Assembly: GCA_963810085.1 (NCBI GenBank) | Contig: CAWEMR010000005.1 | Span: forward strand, 378,648 to 442,647 | DNA from: an uncultured Alphaproteobacteria bacterium | GTDB lineage: Bacteria; Pseudomonadota; Alphaproteobacteria; Rhizobiales; Xanthobacteraceae | Reading direction: 5' to 3' | DNA length: 64,000 nucleotides | In this document: positions 1 to 64,000 of the stretch, in pieces | How positions within the stretch are numbered: position 1 is the first letter of the stretch | Layout of the letters: the number at the start of each line of letters is the position of its first letter | Program-made: the position numbers and the translations under genes | The notes under the pieces: generated by a model | What the model saw: the letters and a program-made list of their open reading frames with translations, nothing else | Told to the model about the DNA's origin: nothing | Database searches by the model: none

Positions 1-214
1 AGCGCTGCATCGCCTTCGAGGTAAGACCGACCTTGTGCCCGATCAGCTTGGCGCCGGCCGCGATCTTGCGCTTGGCGACTTCGCTCGAAATCGCATAGGC
101 GTCATCGATGGTGATGCCGGGCCAGGTCTTGGACAGCTGCGTGGCCTGTTTGCGCTCGGTCTCGGCACTGATGAGAATATCGGCGGCCTTGCTGCGATCG
201 GCGTCGGACATCAT
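1..214 (-). CDS. 2-oxopent-4-enoate (2-keto-4-pentenoate) hydratase family protein, N-terminal part; the gene runs off the window
   Basis: Hand translation of the minus strand gives MMSDADRSKAADILISAETERKQATQLSKTWPGITIDDAYAISSEVAKRKIAAGAKLIGHKVGLTSKAMQR, the typical MhpD/HpcG N-terminal pattern (AYAI..., G.KVGLTS). GGAGGAG lies about 10 nt upstream of the ATG at 212-214. It is not in the ORF track because it is truncated by the window edge. Confidence 0.6.
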   Translation of the reverse strand, partial: MMSDADRSKAADILISAETERKQATQLSKTWPGITIDDAYAISSEVAKRKIAAGAKLIGHKVGLTSKAMQR

Positions 215-298
215 GGCGACAAAACTCCTCCCTCATGAGCGGTTGGGGAAGAGCCTTAGCACATTTGCGATGGAGCAAAACGCGCGGTAGCCGCCGGC

Positions 299-1030
299 CT
301 ATTGCTGGCAGGCGACGCGCAGCAGGACGGTCTCGACCGGACAATCGGCGATCGTCGGATTCTGGCCCGAGACCCAGAGCGAAGCTTTGCAGCGCTCCGC
401 CGTGCGGATGTCGATCGGCCGGCCATCGCTGAAGCCCTTGGCCTTGCAGACATTGGTAGCCGCGGTGGCGCAGTCGGGCGCGCCGTTGCCGGCGACCGGG
501 CAAAGCTGCTGGATCTCGATCACTTTCGCGGGCGTGAACATGGCGCCGGCGGCATTCTTCATCGCCTGCGTTGCGTCCTTGGCGGCCTCGCTCTGCTGTT
601 TGTTGAATTCCTCGAGCTTGACCTGCTGCTCTTTCATCTTGGCGTTGAAATTGGCGATGGAGTCGTCCCACCACTGGCCGAGGCCGTTCAAGAACCCACG
701 CTTTTCATCAGGCGAAGCCGGCAAAGCCGAGGCTTGGTTCGCGGCCGGGGCGCCGGCCTGGTTCGGAGCTTGGCCTTGAGCCTGACCTTGCCCCTGGTTC
801 GTCGCTTGAGGCGGAGGCGGCTGCGTCGCGGACGGGGGCGCGCCCGCTGGTTGAGCTGCCTGCGGCGCCGGACCCGCGTTGCTTGATGGCGCTGAACCGG
901 GCGCCAGACCGGCCGCAGCCGGGGCATTGTTTTGGGCGCGCGCCATACCGGCGGCGGCGATCAACACCACCGCTGCGGCGAGCCATCCGGCCGCCGATCT
1001 GTAATAAGATGCACTGGCGCTGCTTTGCAT
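299..1030 (-). CDS. secreted Pro/Gln/Ala-rich protein with a Cys-rich C-terminal domain (hypothetical)
   Basis: ORF 299..1069. The internal ATG (MQSSASASYYRSAAGWLAAAVVLIAAAGMARAQ) gives a signal-peptide-like start with GGAG upstream. The middle is low-complexity PQA/GQ. The C-terminal roughly 90 aa hold 6 Cys. GC3 is high. Confidence 0.6.
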   Translation of the reverse strand: MQSSASASYYRSAAGWLAAAVVLIAAAGMARAQNNAPAAAGLAPGSAPSSNAGPAPQAAQPAGAPPSATQPPPPQATNQGQGQAQGQAPNQAGAPAANQASALPASPDEKRGFLNGLGQWWDDSIANFNAKMKEQQVKLEEFNKQQSEAAKDATQAMKNAAGAMFTPAKVIEIQQLCPVAGNGAPDCATAATNVCKAKGFSDGRPIDIRTAERCKASLWVSGQNPTIADCPVETVLLRVACQQ

Positions 1031-1175
1031 CGCGGCCACTCCGTCATGGCCTTGAGGATGATCGCTCAATGGGTGAGCGTGACGTCGCCGCTCGGCTCAC
1101 CCGTCGGGGCCCCTCGACCCGATTAGGCACTGATCTAACAATAATTGTGGCAATCAAATTAGGGCGGCAACAAGG

Positions 1176-1757
1176 TCAGAACACCTTCACCAAAACGACA
1201 AAGCCCACCACGATACCGGCCAAGGCGAGGCCCGCCCACAGGCCCAGCCGCTCCTCGATGAGGCTGCGGGCGCGTTCGCCGTAGCGGTTGATCAGGACGG
1301 CGAGCAAAAAGAACCGCGCTCCGCGCGTAATGGCCGAGAGCACGATGAACAGGCCGAGATTGAAACCGGCAAAGCCCGAGGTGATGGTGACGATCTTATA
1401 GGGGATCGGGGTCAGCCCCTTGAGCAGGATGATCCAGGCGCCGTAATGCGCGTAGGCGTCGCGGAAGGCATCGACCTTGTCGCCATAACCGTAAAGCCCG
1501 ATCAGCCACTGCCCGACGGTCGAATAAAGCTCCGAGCCGATGAAATAGCCGAGCAGGCCACCAGCGACCGAGGTGACGGTGCAGATCGCGGCGAAGTAAA
1601 AGGCGCGGTCGGGCCGCGCCAGCGCCATCGGGATCAGCATGATGTCCGGCGGCACCGGAAAGAACGAGCTTTCGGCAAAAGACACGCAGCCCAAGACCCA
1701 GGCGGCGTGGGGCTTGCCGGCAGTGTCCACGCACCAGTCGTACAGGTGGCGAAGCAT
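1176..1757 (-). CDS. YqaA/DedA-like (SNARE-associated) inner membrane protein
   Basis: 193-aa ORF with multiple TM helices. The motifs FAESSFFPVPPD and LKGLTPIPYK are typical of the YqaA/DedA family. Confidence 0.7.
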   Translation of the reverse strand: MLRHLYDWCVDTAGKPHAAWVLGCVSFAESSFFPVPPDIMLIPMALARPDRAFYFAAICTVTSVAGGLLGYFIGSELYSTVGQWLIGLYGYGDKVDAFRDAYAHYGAWIILLKGLTPIPYKIVTITSGFAGFNLGLFIVLSAITRGARFFLLAVLINRYGERARSLIEERLGLWAGLALAGIVVGFVVLVKVF

Positions 1758-1869
1758 GGGCGGTTCACTAGCGGGAGCTGTGGGCGCTGTCTATCGGCGT
1801 CGTGTCCGAACACATTTGGGACGCGCTAGCCGCAGCGCCGTCGCAAAGCCAGGACCCGCGCGGCAGCGC

Positions 1870-2250
1870 TTACCGCCGCTTCCGCGCCCGACGCCCTTCC
1901 AGCATGACGATTTGACGACGGGGAAAATCTTCCGGCATCTTTTTCGGCACCTTCTCGGCGATGCCGAGGAGCCGCTCGCGGCGGTCCATTTCCTTCCAGA
2001 CGTCCTCCGGCTTGATGCCGGCGGAGACCCAGAGCACGACGAGATTATAGATCAGGTCGGCGCTCTCTTTGACGACGGCTTCGCGATCGCCGTTCATGGC
2101 GTCGATCACAACCTCGACGGCCTCTTCGGCGAGCTTCTTGGCCATCTTGCTGCGGCCCGAACGCAGCAGCCGCGCCGTCCGCGAGGTCGACGGATCGTCC
2201 TGCCGGCAGGCGTGCACCGCTTGATAGAGACGTGAAATCGAATCACTCAT
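1870..2250 (-). CDS. hisE: phosphoribosyl-ATP pyrophosphohydrolase, with a basic C-terminal tail
   Basis: The HisE signature ...TARLLRSGRSKMAKKLAEEAVEVVIDAMNGDREAVVKESADLIYNLVVLW... is present. The gene stands alone here and carries a roughly 25-aa Lys/Arg-rich extension. Confidence 0.7.
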   Translation of the reverse strand: MSDSISRLYQAVHACRQDDPSTSRTARLLRSGRSKMAKKLAEEAVEVVIDAMNGDREAVVKESADLIYNLVVLWVSAGIKPEDVWKEMDRRERLLGIAEKVPKKMPEDFPRRQIVMLEGRRARKRR

Positions 2251-2334
2251 AGCCCATCAGAATAACGAGATCGTGTCGCGATTGTGTTAATGCCCCAAGG
2301 GGCGGGCGGCTTTCTGCAGGATTCAGTCATCAGG

Positions 2335-5300
2335 TCAGTCATCTTGGGCGAGCAGCCCGGCATTGCCGCCGGCCGCGGCGGTGTTGACCGTGACCACCTG
2401 CTCGGCCGCCAAGCGGCGCAGGGTATTCGGCCCCCCGGCCTTGGGGCCCGTGCCGGACAAATGAGTGCCGCCAAAGGGTTGGGTTCCGACCACGGCCCCA
2501 ATCATATTGCGATTGACGTAGACATTGCCGTGCGGAAGACGTGCGGCAATCTGCCCGACGGCGAGATCGATGCGGGAATGGATGCCGAGCGTCAAAGCCG
2601 TGCCGTTCGCCGCGATGTCATCGATCAGCGCCTCCAGATGCCCGGCACGAAAGCGCACCACATGCAGCACCGGACCAAAAACTTCCTGATTGAGGTCAAG
2701 GACGCGGTCGAGCTCGATGACCGCCGGTGCGACAAAAATTCCGCCGGCCGGCTGGTCGCCGTCCCAGCGAAACCGGAGCCGCCCGGCGCGCGCATTCTCC
2801 GCGATCCAGCTTTCGAGCTTAGCTTTCGCCTCGGCGTCGATCACCGGGCCGACATGGGTCGCGATCTCGCGCGGATCGCCGACTTTCAGTTCGCGCGCGG
2901 CGCCGATCACCATTTCAAGCATGCGGTCGGCGACATCGTCCTGCAGACACAACAATCGCAGCGCCGAGCAGCGCTGGCCGGCGGAGCGGAACGCCGACGT
3001 GACCACGTCATCGCCGACCTGTTCCGGCAGCGCGGTGGCGTCGACGATCATGGCGTTGATGCCGCCGGTCTCGGCGATCAGCGGCACGATCGGCCCTTCT
3101 CTCGCGGCAAGTGAGCGGTTGATGGCGCGGCCGACCTCGGTCGAACCGGTGAAGACCACGCCCGCGACATGCGGATTGGCGACGAGGCTCGCGCCGACCG
3201 TGCCGTCGCCGGGAACAAGATGCAGCGCCGTCTTGAGCACACCGGCCTCGTGCAACAGCGCAACGGCAAGCGCGGCAATCAGCGGCGTTTGCTCCGCCGG
3301 CTTGGCGACGACACTGTTGCCCGCGGCAAGCGCGGCGCACACTTGGCCGAGAAAGATCGCCAGCGGAAAATTCCACGGACTGATACAGGCAAACACGCCG
3401 CGCCCACGATAGCACAACGTGTTGCTCTCGCCGGTCGGCCCCGGCATGATTTGCGGCGCGAGCGCGGTGCGCGCCTCCGCGGCGTAGTAGCGGCAATAGT
3501 CGACGGCCTCGCGCAATTCGGCGAGCGCGTCGTCGAGCGTCTTGCCGGCCTCGTTCTGCAGCAAAGAAAGAAGCCGGCCGCGATTGAGCTCGAGCCGATC
3601 GGCGGCGCGCTCAAGGGCTGTGGCGCGCTCCTCGATCGGCGTCGCCGACCAGGCCGGGAAACCGGCGACGGCGGCGGCAACGGCCGAACCGGCGACGGCG
3701 TCGTCGCCGTCATAGACGGCGCCGATCATGCCGCCGTCGATCGGCGAATATAGCTTTCGCTCGATGCCGGGCAGCGCGACGCCGTCGAGGAGCGGAGCGG
3801 CGGTGGCCGATGCGGTGGCGCCGTCGCGCACTTCTTGCAGCAGCGCGGCGAGGCTTTTGCGTTCGCCGAATTCGACGCCCGCCGAGTTCTGCCGCTCCGG
3901 CTCATAAAGATTACCCGGCAGGGGAATCTTCTTGTTGCGCGCTTCTTCAGCCGTCGTGATCCAGCTCTGCGGACGGCGCAAAACATCGGCGATCGGCACG
4001 CGCGGATCGGCGGCGGCCGACACGAACGACGAATTGGCGCCGTTTTCCAGAAGCCGCCGCACCAGGTAAGCCAGCAGATCGCGATGGCCGCCGACCGGAG
4101 CGTAGATGCGGCAGACGGCGTCCGGAAATTCGGCGCGCAGCGCATCGTAGAGCGGCTCGCCCATGCCGTAGAGCCGCTGAAACTCAAAGCCATCGGCGCC
4201 GCCGGCGTCCTCGATCACGCTTGAAACCGTGAGCGCGTTGTGGGTGCCGAATTGCGGAACCACTCTGTTGCGCACCCCGAGAAGCCGTCTCACGCAGGTC
4301 ATGTAGCAGAGATCGGTCACGGCCTTGCGCGTGAACACCGGATAATCGGCAAGCCCCCGCTCCTGCCCGCGCTTGATCTCGGTGTCCCAATAGGCGCCTT
4401 TGACCAGCCTGACCGTGAGCCTGCGGCTTTGCGCGGCGGCCACATCCTCGATCCAGTCGATCACGGCGAGCGCGCGTTTTTGATAGGCCTGCACCGCAAG
4501 CCCAAAACCGTCCCAGCCGGCGAGCGATGCATCGTCAAGAGCGGCAGCAATTGTTTCGAGCGACAGTTCGAGCCGGTCCGCTTCCTCCGCGTCGATGGTG
4601 AATTGCAGGTCGTGCGCCTTGGCGAGCTGCGCGAGCTCGATCAGGCGCGGCGTGAGTTCGTCCAGCACCCGCTCGCGCGAAATCGCTTCATAGCGCGGAT
4701 GCAGCGCCGAAAGTTTTACGGAAATGCCGGACCGCGCCGCGGGCGCCGCGCCTCCTGCGCTTTTGCCGATCGCCGCGATGGCTCCGGCATAGGCGTCAAA
4801 ATATGTGTCGGCATCGTCGGCGGTGCGCGCGCCCTCGCCCAGCATGTCGAACGAATAAAGCTGGTCGGCATGCGTGCGCGCCAGCGCTTCGTCGATGGTT
4901 TGGCCGAGCACGAAATGCGAGCCGAGAAGCCGCATTGCCTGCCGGATCGCCGCCCGCATGACGGGCAGGCCGATGCGATGCACCACGCTGTCGAGGATCG
5001 TCTCCGGCGTTTCGCCCGGATGAATGACACGCGCGGCGACGCCGAGCGTCCAGGCCGAGGCCGAAACCAATATCGCGGTGGAGTGCACGTCGCTGTCGAG
5101 CCAGCGCCCGGCGACAAGCTTGTCTTCGATCAACCGGTCCGCGGTTGCGGTGTCCGGCACGCGCAGCAGCGCCTCGGCCAAGACCATCAGCGCTAGGCCT
5201 TCCTTGGTCGAGAGCGAATAAGCGTGGAGGAAATCGTCGACCCCGCCGAGGCCGCCGGCCTTGGCGCGGATCGCCTCGACCCATTTTTGGGCGCGGGCAT

Positions 5301-5421
5301 CGATGTGGCGCTCAGCCTCGGCGTCGCGCGCGGCGTCAGCAAGGAGAGCCGCCGCGAGATCCTCGTCCGGCGGAGCGAACGGCGCGTGAAAAATCGGTAG
5401 CCCTGAATCGGACGCGGTCAT
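2335..5421 (-). CDS. putA: bifunctional proline dehydrogenase / L-glutamate gamma-semialdehyde dehydrogenase
   Basis: Uninterrupted 1028-aa ORF with an N-terminal proline dehydrogenase barrel and a C-terminal aldehyde dehydrogenase domain (FTGSTEVG, ETGGINA, GQRCSA motifs). Confidence 0.9.
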   Translation of the reverse strand: MTASDSGLPIFHAPFAPPDEDLAAALLADAARDAEAERHIDARAQKWVEAIRAKAGGLGGVDDFLHAYSLSTKEGLALMVLAEALLRVPDTATADRLIEDKLVAGRWLDSDVHSTAILVSASAWTLGVAARVIHPGETPETILDSVVHRIGLPVMRAAIRQAMRLLGSHFVLGQTIDEALARTHADQLYSFDMLGEGARTADDADTYFDAYAGAIAAIGKSAGGAAPAARSGISVKLSALHPRYEAISRERVLDELTPRLIELAQLAKAHDLQFTIDAEEADRLELSLETIAAALDDASLAGWDGFGLAVQAYQKRALAVIDWIEDVAAAQSRRLTVRLVKGAYWDTEIKRGQERGLADYPVFTRKAVTDLCYMTCVRRLLGVRNRVVPQFGTHNALTVSSVIEDAGGADGFEFQRLYGMGEPLYDALRAEFPDAVCRIYAPVGGHRDLLAYLVRRLLENGANSSFVSAAADPRVPIADVLRRPQSWITTAEEARNKKIPLPGNLYEPERQNSAGVEFGERKSLAALLQEVRDGATASATAAPLLDGVALPGIERKLYSPIDGGMIGAVYDGDDAVAGSAVAAAVAGFPAWSATPIEERATALERAADRLELNRGRLLSLLQNEAGKTLDDALAELREAVDYCRYYAAEARTALAPQIMPGPTGESNTLCYRGRGVFACISPWNFPLAIFLGQVCAALAAGNSVVAKPAEQTPLIAALAVALLHEAGVLKTALHLVPGDGTVGASLVANPHVAGVVFTGSTEVGRAINRSLAAREGPIVPLIAETGGINAMIVDATALPEQVGDDVVTSAFRSAGQRCSALRLLCLQDDVADRMLEMVIGAARELKVGDPREIATHVGPVIDAEAKAKLESWIAENARAGRLRFRWDGDQPAGGIFVAPAVIELDRVLDLNQEVFGPVLHVVRFRAGHLEALIDDIAANGTALTLGIHSRIDLAVGQIAARLPHGNVYVNRNMIGAVVGTQPFGGTHLSGTGPKAGGPNTLRRLAAEQVVTVNTAAAGGNAGLLAQDD

Positions 5422-5621
5422 TCCTGCAATTTATCCTCCCTTGCTTTCGCGGGGGAGGGGCCATGTGGGCTTGAGAATGGGGGGCTTGAGAAGCCCGAAG
5501 GCGTAACGCCTCCGCGGCGCGCGGGACGTCAACAATCCTGCAAAGCGAGCCGACGGATACTTAAACCAATGGTAACTCGACACCCAGTAAGGTTAGTCCG
5601 TAGAAATGGGTTAAACGGCCG

Positions 5622-6418
5622 ATGTGCAGACGGTCTCACATAAGTCTCGTATTCGCTTCGCTACTCCTCCTGTTGCCGTGTTCGGCGGGGTGGACGCAGG
5701 ATTCCACGCTTCCAGCTGCGCGGACTTATGTCGTTCAAGGTTCGACGACGTTTACGCACCGCGTGATGGAGCCGTATCAAGGCGCCATTGAAGCAGCCTC
5801 CGGTCACAAGCTGACTGTCGTCCCTAACAAATCGAGCCGAGGCCTTCTCGCGTTGTTCGAAAAGTCCGCCGATTTTGCAATGATCTCGGGGCCGATTGAA
5901 AATGAAATCAAAGTTCTGAAAACGAACTATCCAGATCTCCCATTCGGGCGGCTGCAAACTTTCAACGTTGCGAACACGCGTATGCCTTTGCGGTCAATCG
6001 AGACAATCCGGTTCACAAGATAACCGACGAGAATATGGGCCATATCTTGCTGGGTGAGATCACAAACTGGCACGACATCGGAGGCCCGGATTTGCCGATC
6101 AGAATCGTGATGGTTCAAGAAGGCGGCGGAGTTCAGGCCTCGATTGAGAGCGATTTGCTCGACGGCAGGAGCATAAATGTTCCAAATCCTGTTATTGTTC
6201 AGGCTAGCTCTCAGGTCATCCACGTTACGGAAATGATGCCCCAGGCATTGGGCCTATCGCAGCTAGGTATCGTGACGAAGTCAGATGCGATCGAGTTGAG
6301 AACGGAACATCCAATCGAACAACACCTCGACCTCGTAACCTTGGGTAATCCGACCGCCGAAATGCGTAAAGTTATCGATGCCGCTCGACAAATCATGAGT
6401 AGGGTTTGGCAGTTGTGA
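5622..6418 (+). pseudogene. PstS-like (PBP_like_2) periplasmic phosphate-binding protein, split by one frameshift
   Basis: ORFs 5622..6023 and 6035..6418 are two halves of one protein. Reading the third frame across 5976-6035 restores AYAFAVNRDNPVHKITDENMGHILLGEITNWHDIGG, the PstS-family motif. The frame change lies near 5973-5982. A signal peptide is present at the N-terminus. The region has visibly lower GC. Confidence 0.7.
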
Positions 6419-6515
6419 TGTCTGGCGCCAGACGTGTAGGCGCTTTGGTTGCCCAGACTTGATCAACCTTAAATAGCTGCCGGCGTCGCCCGTTCGCCAA
6501 CCGCGGATGCCCGGC

Positions 6516-7076
6516 TTACTCGGCTGCGACATGAGTGACTTGCACTTCAACGAGAGTCTTCAACTTGCCGAGGCCCTCCTCGAACTGGCCGCCCACCATT
6601 TTGTCGCAGTTGATGAACAGGCTCATGACCTTCGCCATGAACGGCTGGTGGCCCTGCATCGCCCAAGTAACGTTGGTGCCATTGCTCTTCGGCTCCAGGA
6701 TGAAATCGACCGTGTTATGCGCCGCGAACGGCCGCGACATGTCGAGCGCCAGCGAAACGCGCGACGATGGGACCGAATCCGTAATCGCGATGCGTCCGGC
6801 GCCGACGTTGCGGTTGCCGTCCCATTCATAGATCGCGCCCTTGCCGGCCGGCGCGCCGCTATGGGTACGCTTCATGTTCGGATCTTTCTCGAACGGCGAC
6901 CACGCCGATTGCGCGTGCAGGTCGTTGATCAGCGGAAAGATTTTATCCGGCGGCGCTGCGATCAACGTCGAGCGGATGACCCGAAACGTATCGGGCTGTA
7001 TCGAGGCGTAGATCAGCGCCGCGGCGATGGCGACCGCCAGCGCGATGGCGATGATGATGAGGATTGTCGTGATCAT
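6516..7076 (-). CDS. SRPBCC (polyketide-cyclase/START-like) protein with an N-terminal TM anchor
   Basis: The internal ATG of ORF 6516..7334 (MITTILIIIAIALAVAIAAALIY...) is preceded by GGGGGA. The upstream part of the ORF is Arg-rich antisense-type sequence. Confidence 0.7.
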   Translation of the reverse strand: MITTILIIIAIALAVAIAAALIYASIQPDTFRVIRSTLIAAPPDKIFPLINDLHAQSAWSPFEKDPNMKRTHSGAPAGKGAIYEWDGNRNVGAGRIAITDSVPSSRVSLALDMSRPFAAHNTVDFILEPKSNGTNVTWAMQGHQPFMAKVMSLFINCDKMVGGQFEEGLGKLKTLVEVQVTHVAAE

Positions 7077-7093
7077 GTGATCCCCCAATAATC

Positions 7094-7594
7094 TCAAGCG
7101 GGCCCGGAATAGGCGCGCTGCAGCGCTTTCAGATCGAACTTTTTCATTGTCATGACGGCGTTCATGATCCTGCCGGATCTGGCGCCGTCGGCGTCTTGCA
7201 TCATCTGCGGCAATGCCGACGGCACGACCTGCCAGGAGAGGCCGAATTTGTCCTTGAGCCAGCCGCACGGGCCTTCCTTGCCGCCGTCCGACAACCTGCT
7301 CCAGAAGTGATCGATTTCGCTTTGCGTGTCGCACATCACCTGGAACGACACCGCTTCGTCGAACTTGAATTGCGGCCCGCCGTTGAGCGCGGTGAAGGTT
7401 TGCCCCTCAAGCTCGAACTCGACGACCATGACCGAGCCTGGCGCCTTGCCGTGGACCTCACGGCCGGCTTCGGTGTAACGGCTGACTTGCTTGATCCGCG
7501 AATTGGCGAAGATCGCGGTGTAGAGCTTCGCCGCGTCTTCGGCCTCGTTGTCGAACCACAGGCACGGCGTGATCTTCTGTTTGAGCGCTGCCAT
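7094..7594 (-). CDS. VOC-superfamily protein (3-demethylubiquinone-9 3-methyltransferase-like / PhnB-like domain)
   Basis: 166 aa. KITPCLWFDNEAEDAAKLYTAIF...FTALNGGP...CGWLKDKFGLSWQV is characteristic of this domain family. Confidence 0.75.
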   Translation of the reverse strand: MAALKQKITPCLWFDNEAEDAAKLYTAIFANSRIKQVSRYTEAGREVHGKAPGSVMVVEFELEGQTFTALNGGPQFKFDEAVSFQVMCDTQSEIDHFWSRLSDGGKEGPCGWLKDKFGLSWQVVPSALPQMMQDADGARSGRIMNAVMTMKKFDLKALQRAYSGPA

Positions 7595-7604
7595 GACGGA
7601 CTCC

Positions 7605-8129
7605 TTATGCCGCGCCGCGCAACTTCGTGTCGACGAGATAGGCGTCGAGCCGTTCGAACGTACCGCCCCAGCCGCCGGTCATGCTCGCGTGCGCGGCGTC
7701 GAAGGTTTTCTGCTCCTCGTCCGAGGCGTTGAGCGGCGACCAGATCAGCGTCAGCTTGGTCTTGCCGCCCGGCGCGTCTTCGAACGTCACCGTCGTCAGC
7801 ATTTCGAGCGGCCAGGTCGGCGCCATCGGATGCCGCGTCAGGCCGCCGTCTTCGTTCGAGAACGAATGCACCCATTTCAGGAGCTTGGGCGGGACGATCT
7901 CGCGGTAGACGAATTTGCCCCACATGATCTGGCCGTCGCCACCGCGCATGGCGCCGAGATAGGTGCCGCCGACGCGAAAATCCATTTTCTGGGCGACGAT
8001 GGTGGTGCCTTTCGGGCCCCACCATTCCTTCATGCGCTCCGGCTCGGTGAAGCATTTCCACAGCGTCTCCGGCGGCGCGTCGAATATGCGGGTGGTGACG
8101 AAGTCGGTGTTTTTGGTTTCGGCAAGCAT
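7605..8129 (-). CDS. SRPBCC / AHSA1 (Aha1-like) domain protein
   Basis: 174 aa with RIFDAPPETLWKCFTEPERMKEWWGPKG, the AHSA1-family signature. Confidence 0.75.
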   Translation of the reverse strand: MLAETKNTDFVTTRIFDAPPETLWKCFTEPERMKEWWGPKGTTIVAQKMDFRVGGTYLGAMRGGDGQIMWGKFVYREIVPPKLLKWVHSFSNEDGGLTRHPMAPTWPLEMLTTVTFEDAPGGKTKLTLIWSPLNASDEEQKTFDAAHASMTGGWGGTFERLDAYLVDTKLRGAA

Positions 8130-8177
8130 AGGCGTCCTCGTAATTTACGTGTGTTGGCAGCTGGGCGTTCGGTGCGC

Positions 8178-8585
8178 TTAATGTTGCGGCACCAGGATCA
8201 TCCAGTTCACGCCGAATTTGTCGGCGAGCATGCCGAAGCGCGGCGAGAAGAACGTCTTCGTCAGCGGCATCGTCACCTGGCCGCCCTCGGCGAGGGCTCC
8301 GAACATCTTGTCGGCATCGGTTTCGTCTTTCGCCGCGATGGTCAGTGCAAAGCCGTCGAATTTCGGTTGGCCCTTATTGCGGCCGTCGGACGTCAGGATC
8401 GTCGTTTCGCCGATTTGAAACTGCGCATGCATGACCTTGTCCTCGGAACCCGGGCTGAGCATGGACTTGTCGGGCAAGTCCTTAAAGCGCATCAGCATTT
8501 TGACGTCGGCGCCGATCGCCTTCTTGTAGAAGTTCAAGGCTTCGTCGCAGCGGCCGTCGAAGAACAGATAGGGTTGCACTTGCAT
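8178..8585 (-). CDS. VOC/glyoxalase-fold protein (PhnB-like)
   Basis: 135 aa with MQVQPYLFFDGRCDEALNFYKKAIGA...FGVNWMI, the PhnB/YjdN-like pattern. Confidence 0.75.
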   Translation of the reverse strand: MQVQPYLFFDGRCDEALNFYKKAIGADVKMLMRFKDLPDKSMLSPGSEDKVMHAQFQIGETTILTSDGRNKGQPKFDGFALTIAAKDETDADKMFGALAEGGQVTMPLTKTFFSPRFGMLADKFGVNWMILVPQH

Positions 8586-8624
8586 GACATAGTCCTTTCC
8601 TGCGCGTGAATGGGTTGCTTCCGA

Positions 8625-9935
8625 TTACACCAAGGACGAACCGGCCTTTGGCGATCCGACATCCTGAGACATTTTTTTCTCGGGCGTTTGACCTTCCTTC
8701 ATCAAGCCGTCGAGATGCAGGCGGATATGCGCGGCTTCCGCCGGCGTATGCGCGAGCGCGATAGCCTGGTCGAAGGCGACGCGCGCCTCCGCGGCGCGGC
8801 CGAGCTGCATCAATAGGCCGCCTTTCACGCCAAAAAAATGAAAGTAGGCGGAAAGTTGAGCGGCCAGAGGCTCGATCATCGCCAAAGCGGGTTCCGGCCC
8901 CCGCGCTTTTCTAACGGCGACGGCGCGGTTGAGCGTCACCACCGGCGACGGCTGCAAGAGTTCCAGCGCGGCATAGAGCTGGTCGATTTCGGACCAGTCG
9001 GTGTCTTCGGGCCGTGTTGCATGCGCATGGACGCCGGCAATCGCCGCCTGGATCTGATAGGGCCCCGGCCGGCGGTGGCGCGCTGCCTTTTCGATGAGCA
9101 CGTGGCCTTCCGCGATCACGTCGCGGTTCCAAAGCGATCTGTCCTGATCGTCGAGGAGAATAATGGCGCCGTCGGCATCGAGCCGGGCCGGGGCGCGGGC
9201 GTGCTGAAATAGCAGCAGCGCCGCGAGCCCCAGGATTTCGGGCTCGCCCGGAAACAGCGTCAGCAAGAGACGCGACAGCCGGATCGCTTCCTCGCAGAGC
9301 GGCACGCGCATATGCGCTTCTCCGCCACTCGCCGCATAGCCTTCGTTGAAAACCAGATAGATCATCGCGGCGACGGCGCCCAGCCGCGCCGCACGCTCGA
9401 CCGGACCCGGCGTTTCGAAAGCGACATCGGCCTGCGCCGCCCGGCTCTTGGCGCGGGTGATGCGCTGTTCCATGGCGCTGTCGCCGACCAGAAAGGCGCG
9501 CGCGATCTCCTTCACCGTCAAGCCGGACACGACGCGCAGCGCTAGCGCGATCTGTTGCACTGCCGGCAGATCGGGATGACAGCAGATGAACAGAAGCCGC
9601 AGCACGTCGTCGCGGTAATGTGAATTGTCGAGACGCTCGGCGATATCGCTCTCGGCGTCATCGAGATCGGAAATAGCGTCGTCGGCGGGCAGCGGCTCGC
9701 TCTTGCCGCTCTTGCGGACATCGTCGAGGCCAACATTGCGCCCGACCAGAACGAGCCAGGCGACGGCATCGCGCGGCGGCCCGTTCACCGGCCAGTTCTT
9801 GAGTGCTCGCAAACAGGCTTCCTGGAACGCTTCCTCGGCGCGATCAAGATCGCGAAAATAGCGCAACAGCGCCCCGAGCGCTTGCGGACGCGCCGATCTG
9901 AGAACGGAATCGATCCACGGGGCCGCTGCCGTCAT
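8625..9935 (-). CDS. ECF-type RNA polymerase sigma factor with a long C-terminal regulatory extension (ECF42-like)
   Basis: The start was taken at M38 of ORF 8625..10046 (MTAAAPWIDSVLR...). Sigma region 2 (EEAFQEACLRALKNWP) and region 4 (LRVVSGLTVKEIARAF...EQRITRAK) are followed by about 230 aa of helical-repeat extension. The ATG overlaps the stop of the upstream YciI gene (ATGA). Confidence 0.85.
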   Translation of the reverse strand: MTAAAPWIDSVLRSARPQALGALLRYFRDLDRAEEAFQEACLRALKNWPVNGPPRDAVAWLVLVGRNVGLDDVRKSGKSEPLPADDAISDLDDAESDIAERLDNSHYRDDVLRLLFICCHPDLPAVQQIALALRVVSGLTVKEIARAFLVGDSAMEQRITRAKSRAAQADVAFETPGPVERAARLGAVAAMIYLVFNEGYAASGGEAHMRVPLCEEAIRLSRLLLTLFPGEPEILGLAALLLFQHARAPARLDADGAIILLDDQDRSLWNRDVIAEGHVLIEKAARHRRPGPYQIQAAIAGVHAHATRPEDTDWSEIDQLYAALELLQPSPVVTLNRAVAVRKARGPEPALAMIEPLAAQLSAYFHFFGVKGGLLMQLGRAAEARVAFDQAIALAHTPAEAAHIRLHLDGLMKEGQTPEKKMSQDVGSPKAGSSLV

Positions 9936-10297
9936 GAAGCTTTTTCCTGCGGCAGGTACAGTTTCACCGGGCGGATTTCGAACACGACCTTTTCGTCGCG
10001 CCCGATCTCTTTGGCGGTGGCGATGGCGTCCTCGAGCGAGCCGCAATCGATCAGATAGAAGCCGAGCAACGCCTCTTTGGTTTCCGCAAAAGGTCCATCG
10101 AGAACGACGGGATCGCGGCCCATACGCACCGTAGTTGAGGCAGTCGTCGGCATCAGGCGAACCGCCGGGCCGAGCTTGCCTTTGGCGGCAAGCTTGTCGG
10201 TTACCTTGGCGCGTTTGGCCAAAACCGCGTCGTCTTCCTCCTTGGTCCAGGAATTGACGATGGCTTCGTCATGGCAGCAGAGGAACGCGTAGAGCAT
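9932..10297 (-). CDS. YciI/DGPF-domain protein
   Basis: 121 aa with ...VLDGPFAETKEALLGFYLIDCGSLEDAI..., the YCII/DGPF signature. It is translationally coupled to the sigma factor gene. Confidence 0.8.
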   Translation of the reverse strand: MLYAFLCCHDEAIVNSWTKEEDDAVLAKRAKVTDKLAAKGKLGPAVRLMPTTASTTVRMGRDPVVLDGPFAETKEALLGFYLIDCGSLEDAIATAKEIGRDEKVVFEIRPVKLYLPQEKAS

Positions 10298-10319
10298 GGA
10301 GCTTCCCTTTCAGATCAAG

Positions 10320-10346
10320 GACGATCGACTATGCCCGATCCCGACA
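10320..10346 (-). promoter_or_regulatory. candidate ECF-type promoter (TGTCGG-N17-CGTC) upstream of the YciI-sigma operon
   Basis: The minus strand reads TGTCGGGATCGGGCATAGTCGATCGTC and ends about 23 nt before the YciI ATG. The CGTC -10 element and 17-nt spacing are typical of ECF promoters. This is pattern matching only. Confidence 0.3.
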
Positions 10347-10385
10347 AGTGGCCCAAAAATTTTGCGAGAAAGTTCCGCGCTCCGG

Positions 10386-10613
10386 CTAAGTCATTGACGC
10401 GACATAGGCATCGAGCCGGTCCAGCGACCGCATCAGTTCCCGCTCGACCCAGCATTCGAACATCGATGCCGGTTCCGTGCGGCCCGGCGCGACCGGCGCA
10501 AGCCATCGCCGGGACCACACCATCGCGCTGCCGAGGAAGTCCGTGACGGCAGCGACATGGCCGGCATATCGCATGTTGGCGAACATGTGACAGTACAGCA
10601 GCAATTCCAACAT
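10386..10613 (-). CDS. hypothetical 75-aa protein
   Basis: The internal ATG of ORF 10386..10673 is preceded by GGGGAGAAGGACA. GC3 is high (MLELLLYCHMFANMRYAGHVAAVTDFLGS...). I recognised no family. Confidence 0.4.
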   Translation of the reverse strand: MLELLLYCHMFANMRYAGHVAAVTDFLGSAMVWSRRWLAPVAPGRTEPASMFECWVERELMRSLDRLDAYVASMT

Positions 10614-10724
10614 TGTCCTTCTCCCCGTTGCTGCTTCTAAGACGACCGGCCATGCGCCAATCCGACATCCCATTCAAAAAAATCTCGCGTGCAAAAAAAT
10701 CTCGCGTGTTGGAGGACTCGCCGA

Positions 10725-11207
10725 CTAGGCTTGCGCCGCAACGAATTCGGCAAGCCGCGCCATGGTCTGCACCAGGCCTTTGTCGGCGCCGTACTCCTTG
10801 ATCACCCGATCGCGCTCGGCGGCGGACGGGAAATCGCCACGCCAGACCAGGCGCGTCTTGCCGCCAAGGTCCTCGAAAATCACGGTCTGCTTGAACTGCA
10901 CCGGTTCGACATCGTCGCCACCATCGTGGCGATAGACGATGCGCTCCGGCCGCACGATCTCTTCGAAGGTGACGCGGTTCTGATAATCGCGGCCGTCGGG
11001 ACCGTGCATGACGAAGCGCCACACGCCACCCGGCCGGAAGTCGAAGGCGCTGGTCGTCGTGGTGAAGCCATTCGGGCCCCACCATTGCGCCAGATGTTTG
11101 GGATCGGTCCACGCCGAGAACAGCAGATCGCGCGGCGCGTCGAACACGCGCATCCCGATGATCGAACGCGGGTCCTGATCGAGGTCGATGCCATTTGTCA
11201 CGCTCAT
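10725..11207 (-). CDS. SRPBCC / AHSA1 domain protein
   Basis: 160 aa with RVFDAPRDLLFSAWTDPKHLAQWWGPNGF. This is the classical partner of an upstream ArsR-family regulator. Confidence 0.8.
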   Translation of the reverse strand: MSVTNGIDLDQDPRSIIGMRVFDAPRDLLFSAWTDPKHLAQWWGPNGFTTTTSAFDFRPGGVWRFVMHGPDGRDYQNRVTFEEIVRPERIVYRHDGGDDVEPVQFKQTVIFEDLGGKTRLVWRGDFPSAAERDRVIKEYGADKGLVQTMARLAEFVAAQA

Positions 11208-11212
11208 CTCTC

Positions 11213-11548
11213 TTACTCATCGTCTTTGGCTTGAAGCTTTTTCAGATAGTCCTCGAGGTGATCGAGGCTCTCCTCGAAAAACCGCCGGTAGTTGCCGAGC
11301 CAGTCGTCGATGTCCTTAAGCGCCTTGGGCTCAATGCGGCAGGGCCGCCACTGCGCCTCGCGGCCGCGGGTGATGAGACCGGCGCGTTCCAAAACCTTCA
11401 GGTGCTTCGACACCGCCGGCAGGCTCATGGCGAAGGGCTTGGCGAGCTCGGTCACGGAGGTCTCGCCGAGCGCCAGACGGGCCAGGATGGCCCGGCGGGT
11501 AGGGTCCGAAAGGGCGGCGAAAGCGGTGTCCAGGCTCAATTTATCCAT
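11213..11548 (-). CDS. ArsR/SmtB-family transcriptional regulator
   Basis: 111 aa with FAALSDPTRRAILARLALGETSVTELAKPFAMSLPAVSKHLKVLERAGLI, a winged HTH. It lies 5 nt upstream of the AHSA1 gene. Confidence 0.85.
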   Translation of the reverse strand: MDKLSLDTAFAALSDPTRRAILARLALGETSVTELAKPFAMSLPAVSKHLKVLERAGLITRGREAQWRPCRIEPKALKDIDDWLGNYRRFFEESLDHLEDYLKKLQAKDDE

Positions 11549-11652
11549 CCGGTTAAATAACCGATTGGTTTAATACATTGGAGACCCTTCCCCGTCAAGC
11601 GGCCTTACGATCCCACCACGCGAAAATGCCTCGGCGCTGCTAAAACACCGGC

Positions 11653-13434
11653 ATGTCGTTCATTCGCATCTATCTCCGCGTCCTCGGCCTGCTGCACAGC
11701 GAGACCCGCCTCGCGGTGATGCTGGCGCTGGCCAATATCGTTCTGGCCGGCGCGCAATTCGTCGAGCCGGTGCTGTTCGGCCGCATCATCGACGCTCTGT
11801 CGGGCGCGCTGCCTGAGGGGCTGGCGCCGGCCGCCCGCGCGCTGGCTCCGCTGATGGGCGCCTGGGTCGCGTTCGGGCTTTTTATTATTGTCGCCGGCGC
11901 GCTGGTCGCCTGGTTCGCCGACCGCATGGCGCATCGCCGCCGCAACATGGTGCTGGCGGATTTCTTCGAGCACGTTTTGCAACTGCCGCTGGCCTATCAT
12001 TCCGGCGCTCATTCCGGCCGGCAGATGAAGATCATGCTGACCGGCACCGACACGCTGTGGTGGCTGTGGGTGCAGTTCTTCCGCGAGCACTTCGCCGCCT
12101 TTGTCTTCATTATCGTGCTGCTGCCGGCGACTTTGGTCCTGAACTGGCGGCTCGCTTTGCCGCTGCTCGTACTCTGCGTCGCCTTCACCGCGCTGACCGT
12201 GCTGGTCATCAACAAAGCCACCGCGCTGCAGCGCGCCGTCGAGCGGCATTATTCGGACCTCGCCGAAACCGCGGCCGATGCGCTCGGCAATGTCGCGCTG
12301 GTGCAGAGCTATGCCCGCATCGAGATCGAAGTCTCCGAGCTGAAGACGCTCGTCAATTCGCTCCTGCGCGCGCAGATGCCGGTGCTGTCGTGGTGGGCGA
12401 TCGCCGCGGTGCTGACGCGCGCCGCGACCACGCTGACCTTGCTCGTGATCCTCGTGTCCGGCACCTATCTCAAGCTCTTAGGCCTCGCCTCGGTCGGCGA
12501 GATCGTGAGCTTCATGGCCATCGCATCGCTGCTGATCGCGCGGCTCGAGCAGATCGTGAGCTTCGCCAATCGCCTGTTCATGGACTCACCGAAGCTTGCC
12601 GAATTTTTCGAAGTGCTCGACACGGTGCCCGCGGTGCGCGACCGGACCGACGCGGTCGATCCCGGCCGCGTGCGCGGCCTAGTCGAATTCAACGACGTGT
12701 CGTTTTCCTATGACGGCAAGCGATCCGCGGCGGCGGATCTCACCTTCACCGCACTGCCAGGCGAGACCATCGCGCTGGTCGGCCCGACCGGCAGCGGCAA
12801 ATCGACCGCGCTGGCGCTGCTGCACCGCGCGTTCGATCCGCAATCCGGCATCATCAAAGTCGACGGCATGGATATTCGCAGCTTCACGCTCACGGGGCTG
12901 CGCCGCAATATCGGCGTCGTGTTCCAGGAGACGCTCCTCTTTAACCGCTCGATCGCGGAGAATTTGCGCGTCGGCAAGCCGGATGCTACCGAAGCCGAGA
13001 TGCGCGACGCCGCCGGGCGCGCGCAGGCGCTCGACTTCATCGACCGCAAGCCCGACCGTTTCTCCGCACCCATCGGCGAGCGCGGGCGGCTGCTCTCCGG
13101 CGGCGAGCGCCAGCGGCTCGCCATCGCGCGCGCTTTATTAAAAAATCCGCCGATCCTGATTCTCGACGAAGCGACGAGTGCGCTCGATCCGGTGACCGAA
13201 GCGAAGGTGACGCAAGCGCTCGACGAAGTGATGAAGGGCCGGACCACTTTCGTCATCGCGCACCGGCTTGCTACCGTGCGCAATGCGACGCGGATTCTGG
13301 TGTTTCAGGACGGGCGGATTATCGAGAGCGGCACATTCGACGAACTCGTGCAGCGCGGCGGCTTTTTTGCCGAACTCGTGCACGCGCAGTTTTCGCTGCC
13401 TTCACCTCCCCCCGCCAGCGGGGAGAGGTGCTAG
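11653..13434 (+). CDS. ndvA: ABC exporter (fused permease/ATPase), cyclic beta-1,2-glucan exporter NdvA/ChvA-like
   Basis: 593 aa with six N-terminal TM helices, Walker [10 protein letters not shown], signature LSGGERQR and Walker [10 protein letters not shown]. The N-terminus (..[16 protein letters not shown]) resembles NdvA as I remember it. Confidence 0.65.
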
Positions 13435-14597
13435 CGCAGCCGCTCCAAAATACTCACGTAATTCGCCACCGCCGCCCCGCCCATATTGAAAATGCCGCCG
13501 AGCTTGGCGTCTTTCACCTGCATGTCGCCTGCTGTGCCGGTGAGCTGCATCGCGGTGATGGCATGCATCGACACGCCGGTGGCGCCGATCGGATGGCCTT
13601 TGGACTTGAGCCCGCCGGACGGATTGATCGGCAGCTTGCCGTTCTTGGCGACCACGCCGTCGGCAATGACGCGCGCGCCCTGCCCTTCCGGCGCCAATCC
13701 CATCGCCTCATATTCGATCAGTTCGGCGATGGTGAAGCAGTCATGCACTTCGGCAAACGACAAATCCTGCAAGGCGATGCCGGCTTGCGCAAGCGCGCGC
13801 TGCCAGGCCAATGCACAGCCTTCGAATTTCAAAATGTCGCGCCGCGACATCGGCAGAAAATCCTGCACGTGCTGCGCGGCGCGGAACACGATAGCCTTGT
13901 TCAACGTCAGCGCGGTCTCGACATCAGCCAGAACCACAGCGGCGGCGCCGTCGGAGACCAGCGAGCAATCGGTGCGCTTCAGGGGACCCGCGACAATCGG
14001 ATTCTTCTCGCTCTCGGCGCGGCAGAAATCGTAACCGAGGTCTTTTCGGATCTGCGCATAGGGATTGCCGACGCCATTCTTGTGATTCTTCGCGGCGATG
14101 CGGGCGAGCGCATCGGACTGATCGCCCCAGCGCTGGAAATAAAGTCCGGCAATCTTGCCGAAAATACCGGCGAAGCCGCCGTCGATATCGGCTTCTTCGC
14201 GCACATAGGAAGCTTTGAGGAGATTACGGCCAATTTCGGCGGGCGGCGTGGCCGTCATCTGCTCGACGCCGACCACGAGCGCAATTCTTGCCGATCGCGC
14301 TGCGATCGATTGCAGCGCCCCATGGACGGCCGCCGAACCGGTGGCGCAGGCATTCTCCACCCGCGTGGCGCGCTTGAAGCGGAGATCCGGCGAGGCCTGC
14401 AACACCAGCGAAGCGGTAAAATCCTGCGCCGAGAAGCCGGCGTTGAAATGCCCGAGCACGATTTCGTCGACATCCTTGGCCGCGATCCCGGCATCGGCCA
14501 GCGCCTCGCCGGCGACCCGCACGATGAGGCTCTCGACGGTCTCGGCCGTCAGCTTGCCGAAGGGCGTGTGCGCCCAGCCCACGATACAGGCCGTCAT
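13431..14597 (-). CDS. thiolase-like protein (SCP-x / acetyl-CoA acetyltransferase family)
   Basis: The start was taken at M35 of ORF 13431..14699 ([15 protein letters not shown]...) with AAAGGGAG upstream. An active-site-type [11 protein letters not shown] is present and the C-terminus is thiolase-like. Confidence 0.8.
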
Positions 14598-14837
14598 AAT
14601 CGCTCCCTTTGCTCTTCGCATCGGCGCAATCTGCCGAATTTTCGTCGTTTTTATCCAGCTTTTCCTTTGGCTTAGCCGTCGACGGAATCCACAACGCACC
14701 TCACACTACGTCTATTCGCCTTTGCCTTCGAGCCCGGCTTTGGTTTAGATAGGGATGCGCCCGCGCTACGTGAACCGACCCCTTTGCGGCCCCGACCGAC
14801 TTGAACAGGGCCCGACCAACCAAACGGACCGCGACAC

Positions 14838-16265
14838 GTGATTTGCAAAGCTTCTCTCCGGGCGCAGGTGCTCGGCATCGTTATCGGATTTGTCGCGCTT
14901 GCGGCCATGACACTGGGCTTGACGCTGGGCTTGGCGACGTCGGCACGCGCCATGGCCCTCATCCTGATCGACGCCGATACCGGCAAGGTTTTGCGCGCCG
15001 AGAACGCGACCTATCCGTGGTATCCGGCGTCGACGACCAAGCTGATGACGCTCTATATGACATTGAACGCCCTGCGCGACCACCGCATCACACCCGACAC
15101 GGTGTTTACGGTGTCGCCGAATTCGAACGCGCAGGCGCCGGTCAAGATGGGCTTTCCGGTCGGCACGCAAGTCACCGTCGATAACGCCATCAAGATGATG
15201 ATGGTGAAATCGGCAAACGACATGGCGGTGCTGCTCGCCGAAGGCGTCGGCGGCTCGATCGACGACTTCGCCCAGCAAATGACCGACACCGCGCATCGGC
15301 TCGGCATGAGCGAATCGAATTTCGTCAATCCGAACGGGCTGCCGGCCGACGGCCAGATCATGTCGGCGCGCGACCTCGCCATTCTCGCCCGCGCGCTCAT
15401 TCGCGAATTCCCGCAATACAGCTTCTATTGGCACATTCCGGCGATCAAATTCGGCCGCCGCGTCGTGCGCAATTACAATCCGCTGATCGGCCGCTATGCC
15501 GGCGCCGACGGCATGAAGACGGGCTTCATCTGCGCCTCCGGCTTCAACATGGTCGCGACCGCAACTCGCGATAACAAGCAGCTCATCGCGGTGGTGCTCG
15601 GCGCTTCGTCATCCTCGGCGCGCGCGGTGAAAGCGGCGGAACTGCTCGAAGGCGGCTTCGCCGGCAAATCGCTAGCGTGGTTGACGCCGTCGCTCGGCAC
15701 CGTCGATCAGCTCGCGCCGATGGACGCGACGCCGCCCAATCTAAAGGACAATATGTGCGGGCCGCATCGCAAGCGCGCGGCGACCGAAGAAGACGATCCG
15801 GACGCCGTCGACGACAGCGGCAATGCCGCGACCGCCGCCAGCGAAGGCGGTTCGCAATTCTCGGTGCTGCTCTCGGCGCTGCGCGCGCCGACGCCGAAGA
15901 ATATGGCTTTGCTGCCTGACCCCGGCCCGGTGGTGCCGACCGTTGTCTATACCGGACCGACGCGCACGCCGGCGCAAGTCGATGCACTCGCCGCCGTACC
16001 CGAAGCCGCCGATCCGGCCCCGAAGAAAGCCAAGAAGAAGGCCGCCAAGGCCAATACCAAGGCCGCGGCTGTCACTCCGCCCGCCCAGAACACGGCACAA
16101 AGCGCAACACAGGGCGCGGCACAAGGCGCGGCGACTGTTACCGGACAGACCAAGCCCGGCAAGGCGACCGGCAGCAATATTCATTTCACGCCGTCGTCGG
16201 CGTCTGCGGCCGGCGCTCCCGCCGCGGCGCAGAAGAAGCCGAAGCCTGTTGCGCCGGCGCAGTGA
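14838..16265 (+). CDS. D-alanyl-D-alanine carboxypeptidase (PBP5/6, peptidase S11) with a low-complexity C-terminal tail
   Basis: GTG start. Signal/TM segment, SxxK (ASTTK), SxN (SAN) and KTG (MKTGF) motifs. The last roughly 150 aa are Ala/Pro/Lys-rich. Confidence 0.85.
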   Translation: MICKASLRAQVLGIVIGFVALAAMTLGLTLGLATSARAMALILIDADTGKVLRAENATYPWYPASTTKLMTLYMTLNALRDHRITPDTVFTVSPNSNAQAPVKMGFPVGTQVTVDNAIKMMMVKSANDMAVLLAEGVGGSIDDFAQQMTDTAHRLGMSESNFVNPNGLPADGQIMSARDLAILARALIREFPQYSFYWHIPAIKFGRRVVRNYNPLIGRYAGADGMKTGFICASGFNMVATATRDNKQLIAVVLGASSSSARAVKAAELLEGGFAGKSLAWLTPSLGTVDQLAPMDATPPNLKDNMCGPHRKRAATEEDDPDAVDDSGNAATAASEGGSQFSVLLSALRAPTPKNMALLPDPGPVVPTVVYTGPTRTPAQVDALAAVPEAADPAPKKAKKKAAKANTKAAAVTPPAQNTAQSATQGAAQGAATVTGQTKPGKATGSNIHFTPSSASAAGAPAAAQKKPKPVAPAQ

Positions 16266-16282
16266 CGCCCGCAGTCACTGGT

Positions 16283-16312
16283 CCTGCGCTTGGGAGGCTC
16301 TGCGCAGGTTTG
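16283..16312 (+). terminator. weak hairpin plus short T-run after the carboxypeptidase gene
   Basis: CCTGCGC-N12-GCGCAGG followed by TTTG. It lies in the 87-bp convergent spacer, which also contains imperfect TTTGCTC(T)GCGCGG-like repeats. Confidence 0.3.
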
Positions 16313-16352
16313 CTCTGCGCGGCTTTGCTCCGCGGGATTTGGGCGGTTCGCC

Positions 16353-17333
16353 TTACTCGACTTTGATATTTGCCGCATCGATCACCCTTTTCCACTTTTC
16401 AAACTCGCCGCGCATCATGTCTGAAAACGCCTGAGGACTACCGGCGATCGAGTAGATAAAGCTTGGCTCGAGTATCTTCTGCTGAAACGCGTCGTTGTTG
16501 AAAGCAGCCTGGGTGTCTTTGCTGATCTTGGCAACGACGTCCGCCGGCGTGCCCTTCGGGGCGACCAGGCCATACCAGGAGCCGGTCTCAAATCCCTGAA
16601 GCCCGTTCTCGGCCAGCGTCGGCGTGTTCGGAAACTGCTTGAGCCGGTCTTTGCTGCCGATCGCCAGCACTTTCAACAAACCCGCCTGCCAAGGTTGCGC
16701 GACCAAGCCGACGCTGACGATCATGAACTGGATATGCCCGCCCAAGAGATCGTTGATGGCCGGCGTCGCGCCGCCATAATGCACCGGCGTGAATTTGGCG
16801 CCGGTCATCATTTGTATCAATTCGATATTCAAATGACCGCTGGAACCGATGCCGAAGGTTCCGTAGTTGAGCGCGCCCGGCTGCTTGCGGCCATAGGCCA
16901 TCAGATCCGCAACACTGCTGACCGGCACGCTGGGATTGACCACGAGCGCTTGCGGGCTGACGCCAAGGCCGCTGATGGGCACGAAGTCCTGCAGCGGATC
17001 GTATTTCATGTTGCTGTAAAGATGCGGCCCCATCACGAAGGTGGTGTCGGCGCTAACCAACAGCGTATAGCCGTCGGGCGGCGATCGCGTCACGTATTCC
17101 GCGCCGATCTGCGAGTTGCCGCCGGGCCGATTCTCGACAATGACCTGCTGTCCCCAGCGGTCGGTGAGCTGCTGCGCAAGCGAGCGGGCCAGGATGTCGG
17201 TTATCCCGCCTGCCGCGAATGGCACGATGATCCGCACGGACTTGACCGGATAAGTCTGCGCCACGGCCGACATGTCGAGTGCGAAGAGCAGAACCAAGAC
17301 CCGCGCGACAACTTTGAAAATTCTCACCTTCAC
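16353..17333 (-). CDS. Bug-family (TctC) tripartite tricarboxylate transporter substrate-binding protein
   Basis: 326 aa with a signal peptide and YPVKSVRIIVPFAAGGITDILARSLAQQL...VENRPGGN...PDGYTLLV. Confidence 0.85.
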   Translation of the reverse strand: MKVRIFKVVARVLVLLFALDMSAVAQTYPVKSVRIIVPFAAGGITDILARSLAQQLTDRWGQQVIVENRPGGNSQIGAEYVTRSPPDGYTLLVSADTTFVMGPHLYSNMKYDPLQDFVPISGLGVSPQALVVNPSVPVSSVADLMAYGRKQPGALNYGTFGIGSSGHLNIELIQMMTGAKFTPVHYGGATPAINDLLGGHIQFMIVSVGLVAQPWQAGLLKVLAIGSKDRLKQFPNTPTLAENGLQGFETGSWYGLVAPKGTPADVVAKISKDTQAAFNNDAFQQKILEPSFIYSIAGSPQAFSDMMRGEFEKWKRVIDAANIKVE

Positions 17334-17445
17334 GAACCTCCGCCAGGATCAGGAAATTCGAGTTTAGCAGGAATCGCGCACCGGAGTGTCGATTGACGCG
17401 GGCCGTGCTAGAACAGCCGCCGCCAAGCCGGAGAACCGAGGCAGC

Positions 17446-18255
17446 ATGAACGACAAAGTGACAATTCCCGCGTTGCAGGCGATGAAGCGCGAAGGCAACA
17501 AGAGCATTGGTCTCGTCGCCTGGGATTATCAGATCGCGCGCATCGCCGACCGCGCCGGATTCGATTTCATCTCGGTCGGCAATTCCGTCGGCGTCAATCT
17601 ATGGGGCCGCGACGACGTGCTCGACGTCACGCTCGACGAGATCCTGATCTGCTGCAAGGCGGTGCGGCGCGGCACCGCGCGCGCATTGGTCAGTTGCGAC
17701 ATGCCGTATGGCCCGGCGCAGCAGGGCGCCGACGCGGCGCTTGCCGCCGCGCATCGCCTCGTCAACGATGGCGGCGCCGACATGATCAAGGTCGATGCCG
17801 CGGCGGAGTTTCCGCAAGTCGTGCGCGCGCTGGTGCGCGAGGGCATTGCGGTGTTCGCGCAATTCGGCCTGACGCCGCAGACCGCCGGCAAATACGGCAT
17901 TCCCTATAGCGCGCAGAATTCGCCGGAGGCGCAGGCCAGTGCGGAAGCCGCGGCCAAGCTCGTCGACGAGGCGAAGCTGCTCGAAGACGCCGGCGCGAGC
18001 CTGCTCGATTTCACCAATTCCGGTCCCGTCGCCGGCGCCGCGGTGGTCGCCGCGGTGAAAATCCCGGTGATCGGCGGCTTCGGCGGCGGGCCGTGGCTCG
18101 ACGGCCGCGTGCGGCTCGTCCACACCGCGCTTGGCTATGGCGACAAGTGGCTCAACTCCAAGACCGACACTTACACCAACACCGCGAAAGCCGCGCTCGG
18201 CGCCTTTGCCGCGCTGATCGCGGATGCGCGGGCCGGCCGTCAGATCAAGGGTTGA
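17446..18255 (+). CDS. divergent PanB-like protein (3-methyl-2-oxobutanoate hydroxymethyltransferase family)
   Basis: The start was taken at M21 of ORF 17386..18255, with GGAGAA upstream. The layout is PanB-like (..DYQIARIADRAGFDFISVGNSVG..., FGLTPQT, IPVIGGFGGG), but the canonical GDS and KLEGG motifs read GNS and KVDAA. Confidence 0.6.
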   Translation: MNDKVTIPALQAMKREGNKSIGLVAWDYQIARIADRAGFDFISVGNSVGVNLWGRDDVLDVTLDEILICCKAVRRGTARALVSCDMPYGPAQQGADAALAAAHRLVNDGGADMIKVDAAAEFPQVVRALVREGIAVFAQFGLTPQTAGKYGIPYSAQNSPEAQASAEAAAKLVDEAKLLEDAGASLLDFTNSGPVAGAAVVAAVKIPVIGGFGGGPWLDGRVRLVHTALGYGDKWLNSKTDTYTNTAKAALGAFAALIADARAGRQIKG

Positions 18256-18262
18256 GGTCCAA

Positions 18263-19120
18263 ATGCCGAATGTCGACATCGACGGCATCACCACGCGTTA
18301 CGAGATTAAAGGCTCTGGCTCGCCGATCCTGATGTACGCGCCGGGCGGCTTCAATGCGGTGGTCGAAGCCTGGTCGACGCTCGGCATCTACGCCAAGGTG
18401 AAGCTGCTCGATCATCTGCCACAGAAATTCACCTGCATCCTGTTCGACCGCCGCGAATGCGGCCAATCCGGCGGCCGCGTCGAACGCGTGACCTGGAAGC
18501 ACTTCGTCGCCCAGGGCAAAGGCCTGCTCGATCATTTGGGCATTGCGCGCGCCCATATCATGGGCGGTTGCATGGGCGCCGCGCCGGTCGCGGCGTTCGG
18601 CACCGCACATCCGCAAATGGTCGCAAGCATGATCCTCTATTGGCCGGTCGGCGGCTACAAATACCGCGTCTCGAGCCACAAGCGCTTTGCCGAACATATC
18701 GGCTTCGTGCGTGGCCAGGGGCTGCAAGCCGTCGTCGACCTGGTGCAGCGCGAAGGCAAGCCGTTCGGGGCCGACCCGCGCGGCGGGCCCTGGGCCTCGG
18801 TCATCAAGCGCGATGCCGCCTTCGCCGCGTCCTATGCCGCACAAGATGCGGACGGGTATGTTCGCATCTGCGAAGGCATGCGGAATGCGCTGTTCGACCG
18901 CGATACAGCCCCCGGCGCCGAGCCCCAAGACCTGGTCCATACCGAAATACCGGCCCTTGTCGTGCCCGGGCACGACGATTCCCATGCGACTTCGGCGGCG
19001 CGCTATCTGGACGAATGCCTGCCACTTTCGGAATATTGGGATATGCCGGTGGAGCGGCAGACCGAGGACGCGACCAACGCGCGCGTATTGGAATTTTTGG
19101 CTAAAGTGGCGACTGCATGA
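18263..19120 (+). CDS. alpha/beta-hydrolase fold protein with Cys at the nucleophile elbow
   Basis: The start was taken at M14 of ORF 18224..19120, with GAGG upstream. The nucleophile-elbow context HIMGGCMGAAPVAAFG aligns with the usual G-x-S-x-G. Confidence 0.7.
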   Translation: MPNVDIDGITTRYEIKGSGSPILMYAPGGFNAVVEAWSTLGIYAKVKLLDHLPQKFTCILFDRRECGQSGGRVERVTWKHFVAQGKGLLDHLGIARAHIMGGCMGAAPVAAFGTAHPQMVASMILYWPVGGYKYRVSSHKRFAEHIGFVRGQGLQAVVDLVQREGKPFGADPRGGPWASVIKRDAAFAASYAAQDADGYVRICEGMRNALFDRDTAPGAEPQDLVHTEIPALVVPGHDDSHATSAARYLDECLPLSEYWDMPVERQTEDATNARVLEFLAKVATA

Positions 19121-19138
19121 TCCCGAAAAGCCGGTAGG

Positions 19139-20161
19139 ATGATGGTCGATTATTATTCGATCCTGTTGCGTGCGGTCACTGCGCCCGGCGCCGGCGATGC
19201 GCGTTGGCGGCGCGGCATTTACGAGCGTTCGCGACAAATGCTGGCGACGCGGATGCGCGGCTTACGGCCGCAGCCGCCGCTCTCCGAGATCGCCGCCGAG
19301 GAGGCACGGCTCGAAGCCGCGATCGAGCGGGTCGAATCCGAACTGTCATGGACCGACCAGGCCGCCGCACCGCCCGACGAATACGGCGACGCCGATGCGC
19401 CGTTCGAATCCGAGCGCGCGCCGCTTGCGGCATCCGGATTTGGCAGGATGGCCTGGATCGTGGCCGCGGTCGTCATCGCCGCGCTCGGCGCCGGCGGCTA
19501 CATCTTGCTGTCGGGCAAGGGACAAAAATCCGCGCCGCCGCCGGTCAAGACCGCAGCGCAGAACGTTCCTGCGCCGGCCGCCACACCGAGTGCCGCCGCA
19601 CCGGGCGGCGCCGCACCAAACAGCGCCGCATCGAGCGCGGGCGCGCCGAAGCTCGCCCTCGTCACGGTCGGCAAGAACGGCGAACTCGCGCCCGGCGTCG
19701 ACGGCGGCGCATCGGATCCCGACCAGCAATATGTGTTCCGCCGGCAGCCGACGTTTTATCGCACGCTGCAACCGGTCGGCACCATCATTGTCGATAAGCT
19801 GCAGCGCTTTCTCTATTTGATTCAGCCCAACAACGTCGCGCTGCGTTACGGCATCGCGGTCGGCTCGCAATGCGCCGATCTCGCCGGCCTGCGGCGCGTT
19901 GCCAAAATGGCGGAATGGCCGGTGTGGCAGCCGCCGGCGGAAACGCTCAATCGCAGTCCCAATCCGATGCCGGGCGGCCCCGGCAATCCGCTCGGCGCGC
20001 GCATGCTGCAGCTCGACGACGGCAATTCGCGCATCAACGGCACCAATGCACCAAAGACCATCGGCAATGCAGTGGCGTTCGGCTGCATCCGCCTCAACAA
20101 CGACGACATCACCGATCTGTATGGCCGCGTGAAGCTGTCGACGCCGGTTGTGGTGAACTAA
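19139..20161 (+). CDS. L,D-transpeptidase (YkuD domain) with a cytoplasmic N-terminal domain and a TM helix
   Basis: 340 aa. The C-terminal YkuD domain has ...MPGGPGNPLGARML...INGTNAPKTIGNAVAFGCIRLNNDD (catalytic Cys). The TM segment is MAWIVAAVVIAALGAGGYILL. Confidence 0.85.
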   Translation: MMVDYYSILLRAVTAPGAGDARWRRGIYERSRQMLATRMRGLRPQPPLSEIAAEEARLEAAIERVESELSWTDQAAAPPDEYGDADAPFESERAPLAASGFGRMAWIVAAVVIAALGAGGYILLSGKGQKSAPPPVKTAAQNVPAPAATPSAAAPGGAAPNSAASSAGAPKLALVTVGKNGELAPGVDGGASDPDQQYVFRRQPTFYRTLQPVGTIIVDKLQRFLYLIQPNNVALRYGIAVGSQCADLAGLRRVAKMAEWPVWQPPAETLNRSPNPMPGGPGNPLGARMLQLDDGNSRINGTNAPKTIGNAVAFGCIRLNNDDITDLYGRVKLSTPVVVN

Positions 20162-20194
20162 TGCCGGCGGCGCCGAAATTACGGCTGTCAGCTC

Positions 20195-20590
20195 TTACTG
20201 ATGCTTTGGATCGCGATCGAGCAATTCAATCGACACGCCTTCCGGCGCCTTGATGAAGCAGATGCGCACGCCCGGCCGCACCGTCGTCGGCTCTCTGGTG
20301 AACTCGACGCCCTTCGACTTCAAATCGGCCGCGATTTCGTCGATGCCGCTTACGGCAAGGCCGAAATGATCGAGGCCGCGATAAGGGATCGTTGGCGCGG
20401 CATTGACGTTTTCGCCGGCGCCGACCGGCGCGATGAAGATATTGGCGCCGCCGAGTTTCAAATCGATGCGCTCCTTGCCCTGCTGCATGGACCGCTTGAC
20501 TTCGGCGCCGAGCATTTTCTCGAACCACTGCGCCATGCCTTCGGGATTGGGCGTGCGCAGATGAATGTGGTCCCAAGTAATTTTGGCCAT
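20195..20590 (-). CDS. VOC-family (glyoxalase/bleomycin-resistance/dioxygenase fold) protein
   Basis: The start was taken at M16 of ORF 20195..20635 (MAKITWDHIHLRTPNPEGMAQWFEKMLGA...GLDHFGLAV...). Confidence 0.75.
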   Translation of the reverse strand: MAKITWDHIHLRTPNPEGMAQWFEKMLGAEVKRSMQQGKERIDLKLGGANIFIAPVGAGENVNAAPTIPYRGLDHFGLAVSGIDEIAADLKSKGVEFTREPTTVRPGVRICFIKAPEGVSIELLDRDPKHQ

Positions 20591-20656
20591 GGCGTTGCTC
20601 CCTGTTATGGGCAGTACGTTAGGCCATGCCACCAAGACATGACAACAGGGACGCGG

Positions 20657-21184
20657 TTAGTGGCGAACGGGCTTGGGCAGGTCCACGGCTGCGGGCCGCG
20701 ACGCTTGCGGCACGGGCGGCACCGCGATCCAACCGGCCTTGGCGACGACGCTGCGCAGCATCGCCAGCATGCGCTGCATCTCCGCCCGCGTCAGCACGCC
20801 GGCCGCGCCCTCGCCGCTTTGGCCGCGCAATTCGAATTTGAAGCCGCCTTTGTTATTCCGCGAAATCGTCAGCTGGTCGGCAAGCTCGGCGGCAGAGGCG
20901 CTCGATCGCAGGATTTCCGGCGGCGTCTTGGTCATTGCGTCGGCGGTCGAGGCCAAGGCGGCTTCGCGCTCGAAGGCGGCGAACTCGCCGCGCAGGTCGG
21001 CGGGCGCCCGCGCTGCCAGATCGGACGTTTTGGTCAGATAGCCCGAACCGCGCTCCAGCAAAGCCAGCGCCAGCCGCCGCGTCAGCCAGCACGACCAGGC
21101 CTCGGGGCGGCCGGCATTGATGGCCGCCGCGATCCGGTCTTCGCGCGGCTCATAGACGAACGTAACGGTCGTCAGCACCTGCAT
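20657..21184 (-). CDS. conserved-looking hypothetical protein (175 aa)
   Basis: Strong GC3 bias throughout. I recognised no family. The start codon lies inside the 18-bp tandem duplication. Confidence 0.55.
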   Translation of the reverse strand: MQVLTTVTFVYEPREDRIAAAINAGRPEAWSCWLTRRLALALLERGSGYLTKTSDLAARAPADLRGEFAAFEREAALASTADAMTKTPPEILRSSASAAELADQLTISRNNKGGFKFELRGQSGEGAAGVLTRAEMQRMLAMLRSVVAKAGWIAVPPVPQASRPAAVDLPKPVRH

Positions 21185-21212
21185 GTGTCACCCGACCTGC
21201 ATGTGTCACCCG
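21177..21212. repeat. perfect 18-bp tandem duplication (ACCTGCATGTGTCACCCG x2)
   Basis: Read directly from the sequence. The first copy contains the ATG of the 20657..21184 gene. The second copy creates an upstream in-frame ATG followed by a TGA (a MQVG mini-ORF). Confidence 0.85.
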
Positions 21213-21410
21213 GTCGACGCCCCGCGGGGAACGATCCTATCAAAGGCCGAGTGGCCGGCGCGGCGCAAGTCAATTTCAGATCAAAACTCGGAAATGGCCT
21301 TTTTAACCTTTGCCACGCTCGGAGCCGGTTGCCGTCCAATCCGCGTAATAATGTCACAAAAAAACATGCTAGTGATGCCCTGAAAATTAGGCAGTCGACG
21401 GGGCGGAAAA

Positions 21411-22126
21411 ATGACCGACGTCTTTGATCAAAAAATGGCCGATCACACGGTGAAGGCCTTTGACGCCGATCTGGCCAAGATGACGCAAATGATCGCCGTG
21501 ATGGGCGATCTGGCGGAACGGAATTGAAAGACGGGGTCGAGGCCGTGGTCCGCCGCGACGTCGAACTGGCAGCGCGGGTGATCGCGCTCGACGTGACCAA
21601 CGAGACGATGCAGCGCGACATCGAATCACATGCGACGCTTTTGATCGCGCGCCGGCAGCCGGTCGCCTACGACCTTCGTCTCATTGTCGCGGTATGGGAA
21701 ACCGCGATCGAGCTCAGGCGCGTCGGCGCGCTGGCCAAGAATATCGCCAGCAGCGTCGTCACGCTCGGCCGCGGCCCTGAAATGTCGGAACCGGTCAATG
21801 CACTCCGCCGCCTGGCGCGCACGGCGGCGCGGCGGCTTCGCGACGTCGTCAAAAGTCTTATTCACGGCGACGCCGACAAGGCGCAGAGCCTGTGGCGCAC
21901 CGACAACGAAATCGACGAAACGTATGGCGCGCTGTGCCGTGAATTGCTGACCTATATGATGGCGGAGCCGGCCATAAGCCCGTCGGCGGTGCAGCTGTTG
22001 TTTTGCGCGAAGAATGTCGAGCTGATCGGCGATCACGTCGCCAACATCGCCGAGGCCGCGCATTATCTGGCGCAAGGCCAGCGCATCAGCCGCGGGTTCG
22101 AAAGCCCGGTTGCGCCGGTGCAGTAG
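21411..22126 (+). pseudogene. phoU: PhoU-family protein, interrupted by a 1-nt frameshift near 21515-21527
   Basis: The frame from ATG 21411 gives MTDVFDQKMADHTVKAFDADLAKMTQMIAVMGDLAERN-stop (a PhoU N-terminus). The next frame (ORF 21524..22126) continues LKDGVEAVVRRDVELAARVIALD... through both PhoU repeats. There are no adjacent pst genes. Confidence 0.7.
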
Positions 22127-22127
22127 T

Positions 22128-22787
22128 CTATGCCGCCATGCGCAGCGGTGCGTCGGTGACGTGTTGCAGGGCGTCGAGCGTGAGACCCGGCACCATTTCG
22201 CGCACCGCAAAGCCGTCCTTGGTGACGTCGAGCACCGCGAGATTGGTATAGACGCGATTGACCGCGCCAAGCGCGGTGAGCGGGTAAGTGCAGCGGCGCA
22301 CCAGCCGGCTGTCGCCGGATTTGGTCTGCTGCTCCATCACAACCCAGAGCTGCCGCGCGCCGGCGGCGAGATCCATGGCGCCGCCGACCGCTGGCGCAGA
22401 GTCATTGTCCGACATCGACCAATTGGCGATGTCGCCGTTCTCGGCGACTTGGAACGCGCCGAGCACACAGAGATCGAGATGACCGCCGCGAATGAGCGCA
22501 AAACTGTCGGCGTGATGCATATAGGAGCCGCCGGGACGCAGCGTGACATATTGCTTGCCGGCATTGATCAGCCAGCGGTCGATGCGATCCGGTTCCGGCG
22601 CCGGCCCCATGCCGAGGATGCCGTTCTCGGATTGGAAAATGACTTCACGCTCCATCGGCACATAGTCGGCGACCTTCAGCGGCGCGCCGATGCCGAGATT
22701 GACGTACCAGCCTTCCGGAATGTCGCGCGCGAGACGCGCGGCCATTTCGTTGCGCGACATCGGTTTGCAGGCTGCGAAAAAACTCAT
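22128..22787 (-). CDS. 3-oxoacid CoA-transferase, subunit B
   Basis: The start was taken at M12 of ORF 22128..22820, with GAGGAAG upstream. YVNLGIGAP and the catalytic SENG motif (FQSENGILGMG) are present. Confidence 0.85.
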   Translation of the reverse strand: MSFFAACKPMSRNEMAARLARDIPEGWYVNLGIGAPLKVADYVPMEREVIFQSENGILGMGPAPEPDRIDRWLINAGKQYVTLRPGGSYMHHADSFALIRGGHLDLCVLGAFQVAENGDIANWSMSDNDSAPAVGGAMDLAAGARQLWVVMEQQTKSGDSRLVRRCTYPLTALGAVNRVYTNLAVLDVTKDGFAVREMVPGLTLDALQHVTDAPLRMAA

Positions 22788-22797
22788 CGTTGCTTCC

Positions 22798-23481
22798 TCA
22801 CGGCACCATCGGATCGCCATAGGGTATATGAACCACGCGATTGACGTAGATGCCGGGCGTCATGACTTTCTCCGGATCGAGCGCGCCGAGCTCGACGACG
22901 TGCTGCGTCTGCACGACGGTCAGTTGCGCCGCGCTCGCCATGATCGGATTGAAATTCTGGCCGGACGAACGATAGGTCAAGTTACCCCAGCGGTCCGCCT
23001 CCCAGGCTTCGACCAGCGCGACGTCGCCGGGCAGCGCCTCCTCGAGCAGATATTTGCGGCCGTTAATCTCGCGCTCCTCCTTGCCGTGCGCGAGCTTGGT
23101 GCCGACGGCGGTCGCGGTGAAGAAAGCCGGAATGCCGGCGCCCGCGGCGCGAATACGCTCGGCCATCGTGCCCTGCGGCACGATCTCAAGCTCGATCTTG
23201 CCCGCGCGATAACGCTCCTCGAACACCACCGGATCGGCGGTGCGCGGATAGGAGCAGATGATCTTGCGCACCCGCCCGAGATCCAAAAGCCGCGCCAGGC
23301 CGGTGCGGCCGACGCCGGCATTGTTGGAGACGACCGTCAGATCTTTCGCACCCTGTTCGATCAGGCCGTCGAGGAGCGCATGCGGCTGGCCGATATTGCC
23401 GAAGCCGCCGAGAAGCACGACGGCGCCGTCGCGAATGTCGGCCATCGCGTCGGCCATGGATTGTACGATTTTGTTGATCAT
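22798..23481 (-). CDS. 3-oxoacid CoA-transferase, subunit A
   Basis: 227 aa with MINKIVQSMADAMADIRDGAVVLLGGFG...NNAG.... It lies 10 nt upstream of subunit B. Confidence 0.85.
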   Translation of the reverse strand: MINKIVQSMADAMADIRDGAVVLLGGFGNIGQPHALLDGLIEQGAKDLTVVSNNAGVGRTGLARLLDLGRVRKIICSYPRTADPVVFEERYRAGKIELEIVPQGTMAERIRAAGAGIPAFFTATAVGTKLAHGKEEREINGRKYLLEEALPGDVALVEAWEADRWGNLTYRSSGQNFNPIMASAAQLTVVQTQHVVELGALDPEKVMTPGIYVNRVVHIPYGDPMVP

Positions 23482-23538
23482 CGGCCGCGACTTTTATCCG
23501 CTCATTCCCGCTTGCGCCGGAATGGGCGGATTAGACCA

Positions 23539-24570
23539 CTATCCCACCACCCGCGCCTTCGGCTCGTCGGCAAAACCCGGCATCACTTCGCGGGCGAAGC
23601 GCCGCAAGCTCTCCTCCGCCGGTCCGCCGCCGTTGAGCAATATGTAGCCGACGCCGACCTGCTGAAGCTTTTCCAGCTTGCGCGCGATCTCGTCTGGCGT
23701 GCCATAGAGCGCGCTCTCTTCGCTGGCTTCGCGCGTGTCGGAGAACGCCATGATGCTCGATTTGTTCTTGGTGCCGTCGGGCGAGTTGGAGATCGCGGCA
23801 AGGCGGCGCTGCGCTTCGAGCCGGCGCTCGAGGGCTGCGTCCTTGTCGGCCTGATCCTTGGCGACGAAATAGGCGCGCGCGACGCCGACATCCATCGGGT
23901 CGAACACGCGGCCGCGCGCCTCCACCGCTTCCTTGAAGATGGCGATGCGCTCGCCGACACCTTCGATCGAGGCGAACTGGTCGAGCAAGAGATTATAGCC
24001 GCGCGCCGCGACATGGCGCATCGAATCCGGCGAGCCTGCCGCCATCCACATCGGCGGATGTGGCTTCTGCGCCGTCGGCGGCTCGACGATGATGTCCTCG
24101 AAGCGCCAGTATTTGCCGTGATGCGAGAAGCGCTGTTTCGACGTCCAGGATTTAATGATCACGTCGAGCAATTCATTGAACCGCGCATCCGCTTCCTCGA
24201 TCGGCAGGCAGAAGCCAGCGAATTCGTTGTGCCGGTAGCCCTTGCCGACGCCGAAATCGAGCCGGCCGCCGGAGAGCAGATCGATGGTCGCGGCCTGTTC
24301 GGCGACTAGCACCGGATTGTGCCAAGGCAGCACCAGAACCGCGGTGCCGAGCCGCAGCGTCTTGGTTTTCGCCGCTACCCAGGTGAGCAGCGACAGGCTC
24401 GCCGAGACCTGGCCGAAACCGGTGAAATGATGCTCGACCAGAAAGCTCGCGTGATAGCCGAGCGCCTCGGCCTCGATATTGTAATCGACGAACTGCTTAT
24501 AGCCCTGACCGGAATCGACATCCGGTCCACCGTGGCGCGCCGTGGCGCTGCCGAAAAGTCCGAACCGCAT
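23539..24570 (-). CDS. LLM-class (luciferase-like) flavin-dependent oxidoreductase
   Basis: The start was taken at M14 of ORF 23539..24609 (MRFGLFG...FLVEHHFTGFGQV...GTAVLVLPWHNPVLVAEQAATIDLLSGGRLDFGVGKGY). Confidence 0.8.
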   Translation of the reverse strand: MRFGLFGSATARHGGPDVDSGQGYKQFVDYNIEAEALGYHASFLVEHHFTGFGQVSASLSLLTWVAAKTKTLRLGTAVLVLPWHNPVLVAEQAATIDLLSGGRLDFGVGKGYRHNEFAGFCLPIEEADARFNELLDVIIKSWTSKQRFSHHGKYWRFEDIIVEPPTAQKPHPPMWMAAGSPDSMRHVAARGYNLLLDQFASIEGVGERIAIFKEAVEARGRVFDPMDVGVARAYFVAKDQADKDAALERRLEAQRRLAAISNSPDGTKNKSSIMAFSDTREASEESALYGTPDEIARKLEKLQQVGVGYILLNGGGPAEESLRRFAREVMPGFADEPKARVVG

Positions 24571-24651
24571 TGAGCCTGCTCCCTGGGTTATACCGCTAAT
24601 GTAGCGCATGGCCCGCGCCGGGAGCTATAGTGACGCCAGGAGGAATTCATA

Positions 24652-25626
24652 ATGTTGCACCGTGCCATTCTCGCCGGATTTTGCGCAGGCGCGCTCGCCG
24701 CCGCGCTGATCTGCGGAACGCCGCAACCCGCTGCGGCACAGGACTATCCGACCCGTCCGATCACCCTGATCGTGCCCTATCCCGCCGGCGGCGGCGTCGA
24801 CGTGATGGGCCGTCTGGTCGGCCAAAAACTGGCGGTGGCGCTCGGCCAGCAGGTCGTCATCGAAAACCGCGGCGGCGCCGGCGGCATGATCGGCACCCGC
24901 GACGCGGCGCGCTCGCCGCCGGACGGCTATACGCTGGTGATGCTGTTGACCGGCATCAGCCTCGGCGCCAATACCGGCTACGACGTCAACAAGGATTTTG
25001 CGCCGATCGGGGTCGTCGCTTCGACGCCGATCATCGTCGTGGCGCATCCCTCGGTACCGGCGAAATCGCTGACCGACATCATCGCGCTGGCGAAAAAGGA
25101 GCCTGGAAAATATTCGGCTGGCACGCCTCCGGCGCCGACGGTGAATTACTTCGCCGCCGAATTGTTCAACACCATGGCCGGAACCGAAATCCCGGTCGTG
25201 ACTTATAAGGGCACGGGACCCCTCACCAACGATCTTCTCGGCAATCACATCCAACTCGGTTTCAACACAATCCCGGCTTCGGTGAGCAATATCACCGCGG
25301 GCGCCTTGCGCGGCATCGCGGTCGCGGCGGCAACGCGTTCGGCGGCGCTGCCGAATGTGCCGACCGCGGCAGAATCCGGCCTGCCCGGCTTCGAGGCGGT
25401 GCAATATTACGGCTTGGCGGCACCGGCCGGAACGCCGCGGCCGATCGTCGAGCGGCTCAATAAGGAATTGCGCACGGCGCTTGCATCCGCCGACATGAAG
25501 AAGCTCCTCGTCGACGCCGGCAGCGATCCCGCCCCCTCCACCCCCGAAGAATACGCCGCCAATATCCAGCACGAGGAAGGCAAGTGGGCCGACCTCATCA
25601 AGAAGTTGGGGCTGAAACTCGAATGA
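24652..25626 (+). CDS. Bug-family (TctC) substrate-binding protein
   Basis: 324 aa. AGGAGGA RBS, signal peptide, and YPTRPITLIVPYPAGGGVDVMGRLVGQKL...ENRGGAGG...PDGYTLVM. Confidence 0.85.
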   Translation: MLHRAILAGFCAGALAAALICGTPQPAAAQDYPTRPITLIVPYPAGGGVDVMGRLVGQKLAVALGQQVVIENRGGAGGMIGTRDAARSPPDGYTLVMLLTGISLGANTGYDVNKDFAPIGVVASTPIIVVAHPSVPAKSLTDIIALAKKEPGKYSAGTPPAPTVNYFAAELFNTMAGTEIPVVTYKGTGPLTNDLLGNHIQLGFNTIPASVSNITAGALRGIAVAAATRSAALPNVPTAAESGLPGFEAVQYYGLAAPAGTPRPIVERLNKELRTALASADMKKLLVDAGSDPAPSTPEEYAANIQHEEGKWADLIKKLGLKLE

Positions 25627-25694
25627 CTGTCATTCCGGGACGCGCCGCGACAACGGCGAATCCGAGCTGACGCCCAACAGGCGATGTGACGCAT

Positions 25695-26480
25695 ATGGAA
25701 TTAGGATTGAAGGGCAAGATCGCGCTGGTGACGGGATCGAGCCGCGGCATCGGCCGCGGCGTCGCGGAGACGCTCGCCGCTGAGGGCTGCGACGTGATGC
25801 TGACGGGCCGCGATGAAAAAGCGCTCGACGCGGCGGCAAGCGCGATTAGCGCGAAAGGCAGCCGCGCCGCGATGTCCACGCTCGACCTTCGCGAACAGAG
25901 CGCGGCAGAGAAACTGATCGACGAGGTGCGCCGCGAGTTCGGCGGCCTCGACATTCTTGTCAACAATGCCGGCACGACCAGGCGCGGCGATTTTCTCGAA
26001 CTCACCGACGCCGACTGGCAGGACGGCTATGCGCTGAAATTCTTCGCCCATATGAGGCTCGCGCGCGCCGCTTGGCCGCTGCTCAAGGAGCGGCGCGGCG
26101 CGCTGGTTTCGATCGGCGGCACCGGAGGCCGCAAACCAACGGCGCAATTCACCATCGGCAGTTCCGTCAACGCGGCGGTCGCTGCTTTCACGAAATGCCT
26201 CGCCGATCGCGGCAAAGCGGACGGTGTTCAAGTCAATTGCATCCATCCCGGCGTGGTCGAGACCGACCGGACGCGGCGGCGGATCAAGGCCGAGATGGAC
26301 CGCACTGGGCGGCCGGAACAGGACATCCGCAATGACATCAAGCACGAGTTCAACAACACGATCCGCTTCGGCACCGTCGAGGACGTTGGCAATCTGGTCA
26401 CCTTCATCGTATCGTCACGGGCCACGTGGCTGCATGGCGCCACGATCGATCTCGACGGCGGGGAGATCCCGGTATTGTAA
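25695..26480 (+). CDS. SDR-fold oxidoreductase lacking the canonical YxxxK
   Basis: TGSSRGIG Rossmann motif, NNAG, and PG motif (CIHPGVVET). Counting back from the PG motif, Gly and Asn sit at the usual Tyr and Lys positions. Confidence 0.75.
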   Translation: MELGLKGKIALVTGSSRGIGRGVAETLAAEGCDVMLTGRDEKALDAAASAISAKGSRAAMSTLDLREQSAAEKLIDEVRREFGGLDILVNNAGTTRRGDFLELTDADWQDGYALKFFAHMRLARAAWPLLKERRGALVSIGGTGGRKPTAQFTIGSSVNAAVAAFTKCLADRGKADGVQVNCIHPGVVETDRTRRRIKAEMDRTGRPEQDIRNDIKHEFNNTIRFGTVEDVGNLVTFIVSSRATWLHGATIDLDGGEIPVL

Positions 26481-26516
26481 GCCCGGCGGTGTAAAATCGT
26501 GTTGTTCCACGAGCCA

Positions 26517-28277
26517 ATGAATATCCTTCTGACGCCAGCGAGGATCGGGTCGGTCGAAATCAAGAACCGCATCGTCATGCCGCCGATGACGACGCGCACG
26601 GCGGATGAGGAAGGGTTCGTGACCGATGACTCGATCGCCTATTACATGGCGCGCGTGCGCGGCGGCACCGGCCTGATCACCGTCGAAATGGCGTCGCCGG
26701 AAAAGGTCGGACGGCATCGCCGCCGCGAAGTCGGGATCTACGACGACTGCTTTCTGCCCGGCCTCAAGCGCCTGGTCGGCGCAATTCATCGCGGCGGCGC
26801 CAAGGCCTCGATCCAGCTTGGTCATGCCGGCGGCCACACCCGCATCGATATTTGCGGCGAGATGCCGATCGCGCCGTCGGCCATTCCGCATCCGGTTTAC
26901 GAGACGACGTTCGAGACCACTATTCCGGAGGAAATGACCAAGGCGCGTATTGCGCAGACAATTACCGCTTATGTCGCAGCGGCGCGGCGCGCCAAACAGG
27001 CCGGCTTCGACTGCGTCGAGATTCATGCCGCGCACGGTTATCTGATCTCGCAATTCCACGCGCCGTTCGAAAACCACCGCACCGACGAATACGGCGGCGG
27101 CCTGCTCAACCGCGCCCGCTTCGGCCTGTTCGTGCTGCGCGCGGTGAAGGAGAAAGTGCCGGGCATCGCGGTGATTTATCGGCTGTCGGTCGAGGATTAC
27201 TTTCCGGGCGGCATGCCGTACAGCGAAGGCCGGCAGGTCGCGCTTTGGGCGGCAAAAGCCGGCGCGGATGCGCTCCACATCACCGCCGGCCATTACCGCT
27301 CGCTGCCGTCGGCGCAGATCGTGCTGCCGCCGATGAGCTTTCCGGAGGCGACGTTTCTCGATTTCGCCGCCGACGTGAAAAAAGATGTCAGCGTGCCGGT
27401 GATCGCGGTCGGCCGGCTCGGCAATCCCGCCACCGCGCGCGCCGCGGTGGAAGACGGCAAGGCGGATTTCATCGCGCTCGGCCGCACGCTGATCGCCGAT
27501 CCGCAATGGGTGGAGAAAGTCGGCCGCGACGAGCCGGTGCGGCGCTGCCTCGCCTGCAACACCTGCATCAACGAAATGCGCGGCGGCTCCCGCATCGGCT
27601 GTGTGGTCAACGGCGCCGCCGGCCGCGAAACCGCGTTTGCCAAGGCACAGCCGCCGCGCGGCGAGCGCATCGCCGTGATTGGCGCCGGACCGGCCGGGCT
27701 CACCTACGCTTCGCTCGTCGCCGACGGCAACAAAGTGACCATCTACGAGAAAGCCAAACAGGCCGGTGGCGCATTCCGCTATGCCGGCAAGGCGCCGCTG
27801 TTTCAGGAAGTGGAAGCGAACGAAGAAAGCTTCGAGCGCTACATCGTCCATCTCGTCACCGCCTGCGAAATGCACGGTGTGAAATTCCGCTACGCGACCG
27901 ACATTACCGCGCGCCCGGCTTTGCTCGAGCCGTTCGACCGTATCGTCATCGCGACCGGCGCCCAATATCGTCATCATCGCCTCGGCCGCCTCGCGACGTG
28001 GATGCTCGATCGCGGCCTGGCGCGCGCGCCGGGCATGGTGCGCCTGTTCTCCTCGCCGCAGTTTCGCAACTGGTTCTACTATGAGGCGCGGGTGGCAACC
28101 GGCAGCCGTTTCCGAGCGCTGGTGCGGCCGGGGCAGCAGGTGAGCGTCATCGGCGACGCCGTCAAAGCCGGCAAGAGCAAGGACGCCATCGCCAGCGCCT
28201 TCGAAGCGGCGTTGCTGCCGCAACGGGTCGACCTGCTCGAACTGAGCCCAATCCACAGCGTTCGTGCTACCCTGTAA
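26517..28277 (+). CDS. NADH:flavin oxidoreductase (Old Yellow Enzyme / 2,4-dienoyl-CoA reductase-like), possibly C-terminally shortened
   Basis: OYE barrel (NRIVMPPM, HAAHGYLISQF), 4Fe-4S Cys motif (CLACNTCINEMRGGSRIGC) and FAD/NAD dinucleotide fold (IAVIGAGPAGL). At 587-592 aa it is shorter than the roughly 670 aa I expect for FadH-type enzymes. The start could be GTG 26499 or ATG 26517. Confidence 0.75.
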   Translation: MNILLTPARIGSVEIKNRIVMPPMTTRTADEEGFVTDDSIAYYMARVRGGTGLITVEMASPEKVGRHRRREVGIYDDCFLPGLKRLVGAIHRGGAKASIQLGHAGGHTRIDICGEMPIAPSAIPHPVYETTFETTIPEEMTKARIAQTITAYVAAARRAKQAGFDCVEIHAAHGYLISQFHAPFENHRTDEYGGGLLNRARFGLFVLRAVKEKVPGIAVIYRLSVEDYFPGGMPYSEGRQVALWAAKAGADALHITAGHYRSLPSAQIVLPPMSFPEATFLDFAADVKKDVSVPVIAVGRLGNPATARAAVEDGKADFIALGRTLIADPQWVEKVGRDEPVRRCLACNTCINEMRGGSRIGCVVNGAAGRETAFAKAQPPRGERIAVIGAGPAGLTYASLVADGNKVTIYEKAKQAGGAFRYAGKAPLFQEVEANEESFERYIVHLVTACEMHGVKFRYATDITARPALLEPFDRIVIATGAQYRHHRLGRLATWMLDRGLARAPGMVRLFSSPQFRNWFYYEARVATGSRFRALVRPGQQVSVIGDAVKAGKSKDAIASAFEAALLPQRVDLLELSPIHSVRATL

Positions 28278-28302
28278 TCTTGGAAGCCGTCGGTCAAAGA
28301 AA

Positions 28303-29295
28303 GTGTCCCCAAAAGGAAGTTTGGCCGCGGGCGGCGCCGTCCTCGCACGCCCGATGATCGGGCGCGCCGACGCCAAGAGCGTGCTGATCGCGGAGCCGGT
28401 ACCACGGCATGGGCTATCTGCCGCTTTATGTCGGCATGGCGAACGACTTGTTCGACGATGTCGCACGGTCAACCTGGTGACGATCGAGACCGGCGGCGGC
28501 CACACCAATGCGGTGCTCTCGGGCCAGGCCTTCGCTTTTATCGGCGGGCCGGAACACGACGCCTATGCCAAGGCCAAAGGCGCCGAATTGCGCTCGGTGG
28601 TGAACTGCGTCGATCGCGGCAACGTCTATTTCTGCGCCGCCAAGGGCATCGGAGCCGACCAACACCGATTGGGCGAGCTACTTCAAAGGCAAGTCGATCG
28701 CCTGCGGGCCATATCGGCGGCACACCGAATTCGATCACGCGCTATCTCCTCAACAAGTGGAAGCTCGATGCCAAGACCGACGTGACGCTCGTCGAGACGA
28801 CCAATTCAGGGATCTATGCCGGCCGTGAAAAAGCGGCCAGGCGCAGATCGGCGATCCGACGGAGCCTTTCATCACTCAAGGCATCCGCAACGAGTGTCTG
28901 GGGCGAGCCGTTCTACAGCATTCCGAAGGAGCTCGGCCCCTACGCCTATTCGACCTTCAATGTGCGGCTCGACTCGATCCAGAAGGAGCCCGACCTCGTG
29001 CGCGGCTTCGTCCGCGGCATGATGAAGGCGCTGAAATTCGTCTACGAGAACAAGGACGAGACGGCCGAGATCGCCAAGAAGCAATTCCCGACGATGTCGC
29101 TCGACGATCTCAAGGCAACGCTCGACCGCTCGTTCGGCGATAATCTGTGGAGCAAGGACGGCATGATCAGCCGCGCTTCGTGGGACACCGCCAAGGCTGT
29201 GGTCATGGGCGCGGGCCTCTTGAAGATCGATGTCGGCTATGACGACATCATCGACATGAGCTTCGTCGAACAGCGATCCGTGCCTAACTCTGTAA
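28303..29295 (+). pseudogene. NMT1/THI5-like (NitT/TauT-type) ABC substrate-binding protein, decayed by at least five frameshifts
   Basis: Homologous segments are spread over all three plus frames: IAEPV / HGMGYLPLYVGMANDLFDDV / NLVTIETGGGHTNAVLSGQAFAFIGGPEHDAYAKAKGAEL...AAKGIGAD / TDWASYFKGKSIACGPY / GGTPNSITRYLLNKWKLDAKTDVTLVETTNSGIYA / AVKSGQAQIGDPTEPFITQGIRNE / EPFYSIPKELGPYAYSTFNV...DDIIDMSFVEQ. Confidence 0.7.
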
Positions 29296-29334
29296 TCCTG
29301 GAAGTTTTGGAATTCAGTAAAAGGAAGATTCTCC

Positions 29335-30078
29335 ATGTCGGAACCCATCTGGAACCAGTTTCTCACCGAGCGCGACAAGGCCGTGTTCGACATATCGGGC
29401 TATGGCGCCCGCGGCGGCTTCGGCAAGCGCCCGGCCCTCCTCGTCATCGACGTCAACTGGGCGTTCTGCGGCGACCGGCCGGAGCCGATCCTGGAATCGA
29501 TCAAGCGCTGGCGCAATTCCTGTGGCGAGGACGCCTGGACGGCGCTGCCCTATATCCGCTCGCTGATCGACAAGTGCCGCGGCAAGGGCGTGCCGGTTCT
29601 CTACACCACCGGCGTGCGGCGCGAGGACAATTGGGATTCCGGCTCATGGCTGTGGAAGAATGCGCGCGGCAACGAGGACCGGCAGACGATCGTCACCAAT
29701 CTCGACGGCAATGAGATCGTCACCCCGATCGCGCCCGGCCCGAAGGACATCGTGGTGCTCAAACAAAAGCCCTCGGGGTTTTTCGGCACCAATATGGCGA
29801 GCTATCTAACGCTGCTCGGCTGCGACAGCGTCATTGTCACCGGTACGACGACTTCGGGCTGCGTGCGCGCCACCGTGCTCGATGCGTTTAGTCTCAATTA
29901 CCGCATCGCGCTTGCCGAGGAGGGCTGCTTCGACCGTTCGCAGGCGAGCCACGCCATCAATCTTTGCGACATGAATGCGAAATATGCCGACGTGGTGAAG
30001 ACGTCCGAAGTGCTCGCGTTCCTCGATACGCTGCCGGAAGGCATGTACGACCTGCCGAAAGGCAATGCCGCGGCCTAG
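29335..30078 (+). CDS. isochorismatase-family cysteine hydrolase
   Basis: 247 aa with PALLVIDVNWAF, KPSGFFGT and the catalytic-type TGTTTSGCVRATV. AAGGAAG RBS. Confidence 0.8.
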   Translation: MSEPIWNQFLTERDKAVFDISGYGARGGFGKRPALLVIDVNWAFCGDRPEPILESIKRWRNSCGEDAWTALPYIRSLIDKCRGKGVPVLYTTGVRREDNWDSGSWLWKNARGNEDRQTIVTNLDGNEIVTPIAPGPKDIVVLKQKPSGFFGTNMASYLTLLGCDSVIVTGTTTSGCVRATVLDAFSLNYRIALAEEGCFDRSQASHAINLCDMNAKYADVVKTSEVLAFLDTLPEGMYDLPKGNAAA

Positions 30079-31337
30079 CGGCTCAACGCCGGCTTTTCGT
30101 CGCCGTAAGTTGCACGCAGCACATCGGCAAAGCTCAAACCTTGCACGACGATGGTGAAGACGACAACGGCATAGGTGACGACCAGGAGATCCGAGCGCCA
30201 AGGCGAGACGGGCAGCGTCAAAGCGAGCGCGATCGAAATGCCGCCGCGTAAGCCGGCCCAGGTCAGGACCGTGGCAGCACGCGCTTTTTCGCGAATGCTT
30301 TCGCGCATGAATGCGATCGGGACCACGACGCTGACAAAGCGCGACGCAATCGCAAGCGGCACGGCAAACACGACCGGCAACAGCGTGCCCGGCGTGATGG
30401 TGAGACCGAGGATATGTAGCCCCATGAACAAGAACAGCATGGTGTTCAAAAGCTGATTAAGCGGCGACCAGAAGCCGAGCAAGTTCGCGCGCATATCGGG
30501 ATTTGTCCCGAAGCCGTGCGACGGCGATCCGACGCAAAGCCCGGCGGCGACCACGGCGATCGGCCCTGATACGTCGAACACCAGCGCGATGCGGTAGCTG
30601 CCGAGCACCAGCGCGAGCGATATCAGAAGCTGCAGCCCCTGGTCGTGAACGGAGCGTAACAGCCGCGCCGCAAGCAGACCCGCGGCAAGGCCGACGAGAG
30701 CGCCGCCGACGATCTCGCGGAGCAAGGCGAGCAGCACCTGGCCGTGCCCGAAATGAATGACATCGCCCTGCGTGACGCCGAGCGCCAACAGGAACAGCAC
30801 GACACCGGCGCCGTCATTGAACAGGCTCTCGCCGACGATCGCGGCGCGCAAGCTCGCCGGCAGCCTGACTTTGCGCAGCAGATTTTCGACGACGACCGCG
30901 TCGGTGGGCGCCAGGATCGCGCCGAGAAGCACGCACCACACCAATGGAATGGTCACGCCGATCAGGCCGAAGGCGAGCCACATGCCGGCGCCGAAGATCA
31001 TCGTCGAGATGATCACGCTCGCCGTGGCCAAGATCAGGATCAGCCATTTCCGCCGGTTCAGCTCGGCAAGATCGACATGCAGACTGCCGGCGAACAACAG
31101 AAAGGCCAAAACGCCGTCGAGGAAGAAGTGCGGCAGATCGGCCTCGCCCAGCGTCTCGCGAAACCACCCCATCACATGCAGGTGCAGCACGTGATCGCTG
31201 GCGACGATCAGCAACGACACGGCCAGCGCGCCGAGCAGCATGCCGATCGCCGGCGGCAGCTTGACCCAGACGTGATTGACGCAGCCGATCAGCACCGCAA
31301 GGCCGAGCACCACGGCAAACTGATCGATTGGTTCCAT
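30075..31337 (-). CDS. Na+/H+ (cation:proton) antiporter, CPA1-type
   Basis: The start was taken at M18 of ORF 30075..31388. Polytopic membrane protein with LGAILAPTDAVVV and GESLFNDGAGVVLF motifs. Confidence 0.8.
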   Translation of the reverse strand: MEPIDQFAVVLGLAVLIGCVNHVWVKLPPAIGMLLGALAVSLLIVASDHVLHLHVMGWFRETLGEADLPHFFLDGVLAFLLFAGSLHVDLAELNRRKWLILILATASVIISTMIFGAGMWLAFGLIGVTIPLVWCVLLGAILAPTDAVVVENLLRKVRLPASLRAAIVGESLFNDGAGVVLFLLALGVTQGDVIHFGHGQVLLALLREIVGGALVGLAAGLLAARLLRSVHDQGLQLLISLALVLGSYRIALVFDVSGPIAVVAAGLCVGSPSHGFGTNPDMRANLLGFWSPLNQLLNTMLFLFMGLHILGLTITPGTLLPVVFAVPLAIASRFVSVVVPIAFMRESIREKARAATVLTWAGLRGGISIALALTLPVSPWRSDLLVVTYAVVVFTIVVQGLSFADVLRATYGDEKPALSR

Positions 31338-31480
31338 CCGACGCCGCCCGCCCGAAAATAATAAAGGCCGCAGAAGCCGCATTGCCACGGCTGGCGCGCC
31401 CCTCTCAGCAAAGTTCCGGACGGCTTTCTGGCAGCTTTTGCGCGGGCGCGAAAGCGCCCGATGGCGCGGTTTGGGCGGCG

Positions 31481-31642
31481 CTATTTCAGCGCTGTCGAGA
31501 TCGACGAGAACGTGGTCTTGAGCTTGGTGCCGAGACCCGTAATGACGGGGATGATCGCTACCGCGATACCGGTCGCGATGAGCCCGTATTCGATCGCTGT
31601 TGCCGCGCTTTCGTCTTTGAGAAACCGTTTGATTAGATGCAT
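31481..31642 (-). CDS. flp: Flp/Fap-family type IVb pilin (53 aa)
   Basis: Hand translation gives MHLIKRFLKDESAATAIEYGLIATGIAVAIIPVITGLGTKLKTTFSSISTALK. GAGGAG lies 7 nt upstream. It is below the ORF-track size cut-off. A GGGCGC-GAAA-GCGCCC hairpin (31444-31459) follows the stop, without a U-tract. Confidence 0.8.
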   Translation of the reverse strand: MHLIKRFLKDESAATAIEYGLIATGIAVAIIPVITGLGTKLKTTFSSISTALK

Positions 31643-31917
31643 AGCGAACTCCTCAGAAACGCGATCCCGTCAGCGCCTGCCGCGGCGGCATCCTGATTTC
31701 GGGAAAGTTCCTTGTTCGAGCAAAGCGCTGCGGCCCGGTCACCCGCGCTCGCTGAATACTGCCGGATAATTAGATTTGAGGCGTTATTAGAAGCTTAAAA
31801 GCAATCGATAAACCCTGAGCGTGGGCGGTTTTGTCGCTGCTAAGCAAAGCTTTACCGTCTTAAGACACATTCGGTTGGGCTTCATTCACCCCCGTGCGTG
31901 CGGAGATTGAGGGTTCG

Positions 31918-32115
31918 ATGAAATTACATGCGCCGAATATTGCGCTGTTCGTTGTTGCCGGCTGTCTGGCGATGATCGGCGTACTCGCCTCGCTGCCGAT
32001 CTCCTTGCCAATCCCGGGCCTGACCGCGAATCCGGCCTGGTACATCTTCCTCGCCTGGTTCCTGCTCGCTGCCGGCAGCGTGGTCGGTCCGCGCTCCGAG
32101 GCGGACGAGAAGTAG
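31918..32115 (+). CDS. small two-TM membrane protein (hypothetical, 65 aa)
   Basis: The internal ATG of ORF 31894..32115 has GAGGG 5 nt upstream. Two hydrophobic helices. GC3 is high after the first codons. Confidence 0.5.
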   Translation: MKLHAPNIALFVVAGCLAMIGVLASLPISLPIPGLTANPAWYIFLAWFLLAAGSVVGPRSEADEK

Positions 32116-32154
32116 CGAACAGCGTTCACGCGTCATGCTCGGGCTTTGAAAAGA

Positions 32155-33015
32155 TCACCGCCCGACAACCTGCCGCGTCTTGTCGAGATGGCCGTAGCTC
32201 TGCACCGGCGCGCACATCAGGAAGCGGTAGCCTTCGCTGACCACGCGTTCGACATTGTGCGTCTCGACATGCGGATGGCCGACCACGACATTGTGCTTCT
32301 TGCAGGTGTCGACGATGCGCTTCATCCATTCGAGCACGACCTTGTGCTCGTATTGCCGCGGATAGCCGAGCTCCTGCGACAGGTCGCCCTCGCCGATCAG
32401 GATGCAGCCGATGCCGGGCACGTTCTTGAGCATGTCGTCGAGGTTCTCGACGCCGCGAGTATCTTCGATCTGCAGGATGGCGAAGATCTCGCCTTGCGGA
32501 TTGAGCGGCCAGACGTCGGCCTTCTGGTAATAGTCCTGCTGGCCGAGGCCCCAATAGCGCGCCGCCGTGGTCGGGCCGTCGCCGCGAATGCCGGGCGGAT
32601 TAGAGTGCGCGGCGCTCTTCAAGCGCGGATAGCGGCAGGCGCCGACCGCATTGGCGGCTTCCTCGACCGTCGAAATATGGGGAAACACCACGCCGTAGCA
32701 GCCCATATCGAGCGCCTGCTTGGCGTGCCATTGCGCCATCTCGACGCCGTTGACGGGAACGCGGACGAGCGGCGTCACACCCGGCACCACCGAGGCGGCC
32801 TTGGCGATCTGGGCACGGTTGAGCATGTATTGAAGGCAATCGCGCAATAGGCGGCCGTCCCACGGCTGATGCTCCATCTCGAATACGCAGCCGTCGTATT
32901 TCGACGTGGCCATCGTCACCGCGCTAGAGGTCTCGGCCGGCGTGAAAGAGGTCAGTGCATGCTGGCCTGCTTCCAGCGCGCGAATGATGCCATTGAGCCG
33001 CGGAAGTTCAGCCAT
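32155..33015 (-). CDS. HpcH/HpaI-family aldolase
   Basis: The start was taken at M41 of ORF 32155..33135, with ATAGGAGGCACGAAA upstream. VFEMEHQPWD, VRVPVN, LQIEDTRGVENLDDML and IGEGDLSQELG are typical of HpcH/HpaI aldolases. Confidence 0.8.
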   Translation of the reverse strand: MAELPRLNGIIRALEAGQHALTSFTPAETSSAVTMATSKYDGCVFEMEHQPWDGRLLRDCLQYMLNRAQIAKAASVVPGVTPLVRVPVNGVEMAQWHAKQALDMGCYGVVFPHISTVEEAANAVGACRYPRLKSAAHSNPPGIRGDGPTTAARYWGLGQQDYYQKADVWPLNPQGEIFAILQIEDTRGVENLDDMLKNVPGIGCILIGEGDLSQELGYPRQYEHKVVLEWMKRIVDTCKKHNVVVGHPHVETHNVERVVSEGYRFLMCAPVQSYGHLDKTRQVVGR

Positions 33016-33127
33016 TTTCGTGCCTCCTATGCGATAGTGGCCCTCCTTATAGATGGTTGTCACCGTTTGACAATCGCGCCGCGGGCCGTAGCATCGCGCG
33101 TCCTCAAACCTATAAAGCAGCGTAGTC

Positions 33128-34147
33128 ATGATCATCGATTGCCACGGCCACTACACCACCGAGCCCAAGGACCTGCACCGTTTCCGTAAAGAACAGACCG
33201 CCGCGGCCAACGCCAAGGACAAGGCGGCGATGCCGTCGCGCGCGGCGCTGAAAATGTCCGACGACGAGATCCGCGAAAGCATCGAGCAGAACCAGCTCAA
33301 ATTGCAGCGCGAGCGCGGCACCGACGTGACCATCTTCTCGCCGCGCGCCTCGGGCATGGGCCACCATATCGGCAACGAGAGCGTGAGCCTGGAATGGTCG
33401 CAGATCTGCAACGATCTGATCGCGCGCGTGGTCTCGCTTTATCCGAAGAACTTCATTGGCGTGTGCCAATTGCCGCAATCGCCGGGCGTCGATCCGGCGC
33501 ACTCCGCCGCCGAGATCGAACGCTGCGTCAAGATGGGTTTCGTCGGCTGCAACCTCAATCCGGATCCCTCCGGCGGCTATTTCAATTCGCCGCCGATGAC
33601 CGACAAGTCGTGGTTTCCGCTCTACGAGAAAATGATTGAGCTCGACGTGCCGTGCATGATTCACGTTTCCGGCTGCTGCAATCCGGCGATGCACACCACC
33701 GGCTCGTATTACCTCAATGCCGACACCATGGTGTTCATGCAGGTTCTGTTGTCCGACCTGTTTAAGACATTCCCCAAGCTGAAATTCATCATTCCGCACG
33801 GCGGCGGCGCGGTGCCGTTCCATTGGGGCCGCTTCCGCGGCATTGCCCTCAACAACGGCAAGCCCGAGCTCGCCGAAATCATGGGCGACAACATCTTCTT
33901 CGACACCTGCGTCTATCACCAGCCGGGCATCGACCTGCTCACCAAAGTGGTGCCGATCGACAACATTTTGTTCGCATCGGAAATGGTCGGCGCGGTGAAG
34001 GGCAACGATCCCAAGACCGGCTTTGGCTTCGACGACACCAAGCGCTATGTCGACAAGGCGCCGATCAGCGACTCCGACAAGAAGAAGATTTTCGAGGGCA
34101 ATGCGTGCAAGGTCTACAGCCGGCTCGCGGCCAAACTGCCGGCATAG
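33128..34147 (+). CDS. amidohydrolase-2 family protein, LigJ (4-oxalomesaconate hydratase)-like
   Basis: 339 aa with MIIDCHGHYT..., GFVGCNLNPDP, WFPLYEKMIELDVPCMIHV, IIPHGGGAVP and FDTCVYH. It closely resembles LigJ as I remember it. Confidence 0.65.
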   Translation: MIIDCHGHYTTEPKDLHRFRKEQTAAANAKDKAAMPSRAALKMSDDEIRESIEQNQLKLQRERGTDVTIFSPRASGMGHHIGNESVSLEWSQICNDLIARVVSLYPKNFIGVCQLPQSPGVDPAHSAAEIERCVKMGFVGCNLNPDPSGGYFNSPPMTDKSWFPLYEKMIELDVPCMIHVSGCCNPAMHTTGSYYLNADTMVFMQVLLSDLFKTFPKLKFIIPHGGGAVPFHWGRFRGIALNNGKPELAEIMGDNIFFDTCVYHQPGIDLLTKVVPIDNILFASEMVGAVKGNDPKTGFGFDDTKRYVDKAPISDSDKKKIFEGNACKVYSRLAAKLPA

Positions 34148-34173
34148 GGTTACGCGGAAGGGACAAATCGGCG

Positions 34174-35139
34174 TTGGCGAACAATCCGAAACTCGTTGCC
34201 CCGGGAGGGCAGAGTAAATCGCGCGTCGTCCGCATCGGCGCGCGCGAGATCGAGACCCGGGGCCTCGCCACCGGATTTTGGACCGATCTCTATCACCGCG
34301 CGCTGACCGTCTATTGGCCGGTCTTCTTCGCCACCGCAGCCGCTATTTTCATCGCGCTCAACGCCGTCTTCGCCTGCCTGTTCTGGCTGGGCAAGGACCC
34401 GATCGCCAATGTGTCGCCCGATCTGCCGCTGGCGATGAGCCTGTTCTATTTCTCGATCGAAACGCTGGCCACCGTCGGCTACGGCGACATGCATCCGCAG
34501 AGCGATTACGGCCACCTCGTCGCCACGGTCGAGATCTTCACCGGCATGAGCTTTCTCGCGGTGATGACCGGCTTGATCTTCGCCCGCTTCTCGCGGCCGC
34601 GCGCCCGCTTCCTGTTCGCCGAAAATCCGGTCGTCACCCTGCAGCAGGGCCGGCCGACGCTGATGATCCGCGTCGCCAATGCCCGCACCAACACGATCTC
34701 ACAGGCAACCGCACGGCTCTGGCTGTTCCGGCTGGAGAACATGCATGAAGGCCATCAGCTCCGCCGTTATTACGAACTGAAACTCGATCGCCGCGAACAT
34801 CCGATGTTCTCGCTGAGCTGGACGTTGTTTCACGTCATCGATGAGACGAGCCACCTCTACGGGCTGACGCCGGACGATCTCGCCGCGATGGACGCCGCGT
34901 TTGCGCTGAACCTCAGCGGCGTCGACGACAATTCGGCCCAGCCGCTTTACGCCCGCCAGCTTTATTCGTACCACGATATCCGCTGGAATTACCGCTACCA
35001 GGACATCACCAGCCTCTCGACGGATGGCCGTCTCGTGCTCGATTACAGCCTGTTCCACGCCGTTACGCCGGAAAAATCCGCCAGCGACGAAGTTCTGCGG
35101 GACGTCAGCTTGAGCGAGGATGCGCTGAGCGAACAGTGA
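34174..35139 (+). CDS. inward-rectifier-type potassium channel (KirBac family)
   Basis: There is no in-frame ATG, so TTG 34174 with GGAAGGGA upstream was taken as the start. Slide helix plus two TM helices, the selectivity filter ETLATVGYGD, and a C-terminal Ig-like cytoplasmic domain (FARFSRPRARFLF...). Confidence 0.85.
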   Translation: MANNPKLVAPGGQSKSRVVRIGAREIETRGLATGFWTDLYHRALTVYWPVFFATAAAIFIALNAVFACLFWLGKDPIANVSPDLPLAMSLFYFSIETLATVGYGDMHPQSDYGHLVATVEIFTGMSFLAVMTGLIFARFSRPRARFLFAENPVVTLQQGRPTLMIRVANARTNTISQATARLWLFRLENMHEGHQLRRYYELKLDRREHPMFSLSWTLFHVIDETSHLYGLTPDDLAAMDAAFALNLSGVDDNSAQPLYARQLYSYHDIRWNYRYQDITSLSTDGRLVLDYSLFHAVTPEKSASDEVLRDVSLSEDALSEQ

Positions 35140-35261
35140 TTTGATTTGGCGATGGCCCCATCGAGCCGGCAAATCGCCCTCTTTGGGTTAGCGGTCGCGC
35201 CCGACCTGCGATATTCCTAGAAGAGTCGCCGGGCACCCCTCTGCGAAGTCCGCATATTTAG

Positions 35262-36254
35262 ATGATCGACAAGCTCGAATTCATTATTGCACTTGCCCGC
35301 GAGGAGCATTTCGGCCGCGCCGCCGAAGCCTGCCGCGTCAGCCAGCCGACGCTGTCGGCGGGCATCAAAAATCTGGAGGACATGTTCGGCGTGCTGTTGG
35401 TGCAGCGCGGCTCGCGCTTCCGCGGCTTCACGCCGGAAGGCGAGCGCGTCTTGGAATGGGCGCGACGCATCGTCGGCGACACCCGCGCCATGCGGGCGGA
35501 TGTCGATGCGCTCAAGCGCGGTCTGGTCGGCCATCTGCGCATTGCCGCGATCCCGACGGCGCTCGCCATGAGCGCTATGCTGACGACGCCGTACCGCGCC
35601 AAGCATCCGGAAGTGCGCTTCACCATTCTCTCGCGGACGTCGATCCAGGTGCTCAGCATGATCGAAAACCTGGAAGTTGATGCCGGCCTGACTTACCTCG
35701 ACAACGAGCCGCTCGGCCGCGTCAAGTCGGTGCCGCTTTACCAAGAAGAATACCGCTTGCTGACCTCGGGTTCCGCGCCGCTCGGCGATCGCGACCAGGT
35801 GACTTGGGCGGAGGTGGCGAAAATTCCGCTCTGCCTGCTGACGCCCGACATGCAGAACCGGCGCATCCTCGACGGGCTGTTGCGGCTCGCCGGCGGCGAG
35901 CCGGCGCCGACATTGGAATCCAATTCCGTCATCGTGCTGTTCGCCCATGTCCGCTCTGGCCGCTGGGCGACCATCATGCCGGCAAAGCTCGCCGAGACAT
36001 TGGGCCTGACAGACAATGTCCGCTCAATCCCGATCGTCGACCCGCTCGTGACGCACGCTGTCGGGCTCGTCGTGCCTGATCGCGAGCCGAATACGCCACT
36101 GATCACCGCGCTGCTCGCCGAAGCACGCCAGTTGGAGAAAATTCTCGAACAGCCTTCCGCGGCACCCGGCAGCAAAGAGATGGAGCCAGCCGGCGACAAG
36201 AGGCGTAGTCCTGCTAAGGCAAAAGGAATCCGATCGCACAACCGGGGTGAATGA
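35262..36254 (+). CDS. LysR-family transcriptional regulator
   Basis: 330 aa. N-terminal HTH (FIIALAREEHFGRAAEACRVSQPTLSAGIKNLE), a LysR substrate-binding domain and a basic C-terminal tail. Confidence 0.85.
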   Translation: MIDKLEFIIALAREEHFGRAAEACRVSQPTLSAGIKNLEDMFGVLLVQRGSRFRGFTPEGERVLEWARRIVGDTRAMRADVDALKRGLVGHLRIAAIPTALAMSAMLTTPYRAKHPEVRFTILSRTSIQVLSMIENLEVDAGLTYLDNEPLGRVKSVPLYQEEYRLLTSGSAPLGDRDQVTWAEVAKIPLCLLTPDMQNRRILDGLLRLAGGEPAPTLESNSVIVLFAHVRSGRWATIMPAKLAETLGLTDNVRSIPIVDPLVTHAVGLVVPDREPNTPLITALLAEARQLEKILEQPSAAPGSKEMEPAGDKRRSPAKAKGIRSHNRGE

Positions 36255-36380
36255 TCGCGTTGGCCTGGCGCCGACATCGATCCGACAATGCATCAGGCGT
36301 TCGAAAGCGTCTGCCGCGACTTGAGCTTCAGTTCAGGCTCATACGGCCGGTCGGCCGGGCCCTGGAGCGAAATTGCTTTA

Positions 36381-36480
36381 GATTGAATCAGTTGTCGCTC
36401 TAGCATTTTGATGGAGCATGATCTTTTCGGAAAACCGGTTTCCACTTTTCCGGATCATGCTCTAACAGCGACCGATTGAA
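36381..36480. repeat. nested palindromic intergenic repeat, copy 1 (core 36414-36462)
   Basis: The core is GAGCATGATCTTTTCGGAAAACCGGTTTCCACTTTTCCGGATCATGCTC, with 10-bp perfect outer arms and an inner GGAAAACCGGTTTCC near-palindrome. Flanking imperfect inverted repeats are TTGAATCAG...CGATTGAA. It lies between convergent LysR and NUDIX genes. Confidence 0.8.
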
Positions 36481-36491
36481 GTGCCGCGAAC

Positions 36492-37127
36492 TCAGCCAGC
36501 CCGCCGCGCCGTGCCGTGTGCGACGCGGCCGATCCAACTGCCGAGCGCCTTGACGAAGGCGGCGGGTCGCGCTTTTTCGTAATCCATCGCGATTACGTGC
36601 TCGACGGGCGCGGACGGCGCAGAGGGTGATGCCGGCGTGCTCCGCCGCCGCCGCAGCGTACCCTTGCGCGCGCCGGGTCGCGATTTCTCGTGCAAGATCT
36701 TTTTCACGTGACTGAGCGCGATCGGTCCGACATGCGTGAGGAACACTTTCTCATGCAGGCGGCTGAGCGTCTTGACCGCTTCCTTCAGCGGCACGAATTT
36801 GACGGCTTTAACGTCGTCCATCAACTCGTGGACCGGCGGCCCCATCGCGCGCATCAGCCAGAACTGCACGATCTTGACCTTGCCTTCGACCGCATAGGAC
36901 ATCGAGCCGAGGAATTCGTGCACCGTCACGTCGTGCCCGGTCTCCTCCATCACCTCGCGCTTGGCGGCGTCGCGCGGATGCTCGCGCGGCATCAGCTTGC
37001 CTTTCGGCAGCACCCAGGCCTTTTCCCGTCGCAGTCGCACAATGGCGATGCGTGGCCTGGAATTTCCGCGCAACACAATTCCGCCCGCAGCCAAAATCGG
37101 CGCGGGGCCTTTGGCCGAATCAGTCAT
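36492..37127 (-). CDS. NUDIX hydrolase
   Basis: Nudix box GKLMPREHPRDAAKREVMEETGH. The start was taken at M41 of ORF 36492..37247 because the Lys-rich upstream 40 codons have low GC3. The start is uncertain. Confidence 0.7.
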   Translation of the reverse strand: MTDSAKGPAPILAAGGIVLRGNSRPRIAIVRLRREKAWVLPKGKLMPREHPRDAAKREVMEETGHDVTVHEFLGSMSYAVEGKVKIVQFWLMRAMGPPVHELMDDVKAVKFVPLKEAVKTLSRLHEKVFLTHVGPIALSHVKKILHEKSRPGARKGTLRRRRSTPASPSAPSAPVEHVIAMDYEKARPAAFVKALGSWIGRVAHGTARRAG

Positions 37128-37243
37128 ATAAAATCTATGCCGGACCGATCCGCCAAGAGCAAGCCGGTATTCGCCCTTAGATGTGCGTAGTGTGGAAGCT
37201 TTTTTCTTTGTTGGCTTCCTCTTGCTCCGGCGCTGCTTCTTTT

Positions 37244-38218
37244 TCATGACATCGTAATGACGATCTTACCGAAATGTTGGTTGGCGCGCATCAGCGACAG
37301 CGCGTCGGCGATGGCGGCAAGCTTATAAGTTTTGTAGATCGGCAGCGACAATTTTCCGGCCTCTATCGCGGGCCACAGGTCCGCACGCATCAAGCGATTG
37401 ATCTCGCGGACTTCTTCGGCGCTGCGGGTGCGGAATGTCACACCGATATAGTCGATGCGCTTGAGCGCATGGAGGTCGAAATCGAACTCGCCCTTCATGC
37501 CGCCGAGGCGGCCGACATTGACGATACGGCCGAGCAACGCCGCCGCAGCCAGATTGCTGCTCGCAACACCGCCGGAGACCAGATCGACAATAAGGTTAAC
37601 GCCCTTACTATCGGTCGCCTTCTTGACCTGCTCGGGCCATGCCGGATCGGTGGTGTCGACGGCGACATCGCAGCCGTATTCAGTCAGCCGCGCCCGGCGT
37701 TCGGCATTCGTCGACGTCCCGATGACAAGCGACGCGCCCAGAACCTTAGCGATCTGCATGCCCATCAGGCCGACGCCGGCGCTGGCGCCCTGCATCAGCA
37801 TGGTCTCGCCGCGCTTGAGCCGCCCGGCCGTCGCCACTGCGTTATGCATGGTCTGTAGCGCGACCGGAAAGCAGGCCGCCTGTTCATAAGTCATGTTGTT
37901 GCCGGGGATGCGATGAACGCGTCCGGCATCGGTGACAACATATTCGGCGAAGCCGCCTGGCGCCGAGCTCATGACCCGGTCGCCCGCCTTGATATCCTTG
38001 ACCTCGCCGCCAACCGCCTCGACCTCGCCGGAGCATTCGAGCCCGATGCGCGCGCCGACGCCACCGACACTGCCGTGCTGGTGTCCCATTGCCACCAGCA
38101 AATCGGCGCGGTTGAGGCTCGAAGCTCGCACATGGATCAGAACTTCGTTCGGCTTGGGCTCGGGCTTTGGCAGGTCGCGCACCTCGACCCCGCTCTCGCC
38201 GACAACGGCGGCTTTCAT
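37244..38218 (-). CDS. NADPH:quinone oxidoreductase / zinc-type alcohol dehydrogenase-like (MDR family)
   Basis: 324 aa with a GroES-like N-terminal domain and a GASAGVG dinucleotide motif. Confidence 0.85.
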   Translation of the reverse strand: MKAAVVGESGVEVRDLPKPEPKPNEVLIHVRASSLNRADLLVAMGHQHGSVGGVGARIGLECSGEVEAVGGEVKDIKAGDRVMSSAPGGFAEYVVTDAGRVHRIPGNNMTYEQAACFPVALQTMHNAVATAGRLKRGETMLMQGASAGVGLMGMQIAKVLGASLVIGTSTNAERRARLTEYGCDVAVDTTDPAWPEQVKKATDSKGVNLIVDLVSGGVASSNLAAAALLGRIVNVGRLGGMKGEFDFDLHALKRIDYIGVTFRTRSAEEVREINRLMRADLWPAIEAGKLSLPIYKTYKLAAIADALSLMRANQHFGKIVITMS

Positions 38219-38397
38219 CTTGTCACTCTCCCTGACGCAGTCTCTTTAACGCAGGCGCAGAATATATGTTGCAGCACCGCGCCGTCCATCGGGCATTGCA
38301 GACCAGCATCGACAGCTGGCACGCTTACGCGGCACACGCGCCGTGCTACCATTCCCACCGTTTCTTCACATCACCTCACAACCGCAGCAAAATACCG

Positions 38398-39408
38398 ATG
38401 CAATTTGCAGCCCTCGCGACGACGAGCGTCGGAAGCTTTCCCCGTCCCAGCTGGCTCGCCGACACCCAACGCAGCGAGGCCACATTCCGGATGACGGGCG
38501 ATCCCCTCAAGGAGGCCTTGGACGACGCCACGGTCGTGGTTCTTCGCGAGCAGGAAGAACTGGGCCTCGACATCTTGACCGACGGCGAAATGCGGCGAAC
38601 GCATTTTATCTTTCACATCGCCGGCAAATGGGACGGCGTCGATAGCAAAACTCTGGTCAACAAAGCGGTCTATCGCAATCGCACCGCCAATCGCATGGTG
38701 CCGCGCATCACCGGCAAGATCGTGCGCCGCACCGCGGCATCGGTCGACGATCTGCGCATCGCCAAGTCGCATACCGACCGCCCGCTGAAAATGGCGGTGC
38801 CGGGGCCGATGACGGTCGCCGACAGCGCCGCAAACGAGTTCTACGGCAGCGAAGAGGAGCTTGCTTTTGACGCCGCGGCGGCGATCAACGGCGAGCTGCG
38901 CGACCTTCAAGCCGCCGGCTGCGACGTGCTGCAGATCGACGAGCCGGCGATGACGCGCTACCACGACAAAGTCGTCGCTTATGGTGCCAAGGCGCTCGAC
39001 CGCTGCCTCGAAGGCATCACCGTGCCGACCGTGGTTCATCTTTGCTACGGCTATCCGGGTGGCGGTTACCGGCAGCACCAATACGAATATGCGGACCTGT
39101 TGCCGCATCTGATGCAAACACGCATCAGCGGTTTCACCGTCGAATTCGGCCGCAGCGCCTTCGATCCGCAGGTGCTGAAAATATGCGGCGACCGCATCGT
39201 GATGTTCGGCTGCGTCGATCCGGGCGACTCGCCCCCGCCCACCGCCGATACGATCGAGCGCCGCGTCGGCGAAGCGCTCGAATGGCTCGATCCCCAGCAA
39301 ATATGGCTGGCGCCGGACTGTGGCCTGATGACCATCGGCCGCGCGCTGGCGCACCAAAAGCTACGGGCTATGGTGGAAGCCGCAAAGCGGCTGCGCGCCC
39401 GGCTTTAA
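38398..39408 (+). CDS. cobalamin-independent methionine synthase (MetE) C-terminal-domain-like protein
   Basis: The start was taken at M45 of ORF 38266..39408 (MQFAALATTSVGSFPRPSWL...). LQIDEPA, VHLCYGY and LAPDCGL are motifs of the MetE catalytic-domain family. There is no obvious SD. Confidence 0.7.
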   Translation: MQFAALATTSVGSFPRPSWLADTQRSEATFRMTGDPLKEALDDATVVVLREQEELGLDILTDGEMRRTHFIFHIAGKWDGVDSKTLVNKAVYRNRTANRMVPRITGKIVRRTAASVDDLRIAKSHTDRPLKMAVPGPMTVADSAANEFYGSEEELAFDAAAAINGELRDLQAAGCDVLQIDEPAMTRYHDKVVAYGAKALDRCLEGITVPTVVHLCYGYPGGGYRQHQYEYADLLPHLMQTRISGFTVEFGRSAFDPQVLKICGDRIVMFGCVDPGDSPPPTADTIERRVGEALEWLDPQQIWLAPDCGLMTIGRALAHQKLRAMVEAAKRLRARL

Positions 39409-39482
39409 GGGCCTAAGCTTCGGGTACCGCGGCGGCGTAATATCGTCTAAAGTGCTGGAATCGAGGTATAGCAAAAACGCCG

Positions 39483-41573
39483 ATGAACCAGCTCGTTCGC
39501 CCGCGCATCGTGGCTTCCGCCTGCCCGCACGATTGCCCGTCGACCTGCGCGCTCGAGGTCGAGGTTTTTGACGGCCGAACCATCGGCCGGGTGCGCGGCG
39601 CCGCTGACAATGCCTATACCGCCGGCGTGATCTGCGCCAAGGTCGCGCGTTACGCCGAGCGCGTCGAACATCCCGACCGTCTGACCAAGCCGCTGCGCCG
39701 CGTCGGCCCGAAAGGCAGCGGTGAATTCGCGGCGATAGCATGGGAGGACGCACTCGACATTGTCGCCGAGAATTTCATGCGCGCCGAAGAGAAGCACGGG
39801 CCGCAGGCGGTCTGGCCCTATCTCTATGCCGGCACGATGGGCTACGTCATGCGCGACGGCATTCATCGCCTGCGCCATGCCAAGAAATATTCCGGCTTCT
39901 TCTCGACCATCTGCGTCAACCCGGCCTGGACCGGATTCATCGCCGGCACCGGCAAGCTCGCCGGCACCGACCCGCGCGAAATGGCGAAGTCCGATCTGGT
40001 CGTGATCTGGGGCACCAATGCGGTGAACACCCAGGTCAATGTGATGACGCATGCGACGCGCGCCAGGAAGGACCGCGGCGCCAAGATCGCCGTCGTCGAC
40101 GTCTATATGAATTCGACGATGAAACAGGCCGATCTGCCGGTGCTAATCCGCCCCGGCACCGACGGGGCGCTGGCCTGCGCGGTGATGCACTGCCTGTTCC
40201 GCGACGGCAAAGGCGACTGGGACTATCTTGAGCGCTACACCGACGCGCCGCACGAATTGGCCGAACACGTACGCACGCGCGGCCCGGATTGGGCGTCAAA
40301 GATCACCGGTTGTGCCACGGAGACGATCGAAGCCTTCGCCCGTCTCGTTGGCGAGAGGCCGCGGGCCTATTACCGTCTCGGCTACGGCTTCTCCCGCTCC
40401 CGCAACGGCGCGGTCAATATGCACGCCGCAAGCTGCATTGCCGCCGTCATGGGCGCGTGGCGCTACGAAGGCGGCGGCGCCTTTCACAATAACGGTGCGA
40501 TCTTTCATCTCGACACCAGCCTGATCGACGGCAGCGACATCAAAGACCCGTCGATCCGCATGCTCGATCAATCGCGCATCGGGGCGATCCTGACCGGCGA
40601 TCAGGACGCGTTGTTCGGCGGCCCGCCGGTCACTGCGATGCTGATCCAGAACACCAATCCGATGGTGGTCGCGCCCGACCAGGACACCGTCAAGCGCGGC
40701 TTTGCCCGCGACGACCTGTTCGTCTGCGTGCACGAGCAGGTCATGACCGACACCGCGAAAATGGCGGACGTGGTTTTGCCCGCCACCATGTTCGTCGAGC
40801 ATGACGACATCTATACCGCCGGCGGCAGCCAATACATTCTGCTCGGCCCGAAACTGATCGAGCCGCGCGGCCAATGCCGCAACAATCACGAGGTGATCTG
40901 CGGGCTCGGCAAAAGATTGGGCGCGGAGCATCCGGGCTTTGACCTGACGCCGCGACAACTGATCGACGGTACGCTGCAAAAATCCGGCTGGGGCACACTT
41001 GCCGAGCTCGAAGCCAATCGCTGGATCGACTGCCAGCCGGATTTCGCGACCGCGCATTACCTCAAAGGCTTCGCCTATCCAGACGGCAAATTCCGCTTCA
41101 AGCCGGATTGGCCCAATGTGCCGTTTCGCCGCTGGCACCGGAACGTGACCGAGGCCGTACTGCCGGCGCTGCCTGATCATTGGGAGGTCATCGAGGAAGC
41201 CGACGCCGCGCATCCGTTCCGGCTGGCGACGTCGCCGGCGCGCGGCTTTCTCAATTCGACTTTTACCGAGACGCCGACCTCGCTCGCCACCGAGCGGCGG
41301 CCGGAAGTGATGATCCATCCCGACGACGCGGCGCCGCTCGGCATCGACAACGGCGACGCGGTCACGCTCGGCAATCGGCGCGGCGAAGTGCGCATCCACG
41401 CCAAGCTGTTTGACGGCGTGCGCCGCGGCGTGCTGATCGCGGAATCGATCTGGCCCAACTCAGCCTATGCCGACGGCCGCGGCATTAATACGCTCACCGG
41501 CGCCGATTCGATCGCGCCATTCGGCGGCGCGGCGTTTCACGATAATAAGGTGTGGGTGCGGAAGAACCGCTAA
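39483..41573 (+). CDS. molybdopterin (bis-MGD) oxidoreductase, unknown substrate
   Basis: 696 aa. N-terminal Fe-S Cys motif ACPHDCPSTCALEV, MopB-type core, and a C-terminal beta-barrel domain (HPDDAAPLGIDNGDAVTLGNRRGEV). There is no Tat signal. Confidence 0.85.
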   Translation: MNQLVRPRIVASACPHDCPSTCALEVEVFDGRTIGRVRGAADNAYTAGVICAKVARYAERVEHPDRLTKPLRRVGPKGSGEFAAIAWEDALDIVAENFMRAEEKHGPQAVWPYLYAGTMGYVMRDGIHRLRHAKKYSGFFSTICVNPAWTGFIAGTGKLAGTDPREMAKSDLVVIWGTNAVNTQVNVMTHATRARKDRGAKIAVVDVYMNSTMKQADLPVLIRPGTDGALACAVMHCLFRDGKGDWDYLERYTDAPHELAEHVRTRGPDWASKITGCATETIEAFARLVGERPRAYYRLGYGFSRSRNGAVNMHAASCIAAVMGAWRYEGGGAFHNNGAIFHLDTSLIDGSDIKDPSIRMLDQSRIGAILTGDQDALFGGPPVTAMLIQNTNPMVVAPDQDTVKRGFARDDLFVCVHEQVMTDTAKMADVVLPATMFVEHDDIYTAGGSQYILLGPKLIEPRGQCRNNHEVICGLGKRLGAEHPGFDLTPRQLIDGTLQKSGWGTLAELEANRWIDCQPDFATAHYLKGFAYPDGKFRFKPDWPNVPFRRWHRNVTEAVLPALPDHWEVIEEADAAHPFRLATSPARGFLNSTFTETPTSLATERRPEVMIHPDDAAPLGIDNGDAVTLGNRRGEVRIHAKLFDGVRRGVLIAESIWPNSAYADGRGINTLTGADSIAPFGGAAFHDNKVWVRKNR

Positions 41574-41578
41574 TCCGC

Positions 41579-41730
41579 TCAGCAGCAATTGGCCGCGGAA
41601 GACTGCAAGGTCTGAAGGATCATGATTCCTCCTGCCGCACCGCCGGCTGCTCGATCGCTTCATCGGAGACGTCATAGGTAAGGACTTCTGTGTCGGCCTG
41701 ATCGCTATGTTCCTTGGCGAGGTCGTTCAT
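41579..41730 (-). other. two overlapping small ORFs (36 aa and 14 aa), possibly one frameshifted small-peptide gene
   Basis: ORF-a 41620..41730 is MNDLAKEHSDQADTEVLTYDVSDEAIEQPAVRQEES. ORF-b 41579..41623 is MILQTLQSSAANCC, with GGAGGAA just upstream and an ATGA overlap. Entering ORF-b's frame at ...AIE gives AAGGAAGGIMILQTLQSSAANCC. Confidence 0.3.
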
Positions 41731-41752
41731 AACATTGAGACCGCGAAGCTCT

Positions 41753-42190
41753 TCAGGTCGCACGGGGCGGCAACCGCAGCGGCATCGCATCCGACGGCAC
41801 GATCGCCTTGCCGATCGGCCATAACGCTATGCCGGCAAGCTTCAAATGCGCCCAGGCGAAGGGGATGCCGACGATGGTGACGGCCAGCAGCACGGCCGTG
41901 ATCAGATGCGCCAGCGCCAGCCACCAGCCCGCCAGCACCAGCCAGATAATATTGCCCAGAAGCCCGAATGGGCCGGTGCCGATGTCGTGGCCGGAATATT
42001 CGGCGCGCGACACAGCCTTCCGGCCGAATGGTAACAGCGTATAGGACGCGATGTTGAAGGCTGAAAAGGCCCACGGCAGGCCGATAATGGTGATCGCCAT
42101 GATGACGGCCGCAATCAGCCAGCCGACCGCCATCCACAGGCCGCCGAAGACAATCCAAAGAACGTTGAGCAACAACGATAACGGTCTCAT
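41753..42190 (-). CDS. YccF-domain inner membrane protein
   Basis: 145 aa with a duplicated YccF motif (NVLWIVFGGLWMAVGWL...TIIGLPWA / NIIWLVLAGWWLALAHL...TIVGIPFA). Confidence 0.85.
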   Translation of the reverse strand: MRPLSLLLNVLWIVFGGLWMAVGWLIAAVIMAITIIGLPWAFSAFNIASYTLLPFGRKAVSRAEYSGHDIGTGPFGLLGNIIWLVLAGWWLALAHLITAVLLAVTIVGIPFAWAHLKLAGIALWPIGKAIVPSDAMPLRLPPRAT

Positions 42191-42257
42191 CTCGCTCCTA
42201 TTTCATGGCGCACCCTATCTAGGCCGGCTGGACGCGGGTTCAATGGCGCCGGACAAA

Positions 42258-43037
42258 TTAATCGAACAGCGCCACCGCCCGCGTCCAGCCGGCCGAACCG
42301 GCTTTCACCTTGTAGGGAAAGCAGGCCACGGTGAAACCGTGGTCGGGGAGTTGTTCGAGATTGCACAATTTCTCCATGTGGCAATACGGAATCTCGCGTC
42401 CGGCCTTGTGGCCCTCCCAGATGATCGACGGATCGTGCGTCTTCAGCCAGCGCTCGCGCGTATGCGAGAACGGCACGTCCCAGCCCCAGGCATCGATGCC
42501 GGCGACGCGCACGCCGCGTGACGTCAGATAAAGCGTCGCCTCGCGGCCCATGCCGCAGCCAGCGGTCAGATATTCCTCGGTGCCGATCAAGCTCGACGCC
42601 CGCGTATTGACCAGCACAATATCGAACGGCTTGAGCTCGTGCCCGATGCGCTTCAGCTCGGCCTCGACCTCGGCCGCCGTGACGACGTGCCCGTCGGGCA
42701 CTTTGCGGAAATCGAGCTTGACGCCGGGGCGGAAGAACCAATCGAGCGGCACCTGATCTATGGTCATCATCGGCTTGCCGTCGATGGTCTTCGAGTGGAA
42801 GTGAATCGGCGCGTCCATATGCGTGCCGTTATGCGTGGTGAGCTGGATCTGCTCGATGGCCCAGCCTTCGCCGTCGGGCAAATCCTCCTTGCGGAGACCC
42901 GGAAACAGCTCGACCAGCAGCGGCGCGGTCTCGGCATTGCTGACATATTGGATCTTCGGCCGCATGAACGGCGGATCGTAGACCGTTTCATTTTCGAGCG
43001 GCGACGACAGATCGACGATTCGGCTGGGCAGTTTCAT
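42258..43037 (-). CDS. cyclase-family protein (kynurenine-formamidase-like metallohydrolase fold)
   Basis: 259 aa with TTHNGTHMDAPIHF and DAWGWD motifs. Its ATG overlaps the stop of the upstream hydrolase gene (ATGA). Confidence 0.8.
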   Translation of the reverse strand: MKLPSRIVDLSSPLENETVYDPPFMRPKIQYVSNAETAPLLVELFPGLRKEDLPDGEGWAIEQIQLTTHNGTHMDAPIHFHSKTIDGKPMMTIDQVPLDWFFRPGVKLDFRKVPDGHVVTAAEVEAELKRIGHELKPFDIVLVNTRASSLIGTEEYLTAGCGMGREATLYLTSRGVRVAGIDAWGWDVPFSHTRERWLKTHDPSIIWEGHKAGREIPYCHMEKLCNLEQLPDHGFTVACFPYKVKAGSAGWTRAVALFD

Positions 43038-43729
43038 GGCTTCCCCGTTGGCGTTTGCGCGGCTTGCGGCTTTTTTTTCGCTTTCGGCTTGCCGCCCTTG
43101 CGGGCCGCGGCGACGTCCTTGTTGACGATGTCGGCGATCTTGGCGATGACCTCGGCGTGCAGCCGATGCGACTTGTCGATCGTCACATGCGACAGGCTGG
43201 TGTCGGCAGTCAGGTCGACATTACTGAGTTCGCCGACGAATCCCGGACCGGGGCTGATTTGCTTGCCAAATCCGTTGTTCTGATAAAAATTCACCAAATG
43301 GCGAACATTGCCGGGCACCTGATGCGGATGCGTAGCGTCGAAAGTCACGATCAGATCGACCGGAACATTCGACCTGGCGAGCGCTTGGGCGATTTGCAGC
43401 GTAGCGTCGGCACCGAGCGAATGGCCGATGAGGACGACCATGTCCCTGTTGCCGCGCGCATATCGGTCGGCAATGTGCCGCGCCACCGCTTGCCATTGGC
43501 CATGACTGTAACCGCGCGCGACATAGCCCTGGCGATTGAGCTTCTCGGTCAGCGTGTCCATACCGCGCGAGAAAATATCGGCGAGACCGCGAAACAAATC
43601 GACCTGGACCTGCCGCGGCGCGAGCGCCGGCTTGGCCTTGCTTTGGGCGGAGGCATGACCCCCGGTGGCGAACAAGGCGACGGCGCTGCAAATCGCAACG
43701 GCCGTTATTGAGCGGCGAAACGCAATCAT
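43034..43729 (-). CDS. secreted alpha/beta-hydrolase (lipase-like, GHSLG) with a Lys-rich tail
   Basis: The start was taken at M7 of ORF 43034..43747. Signal peptide (AICSAVALFATGGHASA), nucleophile elbow LIGHSLGAD, and the C-terminus KGGKPKAKKKPQAAQ. Confidence 0.7.
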   Translation of the reverse strand: MIAFRRSITAVAICSAVALFATGGHASAQSKAKPALAPRQVQVDLFRGLADIFSRGMDTLTEKLNRQGYVARGYSHGQWQAVARHIADRYARGNRDMVVLIGHSLGADATLQIAQALARSNVPVDLIVTFDATHPHQVPGNVRHLVNFYQNNGFGKQISPGPGFVGELSNVDLTADTSLSHVTIDKSHRLHAEVIAKIADIVNKDVAAARKGGKPKAKKKPQAAQTPTGKP

Positions 43730-43828
43730 GATCCCAGCCTCTCGCACAGAACGACGTTATTTGCAGGAAAACCGATGCCTGTGCGAAGATTATACCGTCC
43801 ACCCATGCTGGGGAAAAAGGGGGCGTAT

Positions 43829-44818
43829 ATGATCCTGGTCACCGGCGCCAGCGGCTTCATCGGTTCGGCGGTCGCCCGCCAACTGGCGCAGGCCGGAGAA
43901 CAGGTGCGCGTCCTGGTGCGATCCACCAGTTCGCGCGTCAATCTCGCCGATCCGCGGCTCGACGTCGTACCAGGCGATTTGCTGGACGCAGCTTCGCTCG
44001 AACGGGCGATGCAAAACGTCCGCACGCTCTTTCACGTGGCCGCCGATTACCGGCTGTGGGCGCGCGACGACAGCGAAATCATCCGTACCAATGTCGACGG
44101 CACGCGCTCGCTGATGGATGCGGCCAAGCGTTCGGGCGTCGAGCGGATCGTCTATACGTCGAGCGTCGCGACGCTGAAGGCCCAGCCGAACGGCGCGCCG
44201 AGCGCCGAAACATTTCCGCTCGATGCCGCATCGGCCGTCGGCGCTTACAAATACAGCAAAGTCGTCGCTGAACGCATGGTCGAACAGATGGCGGCGGAAC
44301 AGAGCCTGCCGGTGGTCATCGTCAATCCGTCGACCCCGATCGGCCCGGGTGATGTGCGGCCGACGCCGACCGGGCGCATCATCGTCGAAGCGGCCTCGGG
44401 CCGCATGCCCGCGTTCGTCGATACCGGCCTCAACCTCGTCCATGTCGAGGACGTTGCCGCAGGCCACATAGCGGCCTGGCGCAAAGGCCGCATCGGCGAA
44501 CGTTATATTCTCGGCGGGCAGGACGTGCTTCTCGGCGACATGCTCGCTGATATCGCGCGCTTTGTCGGCCGCGCGCCGCCCAAGCTGCGCATCCCGCGCC
44601 GGCTGATCTTTCCGATTGCCTATGGCGCTGAAGCGATCGCGCATTTCACCGGCAAGGAGCCGTTCGTCACCACCACCGGGCTGAAGCTCGCCAAGGACCG
44701 GATGTTCTTCACGTCGGCCAAGGCCGAGCGCGAGCTCGGCTATCGCGCGCGCCCGTATACCGAAGCAATCGCCGACGCCATCACCTGGTTCCGGCAGAAC
44801 GGCTATCTCAAAGCTTAA
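43829..44818 (+). CDS. hpnA: hopanoid-associated sugar epimerase/dehydratase-family protein
   Basis: The start was taken at M19 of ORF 43775..44818, with AAGGGGG upstream. VTGASGFIGSAV Rossmann fold, FHVAADYRLWA, YKYSK, and the hpn gene neighbourhood. Confidence 0.75.
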   Translation: MILVTGASGFIGSAVARQLAQAGEQVRVLVRSTSSRVNLADPRLDVVPGDLLDAASLERAMQNVRTLFHVAADYRLWARDDSEIIRTNVDGTRSLMDAAKRSGVERIVYTSSVATLKAQPNGAPSAETFPLDAASAVGAYKYSKVVAERMVEQMAAEQSLPVVIVNPSTPIGPGDVRPTPTGRIIVEAASGRMPAFVDTGLNLVHVEDVAAGHIAAWRKGRIGERYILGGQDVLLGDMLADIARFVGRAPPKLRIPRRLIFPIAYGAEAIAHFTGKEPFVTTTGLKLAKDRMFFTSAKAERELGYRARPYTEAIADAITWFRQNGYLKA

Positions 44819-44834
44819 AGCTGGATTTCTGTTT

Positions 44835-44882
44835 GAGCATGATCTTATCCGAAAACCGGTTCCCACTTTTCGGGATCATGCC
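44835..44882. repeat. nested palindromic intergenic repeat, copy 2
   Basis: GAGCATGATCTTATCCGAAAACCGGTTCCCACTTTTCGGGATCATGCC(C). It has the same orientation as copy 1 and about 5 mismatches over 49 nt. It fills the spacer between convergent hpnA and hpnJ and abuts the hpnJ stop codon. Confidence 0.8.
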
Positions 44883-46304
44883 CTACTGCACCGTCTCACG
44901 CCGTGCGCGCAGGAAGTGGAAGAATTCGACGCCCTCGCGCAGGCGGCGCACCAGCATGTCGCGGCTGGTCAGCATCTCGCGCACGATCTCGGCGATCTTG
45001 GACGGGCGGAAATAGAACTTCTTGTAGAACTCCTCCACCGAGTCGAAGATCTCGGTGTGGCCGAGATGCGGGTAATTGAGCGGCGCAATCTGCGTGCCGT
45101 CGTCGGTGAGCAGGTCGACGTCGGAGGCGAACCAGCCGTTCTCCTTGGCCTGCTTGTAGAGGAAAGTGCCCGGATAGGGCGCGGCTAGCGACACCTGCAG
45201 CGTGCGCGGGTTCACGTCCTTGGCGAACTGCAGCGTCTCCTTGATCGTCTCGCGCGTCTCGCCCGGCAAACCCAGAATGAAGGTGCCGTGCACGATGATG
45301 CCGAGCTCGCGGCAGTCCTTGGAGAAGCGGCGCGCAACGTCGACCAGCACGCCTTTTTTGATGTTGTGCAGGATCTTCTGGTTGCCGGATTCGTAGCCGA
45401 CGAGGAGAAGGCGCAGGCCATTCGCCTTCATCACTTCGAGCGTCTTGCGCGGCACATTGGCCTTGGCGTTGCACGACCAGATGACGCCGAGCGGGCCGAG
45501 CGCGCGGGCGAGCGCTTCGACGCGCGGATGATCGTCGGTCAGCGTGTCGTCGTCGAAGAAAATTTCCCTGACCTGGGGAAATTCCTTCATGACGTATTTG
45601 ACGTCTTCGACCACGCGTTCGATCGACATGGCGCGGTATTTGTGCCCGCCGATGGTCTGCGGCCACAGGCAGAACGTGCAGCGCGATTTGCAGCCGCGGC
45701 CGGTATACCAGCTCATATAGGGGTGCTGGAGATAGCCGCCGAAATAGTTCTCGACCTTGAGCTGCCGGTAGATCGGGAGGACCGACGGCAGCTGGTCCAT
45801 GTCCATCAGGACTTCACGCTCAGGGTTATGAATAATCCCGCCGTCCGGCCCGCGATAGGAGAGACCCTTGATGGTCGACCAGTCGGCGCCGTCGGCGAGC
45901 TCCTTGATGGTGAACTCGTATTCGTTGCGACAGACGAAATCGATCGCCGGCGCGGCTTGCAGGCTTTCCTGCGGCTCGACCGCGACCTTGGCGCCGATGA
46001 AGCCGATCTTGGCCGCGGGGTTGATCGCGCGGATCATGCCGGCGGTCTTCACGTCGGACTTGAAGCTCGGCGTCGAGGTGTGGATGACGATGAAGTCGTG
46101 CGACTTCACGTCGTCTTCGATGTCCTCGAGGGTCAGCTGGTGCGGCGGCGCGTCGATGATCTTGGAGCCGGGCACCATGGCGGCGGCCTGCGCCAGCCAG
46201 GTCGGGAACCAGAACGACTTCACCTCGCGCTTCATCTGGTAGCGCGCGCCGGCTCCGCCATCGTACCCGTCGAACGAAGGCGCTTGAAGAAACAGACTAC
46301 GCAT
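44883..46304 (-). CDS. hpnJ: hopanoid biosynthesis-associated B12-binding radical SAM protein
   Basis: 473 aa with the CxxxCxxC motif (GRGCKSRCTFCLWP), an N-terminal B12-binding-like domain, and hpnI immediately upstream with an 8-nt overlap. Confidence 0.8.
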   Translation of the reverse strand: MRSLFLQAPSFDGYDGGAGARYQMKREVKSFWFPTWLAQAAAMVPGSKIIDAPPHQLTLEDIEDDVKSHDFIVIHTSTPSFKSDVKTAGMIRAINPAAKIGFIGAKVAVEPQESLQAAPAIDFVCRNEYEFTIKELADGADWSTIKGLSYRGPDGGIIHNPEREVLMDMDQLPSVLPIYRQLKVENYFGGYLQHPYMSWYTGRGCKSRCTFCLWPQTIGGHKYRAMSIERVVEDVKYVMKEFPQVREIFFDDDTLTDDHPRVEALARALGPLGVIWSCNAKANVPRKTLEVMKANGLRLLLVGYESGNQKILHNIKKGVLVDVARRFSKDCRELGIIVHGTFILGLPGETRETIKETLQFAKDVNPRTLQVSLAAPYPGTFLYKQAKENGWFASDVDLLTDDGTQIAPLNYPHLGHTEIFDSVEEFYKKFYFRPSKIAEIVREMLTSRDMLVRRLREGVEFFHFLRARRETVQ

Positions 46305-47487
46305 TACGTTTCAACCTCGCCGTTTCAACCTCGCCGTAATATGCAAGCGTGTTGTCGGCTTCAACACCGTAGCGATGGCCGCGCCATTCGACGCCCCGGC
46401 CAAAGAAACTCGTCACAAAGACGGCAAATGATACTATATCCCGCAGCGGCCCCGACCGGTAGAAGCCCTCGCGCAGACCGAAGGCGCGATCGAGTTCCGT
46501 CTGAAGCACCGCGCGGCAGGCGAAGGCCACAGGCACAAACGCAGCGAGCGGGCTCATACCCCCGAGCAGCACCGCCAGCAATGCCAGCGGCAGAGCGTGC
46601 GTGATTACGGTTCCGGCAAAGCCCAGCGGGTTCACCGAGCGGATGGTGCGCGCCCAACGCAATTCGTGGCGAAACAGGCCTTGAGCCGAGGGCTGCGTGC
46701 ATTCGTGGCCGACGATATACGGCGGAATGGCGACATCAAATCCGGCGCGCCGGACGGCGGCGCCGAGCGCATAATCATCCGCCAGCTGATCGCTCACCGC
46801 TTCCAGCCCGCCGATTGCGGCAAGCGTTTCCTTGCGGATCGCGATGGTCGAGCCGAAGCAGGGTACAGCAAGTCCAAACATAAGGCCGACGAGCACGCTG
46901 GGCAGGAAATGGTAGTCGATGGCGGCGGCAGAGAGCCTGGACCAGATGCCTTCCGCCGCAACCCCCCGATAGAGGCAGGTAACGAGGCCGACGCCGGGCC
47001 GTTGCAGGCTTGCCGCAATGTTATTCAGATAGTCGGGATCAACGACGATATCGCTGTCCGATATCACCAGGACGTCATGCCGGGCTTCGGCCGCCATGTT
47101 GATCAAATTCGAAATCTTGCGGTTGCTGCCGTGACGGCGCGGATTGATCACCAAGCTGAGATCGCGGTCGGGGAAATCCGCGATAATCCGACGCACGACC
47201 TCGATCGCGGGATCGGCGCGGTCGCTCACACCGAAGATGATTTGCACCGGACTCGGATAATCCTGAACGCAGAAGCCGGTCAAATTGGCGTAAAGATTGG
47301 ATTCGGTTCCGTGCAACGGCTTGAGAATCGTGACGGCCGGAGTGCTTGCCGCCTCCGTGCCGCCAGCCGATTCAACAAACCAGCGTGCGGCATAGGCAGC
47401 CAGCAGCGCATAGAGGCAGCCGAGCGCTACCGCCGCATAACAAGCCAGTGACGCCACCTTGGCGCACTCAGCGAATAACTCGTCCAC
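46297..47487 (-). CDS. hpnI: hopanoid-associated family-2 glycosyltransferase
   Basis: 396 aa, GTG start. N-terminal TM helix, GT2 core with VLVISDSDIVV (DxD) and C-terminal TM helices. It lies between hpnL and hpnJ. Confidence 0.75.
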   Translation of the reverse strand: MDELFAECAKVASLACYAAVALGCLYALLAAYAARWFVESAGGTEAASTPAVTILKPLHGTESNLYANLTGFCVQDYPSPVQIIFGVSDRADPAIEVVRRIIADFPDRDLSLVINPRRHGSNRKISNLINMAAEARHDVLVISDSDIVVDPDYLNNIAASLQRPGVGLVTCLYRGVAAEGIWSRLSAAAIDYHFLPSVLVGLMFGLAVPCFGSTIAIRKETLAAIGGLEAVSDQLADDYALGAAVRRAGFDVAIPPYIVGHECTQPSAQGLFRHELRWARTIRSVNPLGFAGTVITHALPLALLAVLLGGMSPLAAFVPVAFACRAVLQTELDRAFGLREGFYRSGPLRDIVSFAVFVTSFFGRGVEWRGHRYGVEADNTLAYYGEVETARLKRNA

Positions 47488-47648
47488 GCCCCCACCCCGT
47501 AAACGGCCTTCTTCGGCCTGACCCAGTTCGGATTATATGGTGCCGCCCCATCTCATGCACGCAAAAGAAATTGCCAAAATAAGCTCCGCAATTAGGCCGG
47601 ACGATCATGGACTTAAGTATCATGCGTTTGATGATCATGGGCGTAACG

Positions 47649-48629
47649 TCATCCGCCGGCCGATTTGCGCTGAGTAAAGAAGCGCCGTCCCTCCAGCACC
47701 TGCCACGCCAAGAGCGACGGGATGCCGAGAACCAGATCGGGAACGCGCTTGATCAACGCCATCGCCAGCGCGACTTCGGCCGGAACGCCAAAAATCGCCG
47801 ACGCCGCGATCATGGTTCCGTCCTGGACCCCAATCCCGGCGGGCAGCATGAAGGCAGCGGCCTTGCCGCCCTGGCCGATGCTCTCGATCGCGATTGCGGC
47901 CGCCACGCTGACCGGGTGGCCCATGAAGTAAAACGCGATCCAGACCTCGACCGCGCCGAAGAAAACCGTCACCAGATGAACGAAAAACGATCCGGACAGA
48001 CCGCGATGATTGCGCCAGATCTGCTTCAGCCGATCGCCGAGATCGACAACGTGGGCGAACAGCGACCAGCGGCGTTTTTCGCAAAAAGCCACGAGCCACC
48101 GGACGACCGGGTCGAACGCGCCAAAGTTCAGGGCCAGGAAGAAGGCCGCCACGGTCGGCAATGCCATCGCTAGCATAACGAAGGTCACGGCGCTGAGCCG
48201 ATGCGGGCCCGGAACATCGAGGACGATACCGACCCCTACGCCCACATAGATCAACAGGCCGACGATCTGGACGAAAATGTCGATCAGGACACTGGCAATG
48301 GCCAAACTTATGGCCGTGCCGAAATGCGAAAGAAGCCTGGCGCCGATGATGTCGCCGCCGACGATGGCAAAAGGAAATAAGGAATTGATGGCCTCGCGGA
48401 TGAAACGCAGGCCGATAAAGACGTGAGGGCCGGGCCCGTTCGGCGTGAGCAGAAACCACCAGCCAATGCCGCATCCCGTAAGCGCCACGGCGCGGGCCAG
48501 GACGACGAGCGCTGTGCCCCATTGCGAGCTAAGCACTGCCTGCATGACTGAAGCGAAGCCGAAATAGGCGACCAGCCCGGTCAGCAGCGCCAGGCCGAGA
48601 ATCCCGGCGATTGGGGCGAAAATCCTCAT
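47649..48629 (-). CDS. hpnL: hopanoid-associated membrane protein (UPF0104 / lysyl-PG-synthase TM-region family)
   Basis: 326 aa and polytopic, upstream of hpnI on the same strand. Confidence 0.7.
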   Translation of the reverse strand: MRIFAPIAGILGLALLTGLVAYFGFASVMQAVLSSQWGTALVVLARAVALTGCGIGWWFLLTPNGPGPHVFIGLRFIREAINSLFPFAIVGGDIIGARLLSHFGTAISLAIASVLIDIFVQIVGLLIYVGVGVGIVLDVPGPHRLSAVTFVMLAMALPTVAAFFLALNFGAFDPVVRWLVAFCEKRRWSLFAHVVDLGDRLKQIWRNHRGLSGSFFVHLVTVFFGAVEVWIAFYFMGHPVSVAAAIAIESIGQGGKAAAFMLPAGIGVQDGTMIAASAIFGVPAEVALAMALIKRVPDLVLGIPSLLAWQVLEGRRFFTQRKSAGG

Positions 48630-48792
48630 CTGGAAGCCGTCATTTCCACGCCATATAGGAAATTTCGTGGAAGCAAATCCAGCCAGAGGTGTGACGACAC
48701 CAATTCATCTGTGAGGTGTGGCTTTTCTGCACTAGTGGACCGCGGATGCCCCTTCTATCTTTAGTTTTCAACATCTAACCATGGGGGCAAAA

Positions 48793-48903
48793 ATGAAAAA
48801 GCTCGCGTTCGGTACGGCAGTTGTTCTCGCACTTCTCAGCATGGCTGGCTGCGCACAAGTCGGCAAAGGCAAGGCGCCGCCGCCGGTCGTCACCAAGGGC
48901 TAA
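48793..48903 (+). CDS. 36-aa lipoprotein (hypothetical)
   Basis: Hand translation gives MKKLAFGTAVVLALLSMAGCAQVGKGKAPPPVVTKG, with a lipobox LSMAG|C. It is below the ORF-track size cut-off and lies between hpnL and hpnG. Confidence 0.5.
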   Translation: MKKLAFGTAVVLALLSMAGCAQVGKGKAPPPVVTKG

Positions 48904-49036
48904 CCGCGAAGACGGTCGGTATGAAGACGGGCATGCTCGGCCGCTCCCGCGGGTGTTCTTTGAGACTAAAGTTTCGCAGTGTGATCGATCACGATGTGAC
49001 TGATCGCGGTGTGATAGAAGTACAAGTGGGGGCCAC

Positions 49037-49714
49037 GTGATCATCGTCGTCGGACTGGCATTTGAAGCACGCATCGCCGCAGGACCAGGGGTGCGTGTCA
49101 TCTGCAGCGGCGATGGTCGCAACTTGGCAGCTAAACTTACAGCAGCGATCGCGGATGCCCGCGAACACGTTCAGGGCTGTCCGGGCATCATCAGTTTCGG
49201 CGTAGCCGGGGGGCTGGCGCCGCAACTGCGGCCCGGCACCTGCGTGGTCGGGTCCGCGGTTATTTCCGGTGAGAACCGGATGCCGATCAGCCGGGAATGG
49301 TCGCACAAGCTTTTGCGGACCATTCCGGACGCGATCCCGGGCGTGCTGCTCGGCGTTCCGGCGCCGATCGCCAATCCGGACGAAAAGCGCGAACTCTATG
49401 TGAAGACCGGCGCCATCGCGGTCGATATGGAATCCCATATCGTCGCCGCGGTTGGCTTAGCCCACGAACTGCCGGTGGCGGCGATCCGGGTCATTACCGA
49501 TCCCGCCAGACGCGCCTTGCCGGCCTCTGCGGTCGCGGCCATGCGCCCGAACGGCACCACGAATATCGGCGCCATGCTCCGTTCGGTGCTGCGGCGGCCG
49601 AAGGAACTGCCGGCCCTTTTCCAAACGGCGCTCGACGCACGCGCCGCGCGGGCAACCCTGGTGCGTGGAAGGCACTTACTCGGTCCTGCATTTACCTTGC
49701 CATCGACGACTTGA
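49037..49714 (+). CDS. hpnG: hopanoid-associated phosphorylase/nucleosidase (PNP/UDP family)
   Basis: 225 aa, GTG start. IIVVGLAFEARI..., ISFGVAGGL and AVDMESH are motifs of the PNP_UDP_1 fold. The hpn neighbourhood supports the call. Confidence 0.75.
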   Translation: MIIVVGLAFEARIAAGPGVRVICSGDGRNLAAKLTAAIADAREHVQGCPGIISFGVAGGLAPQLRPGTCVVGSAVISGENRMPISREWSHKLLRTIPDAIPGVLLGVPAPIANPDEKRELYVKTGAIAVDMESHIVAAVGLAHELPVAAIRVITDPARRALPASAVAAMRPNGTTNIGAMLRSVLRRPKELPALFQTALDARAARATLVRGRHLLGPAFTLPSTT

Positions 49715-49726
49715 GAGGCATCGGCC

Positions 49727-49921
49727 ATGTTCAAGTCCGCTGCGGAAGAGATCGGCGAGTGGGCTGACCGGTGCCGGCGGTGGGCTCGCAGCGCGCAATC
49801 CAAAGAACAGCGGCTGATGTTGCAGAGCTGGGAACGCTTGTTCAATCAAGCCGAGATCGAATCCGAAGAGAGTTTCGATTTCCGTTACAGCCCAAGCCCA
49901 CACGCGCCGACCAAATTCTAA
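49727..49921 (+). CDS. small helical hypothetical protein (64 aa)
   Basis: MFKSAAEEIGEWADRCRRWARSAQSKEQRLMLQSWERLF... resembles a class of small helical proteins that I recall as common in Rhizobiales. It starts 13 nt after hpnG. Confidence 0.45.
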   Translation: MFKSAAEEIGEWADRCRRWARSAQSKEQRLMLQSWERLFNQAEIESEESFDFRYSPSPHAPTKF

Positions 49922-50093
49922 TCCACGAAGAATAATCGAATCATCCCTGCAAGGGGTCGGACGCGTGATCGCCGCCGACCTCCGGGATCAATGTGCGGTT
50001 GGATGCGACGTGCCATTCGCCGTTTTTGCGGCAGGCAAGAGCTGCTTCGGAGACGTTCCGCCCACGGCGCCGCGGGTGTAAAAAGAAACCCGC

Positions 50094-51161
50094 ATGACCC
50101 GCACGAGGTTCGCTATGATCGAACGTAGGGCTTCGTACGACGCCGCACCGCAGGCGCTGGGATATGTGGGAATTCGCGCCAAGGATCTGGGCGATTGGGC
50201 AAGCTATGGCTCAGGGCTCCTCGGCCTCCAGCGCATCGACAAATCGCGTTCGACGCTCGCCTTCCGGATGGACGATCGCAAGCAACGCCTCCTGGTCGAG
50301 GCCGACGGCGGTGCCGGCATCGGCCTTTTCGGCTGGGAGGTGGCGGACGCGCCGGCGCTCGAGGCCATTGCCACACGTCTCGAACAAAGCGAAATCAAGG
50401 TTGCACGCGGCACACGAGCGCTTGCCGACGAACGCCACGTCAAGGATCTGATCGTGCTCAGCGACCCGGCCGGCAACCGGCTCGAACTCTTTCATGGCGC
50501 CGAGACCACGGCGGAACCGTTCAAGCCAGGCCGCTCCATCTCGGGCTTTCGCACCGGTCCGCTCGGCCTGGGCCACGTCGTGCTCAACGCCGACACTCCG
50601 CAGACGATCGAAACCTTGATGGCGTTTTATCGCGACACGCTCGGTTTCCGGCTGACGGATTACTATTCGCATCCTTTCGTCGCCCGCTTTCTTCATCTCA
50701 ATCCGCGCCACCACAGCCTCGCCTTCATCCAGACCGGCAAGAACGCGGTCCATCACATCATGATGGAGCTTTTCAGCTTCGACGATGTCGGTCAGGGCTA
50801 CGATCTCGCGCTCGGCGAAAAGGACCGCGTCGCGGTGACGCTCGGCCGCCACACCAGCGATTTCATCACCTCGTTCTACAGCTGGACGCCTTCCGGGTTC
50901 ATGGTCGAATACGGTTGGGGCGCACGTTCGATCGACGTCGATAGCTGGCAAGCCTTTGAACGCAAGGAAGGCCCAAGCATGTGGGGCCACGACCGCTCGT
51001 GGCTGTCGCCGGAGGACAACGCCAAGGCCGGCGCCTTGCGGCTGAAGAATGCCGCCGACGGGTTTCGCCGCCCGGTCCAGGTGATCGACGGCAATTACGA
51101 AGTGATGTCGGGCGTCTGCCCGTGGTGGGATAGTGTGAAACAGCGCACCGCCGCACGCTGA
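50094..51161 (+). CDS. type I extradiol ring-cleavage dioxygenase (BphC/HsaC-like) with a C-terminal extension
   Basis: LGYVGIRAKDL..., GLGHVVL, RHHSLAF, HHIMMEL, LGRHTSDFITSFY, EYGWGA and SMWGH are two-domain VOC extradiol signatures. The start could be 50094 or M8 at 50115. Confidence 0.8.
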   Translation: MTRTRFAMIERRASYDAAPQALGYVGIRAKDLGDWASYGSGLLGLQRIDKSRSTLAFRMDDRKQRLLVEADGGAGIGLFGWEVADAPALEAIATRLEQSEIKVARGTRALADERHVKDLIVLSDPAGNRLELFHGAETTAEPFKPGRSISGFRTGPLGLGHVVLNADTPQTIETLMAFYRDTLGFRLTDYYSHPFVARFLHLNPRHHSLAFIQTGKNAVHHIMMELFSFDDVGQGYDLALGEKDRVAVTLGRHTSDFITSFYSWTPSGFMVEYGWGARSIDVDSWQAFERKEGPSMWGHDRSWLSPEDNAKAGALRLKNAADGFRRPVQVIDGNYEVMSGVCPWWDSVKQRTAAR

Positions 51162-51174
51162 CCCGCGCCGCCGA

Positions 51175-52458
51175 TCACGACAGCATTTGCAACTTGCCGC
51201 CGACCGGAATTTCCGGCGCGGGCTTATTCGCTGTGATGACGAGATCGAAGGCACCAGCGTTGCGCTGCCACTGGCCGGCGACGAGCGGCGTCTTGCTCAC
51301 GTTCTTGACCGGCTGGCCGGTCCAGCGCACCGGGCCGACGATCGAATTGTAATTCGTGGCGACAATGGCCTCGAGGATGGCTTTCGGATCGATGCTCTTG
51401 CTGCGCTTGAGCACATCGATTGCCACCTCGAACAAGGCGTGCTGGTAACCGATCGGCTGCGACCACGGGCGCTTGGTGGCGTCCACATAAGCATCGGTCA
51501 GCGTCCGCGCGCTTTCGCCGGTCAATCCCGATTTGAACGGATGGTTAGGCGTCCACCAGATTTCGCTGGTCAGGCCGCTGCCGCGCGGCCCGAGCGAATT
51601 CACCACCGACGGAAACAACAGCGCCTTGCCGATGGTCACGATCTTGGGATGATATCCCTGCTGCGCCGCCTGCGACCAGAAGGTCGCGAAGTCGGGCGGA
51701 ATCATGTTGCCGGTGACGATCTCGGCGCCGGCCGCCTTGAACTGCGAGATCTGCGAAGTGAAATCGTTGTTCATCACCTGATAGCGGCCGGGATCGATCA
51801 GCTTGTAGCCGGCCTGGGCCAACGCCGGCGGCAGGCCGAGCTTCGGATCGCCCCAGGCATTGCCGTCGGCATCGTTGGGAAACAAGCCGCCGACCACTTT
51901 GTTGACCGACGCGCCGTCCCACAGCGCGAGGAATGCGGCGATGACGTCTTCCAGGCCCCAGAAGAAATGATAGGTCCAGGTGAACCCATTCTTCGGATCG
52001 CCGTTGCGGCCGAAGAAATAAGGCTGCCACGGACAATTGGTGGTGACGCAGGGCACCTCGTTGACTTCGGCCTGATCGGCCACCGGATTGGTGGTGTCGG
52101 GCGTGCCCTGCGCCAGAAGCAGGTCGACCTTGTCGTGCAGGATCAGTTCGGACGCCACTTCGGCGGCGCGGGTGCCGCTCGATTGGCTGTCCTTGCTGAC
52201 AATTTCGACCGAGTAGGTCTTGCCTCCGATCGGCAGGCCTTTGCTCAAGATGCCTCTCACCCGATCGAGAATGAAACCGTCAGCTTCGCCGAATCCCGCC
52301 AGTGGGCCGGTATGCGGGCTGACGAGACCGACCTTGACGCCCTTCGATTGCGCATGGGCGGGAATGATCCGCAGCACCGCGGGCGCCATGATCGCGCCAA
52401 GACCGCCGGCGACGACACCGCGACGATTGACGGCTGACCACTTCCTGTTGTTGGTCAT
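51175..52458 (-). CDS. periplasmic substrate-binding protein (LivK/Peripla_BP_6 type), Tat-like signal
   Basis: 427 aa with NRRGVVAGGLGAIMAPAVL...AHAQ, then VKVGLVSPHTGPLAGFG.... There are no adjacent permease or ATPase genes. Confidence 0.8.
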   Translation of the reverse strand: MTNNRKWSAVNRRGVVAGGLGAIMAPAVLRIIPAHAQSKGVKVGLVSPHTGPLAGFGEADGFILDRVRGILSKGLPIGGKTYSVEIVSKDSQSSGTRAAEVASELILHDKVDLLLAQGTPDTTNPVADQAEVNEVPCVTTNCPWQPYFFGRNGDPKNGFTWTYHFFWGLEDVIAAFLALWDGASVNKVVGGLFPNDADGNAWGDPKLGLPPALAQAGYKLIDPGRYQVMNNDFTSQISQFKAAGAEIVTGNMIPPDFATFWSQAAQQGYHPKIVTIGKALLFPSVVNSLGPRGSGLTSEIWWTPNHPFKSGLTGESARTLTDAYVDATKRPWSQPIGYQHALFEVAIDVLKRSKSIDPKAILEAIVATNYNSIVGPVRWTGQPVKNVSKTPLVAGQWQRNAGAFDLVITANKPAPEIPVGGKLQMLS

Positions 52459-52510
52459 TGAAATCTCCCTGGTCCCGGCTCGTTGCCTGCCTCTCTTGCC
52501 GGAGAGGCAA

Positions 52511-53425
52511 TTATTTGTCGCGCGACGCTTTCAGATGCGCCACGACTTTGGCGCGCAAGGCGGCCTGCTCTTCGGCACTCCACTTGCGAAAGCCCTCGCC
52601 CGATTTGAAACCGAGCTTGCCGTCGGCGACAAGCTTCTTCAGGTAAGGCGACGGCCCCGGCCGGCTGTCGATCGCCGGCAGCACGTTGTCGTGAATCGCA
52701 AGCGCCAGATCGGTGCCGACGAGATCGGCGTTTTCGAGCGGCCCGAGCACCGCGATGCGCCGACCAAATGAAGCCTTGATCACGGCGTCCACGGTCTCGG
52801 CGTCGCAGATGCCGTTTTCGACCAGCGAGATCGCCTCGCGCCACAGCGCGTGTTGCAGCCTGTTGCCGATGAAGCCCGGCACGTCCTTTTTGACATGGGC
52901 GGGCTTCTTGCCGGCGCGGCGATGCAGTTCCATGGTCCAGCTAACGGTCTGCGGCGAGGTCCATTGCGTTTCGATCACTTCGACCAGCGGCACCAGAAAC
53001 GGCGGATTCCACCAATGGGTGCCAAGCGCGCGCTCCAGTTGGTTCAGGCCCTGCATGATCGAGGTGATCGGAATGACCGAGGTATTGCTGGCAAGGATCG
53101 TGTCGGCGCGCACGTGGCGCTCGATCTCCGCGAACAGCGTTTGCTTGAGCGGCAGATCTTCCAGCACCGCTTCGACGACGTAATCGGCGTCGCGGACGGC
53201 TAAGGCAAGGTCGGCCTGCGGCGTGACGCGGTCGACGGCGGAAGGATCGTCACCGAGGTCTTTCAGGTTCGCGGAGATGCGCGACTTCACGGTCTCGAGA
53301 CTTTTGACAAACGAGTCGGTGATCGTGACATCGTGCCCGGCAAGCGCGAACACTTGCGCAATGCCGTGGCCCATCAGGCCCGCGCCGACGACCGCAATAC
53401 GCGCCTTCGCCACGTCGACTGTCAT
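52511..53425 (-). CDS. 3-hydroxyacyl-CoA dehydrogenase-family protein
   Basis: 304 aa with IAVVGAGLMGHGIA, SNTS, GTHWWNPP and GFIGNRL motifs. Confidence 0.85.
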   Translation of the reverse strand: MTVDVAKARIAVVGAGLMGHGIAQVFALAGHDVTITDSFVKSLETVKSRISANLKDLGDDPSAVDRVTPQADLALAVRDADYVVEAVLEDLPLKQTLFAEIERHVRADTILASNTSVIPITSIMQGLNQLERALGTHWWNPPFLVPLVEVIETQWTSPQTVSWTMELHRRAGKKPAHVKKDVPGFIGNRLQHALWREAISLVENGICDAETVDAVIKASFGRRIAVLGPLENADLVGTDLALAIHDNVLPAIDSRPGPSPYLKKLVADGKLGFKSGEGFRKWSAEEQAALRAKVVAHLKASRDK

Positions 53426-53427
53426 TG

Positions 53428-54231
53428 TCAGCCCGCCGTATAGCCGCCGTCGGCATAAAGGATGTGGCCGGTGTAGAAGTCGGACGCCTTGGACGCGAGG
53501 AACAACAGCGGCCCGGCGAGATCTTCGGGCTCGCCGAGACGGCCCTTCGGCACGCGCGTCAGAAAGCCCGCGCGCACGGTCTTGCCACGCTCGTCATCGG
53601 CGAACATCCACTCGGTCAGCGGCGAGCGGAAAACCGTGGGACCGAGCGCATTGACCGTGATCCCGGTGGCGCCGAGCTCGCAGCCGAGCGCCTTGGTGAT
53701 GCCGTCGACGGCGGATTTCGAGGCGCAATAAGCGGTATAGCCGGCCGGGTGGCCGAGCAGGCCGCGCGCGGACGACATCAGAATAATCTTGCCGCCGCGG
53801 CCCTGCTTGATCATCTGCCGCGCCGCGGCGCGCGCCATCAGCCAGGATTGCGTGACATTGGCGTCCATCACGTCGAGAAAATCCTCGGCCTTTTGATCGA
53901 CGATCTTCGCCACTTTGTTCTGGCCCGAGGCGACGACCAGGATGTCGAGGCCGCCGAATGCCTCGACCGCCGCCGCGACAATGGCGTCGCAATGCGCTTC
54001 GGAGCTTGGGCGTTTGGCCACGACCTCGGCCTTGCCGCCGAGCTTGACGCAGTCCGCGGCGAGCTTCTTGAGCCCTTCCGCATTGTTTGCGGCGGCGACG
54101 ACACTAGCGCCGGCTGCGGCCAAAGTTTTTGCGGCAATGGCGCCGAATGCACCGGTCGCGCCGGTGACGATGGCAGCCTTGCCGCGCACATCGAACAGCG
54201 AGAGTGGGTTTTTCAGAAAATCTTCGGACAT
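53428..54231 (-). CDS. SDR-family oxidoreductase
   Basis: The start was taken at M37 of ORF 53428..54339 (MSEDFLKNPLSLFDVRGKAAIVTGATGAFG...). The catalytic Ser and YCASK are present. The stop lies 2 nt before the next ATG. Confidence 0.85.
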   Translation of the reverse strand: MSEDFLKNPLSLFDVRGKAAIVTGATGAFGAIAAKTLAAAGASVVAAANNAEGLKKLAADCVKLGGKAEVVAKRPSSEAHCDAIVAAAVEAFGGLDILVVASGQNKVAKIVDQKAEDFLDVMDANVTQSWLMARAAARQMIKQGRGGKIILMSSARGLLGHPAGYTAYCASKSAVDGITKALGCELGATGITVNALGPTVFRSPLTEWMFADDERGKTVRAGFLTRVPKGRLGEPEDLAGPLLFLASKASDFYTGHILYADGGYTAG

Positions 54232-54302
54232 GATCGTTACTCGTGTTTGAACCGTCACCGAGGCGCGAGCGGAGCGGGCCTCAGGATGACGGAGCACAAA
54301 CG

Positions 54303-54641
54303 CTATTTCACCGGCGCCACGGCCACCGCGATGGTGCAAACATCATGGCCGCGATTGATGATCTCGCGGCTTTCGTTCGGACCGATGTAGCAGCTATCGC
54401 CCGCCTTGATGACAGACTCCTTGCCGCCGGCAATGACCGTGAGTTCGCCGGCCAGCACATAGTAAATCTTCTCCGGCGGCGAAGCGTCGGGGCCGGCGCC
54501 GCCGCCCGGCAGAAAGTGCGAGACGCCAAAGACCAGCGTTTGCGAGCCACCCATCTCGGCGCCGAACACGCGAAACGACTTGTATTCGCGGTGGTTCGGC
54601 GCTTCGTAGGGTTTCGCTTCGGAGAACTTGCGGACGATCAT
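54303..54641 (-). CDS. cupin-domain protein (112 aa)
   Basis: The start was taken at M83 of ORF 54303..54887 (MIVRKFSEAKPYEAPNHREY...YYVLAGELTV...GDSCYIGPNE). It shares a TAATG overlap with the upstream cyclase gene. Confidence 0.7.
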   Translation of the reverse strand: MIVRKFSEAKPYEAPNHREYKSFRVFGAEMGGSQTLVFGVSHFLPGGGAGPDASPPEKIYYVLAGELTVIAGGKESVIKAGDSCYIGPNESREIINRGHDVCTIAVAVAPVK

Positions 54642-55483
54642 TAGAACTTCTCCCCCTTCTCGATGCGATAGGCGCCCTTCGGATCGATGATCGCGACTAA
54701 TCGGATGATGCAGCCGTCGCCGCGATCCCAGTTCCACGGGAAGAACGCGAAGGTGCAGCGCTTGCCGGTGACTTTGTCTATATCGCCGCCGACATTCTCG
54801 ATGCCGAGAATGCCGTTCTTGAACAGGATGCGGTGCACCGGCTCCCATTCGGGAAAGTCGTCCTTCCAGTCGCGGCCGCCGGACCATTCCTTATATTCAT
54901 CGGCGAGATGCGGATGCAGCGGACCGTTGCGCTGCGGGCCGATCGCGGTCGCCAGCGGATGATCATTGGCCTGGGTGTCGTGGCCGACGACCTTGACCTT
55001 CTTTTCGACGAACCATTTGCCGGCCGACGACACAAAGCCCGGCGAGCGGCAGAAATAGTCCTCGCTGTCTTCGTAAAGCTTGTGCCAGCCGGTATTGACG
55101 ATGACGACGTCACGGGGCCGCACAATCCTGCCGGCCGCCTTCTCCAGATCGTCATAGGTGATCTGTTCCCATTTCTTCTTCGGGATCGAGATCACGATGC
55201 CGGAGCCGAAGAAATGCGGCAGCGGCACTTCATCGATGAACGGCGTGCCCTGCACCACATGTGCCGGCGCATCGATATGGGTGGTGTTGTGCATCGACGT
55301 CGTGATGCGCTGCGACAGCACGCCCGACTTCGCCATGTAATGAATGCGCTCGATCTTGACGTCTTCGAAATAGGGCCAGTTCGGCGACTGATAGCCGAAG
55401 CGATGCGACAGATTGTAGAATTGCAGCCCCATCGCGTTGTTGAGGTTTTCTTCGAAACTCACTCCGCGAATTTTCTTCGCCAC
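54641..55483 (-). CDS. cyclase-family protein (metal-dependent hydrolase fold)
   Basis: 280 aa with SMHNTTHIDAPAHV and VVGHDTQAND motifs. It is the first gene of the minus-strand operon downstream of iclR. Confidence 0.8.
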   Translation of the reverse strand: MAKKIRGVSFEENLNNAMGLQFYNLSHRFGYQSPNWPYFEDVKIERIHYMAKSGVLSQRITTSMHNTTHIDAPAHVVQGTPFIDEVPLPHFFGSGIVISIPKKKWEQITYDDLEKAAGRIVRPRDVVIVNTGWHKLYEDSEDYFCRSPGFVSSAGKWFVEKKVKVVGHDTQANDHPLATAIGPQRNGPLHPHLADEYKEWSGGRDWKDDFPEWEPVHRILFKNGILGIENVGGDIDKVTGKRCTFAFFPWNWDRGDGCIIRLVAIIDPKGAYRIEKGEKF

Positions 55484-55597
55484 AGTGTCTTCCTCCCGGT
55501 TTCTTCCCGCATCCGCTTCAGCGGCGGTTACGGCACGTGTACTGGTATCCGGTACGGTGTGTACCGCAACGCGGTCGACCGGACAAGCCGCCCGTCG

Positions 55598-56389
55598 TTA
55601 CGCGGCGGCCGCCATCAGATGCCGCTCCAGCGCCTCCTTGGTCGCGCGCAAGCGGTCCACAATCTGTTTCTGGCGGTCGTAGAAACGCTGCGCCGGCACC
55701 GGCACCGAGATCGCCAAAACATTGCCGACCGGGTCGCGCGTCACAGTGCCGGCGGCGCAGATGCCGCTCGTGTGCTCTTCACGGTCGATGGCGACGCCAG
55801 TCTTGCGCACGGATTTCAGATCCTTGAGCAGATCGTCGAGCCGCGTCAGCGTGCACGGCGTGCGGCGCTCATAGATGGTTCCAATCAGGCGCTCGATCGC
55901 TGTGGCGTCGAGCCCGGCGAGATAGGCCTTGCCGTTCGCCGTGCAATAAAGCGGAAAGCTCTCGCCGACCGCCGAGACGGTGCGCAGCCGCTGCGAACCG
56001 ATGACCTGGTCGACGAAAACCAAGTGGTCGTTCTTGACCACGGCAAGATCGGCGGTTTCTTTAAGCTCGCTGGAGAGCTGCGCCAAAAACGGCCGCGCCG
56101 CAGCGACGAAATCGGTGCGCGCGGAAGCTGCAAGCCGCAGGATCGTCGGACCGAGCCGCACGCGGCCGTTCGGCGAGGCCGCGATCAGAAACTTCTCGGC
56201 CGCGAGCGCGCCGACAATGCGCTGCACCGTCGAGCGCGCCAGATTGACCCGTTGCGCGATCTGGCCGAGGCTCAAGCCTTCCATTTCATCTTCGAGGATG
56301 CGCAGGATTGCCGCGGCGCGCGCAATCACCTGCACCTGACTTTTGTCGCTGCTCTTGTCGCCTAACGCGCGCATGCCGGTTGCCCGCAT
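55598..56389 (-). CDS. IclR-family transcriptional regulator
   Basis: HTH (VIARAAAILRILEDEMEGLSLGQIAQRVNLARSTVQRIVGALA) plus an IclR effector domain. Several in-frame ATGs exist (56404, 56389, 56374). 56389 has an AGGACGAG-like SD. Confidence 0.8.
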   Translation of the reverse strand: MRATGMRALGDKSSDKSQVQVIARAAAILRILEDEMEGLSLGQIAQRVNLARSTVQRIVGALAAEKFLIAASPNGRVRLGPTILRLAASARTDFVAAARPFLAQLSSELKETADLAVVKNDHLVFVDQVIGSQRLRTVSAVGESFPLYCTANGKAYLAGLDATAIERLIGTIYERRTPCTLTRLDDLLKDLKSVRKTGVAIDREEHTSGICAAGTVTRDPVGNVLAISVPVPAQRFYDRQKQIVDRLRATKEALERHLMAAAA

Positions 56390-56531
56390 GTCTCGTCCTG
56401 GCATGTGCTGCCCTGCCCTTAGTCCACGCAATCTTGCTGCCCGGTTCGTGCTTTGATACAGGATCACCGCCATACGGTACAGAGGATAGCGCCGGCACCA
56501 AGAACCGGTGCCGCAAAAGTCGGGGGGTCAG

Positions 56532-57494
56532 ATGGTCCACAAGATCGCGCTCGAAGAGCACTTCCTCCCGCCCGGCTTCGAAGATTATTGGCGGCCGACC
56601 GTCCGCCATATCGATCCCAAGCACGCCGCTAAATTGTTCGCGGCACTGACCGATTTCGGCGAGGCGCGGCTATCCTCGATGGATGAAGCCAGCATCGCCC
56701 GCTCCGTCCTCGGCTTGGCCGGACCCGGCGTCCAGGCCGAGCGCGATACAGCGACCGCGATCCGCAATGCCAAATCCGCCAATGATTTTCTTGCGCGGGA
56801 ATTAGCCAAGCGGCCGGAGCGCTATTCCGGCTTCGCGCATCTTGCCATGCAGGACCCGCGTGCGGCGGCGGATGAGTTGGAACGTTGCGTACGCGAGCTA
56901 AAATTCTGCGGCGCGATGATCAACGGCCACACCCATGGCCAATATCTCGATCATCCGTCGCTCTCGCCGTTCTGGGAACGCGCCGAGGCGCTCGGCGCGC
57001 CGATCTATATCCACCCGACCGATCCGATCACGCCCTCCCCCGCGCTTGACGGCTATGACGGGTTGCGCCGCGCCACTTGGGAATGGGGCTTTGAAACCGG
57101 CTCGCACGCTTTGCGCCTGGTCTTTGGCGGGCTGTTCGACCGCTTCCCGCGCGCCAAAGTCATGCTCGGCCATCTCGGCGAGACGCTGCCTTACTTGTTG
57201 TGGCGCTTCGACAGCCGCGCCAAGCTCTACAGCGTCAAGCTCGCCAAACCGCCGTCCGTTTACATCAAAGAGAACATCCTGGTGACGACGTCGGGCATGT
57301 GCTCCGCCGAACCGCTCGGCTGCGCAATCGCAGCGCTCGGGCATGAACACGTGATGTTTGCCGCCGATCATCCCTTCGAAACGGCGCAGGAAGCCGGCGA
57401 GTTTCTCGATCATACGCCGCTCACGGAGAACGTGCGCGAGGACATTGCTTTCAACAATGCCGCAAAGCATCTTGGCCTTGCGAAAGGCCGATAA
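56532..57494 (+). CDS. amidohydrolase-2 family non-oxidative decarboxylase (gamma-resorcylate / dihydroxybenzoate decarboxylase-like)
   Basis: The start was taken at M9 of ORF 56508..57494. KIALEEHF, FAHLAMQDP, YIHP, GHLGE..PY..WR and DHPFE are hallmarks of the resorcylate/LigW-type decarboxylases as I remember them. Confidence 0.75.
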   Translation: MVHKIALEEHFLPPGFEDYWRPTVRHIDPKHAAKLFAALTDFGEARLSSMDEASIARSVLGLAGPGVQAERDTATAIRNAKSANDFLARELAKRPERYSGFAHLAMQDPRAAADELERCVRELKFCGAMINGHTHGQYLDHPSLSPFWERAEALGAPIYIHPTDPITPSPALDGYDGLRRATWEWGFETGSHALRLVFGGLFDRFPRAKVMLGHLGETLPYLLWRFDSRAKLYSVKLAKPPSVYIKENILVTTSGMCSAEPLGCAIAALGHEHVMFAADHPFETAQEAGEFLDHTPLTENVREDIAFNNAAKHLGLAKGR

Positions 57495-57513
57495 GCGGGC
57501 GCCGTCCTATCTC

Positions 57514-58455
57514 ATGACAAAAGTCCTCATCGTCGACGTCCACGCCGAGATGTATCGCGACCGGCTGGCGGCGGAATTCCCGGATCTGGAGTTCGCGCTG
57601 TTTCACAAGGCGGCCGACGTGGCGGGCGATTTGTCCGACATCGACGTCATGCTCATGTTCGGCATTGAGGTACGCGACGAAATGCTCAGCGGCGCGCCGC
57701 AACTGAGATGGATCCAGTCGCTGGCAACCGGTGTCGATCATTTCCTGCGCTGTCCCTCGCTCAAGCCCGACGTGTTGATCACCAGCGGCCGCGGCATCCA
57801 CGGCCCGCCGATGCGCGAGCAAGTCGTTTATCTGATGATGGCGGTGAGCCGCGACGCCAAGCGCCAGGTCGAAGACCATCAGCACCGCATCTGGCAGCGC
57901 CGGCTCTGGAGCACGTTGCACGGCAAGACAGCGGTGGTCGTCGGCACCGGCATCGTCGGCGAGGCGATCGGCGAATTGTTGCGCGCCTTCGGCATGCACA
58001 CGATCGGTGTCACGCGCACGCCGCGCAAGATCGCCGGCTTTGACGAGACGATGTCCGCCGATCGCCTGCCGGAAGCCGCGGCGAAAGCCGATTACCTGAT
58101 CAATGTGCTGCCGGCGAGCGCCGACAATATCGGGCTGTTCGGCGCCAAGGTGTTCGGCGTCATGAAGCCTTCGGCCTATTACATCAGCGCCGGCCGCGGC
58201 CAGACGGTAGACGAAGACGCCCTGGCCGCAGCCTTGCGCGAGCGGCGGATCGCCGGCGCCGGCTTCGATGTTTTCCAGGCCGAACCGCTGCCGCCGGAGA
58301 GCCCGTTCTGGCAATTGCCGAACGTGTTCATCACCCCGCATGTCGGCGGCTATGTCGTCGAATACGAGGATTTCGTGATGCCGCTTGTGATCGACAACAT
58401 GCGGCTGTTCGTCGCCGGACGACTGAGCGACATGCAAAATATCGTGCCGCGCTAG
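57514..58455 (+). CDS. D-isomer-specific 2-hydroxyacid dehydrogenase-family protein
   Basis: The start was taken at M53 of ORF 57358..58455 (MTKVLIVDV...). GKTAVVVGTGIVG NAD fold, and ARG..VDE and TPHVGG motifs. Confidence 0.8.
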   Translation: MTKVLIVDVHAEMYRDRLAAEFPDLEFALFHKAADVAGDLSDIDVMLMFGIEVRDEMLSGAPQLRWIQSLATGVDHFLRCPSLKPDVLITSGRGIHGPPMREQVVYLMMAVSRDAKRQVEDHQHRIWQRRLWSTLHGKTAVVVGTGIVGEAIGELLRAFGMHTIGVTRTPRKIAGFDETMSADRLPEAAAKADYLINVLPASADNIGLFGAKVFGVMKPSAYYISAGRGQTVDEDALAAALRERRIAGAGFDVFQAEPLPPESPFWQLPNVFITPHVGGYVVEYEDFVMPLVIDNMRLFVAGRLSDMQNIVPR

Positions 58456-58593
58456 GCGCTGCGAGCGGTACTCCTCGGGCGCTTGAGTGTTTCCAAGTCC
58501 AGGAATTTGTTGCAAAATCTACCATTCCCGGCGCGCCCGCAAAAAAGGGGATATACCCCGCGACGCATCACCCGAGGAATGTGGAGGACGCCC

Positions 58594-61500
58594 ATGCTCG
58601 CCAAGCTCAAACTGCCGATCATCCTGTTCGGCGCGGCGCAACTCCTCAAACATGCGGCGCGGCGGCATCCGGACTTCAGAGCGCGCGTCAAGGAGCATAA
58701 TTTCACGGCCCAGATCATGACGCGCGACGAAGAGATCGGGCGCTGGATCGAATTCAAGGACGGTACGATCACTTCGCGCGCCGGCTTGCACGACAAGCCT
58801 GACATCAAATTGATGTTCAAGAACGCGGGCGTCGGCGCGAGGTTACTCACGCCGCCGATCAACTGGTTGCAACAGATCAACGCCCAGAAGGATTTCGTGC
58901 TCGCGGTCGACGGCCCCGAGCATCTGACCAATTGGTTCGCGCAAACGCTGATGCTGAGCCAGTCGGCCGGGCTCACATACGGCAAGAGGCTGCGCCGCGG
59001 CGTCAGACGCTATTGCAACATGACCAATGGCGGGCCGGTTTTCGTCGACGTCAAAGCCGACAAGATCCTGCGCATGACGCCGATCGATCTCGCCGACGAC
59101 GACGAGGCATCGTGGACCATCGAGGCCAAGGGCTTAAAACTCACGCCGCCGCGTAAGACGACGCTGGCGCCGCACGGGCAGAACGCAAAATCCGTCGTCT
59201 ATTCGCCGGATCGACTGCTCTATCCGATGAAGCGCGTCGACTTCGACCCGAACGGCGCGCGCAATCCGCAAAACCGCGGCAAGTCGGGCTATGTGCGCAT
59301 CTCGTGGGACGAGGCGATCAAGATCGTCACCGACGAGATCAAGCGGCAGAAGCGCGATCATGGACCCGGCGCGATCACGTTCTCGCACGGCTCGCATCAC
59401 ACCTGGGGCAATATCGGCTACTACCTCTCCGCGCTGTTCCGCTTCGCCAATGCGGTCGGCATGACGCGCATCCATCACAACCCGGATTCGTGGGAAGGCT
59501 GGTACTGGGGCGCGGTGCATCACTGGGGCCATACGCTCCGCGTCGGGCAATCGGAAACTTACGGCACCGTCGAAGACTGCCTGCAGAACTGCGACATGAT
59601 CGTGTCGTGGGCGGCCGATCCCGAATCGACGTCGGGCTCCTACGGCGCGCAGGAAGGTACGACGCGGCGGCAATGGCTGAAAGATCCGAAGCTCGGCATC
59701 AAGGTCGTCCACGTCGACCCATATTACAACGCCTCGGCGCAATTCCTGCCCGGCAAATGGTTCGCGCCGAAGCCGACCACCTCGGTCGCGATGGCGATGG
59801 CGATCGCCTACGTCTGGATCAAGGAAGGCCTCTACGACAAATCCTACGTCGAGACGCACACCGTCGGGTTCGACAAATGGAAGGCGTATTTGCTCGGCGA
59901 CGACGACGGCATTGCGAAAACGCCGGAATGGCAGGAGCAGGAAACCGGCGTTCCGGCAAAGGACGTCCGCGCGCTGGCGCGGGAATGGGGCAAGAAGCGC
60001 GTCTATCTCGCGCCAGGCGGCTGGGGCAACGGCCATGGCGGCGCCTGCCGCAACCAGACCGGCATCCAGTGGGCGCGGGTGATGGTGTGTCTCGTCGCCA
60101 TGCAGGGCCTCGGCAAGCCCGGCATCAATATGGGCAATCTACAATGGGGCACGCCGATCGACTTCAATTTCTATTTCCCCGGTTATGCCGACGGCGGCAT
60201 GTCGGGCGATCTCGAAAACACCTCGATGCCGGTCGAGCTCTATCAGCGCATGCCGCAATTGCCGACCATGAATTCCAACGCCCAGCGCATCCCGCGCATC
60301 TTCGTGCCGGAGGCGATCCTCGACGGCAAAGCCGAGGGCTATCCGTGGGTCGGCAAGTCGATCGAGCATCAGTTTCCGAAATTCACTTATCCGGCGGCCG
60401 GCCACTCGCCGGTGCACATGCTCTACAAATACGGCGGCTCGATCCTTTCGACCATGAACAATACCAACCGCTGGGTGCGGATGTATCAGTCGGAGAACCT
60501 CGAATTTGTGGTCAACCAGTCGATCTGGTTCGAAGGCGAAGCGAAATTCGCCGACGTCATCCTGCCGGCCTGCACCAATTTCGAGCGCACCGACATCAGC
60601 GAGTGGGCCGGGCTCGGCGGCTATGGCCATCACGGCCAGCAGCAGCTTAATCACCGCGTCATCGTGTTCCAGGCGCCGGCGATTAAGCCGCTCGGCGAAT
60701 CGAGATCCGACTTCTGGATTTTCAACGAGCTGTGCAAGCCGCTCGGGCTCGCCAATTATTTCTCCGAAGGCTGCAACGAGATCGACTGGGTCAAGCGCGC
60801 CTTTCTCGCCTCCGACCTGCCGCAGCACATTTCGTGGAAGAAATTCTTGAAGCGCGGTTATTTCGTCGTGCCGGCCGAGAAGGAAAAACTGCGCGCGCCT
60901 GTGTCGTTCCGCTGGTTCTTCGAAAACCGCAAGAAAGATGTGCCGGAAGCGCAGCCGCTGCCGTCCGACTACACCGAGGAATATCTGCGCGGGTTGCAGA
61001 CCCAGTCCGGCAAGCTCGAATTCGAGTGCAATTCGCTCAAACGCTTCAACGATCCGGAGCGGCCGCCGATCGTCAAATACGAGCCGTCATGGGAGGGCGC
61101 GCATTCCGGCGAATTGTTCGAGCGCTATCCGCTGCAGCTTCTCACCCCGCACTCAAAATATTCGTTCCACACCCAGGGCGACGGCAAGGATTCGTTTTTG
61201 CTCAATATCGAGGACCATCGCGTCAGGGTCGACGGCTACTATTATTGGATCATGCGCATGAACGCCGATGACGCCAAAGACCGCCGCATCGGCAAGCACA
61301 ATCTGGTCAAAGTGTTTAACGATCGCGGCGCGGTGATTTGCGCGGCGCTGCCGACGCAGCGGCTGCCACGCGGCGTCGCGCACGGTTATGAGTCCTCGGC
61401 GATCTATGATCCGATGGGCGAGCCCGGCAAATCGGTCGACCGCGGCGGCTGCCTCAATCTGCTCACGCCCGAGCGCACGCAAACCAAATCCACGCATTCG

Positions 61501-61641
61501 CTCGCCGGATCGAATTCGCTGGTCCAGATCGAATTGTGGGACGGCCGCACCGAACACATGTCTGCGGCATTCGCAACTGCGGAAAAAGACAAGGACATCG
61601 AGCGCACACCGAATGAGGCGCAACTGGTGCCGGCAAAATGA
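58594..61641 (+). CDS. molybdopterin (bis-MGD) enzyme, pyrogallol-phloroglucinol transhydroxylase / resorcinol hydroxylase large-subunit-like, with an extra N-terminal domain
   Basis: ATG 58594 has GGAGGA 5 nt upstream. From about residue 142 onward ([25 protein letters not shown]...[14 protein letters not shown]...[12 protein letters not shown]...[33 protein letters not shown]...GGCLNLLTP) it is collinear with the Pelobacter AthL-type subunit as I remember it. The first roughly 140 aa are additional. Confidence 0.8.
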
Positions 61642-62474
61642 AAAAATGGAACATGATTATCGACGTGGCTGAGTGCACGAACTGCAATCTGTGCACGCTT
61701 GCCGCCATGGATGAATATGTCGGCAACGACTGGCCCGGCTACTCTGCGCCGATGCCAAAGCACGGCCATAAGTGGATCAATATTCTGCAGAAGGAGCGCG
61801 GGCAGTTGCCGATGATCGACCTCGCCTATGTTCCGACCATGTGCAATCACTGCGACGATGCGCCTTGCATGAAGGCCGCGCCCAAAGGCGCCATCAAAAA
61901 GCGCAAAGACGGCATCGTGCTGATCGATCCGGTGAAGGCGAAGGGGCAGAAGCAGCTGGTCGATGCCTGCCCTTACGGGCATATCTGGTGGAACGAGGAA
62001 TTGCAGTTGCCGCAGGCCTGGACCTTCGACGCGCATCTGATCGACCAAGGCTGGCAGCAGACCCGCGGCCAGCAATCCTGCCCGACCGGGGCGATGCGCG
62101 CGATCAAGGTCGAGGACGAGGAGATGTCGCGCATGGCGAGCGAGCAAAGTCTCGAAGTCATGAAGCCCGAGCTCAACGCCAAGCCGCGGGTCTATTACCG
62201 GAACCTGTGGCGCTATTCGAAATGCTTTATCGGCGGATCGGTGTCGGAAGAGAAAGACGGCGTCGTCGATTGCGTCGAAGGCGCGACCGTGCAATTGGTC
62301 AAGGAGGGCGAGTCGGTCGCGGTGACCACGACCGACAATTACGGCGACTTCAAATTCGATAGGCTCGACGAGAATTCCGGCGCCTACACCGTGCAGATCT
62401 ATGCCGGTGGCCGTTCTAAACTGGTGGAGACCAGCCTCGGCTCGAGCATCAATCTCGGCGATATCAGGTTGTGA
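61638..62474 (+). CDS. 4Fe-4S cluster beta subunit of the transhydroxylase-like enzyme
   Basis: 278 aa with an ATGA overlap with the alpha subunit. Cys clusters [16 protein letters not shown] and CPYG...CPTGA. The C-terminal Ig-like barrel ([29 protein letters not shown]) is as in the BthL-type subunit. Confidence 0.8.
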
Positions 62475-62508
62475 TCATCATGGTCACTTCGTGCCAAGGA
62501 AATCACCG

Positions 62509-63486
62509 ATGACAAGAATGTTCAGCGCGTTGATCCTCCTGGCGTTGCTGAGCGGCCCGAGCGCCGCGCAGACGGCGGCTTATCCCGCGCGCCAAGTCAC
62601 CTTGATCATCACCTCCGTCCCGGGCGGTGTGACCGATGTCACCGGGCGGGCGCTGGCCCAGGAGCTTGGCAAGGCCTGGGGCCAGCCGGTCATCGTCGAG
62701 AACAGAGGCGGCGCCGCGCATATCATCGGTGCCCAAGCCGTCGCCAAGTCCGCGCCGGATGGCTACACGCTCTTGGTCGGCGAGTCCGGCACCTTCACCG
62801 TCAATCCGTCGCTCTATCCCGACGGCAAGCTGCCCTACGATCCGGATAAGGATTTCGTGCCAATCACCGGGCTCGTGCGCATCAATCAGGCGCTCTTGAC
62901 CGACCATTCGCTGCCGGTGAACAACGCCGCCGAACTGATCGCGCTCGCTAAGGCGAAGCCGGGTCAGTTGACGTACGGCACCGCCGGCATCGGCTCGGCG
63001 CTGCATATGAACATGGAACTGTTCGACCGCATGGCCGGCGTGAAAATCCTCCCCGTGCATTACCGCGGTTCGACGCCGGCGCTGAACGATCTGATCGGCG
63101 GCTCGATCAATGTGATGACGATCAGCGTGGCGTCGGCACTGCCGGGGTACCAGGCCGGACAGCTCAAGATCCTCGGCATCGGCAGTCCAAAGCGATTGCC
63201 GTCGCTGCCCGACATTCCGACCGTCGACGAGAGCGGGCTGCCCGGCTTCCAGGCCACGGCCTGGTTCGGCTTGTTCGGACCCGCCGGCATGCCGCAAGAC
63301 GTGGTGACGAAGATCGACACCGATGTCATCAAGATCTTCAACGATCCGGCGTTCCGCGCGCGCTTTCTCGAACCGCAATTGTTCGAATCGATGGCGGGGC
63401 CGCCGAATGAGTTCGCCGCCTACATCAAAGCGGAACGCACCAAGTGGTCCGGCGTCATTCGCGACGCCGACTTGAAGCTGGAATAA
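62509..63486 (+). CDS. Bug-family (TctC) substrate-binding protein
   Basis: The start was taken at M37 of ORF 62401..63486 (MTRMFSALILLALLSGPSAAQ...). YPARQVTLIITSVPGGVTD...ENRGGAA...PDGYTLLV. Confidence 0.85.
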   Translation: MTRMFSALILLALLSGPSAAQTAAYPARQVTLIITSVPGGVTDVTGRALAQELGKAWGQPVIVENRGGAAHIIGAQAVAKSAPDGYTLLVGESGTFTVNPSLYPDGKLPYDPDKDFVPITGLVRINQALLTDHSLPVNNAAELIALAKAKPGQLTYGTAGIGSALHMNMELFDRMAGVKILPVHYRGSTPALNDLIGGSINVMTISVASALPGYQAGQLKILGIGSPKRLPSLPDIPTVDESGLPGFQATAWFGLFGPAGMPQDVVTKIDTDVIKIFNDPAFRARFLEPQLFESMAGPPNEFAAYIKAERTKWSGVIRDADLKLE

Positions 63487-63499
63487 CGGCTGCAGCGGA

Positions 63500-64000
63500 C
63501 TATTCGAGTGGCGTGCCGTTGGCGGCCAAGACTTCGCCAGCGAGATAGAGCGATCCGGTAATGAGGATGCGCGGCGCCGGCTCGAGATCGAGCTTGCCGG
63601 CCACCGCGATCGCGCTTTCGAGTGTATCTCGGGCGAGCGAGGGAATGCCGACGCCGGCCGCAATCTCGGCGAGCTCGGCCGCGGGCACCGTCTTGTCCTG
63701 ATGGATCGGCACCGTAATGACGCGGCGCGCAAGTCCGGAAAAGTTCTGCAGAAAGCCGGCCGAATCCTTGGTCGACAACATGCCGACGATGAGCACAAGC
63801 GGCCGCGGCACGCGCTCTTCGAGATCGGCAAGCGCCGCCGCAATGGCCTGGCCGCCGTCGGCATTGTGGCCGCCGTCTAGCCATAGCTCGCTGTCCGGCG
63901 GCGCGAGATCCGCGAGCTTGCCGTGCGCGAGACGTTGCATGCGCGCCGGCCAGTCGACACGCGTCATGCCGGTCTCGAACGCCGCGGCGGGAAGTTTCAG
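63500..64000 (-). CDS. folC: folylpolyglutamate synthase / dihydrofolate synthase, C-terminal part; the gene continues beyond the window
   Basis: WPARMQRL...LWLDGGHNADG...LIVGMLSTKD...ITGSLYLAGEVL is the Mur-ligase C-terminal domain of FolC. The frame stays open to position 64000. Confidence 0.75.
   Translation of the reverse strand: MKLPAAAFETGMTRVDWPARMQRLAHGKLADLAPPDSELWLDGGHNADGGQAIAAALADLEERVPRPLVLIVGMLSTKDSAGFLQNFSGLARRVITVPIHQDKTVPAAELAEIAAGVGIPSLARDTLESAIAVAGKLDLEPAPRILITGSLYLAGEVLAANGTPLE

Follow-up and report, generated by a model that had tools for sequence, protein, structure and literature searches.

An AthL-related molybdoenzyme operon lying beside a phloroglucinol degradation block in an alphaproteobacterium

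A phloroglucinol (PG) degradation cluster has been characterised in Clostridium scatologenes, and bioinformatics has placed the cluster in Bradyrhizobium sp., Mesorhizobium loti, Novosphingobium (N. pentaromativorans US6-1 is among the organisms listed) and other facultative aerobes (Zhou 2023, PMC10470551). Homologs of pgthAB and of the phloroglucinol reductase (PGR) have also been noted in aerobic SAR116 bacteria (2026 preprint). The original prediction for the locus described here had held the combination of a transhydroxylase-like molybdoenzyme with PG-route enzymes to be undescribed in aerobic Bradyrhizobiaceae-like bacteria, a claim of novelty that these reports show to be unsupported or overstated; its interpretation overall is partly supported. 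The locus lies in a 64-kb stretch of DNA (the window) whose host has been called a soil alphaproteobacterium. Pfam profile searches and PDB sequence searches, on which our gene identities are based, recovered all of the genes listed earlier at essentially the same coordinates, and ScoAB and a thiolase were found where they had been placed.

The phloroglucinol block

The minus-strand block consists of genes for a cyclase-family metallohydrolase (54641-55483; Pfam Cyclase, 1.5e-33), a small cupin of 112 aa (54303-54641; Cupin_2), an SDR (53428-54231), a 3HCDH-family dehydrogenase (52511-53425; 3HCDH_N and 3HCDH) and, last, a LivK-type periplasmic solute-binding protein (51175-52458; Peripla_BP_6, 3.5e-38). 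The cyclase stop and cupin start overlap by 1 nt, and the SDR stop codon is directly abutted by the HCDH start codon (53428 and 53425), tight junctions that had been described correctly. On the evidence of its sequence identity, its gene order and the W-x-Y signature of dihydrophloroglucinol cyclohydrolase (DPGC), the cyclase-cupin-SDR-HCDH segment is an ortholog, with the same gene order, of the PG degradation cluster, in agreement with the earlier assignment of its SDR, cyclase and 3HCDH proteins to the reductive PG route. The PG clusters of Aminobacter and N. pentaromativorans US6-1 are collinear with it and 38-78% identical.

The SDR, a candidate PGR, shares 65-72% identity with its counterparts in the Novosphingobium and Aminobacter clusters; in the PDB it matches 5g4k/5g4l best (192 bits; no other SDR exceeds 145), with 42.9% identity over 254 residues to 5g4k, which we take to be the Clostridium PGR (Conradt 2016). 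The candidate DPGC shares 78% identity with the cyclase of Aminobacter, 65% with that of N. pentaromativorans US6-1, 63% with that of M. riyadhense and 36-42% with those of Acetoanaerobium. HxxTHxDAPxH and W36-P-Y38 are present in all PG-cluster cyclases, including this one, and are not conserved in the second cyclase of the window. The 3HCDH-family protein, 58-59% identical to the HCDH occupying the same position in the Aminobacter and Novosphingobium clusters, is a candidate (S)-3-hydroxy-5-oxohexanoate dehydrogenase (TfD); its best PDB match, 4om8, is annotated as a 5-formyl-3-hydroxy-2-methylpyridine 4-carboxylate 5-dehydrogenase, the named substrate of which is a free acid and not a CoA ester.

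The cupin is a homolog of M. tuberculosis Rv1717 (8e-19 against NCBIfam NF050094, under the family cutoff). A cupin gene also adjoins the PG-cluster cyclase gene in Aminobacter, Novosphingobium and M. riyadhense, and one lies at the upstream end of the Acetoanaerobium cluster. The window cupin is 38-52% identical to those of Aminobacter and Novosphingobium; it is a conserved, uncharacterised PG-cluster member, which the original prediction had missed. The LivK-type protein has homologs of 79-82% identity in three relatives only, and no permease or ATPase genes are found near it. Triacetate acetoacetate-lyase, the last enzyme of PG clusters, is absent from the block; a tblastn search of the 64 kb found no gene for beta-keto-acid cleavage (BKACE), in keeping with the earlier remark that the cluster has none. 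The loci of close relatives do not carry the final lyase within 10 kb on each side of the molybdoenzyme alpha gene either, and the sole BKACE match among the loci is in a distant one (L071).

The molybdoenzyme operon and its regulator

The divergent plus-strand operon begins with an Amidohydro_2 gene (56532-57494) for a non-oxidative ortho-hydroxybenzoate decarboxylase, followed by a D-isomer-specific 2-hydroxyacid dehydrogenase family gene (57514-58455; 2-Hacid_dh_C), a Mo-bisPGD alpha subunit of 1015 aa (58594-61641; AhtL-like_1st, Molybdopterin, Molydop_binding), an Fe-S beta subunit of 278 aa with a C-terminal beta-barrel domain (61638-62474; Fer4_11 and CarboxypepD_reg), whose start overlaps the alpha stop by 4 nt (ATGA), and, last, a TctC-family (Bug) carboxylate-binding protein (62509-63486; TctC, 1.9e-68). 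folC follows on the opposite strand, marking the end of the cluster. The TctC gene lies 3' of beta in 10 close relatives, and the 2-hydroxyacid dehydrogenase, best matched in the PDB by a phenylpyruvate reductase and by family members without a name (162 bits), lies between decarboxylase and alpha in 13. The decarboxylase had been called resorcylate-type, and gamma-resorcylate decarboxylases are indeed its best PDB matches (3s4t/4qro, 232 bits; 2dvt, 217 bits), followed by LigW; its N-terminal E8 and H10 correspond to Glu8 and His10, given as metal ligands in PMC8187880.

Between the operons lies a single IclR-family gene (55598-56389, minus strand; HTH_IclR and IclR_C), which lies 5' of the cyclase gene on its strand and is separated by 142 bp (56390-56531) from the divergently oriented decarboxylase gene; of the "IclR-flanked operons" proposed earlier, the regulator stands and the flanking does not. 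iclR occupies this position only in the window and in loci L001 and L036, and the PG clusters of Aminobacter and M. riyadhense likewise have IclR genes beside them. The intergenic region and the iclR-cyclase spacer, which carries CGGTACggtgtGTACCG at 55551-55567, have in common a TGTACCG-like half site that is only suggestive of a regulatory element.

As originally proposed, alpha and beta are clearly related, by sequence, to the pyrogallol-phloroglucinol transhydroxylase AthL/BthL. Alpha matches AthL (4v4c_A) with 940 bits (E 1e-281; residues 175-1022 of the 1052-residue ORF against 5-870) and 51.7% identity in its core, and beta matches BthL (4v4c_B) over its full length with 254 bits. Sequence comparison places the pair in a separate, large proteobacterial clade of mostly uncultured members (no fewer than 597 loci matched among species-representative genomes). 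Alpha retains H144, D174, S175, Y404 and Y560 of AthL; the Mo-ligand Ser is invariant or nearly so among 78 homologs, as are His144, Asp174, Tyr404 and Tyr560, which we take to be the catalytic residues of AthL. Other positions differ from AthL throughout the clade (R153Y, H154L, H180Y, W354H, P562H, D563H and Y565Q), and those close to the substrate (R153Y, W354H and the loop after Y560) count against a transhydroxylase.

Two further features separate the clade from AthL/BthL. Whereas AthL lacks it, alpha throughout the clade carries an additional N-terminal domain of about 125 residues (58594-58970), on which the original prediction had not commented. It has no Pfam match; its AlphaFold2 model (pLDDT 87-97 for residues 1-80) is of the SCP2-like, lipid-binding type, the best Foldseek match being the SCP2 domain of UbiJ (TM 0.64-0.70, probability 1.0) and other top matches being SCP2 domains of alkylsulfatases and SCP2 proteins. 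The domain has 33 invariant columns across 45 homologs and is present in every alpha homolog examined, down to 50% identity. When used to query a library of 1.84 billion proteins it returned nearly exclusively short, apparently partial proteins, together with one of 997 aa matching at its N-terminus. Beta, for its part, keeps eight of the 12 cluster cysteines of BthL; the same four are lost across 65 beta homologs (C23A, C126W, C129D, C145G), so that it lacks all four ligands of one of the three Fe-S clusters of BthL and has one cluster fewer, a loss that had also gone unremarked and that fits a reaction needing no electron export. By the NarH/FdnH cysteine-group pattern, the missing cluster would be the middle one.

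Proposed pathway and alternatives

Most likely, the locus couples hydroxybenzoate decarboxylation to a redox-neutral transhydroxylation yielding phloroglucinol and to reductive ring opening; that it constitutes a catabolic supercluster funnelling tri- or dihydroxylated benzenoids into the reductive, hydrolytic PG route seems to us an evenly balanced proposition, founded on homology and gene order together with the conservation of catalytic residues and of the linkage. An ortho-hydroxylated aromatic carboxylate (2,3,4- or 2,4,6-trihydroxybenzoate, or a resorcylate) would be imported with the aid of the TctC protein and decarboxylated by the amidohydrolase-2 enzyme, whereupon the molybdoenzyme would shift a hydroxyl group without O2 or net redox change to give phloroglucinol. 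This would then be reduced by the SDR of the divergent operon (PGR), opened hydrolytically by the cyclase (DPGC) and, as 3-hydroxy-5-oxohexanoate, oxidised by the 3HCDH-family enzyme (TfD) to triacetate, which an enzyme encoded elsewhere would cleave. Both operons are probably under IclR control. All of the substrates, the direction in which the route runs and its regulation are what we infer here. Against the scheme stand the identity of alpha to AthL, which is only 52%, the absence of the lyase that would complete the route and the differing neighbourhoods of other alpha homologs described below; 2,4,6-trihydroxybenzoate, too, would need no molybdoenzyme, and an O2-dependent extradiol dioxygenase adjoins the cluster.

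A rather unlikely alternative is that two independent catabolic units stand side by side as a catabolic island inherited in one lineage, the PG block degrading phloroglucinol taken up as such and the molybdoenzyme operon acting on an unrelated phenolic acid whose product may reach the extradiol dioxygenase or go elsewhere. Complete PG clusters in other organisms include no molybdoenzyme, and linkage is confined to one narrow clade (alpha core at least 90% identical): of 62 loci more distant than this, not one has the cyclase within 10 kb of alpha. In one locus (L003) the alpha core is 92% identical and the PG module is missing, and in L036 some 6 kb separate decarboxylase from alpha. Alpha homologs of 76-89% core identity have quite different neighbours (DoxX, cupins, LysR, enoyl-CoA hydratase), and the 50-56% identical homologs of cultured Ensifer, Burkholderia and Salipiger accompany VOC dioxygenases, hydrolases of the FAH family and acyl-CoA synthetases; the alpha family clearly has other substrates. 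The two-domain type I, BphC-like extradiol dioxygenase (50094-51161, plus strand; Glyoxalase and BphC_D1), best matched by 2,3-dihydroxybiphenyl 1,2-dioxygenase (203 bits), converges on the PG block and has homologs of 47-49% identity adjoining alpha in two SAR116 loci (L063, L066). Eight close relatives have it at the same position, and it is probably part of an adjoining unit; the MmgE/PrpD-like and luciferase-like genes that come after it in relatives are missing here.

Against mere adjacency, and in line with the original pairing of the two operons, these lie head to head in 14 of the 15 assessable species-representative genomes with an alpha core at least 90% identical, so that the arrangement is no chance juxtaposition; most of these 14 relatives share the divergent layout with a short common spacer and no intervening regulator. 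In four marine alphaproteobacterial loci, moreover, a PGR-like SDR (38-39% identical to 5g4k and 49-50% to the window SDR) lies directly upstream of alpha, which is an independent second association. Finally, the known product of the closest characterised relative of the molybdoenzyme is the exact substrate of the neighbouring block.

We consider it improbable that the molybdoenzyme is instead a water-dependent hydroxylase of the resorcinol-hydroxylase type, converting resorcinol (from decarboxylated gamma- or beta-resorcylate) to hydroxyhydroquinone, or directly to phloroglucinol with a new regiochemistry, and passing electrons to a quinone perhaps held by the SCP2-like domain: the nearest solved relatives of the decarboxylase, the PDB designation of UbiJ as a protein of ubiquinone synthesis, a DoxX membrane protein gene after beta in 21 sister-clade loci and the clade-wide replacement of Arg153 and Trp354, compatible with a different phenol, speak for it, but loss of the presumed middle cluster would break an electron wire through beta, the window holds no DoxX, cytochrome or other acceptor gene, neither a hydroxyhydroquinone dehydrogenase nor an intradiol dioxygenase is present, and the neighbours are PG-route enzymes. 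The hydroxyhydroquinone route, once regarded as equally open, is weakened accordingly.

Returning to the transhydroxylation scheme, the gene content is real and the pathway is a variation on known ones, not a new type. What sets the locus apart from known systems is a relative of AthL with an added SCP2-like domain and one Fe-S cluster fewer, lying beside PG genes.

The molybdenum enzyme and its gene neighbourhood

All twelve genes listed in the original prediction were confirmed by ORF listing with a codon-position GC filter, Pfam and searches of solved structures. The plus-strand operon comprises an amidohydrolase-2 decarboxylase gene (56532-57494; Pfam and solved structures), a gene for a D-2-hydroxyacid dehydrogenase family protein whose closest solved structure is a phenylpyruvate reductase (57514-58455; also with Pfam support), the Mo-bisPGD alpha subunit gene (58594-61641) overlapping by 4 nt the Fe-S beta subunit gene (61638-62474), and a TctC binding protein gene (62509-63486; Pfam). 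Head to head with it, the minus-strand block carries iclR (55598-56389), a cyclase-family gene (54641-55483), a cupin gene (54303-54641) and a LivK-type binding protein gene (51175-52458), all assigned by Pfam, together with genes for a short-chain dehydrogenase (SDR; 53428-54231) and a 3-hydroxyacyl-CoA-dehydrogenase-family protein (HCDH; 52511-53425) assigned by Pfam and PDB matches. A plus-strand gene for a BphC-like extradiol dioxygenase (50094-51161; Pfam and PDB) converges on this block. The cluster is bordered upstream by a gene for a lysyl-phosphatidylglycerol-synthase-like membrane protein and downstream by folC. No specific NCBIfam model was found for the enzymes of the locus, every NCBIfam match falling below cutoff.

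Several other features of the window were recorded. About 1.4 kb (48704-50082) is devoid of ORFs passing the codon-position GC filter and shows a positive AT skew. Possibly related genes form a second group (38236-46310), the products of which are a MetE-like protein (38236-39408), another Mo enzyme, bearing an Fe4S4 domain (39441-41573), another cyclase-family protein (42258-43220), a B12-binding radical SAM enzyme (44883-46310) and an NAD-dependent epimerase-like protein. At 32155-34147, genes for an HpcH/HpaI-type aldolase and a further amidohydrolase-2 protein lie side by side, and a LysR regulator gene is found at 35262-36254; the aldolase/amidohydrolase-2 pair may be another aromatic-acid unit.

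In keeping with the transhydroxylase-like enzyme originally proposed, both subunits proved homologous over their full length to AthL/BthL, the pyrogallol-phloroglucinol transhydroxylase of Pelobacter acidigallici. The alpha subunit matches AthL (PDB 4v4c_A) with 940 bits over residues 5-870 of 875, is 51.7% identical to it in the core, and carries the AthL-specific first domain and the bis-MGD binding domains (PF21423, PF00384, PF01568), while beta matches BthL (PDB 4v4c_B) with 254 bits, C-terminal beta-barrel domain included. Like its counterpart, the window enzyme is a two-subunit Mo-bisPGD member of the DMSO reductase family that lacks an FS0 cluster and, by eye, an evident twin-arginine signal. 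The Mo ligand Ser175 as well as His144, Asp174, Tyr404 and Tyr560 of AthL are all kept in the window alpha and conserved in 75-78 of 78 homologs. The clade as a whole departs from AthL at Arg153, His154, His180, Trp354 and the 562-565 loop that follows Tyr560, with R153Y, W354H, P562H, D563H and Y565Q among these clade-wide changes in the window protein. His144, Asp174, Tyr404 and Tyr560 are reportedly catalytic (Messerschmidt 2004), and Arg153, Trp354 and the 562-565 loop reportedly belong to the substrate pocket; the pocket mismatch carries uncertain weight.

Two further departures from AthL/BthL are structural. The first is an additional N-terminal domain of approximately 125 residues on alpha (58594-58970), which has no Pfam match but displays 33 invariant columns in 45 homologs. 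Residues 1-80 of alpha were modelled by AlphaFold2 with a pLDDT of 87-97, and Foldseek assigned the model an SCP2 fold (probability 1.0; target-normalised TM 0.6-0.7 to UbiJ-SCP2 and other SCP2 proteins), the best match being the SCP2 domain of UbiJ, a ubiquinone synthesis protein; on the predicted structure, the domain has the SCP2 alpha/beta fold. Exhaustive searching with the domain alone revealed no evident stand-alone or differently fused homologs: nearly all matches were to short and apparently partial proteins, and one was to the N-terminus of a protein of 997 aa.

The second departure lies in beta, which retains eight of the 12 cysteines that hold the three [4Fe-4S] clusters of BthL, the others being changed (C23A, C126W, C129D, C145G). 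Cys126 and Cys129 are replaced in 64-65 of 65 clade homologs, while a cysteine is still present at position 23 in nine of the 65 and at position 145 in eight. Beta is thereby expected, from its sequence, to hold two clusters in place of three. Judging from the NarH/FdnH cysteine-group pattern, the four positions are presumably the ligands of the second cluster of the chain, in which case two non-adjacent clusters would remain. A look-up of the exact beta sequence in public assemblies gave no record.

The phloroglucinol block and its cupin

In the minus-strand block we recognise the known phloroglucinol (PG) cluster without the final enzyme. In Clostridium scatologenes, this pathway consists of a phloroglucinol reductase (PGR) of the SDR family, a Mn-dependent dihydrophloroglucinol cyclohydrolase (DPGC) of the cyclase family, a triacetate-forming dehydrogenase (TfD) of the 3HCDH family acting on a free acid, and a triacetate acetoacetate-lyase (TAL) of the BKACE family (Zhou 2023, PMC10470551). 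Bioinformatic analysis also placed the cluster in facultative aerobes, among them Bradyrhizobium sp. ORS 375, Mesorhizobium loti and Novosphingobium pentaromativorans US6-1 (PMC10470551). Its predicted Mycobacterium counterpart is Rv1714-Rv1718. Our search of plasmids with the window cyclase returned annotated clusters in Aminobacter sp. MSH1 and N. pentaromativorans US6-1 in the order cyclase, cupin, SDR, HCDH, transporter and '3-keto-5-aminohexanoate cleavage protein', the first four of which follow the window order (identities to the window proteins of 78%, 52%, 72% and 59%, respectively, in Aminobacter, and of 65%, 38%, 65% and 58% in Novosphingobium). The same gene set was found in Mycobacterium riyadhense and Acetoanaerobium noterae. 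The window shares with these clusters the three enzyme families, the small cupin and the W-x-Y and metal motifs of DPGC, and with those of Aminobacter and M. riyadhense an IclR regulator; unlike the PGR-DPGC-TfD-TAL cluster, it lacks a TAL/BKACE gene and the membrane components of a transporter, and its block is physically linked to the operon for the decarboxylase and the transhydroxylase-like enzyme. The cyclase gene has a perfect inverted repeat of 6 bp, CGGTACggtgtGTACCG, on its upstream side (55551-55567), and a related half site, ACGGTACA, is found in the iclR-decarboxylase spacer (56474-56481); by sequence, the two may form an IclR operator.

The individual enzymes were compared with their characterized relatives. 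The best PDB match of the SDR is 5g4k, reportedly the Clostridium PGR (Conradt 2016), with 192 bits and 42.9% identity, no other match exceeding 145 bits, and the SDR gene has the cupin, cyclase and HCDH neighbours of a PGR gene. The dinucleotide-binding turn reads AANN, compared with TGRN in 5g4k, possibly at the place of the TR(S/N) motif that binds NADPH in PGR (Zhou 2023, PMC10470551). The window cyclase and four PG-cluster cyclases conserve HxxTHxDAPxH and W36-P-Y38, both of which are absent from the other cyclase of the window (42258-43220); the Trp and Tyr of W-x-Y replace Ile32 and Leu34 of isatin hydrolase and set DPGC apart from that enzyme (PMC10470551). TfD is distinguished within the 3HCDH family by free-acid activity with loss of the CoA-binding Lys56/Asn221; the window HCDH, a candidate TfD, has the corresponding position in the cluster, 58-59% identity to the cluster HCDHs and, as its best PDB match, 4om8, a protein named for a free-acid substrate and not a CoA ester.

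As originally stated, the cluster holds no beta-keto-acid cleavage gene: tblastn with two BKACE proteins found none in the 64 kb, nor in the close-relative loci over 10 kb on each side of alpha, and the sole match among 80 loci was in a distant one (L071). The pathway encoded at this locus consequently ends at triacetate. ScoAB and the thiolase were found at the positions first assigned to them and are real genes, but they lie 27-37 kb off amid unrelated neighbours and were rejected as members of the cluster.

M. tuberculosis Rv1717 is a homolog of the cupin and adjoins Rv1714-Rv1716, for which approximately 40% identity to the Clostridium cluster has been noted (PMC5894108). Zhou 2023 does not discuss the cupin in its main text, and a 113-aa C. 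scatologenes cupin is listed in its proteomics supplement (PMC10470551). Besides the window gene (54303-54641), PG-cluster cupins were located in four comparison loci (L081, 9840-10190; L082, 9897-10247; L086, 7804-8154; L087, 4836-5150), and this small cupin of the Rv1717 family is a conserved fifth component of PG clusters in Proteobacteria, Mycobacterium (including M. tuberculosis) and an anaerobic Firmicute, mostly adjoining the cyclase. In such a context the published beta-galactosidase assignment of Rv1717 seems doubtful. A Dke1-like beta-diketone dioxygenase replacing TAL was considered for the cupin and rejected: the same protein occurs in the clusters of Acetoanaerobium and Clostridium, which are strict anaerobes, Dke1 is not among its PDB matches, and the usual, canonical His metal motif is not visible by eye.

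Linkage of the two operons and spread of the clade

Linkage was assessed by tblastn of the window proteins on the best 80 of at least 597 alpha-homolog loci, followed by ORF maps. The head-to-head arrangement recurs in 14 of the 15 assessable loci with an alpha core at least 90% identical, each from a different species-level genome, and in none of 62 more distant loci; the conservation of gene order raised by the original prediction thus holds among close relatives and fails beyond them. We regard it as unlikely that the two operons are no more than neighbouring units. IclR separates them only in the window, L001 and L036, a short shared spacer taking its place elsewhere. A second, independent association was found in four marine alphaproteobacterial loci, where a PGR-like SDR gene directly precedes alpha; these SDRs share 38-39% identity with 5g4k, where generic SDRs reach no more than 31%, in agreement with a 2026 preprint reporting pgthAB and PGR homologs without DPGC in aerobic SAR116. 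The extradiol dioxygenase of the relatives heads an operon of its own with PrpD-like and luciferase-like genes. Upstream of the PG block in L002, L006, L012-L015 and L041, the dioxygenase gene is followed by those for MmgE/PrpD-like and luciferase-like monooxygenase proteins, in place of which the window has the LivK-type binding protein gene on the other strand.

The alpha subunit has more than 5000 homologs among database proteins at E <= 1e-50, and matched loci number at least 597 in species-representative genomes. Hosts of the best 80 of these include SAR116, Rhodospirillales, Gammaproteobacteria and Magnetospirillum, and cultured replicons with homologs belong to Ensifer, Burkholderia, Paraburkholderia, Cupriavidus and Salipiger. 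Among the matches listed, the public genomes nearest to the window are MAGs of uncultured soil Xanthobacteraceae, with an alpha identity of at most 93%. The hosts are Proteobacteria, mostly uncultured MAGs with cultured Ensifer, Burkholderia and Salipiger, which are aerobes, whereas that of AthL/BthL is a strict fermenter. The 78 long-form homologs all share 50-56% identity with AthL and 55-89% among themselves, placing AthL, by identity, as the outgroup. The window locus and the at least 597 related loci together show that Proteobacteria commonly carry a sister clade of the transhydroxylase, which, beyond its cultured members, resides mostly in uncultured soil and marine genomes.

The neighbourhoods of alpha/beta differ across the clade. 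In the group nearest to that of the window (alpha core 76-89% identical), a DoxX-family membrane protein gene follows beta in 21 loci (L016-L047; e.g. L027, 14721-15203), two small cupin genes adjoin alpha/beta in ten loci, mostly between the subunit genes, and LysR and enoyl-CoA hydratase genes also occur. The DoxX-bearing group lacks the same Fe-S cluster in beta. DoxX was rejected as the electron acceptor of the present locus, as it is confined to that group and absent from the window. The SCP2-bearing alpha/beta pairs (50-56% identity) on replicons of Ensifer canadensis (L083), Burkholderia stagnalis (L084) and Salipiger abyssi (L085) are surrounded by genes for VOC dioxygenases, FAH-family hydrolases, acyl-CoA synthetases and FadL/OmpW-type porins, suggestive of a different, possibly hydrophobic phenolic substrate. 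Clearly, given this variety, the alpha/beta family serves several pathways.

Proposed function and meaning

The conversion of pyrogallol to phloroglucinol followed by reductive ring opening is classical logic. We give about even credence to a version of it in which an ortho-hydroxybenzoate would be taken up via TctC and decarboxylated, the resulting polyphenol would be isomerised to phloroglucinol by the Mo enzyme without O2 or net electron flow, and the enzymes of the divergent operon would reduce the phloroglucinol, open the ring hydrolytically and oxidise the product to triacetate, the cleavage of which would depend on a gene elsewhere. The nearest solved relatives of the decarboxylase are the gamma-resorcylate decarboxylases of Polaromonas JS666 (4qro) and Rhizobium MTP-10005 (2dvt), at 217-232 bits, with which it shares the amidohydrolase-2 fold and the N-terminal metal ligands Glu8 and His10; LigW scores nearly as high (206 bits). 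The gene context at the locus points to a trihydroxybenzoate over gamma-resorcylate as the putative substrate.

Alternatively, alpha/beta could be a resorcinol-type hydroxylase whose quinone acceptor is held by the SCP2-like domain, a reading that we consider unlikely. RhL/RhS is membrane-associated, and by analogy the SCP2-like domain could explain a membrane association of this type. The resorcinol hydroxylase RhL/RhS of Azoarcus (Aromatoleum) anaerobius belongs to the RhL/PgtL family of Ser-coordinated Mo enzymes (PMC10100899) and, set beside alpha/beta by description only, resembles it in Mo coordination and in its proteobacterial host. Such a hydroxylase must export electrons to the acceptor it requires, however, whereas the window beta lacks the ligands of one of the three BthL clusters, a predicted loss that would fit a redox-neutral reaction better. 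The route from gamma-resorcylate through resorcinol to hydroxyhydroquinone, initially held to be an equally open alternative, accordingly now ranks below isomerisation to phloroglucinol.

A broader proposal, which we put forward as quite unlikely, is that the SCP2-fused, cluster-depleted AthL/BthL-like enzymes form a distinct and very widespread proteobacterial clade of O2-independent phenol (trans)hydroxylases, the SCP2-like domain of which would hold a lipophilic partner. This partner could be a quinone that carries hydroxyl groups or electrons, or else a phenol substrate bearing an alkyl or acyl group.

The novelty claimed at first for this locus was largely anticipated: the PG cluster in rhizobia-like aerobes is a published prediction, and transhydroxylase homologs in aerobes were already known. 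The literature that we searched contains no description of the physical fusion of the two modules in Xanthobacteraceae, of the SCP2-like domain, of the Fe-S loss or of the recurrent cupin. The alpha/beta clade is abundant, uncharacterised and structurally distinctive, and the present analysis shows one of its members hard-wired to phloroglucinol genes in one uncultured Xanthobacteraceae lineage. Loss of the Fe-S cluster and gain of the SCP2-like domain offer handles on two old questions about transhydroxylase, namely the purpose of its Fe-S clusters and the supply of its cosubstrate, reportedly 1,2,3,5-tetrahydroxybenzene in the conversion of pyrogallol to phloroglucinol. The breakdown of tannins and flavonoids has pyrogallol and phloroglucinol as hubs, and textbook 'anaerobic' chemistry includes both Mo transhydroxylation and the reductive phloroglucinol route. 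Should the proposed function hold, polyphenol carbon would be mobilised without oxygenases in oxic or fluctuating soils. Were the broader reading of the SCP2-fused clade true, natural variation would allow the role of the Fe-S chain in the transhydroxylase to be tested, and 'anaerobic' Mo chemistry together with reductive ring opening would be a routine way for aerobic bacteria of soil and sea to process polyphenols.

Follow-up and report, generated by a model that had tools for sequence, protein, structure and literature searches.

The alpha subunit of an AthL-type molybdenum enzyme encoded in the window (the whole stretch of 64,000 nucleotides of alphaproteobacterial DNA that was analysed) carries an N-terminal extension, residues 1-137, that, as judged from its predicted structure, is a genuine, translated and highly diverged SCP2-fold domain. 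The reading favored here, to which a probability of roughly 0.55 is assigned, is that the domain packs onto the catalytic subunit of this long form and handles an aromatic ligand, and that the enzyme acts on a small polyhydroxybenzene and not on a lipid-like phenol. An earlier sequence-only reading had proposed the SCP2-type fold and had regarded its fusion to a Mo hydroxylase as undescribed. The latter point holds: the literature yielded no description of an SCP2-fold domain on an AthL-type Mo enzyme, the domain is unannotated in Pfam and NCBIfam, and the database names for long forms are generic ("TMAO reductase" or "molybdopterin-dependent oxidoreductase"). The parts of the gene are as follows.

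58583..58587, + strand: Shine-Dalgarno sequence GGAGG, 6 nt before the ATG at 58594
58594..59004, + strand: SCP2-fold N-terminal domain plus linker, residues 1-137 (AF2, Foldseek, dN/dS)
59005..61548, + strand: AthL-type Mo-bisPGD catalytic core, residues 138-985 (phmmer, Foldseek, Pfam)
61549..61638, + strand: 30-aa C-terminal tail, residues 986-1015 (outside the AthL alignment)

The athL-like open reading frame (58594-61641, + strand, ATG start) encodes a product of 1015 aa and lies within a frame that, in the ORF reading of the window, is open from 58483 to 61641 without interruption. The exact 1015-aa product is already on record in public collections, indicating that public gene callers pick the same start. 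Most of the loci L001-L036 have a Shine-Dalgarno sequence and an ATG or GTG at the aligned position, N-domain identity among 72 full-length relatives is 33-83%, far above chance, and dN/dS is 0.22 in the N-domain (0.065 in the core and 0.13 in the C-terminal tail), so that by these sequence comparisons the N-domain is translated and under selection. The claim that athL-like translation starts at the SD-preceded ATG at 58594 is thereby upheld. An annotation artefact, with translation beginning close to the core and the stretch upstream of it being non-coding or a separate gene, has the missing Pfam match as its sole point in favor. It is at odds with the dN/dS across the N-terminal segment, with the conserved SD and start codon, and with a domain-core junction that is free of stops in 72 full-length relatives; the single split copy, a plasmid match from residue 134 in Sinorhizobium terangae that had been a candidate for a natural short form, is a gene broken by an IS110 transposase. 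The artefact is thus exceedingly improbable and is effectively refuted. Searches of the 138-nt leader turned up neither a promoter nor a terminator nor an Rfam element, and the sequencing runs that matched the gene in a search for RNA support of the start were soil metagenome DNA only, none of them RNA. A Tat signal at the N-terminus was rejected as the twin-arginine motif is absent, and a transmembrane segment was rejected as the hydrophobic run is too short and is interrupted by charges in relatives.

The alignment of the window enzyme to Pelobacter acidigallici AthL (phmmer, 4v4c_A) pairs residues 138-985 with residues 5-870 (E 1.2e-281), and because it covers only this part, the ~137 aa before it and the 30-aa tail behind it are real extensions. 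The N-terminal extension had initially been drawn as 58594-59016; its existence stands, but its end at 59016 lies about four codons inside the AthL-aligned part. The ~850-aa core is ~60% identical to Pelobacter AthL, superposes on it with a Foldseek TM of 0.94 (target-normalised) and an rmsd of 1.8 A, and contains the domains AhtL-like_1st (PF21423, residues 147-200), Molybdopterin (PF00384, 207-715) and Molydop_binding (PF01568, 847-964). This three-domain architecture and the high similarity to 4v4c_A place the enzyme in the AthL family, and it further resembles Pelobacter AthL/BthL in its adjacent Fe-S beta subunit with a CarboxypepD_reg domain and in its linkage to phloroglucinol-pathway genes.

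Residues His268, Asp298, Ser299 and Tyr531 of the window enzyme correspond to Pelobacter His144, Asp174, Ser175 and Tyr404, of which Ser175 is reported to be the Mo ligand and the other three are reported to be catalytic (Messerschmidt 2004). Across 76 long and 64 short sequences all four are unchanged, apart from a single long form that departs at Asp174. The set of Arg153, Trp354 and Phe468, which are reported to be substrate-pocket residues in Pelobacter (Messerschmidt et al. 2004), is absent from the window enzyme and from the 76 aligned long-form sequences. Tyr277 of the window enzyme is aligned to Arg153, a site occupied by Tyr, Trp or Phe in 76/76 long forms; Trp354 gives way to His, Phe or Leu and Phe468 to Trp, Thr or Ile, and Trp463 is deleted. 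As far as the alignments indicate, the long form keeps the catalytic chemistry and has an altered pocket.

The fold of the extension is well defined in silico. AF2 modelling of the N-domain alone gave a pLDDT of 85 and a pTM of 0.77, with an H-H-E-E-E-E-H-H-E-H topology made up of helices at residues 2-24, 26-32, 78-85, 91-99 and 109-121/129 and strands at 37-43, 49-55, 58-63, 71-75 and 103-106, followed by a linker at about 122-137. The N-terminal helices, five-stranded sheet and C-terminal helix of the SCP2 fold are all present in this model, and in a Foldseek search of the PDB ranks 1-36 were all SCP2-superfamily proteins (probability 1.00, query-normalised TM 0.43-0.61), which confirms the fold proposed at the outset. 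UbiJ/UbiT (6h6o, 6h6p) provided the best structural match (UbiJ-SCP2, E 3e-6, TM 0.58-0.61, identity 13-16%), and the other matches were alkylsulfatase C-domains and SCP2. At the level of sequence, there was no Pfam match within residues 1-146 and no NCBIfam match to the window N-domain, comparison with PDB sequences by phmmer and then by a family profile found no SCP2, and hhalign found nothing against an approximate human SCP2 sequence. Subthreshold Pfam SCP2 (PF02036) matches occur in 4/21 diverse N-domain copies (best E 0.026), and Alkyl_sulf_C gives a weak Pfam match in 1/21. The proposed comparison with SCP2 and alkyl-sulfatase C-terminal profiles thus finds an echo of these families in some relatives but none in the window domain itself, and, since every sequence-level attempt was negative or subthreshold, it is the predicted fold that carries the SCP2 assignment. 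The N-domain would be a new domain family in the SCP2 clan.

Two known arrangements of the fold are useful for comparison. In the alkylsulfatases SdsA1 (2cfu), Pisa1 (2yhe/4axh) and YjcS (4pdx), an SCP2 fold (Alkyl_sulf_C, PF14864; Foldseek E 4e-6 to 3e-4) is likewise fused to an enzyme, but it is C-terminal and its partner is a metallo-beta-lactamase-fold sulfatase, whereas the window domain is N-terminal on a Mo enzyme. UbiJ and UbiT are tied to phenolic-ring hydroxylation and bind polyprenyl quinone precursors, UbiT acting in the O2-independent route. They are separate accessory proteins in ubi contexts, whereas the window domain forms one chain with a Mo enzyme that is encoded in a cluster for aromatic catabolism; with no ubi genes in the neighbourhood, the window domain does not belong to the UbiJ/UbiT type, a stand-alone SCP2 protein with ubi genes.

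Homologues of the window enzyme number in the thousands and measure about 985-1030 aa. The N-domain is present in 79/79 informative GTDB loci from at least 8 phyla, with carriers ranging over Xanthobacteraceae, SAR116, Desulfobacteraceae, Dehalococcoidia and Actinomycetota, and no loss was seen within the long clade across these 79 loci; long forms also occur in cultured Burkholderia, Ensifer, Paraburkholderia, Cupriavidus and Salipiger. Conversely, it is missing from Pelobacter AthL and from 80/80 of the close relatives of that enzyme, which are Pelobacter-like metagenome loci. Long and short forms make up two sister clades, the window enzyme belonging to the long one, and both forms are found together in loci L064 and L072. 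All N-domain copies found are fused to an AthL core. The candidates for stand-alone copies, matches of 130-160 aa that lie on long contigs, either break off within the linker or carry frameshifts, and all longer distant ones proved to be AthL fusions. In the survey of homologous alpha subunits that the earlier reading had called for, the N-domain comes out as a constant feature of the alpha subunit throughout a large long-form AthL/BthL clade, which is sister to the short Pelobacter type. A related concern, that the extension might be a ubiquitous and already annotated part of the family, was half right, as it is ubiquitous in this very large clade but lacks any Pfam/NCBIfam annotation.

The full-length AF model (pTM 0.88) scores 84-95 in blocks of the N-domain and 86-92 in the linker, versus 67 and 49 when modelled alone. 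That the linker is ordered only in the full-length model suggests packing on the core, and we infer from the model that the N-domain is docked on the catalytic subunit. The MI-APC covariation signal between N-domain and core, at Neff about 65, mostly reflected phylogenetic noise and was discarded. The ordered linker is also consistent with a structural or assembly role only, in which ligand binding has been lost and the domain is an interface used in oligomerisation, in alpha-beta assembly, in chaperoning cofactor insertion or for stability. The domain evolves ~3x faster than the core and its sequence-level SCP2 signature is gone, both of which would suit such a role. Among the residues that are invariant clade-wide, polar or charged ones prevail (Gln40, Arg50 and Lys99; also Asp45 and Ser61), a pattern that fits a protein-protein interface as much as a ligand site. 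Nevertheless, a purely structural role is unlikely, given the retention of the domain across at least 8 phyla with no loss seen in the long clade, the clade-specific change at the Arg153-aligned residue, and the general tendency of enzyme-fused SCP2 domains to bind ligands. The coincidence of the N-domain with the change at the Arg153 position suggests a link to ligand handling. The short form performs its chemistry without the domain, so catalysis itself does not depend on the domain. The favored reading is that the SCP2 domain would be a ligand-handling module on the catalytic subunit, comparable to the alkylsulfatase SCP2-like domain or UbiJ, and that it may hold or guide an aromatic ligand, whether the substrate, a tetrahydroxybenzene-type co-substrate or the product.

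The neighbouring genes bear on the identity of the substrate.

52511-53425, - strand: 3-hydroxyacyl-CoA-DH-like (3HCDH-like) protein (Pfam)
53428-54231, - strand: SDR, phloroglucinol reductase (PGR)-like (Pfam; best PDB 5g4k/5g4l, E 6e-56)
54303-54641, - strand: cupin (Pfam)
54641-55483, - strand: cyclase-family protein, DPGC-like (Pfam)
56526..57491, + strand: Amidohydro_2 decarboxylase, gamma-resorcylate-decarboxylase-like (Pfam; PDB 3s4t/4qro, 2dvt, E 6e-68)
61638..62474, + strand: BthL-type iron-sulfur beta subunit, 278 aa (Pfam Fer4_11 + CarboxypepD_reg)

The start of the bthL-like gene overlaps the athL-like stop (ATGA), and the two genes adjoin in 73/80 related loci. The same cluster includes a gene for a TctC carboxylate-binding protein (Pfam). 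The gene set at 52511..55483 matches the phloroglucinol cluster described in C. scatologenes (PMC10470551). Linkage to phloroglucinol genes is also seen at L072, L075 and L076, which represent three other phyla, and short-form enzymes without the N-domain are found in the same PGR/DPGC cluster type. Elsewhere, VOC dioxygenases and FAA hydrolases, which are typical of small-ring catabolism, are recurrent neighbours. The PGR-like, DPGC-like, decarboxylase-like and TctC neighbours point to small polyhydroxybenzenes, and genomic context makes pyrogallol to phloroglucinol transhydroxylation with a tetrahydroxybenzene co-substrate the candidate reaction of the window enzyme. In the favored reading, the neighbouring decarboxylase would make a small polyhydroxybenzene, which the window enzyme would convert to phloroglucinol, and this would be passed to the adjacent reductase/cyclohydrolase pathway, with no lipid-like phenol being acted on.

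The sequence-only reading had suggested instead that the substrate may be lipophilic: an alkylresorcinol, a quinol, or a phenol that is prenylated or derived from a flavonoid. The SCP2 domain would then bring this substrate to the Mo site, and the enzyme would be something other than a simple trihydroxybenzene transhydroxylase. The closest structures, UbiJ and the alkylsulfatase SCP2 domains that recruit hydrophobic substrates, are consistent with this notion, as is the aromatic residue at the Arg153-aligned position in all long forms. An OmpW-family porin directly upstream in Burkholderia stagnalis and the occurrence of a long form in the alkylphenol degrader Pseudomaricurvus alkylphenolicus can be added on the same side. 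The neighbours listed above leave a lipophilic substrate unsupported: the reductase/cyclohydrolase/dehydrogenase set for phloroglucinol in the window and in three other phyla, the decarboxylase-like gene and TctC-type transport protein, and the recurrent VOC dioxygenases and FAA hydrolases all argue for small rings, the short forms share the same context, and the core has kept its catalytic residues and ~60% identity to Pelobacter AthL. Recruitment of a lipophilic phenol is therefore regarded as rather improbable.

A further alternative is that the SCP2 domain has an isoprenoid quinone as its ligand or keeps the enzyme at the membrane, with the Fe-S chain of the beta subunit exchanging electrons with the quinone pool; the net result would be an O2-independent hydroxylase or dehydroxylase without a membrane anchor. 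UbiJ-SCP2 as the best structural match and the Fer4_11 iron-sulfur dicluster domain in the beta subunit fit this idea. Pelobacter BthL carries three [4Fe-4S] clusters with no obvious role in a redox-neutral transhydroxylation, and the related resorcinol hydroxylase is membrane-associated, both of which count in the same direction. A DoxX-family membrane protein is encoded downstream of bthL in 13 related loci, and the hydroxyhydroquinone dehydrogenase of Aromatoleum has a DoxX-like protein as its membrane subunit (PMC10084136). Against this, the window cluster and its closest relatives have no DoxX or other membrane subunit, short forms have the same adjacent Fe-S beta subunit without the domain, and the N-terminal helix is amphipathic, with charges within the helix in distant copies, and not transmembrane. 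Quinone binding or membrane tethering thus appears improbable. The more specific proposal that the domain is a built-in holder of a quinone or redox co-substrate, through which a soluble two-subunit enzyme would exchange electrons with the membrane quinone pool without an anchor, making it a widespread O2-independent phenol hydroxylase/dehydroxylase of soils and oceans, is doubtful indeed; were it true, many metagenome "pgthAB" calls would represent a different reaction.

To our knowledge, the short Pelobacter form is the only transhydroxylase that has been characterised biochemically and structurally. The long form dominates among soil (Xanthobacteraceae, Bradyrhizobium, Burkholderia) and marine (SAR116, Rhodospirillales) homologues. 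Work on how polyphenols are turned over in peat and seawater assigns such genes by homology to pyrogallol-phloroglucinol transhydroxylase in its counts (e.g., 10.64898/2026.07.17.739263). The AthL/BthL type also includes RhL/RhS of Azoarcus (Aromatoleum) anaerobius, a resorcinol hydroxylase that resembles the window enzyme as a Ser-coordinated Mo enzyme and acts on a dihydroxybenzene (PMC10100899). The ligand of the N-domain would tell whether long forms share the Pelobacter reaction, and knowing it would provide, after UbiJ/UbiT, a second instance in which an SCP2 module goes together with O2-independent phenolic-ring chemistry.

The roughly 30-aa C-terminal extension that had been noted beyond the core, and that Pelobacter AthL lacks, is confirmed as 30 aa past the phmmer alignment to 4v4c_A. 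It forms a short helix at residues 991-1000 followed by a disordered stretch, with pLDDT <50 at residues 1001-1015. Missing from the long forms of Chloroflexi, Desulfobacteraceae and Actinomycetota, the tail is conserved only in close alphaproteobacterial relatives of the Xanthobacteraceae/Hyphomicrobiales type.

The AthL-like molybdenum enzyme carries a fused N-terminal domain that is real, widespread and undescribed, and that defines a subfamily of a known kind of enzyme. The gene lies in a single uninterrupted open frame (58483-61641, + strand), within which translation from the ATG at 58594 yields a 1015-aa product. Pfam recognises an AhtL-like_1st domain (residues 147-200), a Molybdopterin domain (207-715) and a Molydop_binding domain (847-964) in this protein, and residues 1-146 match nothing in Pfam or NCBIfam. 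[quoted passage not shown] Because the alignment covers only these residues, there are extensions at both ends, much as a sequence-only reading had proposed:

58583-58587, + strand, Shine-Dalgarno sequence GGAGG, 6 nt before the ATG
58594-59004, + strand, N-terminal extension (N-domain) of about 137 aa before the AthL-aligned part
61549-61638, + strand, C-terminal extension (C-tail) of 30 aa beyond the AthL-aligned part
61638-62474, + strand, BthL-type iron-sulfur subunit (Fer4_11 and CarboxypepD_reg), its start overlapping the stop of the alpha subunit gene (ATGA)

The Shine-Dalgarno sequence and start codon recur at the aligned position in related loci, homologues have their predicted N-termini at the same place, and public collections already contain an identical 1015-aa product. 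Across 13 close sequences the N-domain has a median dN/dS of 0.22, compared with 0.065 in the core and 0.13 in the C-tail. On these grounds the start originally read at 58594 can be regarded as settled short of proteomics. In the 138-nt leader upstream, neither a terminator nor a promoter-like site nor an Rfam element was found. The C-tail, mostly disordered in structure prediction, is kept in close alphaproteobacterial (Xanthobacteraceae/Hyphomicrobiales-type) relatives and absent from the Chloroflexi, Desulfobacteraceae and Actinomycetota proteins that share the N-domain (long forms); it is real, but restricted to one clade.

The proposal that the N-domain has an SCP2-like fold fared differently by sequence and by structure. 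The domain alone has no meaningful sequence match in the PDB, a profile built from 21 diverse copies retrieved no SCP2 protein there, and hhalign against an approximate human SCP2 sequence gave no match. When the same 21 copies were scanned against Pfam, four gave subthreshold SCP2 matches, the best at E 0.026, and one gave an Alkyl_sulf_C match. The predicted fold, in contrast, is that of SCP2. An AlphaFold2 model from a 46-sequence alignment (pLDDT 85, pTM 0.77) has the topology helix-helix, four strands, two helices, strand and long C-terminal helix, and in a Foldseek search of the PDB with it, ranks 1 to 36 all belong to the SCP2 superfamily. They are UbiJ-SCP2 (6h6o, 6h6p; E 3e-6, TM 0.58-0.61), three alkylsulfatases (Pisa1, SdsA1 and YjcS) matched through their C-terminal SCP2-like domains, AF1534, TT1886, and SCP2 from animals, yeast and insects. 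The model and these ranks support the view that the N-domain is a very diverged SCP2-superfamily member, detectable by fold only.

A word-indexed search with the N-domain returned 204 proteins, all fragments of AthL-like genes, and a profile run exhaustively over 1.84 billion representatives returned 610 matches, among which every longer one inspected is an AthL fusion. Matches of about 135 aa might have been stand-alone proteins, but those inspected stop within the linker and are thus contig-end fragments. Full-length searches gave thousands of proteins of 985-1030 aa spanning the entire query, and scanning a single genome for each GTDB species placed relatives in at least 597 of them. The closest long-form host is from the Xanthobacteraceae (93%), and the range extends through Bradyrhizobium, Rhodoplanes, Stellaceae, Magnetospirillum, SAR116 and Rhodobacterales to Gammaproteobacteria, Desulfobacteraceae, Dehalococcoidia, Anaerolineales, Thermoleophilia and Actinomycetota. 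Cultured carriers, in which the gene is named merely "molybdopterin-dependent oxidoreductase", include Burkholderia stagnalis, Ensifer canadensis, Paraburkholderia hospita, Cupriavidus oxalaticus and Salipiger abyssi. One plasmid gene of Sinorhizobium terangae (pCB3126_1, locus L081, 7088-11586) was considered as a natural domain-less form and rejected: an IS110-family transposase (7592-8692) sits exactly in the linker between N-domain and core, leaving separate ORFs for the N-domain (162 aa) and the core (820 aa). This is a naturally domain-split allele, probably inactive.

Surveyed across homologous alpha subunits, the N-domain is present in 79 of the 80 best loci of the GTDB scan, the 80th being truncated at a contig end, and in none of the 80 loci (57-86% identity) that a metagenome scan recovered with the Pelobacter sequence, in which an N-domain HMM found no copy anywhere; control long-form loci gave 81 copies. 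In a neighbour-joining tree of the core, with TorA-like and BisC-like sequences as the root, two clades separate cleanly: a long one of 76 sequences and a short, Pelobacter-type one of 63. The lone apparent exception is a short paralogue adjoining a long gene, and a second locus likewise has two AthL-like copies:

Locus L064 (Desulfobacteraceae), 2530-5112 and 10001-12946, short and long AthL-like genes side by side, a BthL-like gene adjoining each
Locus L072 (Thermoleophilia), 7897-10438 and 11581-14520, short and long AthL-like genes side by side

Long and short forms are thus distinct subfamilies, and since a single genome can have both, their roles are likely to differ.

That such a fusion had not been described, as was first supposed, agrees with a literature search, which found no paper pairing SCP2 with transhydroxylase. 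Papers naming both SCP2 and molybdopterin concern unrelated subjects by title and abstract, and the extension goes unmentioned in a paper on the phylogeny of the whole family and in a preprint on SAR116 and polyphenols. InterPro may hold a structure-based superfamily tag for the N-domain. Public names of homologues are generic or wrong; JGI/IMG gives the name "trimethylamine-N-oxide reductase (cytochrome c)" to hundreds of members of the enzyme's protein clusters, and for AthL-type enzymes this name is very likely wrong.

Upstream of the enzyme gene, and divergent from it, are genes for a 3-hydroxyacyl-CoA-dehydrogenase-like protein, an SDR, a small cupin and a cyclase-family protein, then for an IclR regulator; an Amidohydro_2 decarboxylase and a D-2-hydroxyacid dehydrogenase share its strand, and a TctC binding protein gene follows the beta subunit.

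50094-51158, VOC/BphC-type extradiol dioxygenase, adjoining the phloroglucinol cluster
52511-57491, complete-looking phloroglucinol-utilisation cluster (3HCDH-like, phloroglucinol reductase (PGR)-like SDR, 112-aa cupin, cyclase-family (DPGC-like) gene, IclR, Amidohydro_2)
57514-58452, + strand, D-isomer 2-hydroxyacid dehydrogenase, directly upstream of the enzyme gene, a position kept in its closest relatives (loci L001-L012)

The best PDB match of the SDR is 5g4k/5g4l (E 6e-56; next match E 4e-41), which we take to be phloroglucinol reductase, and the decarboxylase is nearest to gamma-resorcylate decarboxylases (E 6e-68). No BKACE/TAL-type lyase was seen near the cluster in the window. An SDR, a cyclase-family gene and a 3-hydroxyacyl-CoA-dehydrogenase-like gene form the core of the Clostridium scatologenes phloroglucinol cluster, whose authors note Bradyrhizobium too (PMC10470551). 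The PGR/DPGC/dehydrogenase/cupin set also adjoins some short forms, as well as long forms in Thermoleophilia, Anaerolineales and Actinomycetota, and because the small cupin accompanies it there, the cupin may be an unrecognised component of the pathway. At other long-form loci VOC-type dioxygenases and FAA-hydrolase-family proteins recur, flanking the gene in Burkholderia stagnalis (L082), Pseudomaricurvus alkylphenolicus (L165) and several MAGs, which hints that in aerobes the enzyme feeds oxygen-dependent ring cleavage. The sequence-only reading had favoured a lipophilic phenol as substrate, of which an aromatic residue at position 153 in long forms, an OmpW gene in Burkholderia and one carrier that degrades alkylphenols are weak hints, but the gene contexts all point to small-ring polyphenol catabolism and a lipophilic substrate is not supported.

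Several core residues, in Pelobacter numbering, reportedly have assigned roles in AthL. Long and short forms alike keep His144, Asp174, Ser175 (the Mo ligand) and Tyr404 unchanged, except in one long-form sequence at Asp174; other positions separate the clades.

Core positions that differ between short and long forms
Arg153: Arg in 64/64 short forms; Tyr, Trp or Phe in 76/76 long forms (Tyr277 in the window)
Trp354: Trp in 59/64 short forms, the remainder Phe or Met; His, Phe or Leu in long forms
Trp463: Trp in 94% of short forms; deleted in long forms
Phe468: Phe in short forms; Trp, Thr or Ile in long forms

The clade-specific substitutions themselves are observed; from them we infer an altered substrate pocket in long forms.

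In a full-length model (pLDDT 85.5, pTM 0.88) the core superposes on 4v4c_A with a TM of 0.94 normalised to the target, and the N-domain scores 84-95. The linker scores 86-92 here, against 67 and 49 when the N-domain is modelled alone, which suggests that the domain packs against the core. Covariation between N-domain and core (Neff about 65) gave only noise. The domain invariably forms part of the enzyme, is conserved across phyla and goes together with the substitutions at putative pocket positions; by analogy with alkylsulfatases and UbiJ, it would hold or guide an aromatic ligand at the enzyme. A purely structural role is kept in view because the residues invariant across the clade are mostly polar (Gln40, Arg50, Lys99), but we consider it unlikely. 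The Pelobacter enzyme needs a tetrahydroxybenzene-type co-substrate, and candidate ligands of the N-domain would be the substrate, such an oxidation-prone co-substrate, or a quinone. Two observations slightly favour the quinone: UbiJ is the best structural match, and 13 long-form loci (L013-L023, L032, L035, L041) encode, at a distance of about 1-2 kb downstream of bthL, an integral membrane protein of the DoxX family (Pfam E 9e-11), usually with a class II aldolase/adducin-like gene; the window, however, has no DoxX gene. In Aromatoleum, hydroxyhydroquinone dehydrogenase has a DoxX-like protein as its membrane subunit (PMC10084136).

Further upstream in the window are a second, unrelated molybdopterin oxidoreductase of 696 aa with an N-terminal Fe4S4 domain (39483-41570) and a second cyclase-family gene (42258-43037). 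Hopanoid-biosynthesis-looking genes occupy 44883-49711: a B12-binding radical SAM enzyme, a family-21 glycosyltransferase and a PNP_UDP_1 phosphorylase, presumably resembling hpnJ, hpnI and hpnG, which fits a Xanthobacteraceae/Bradyrhizobium-type host.
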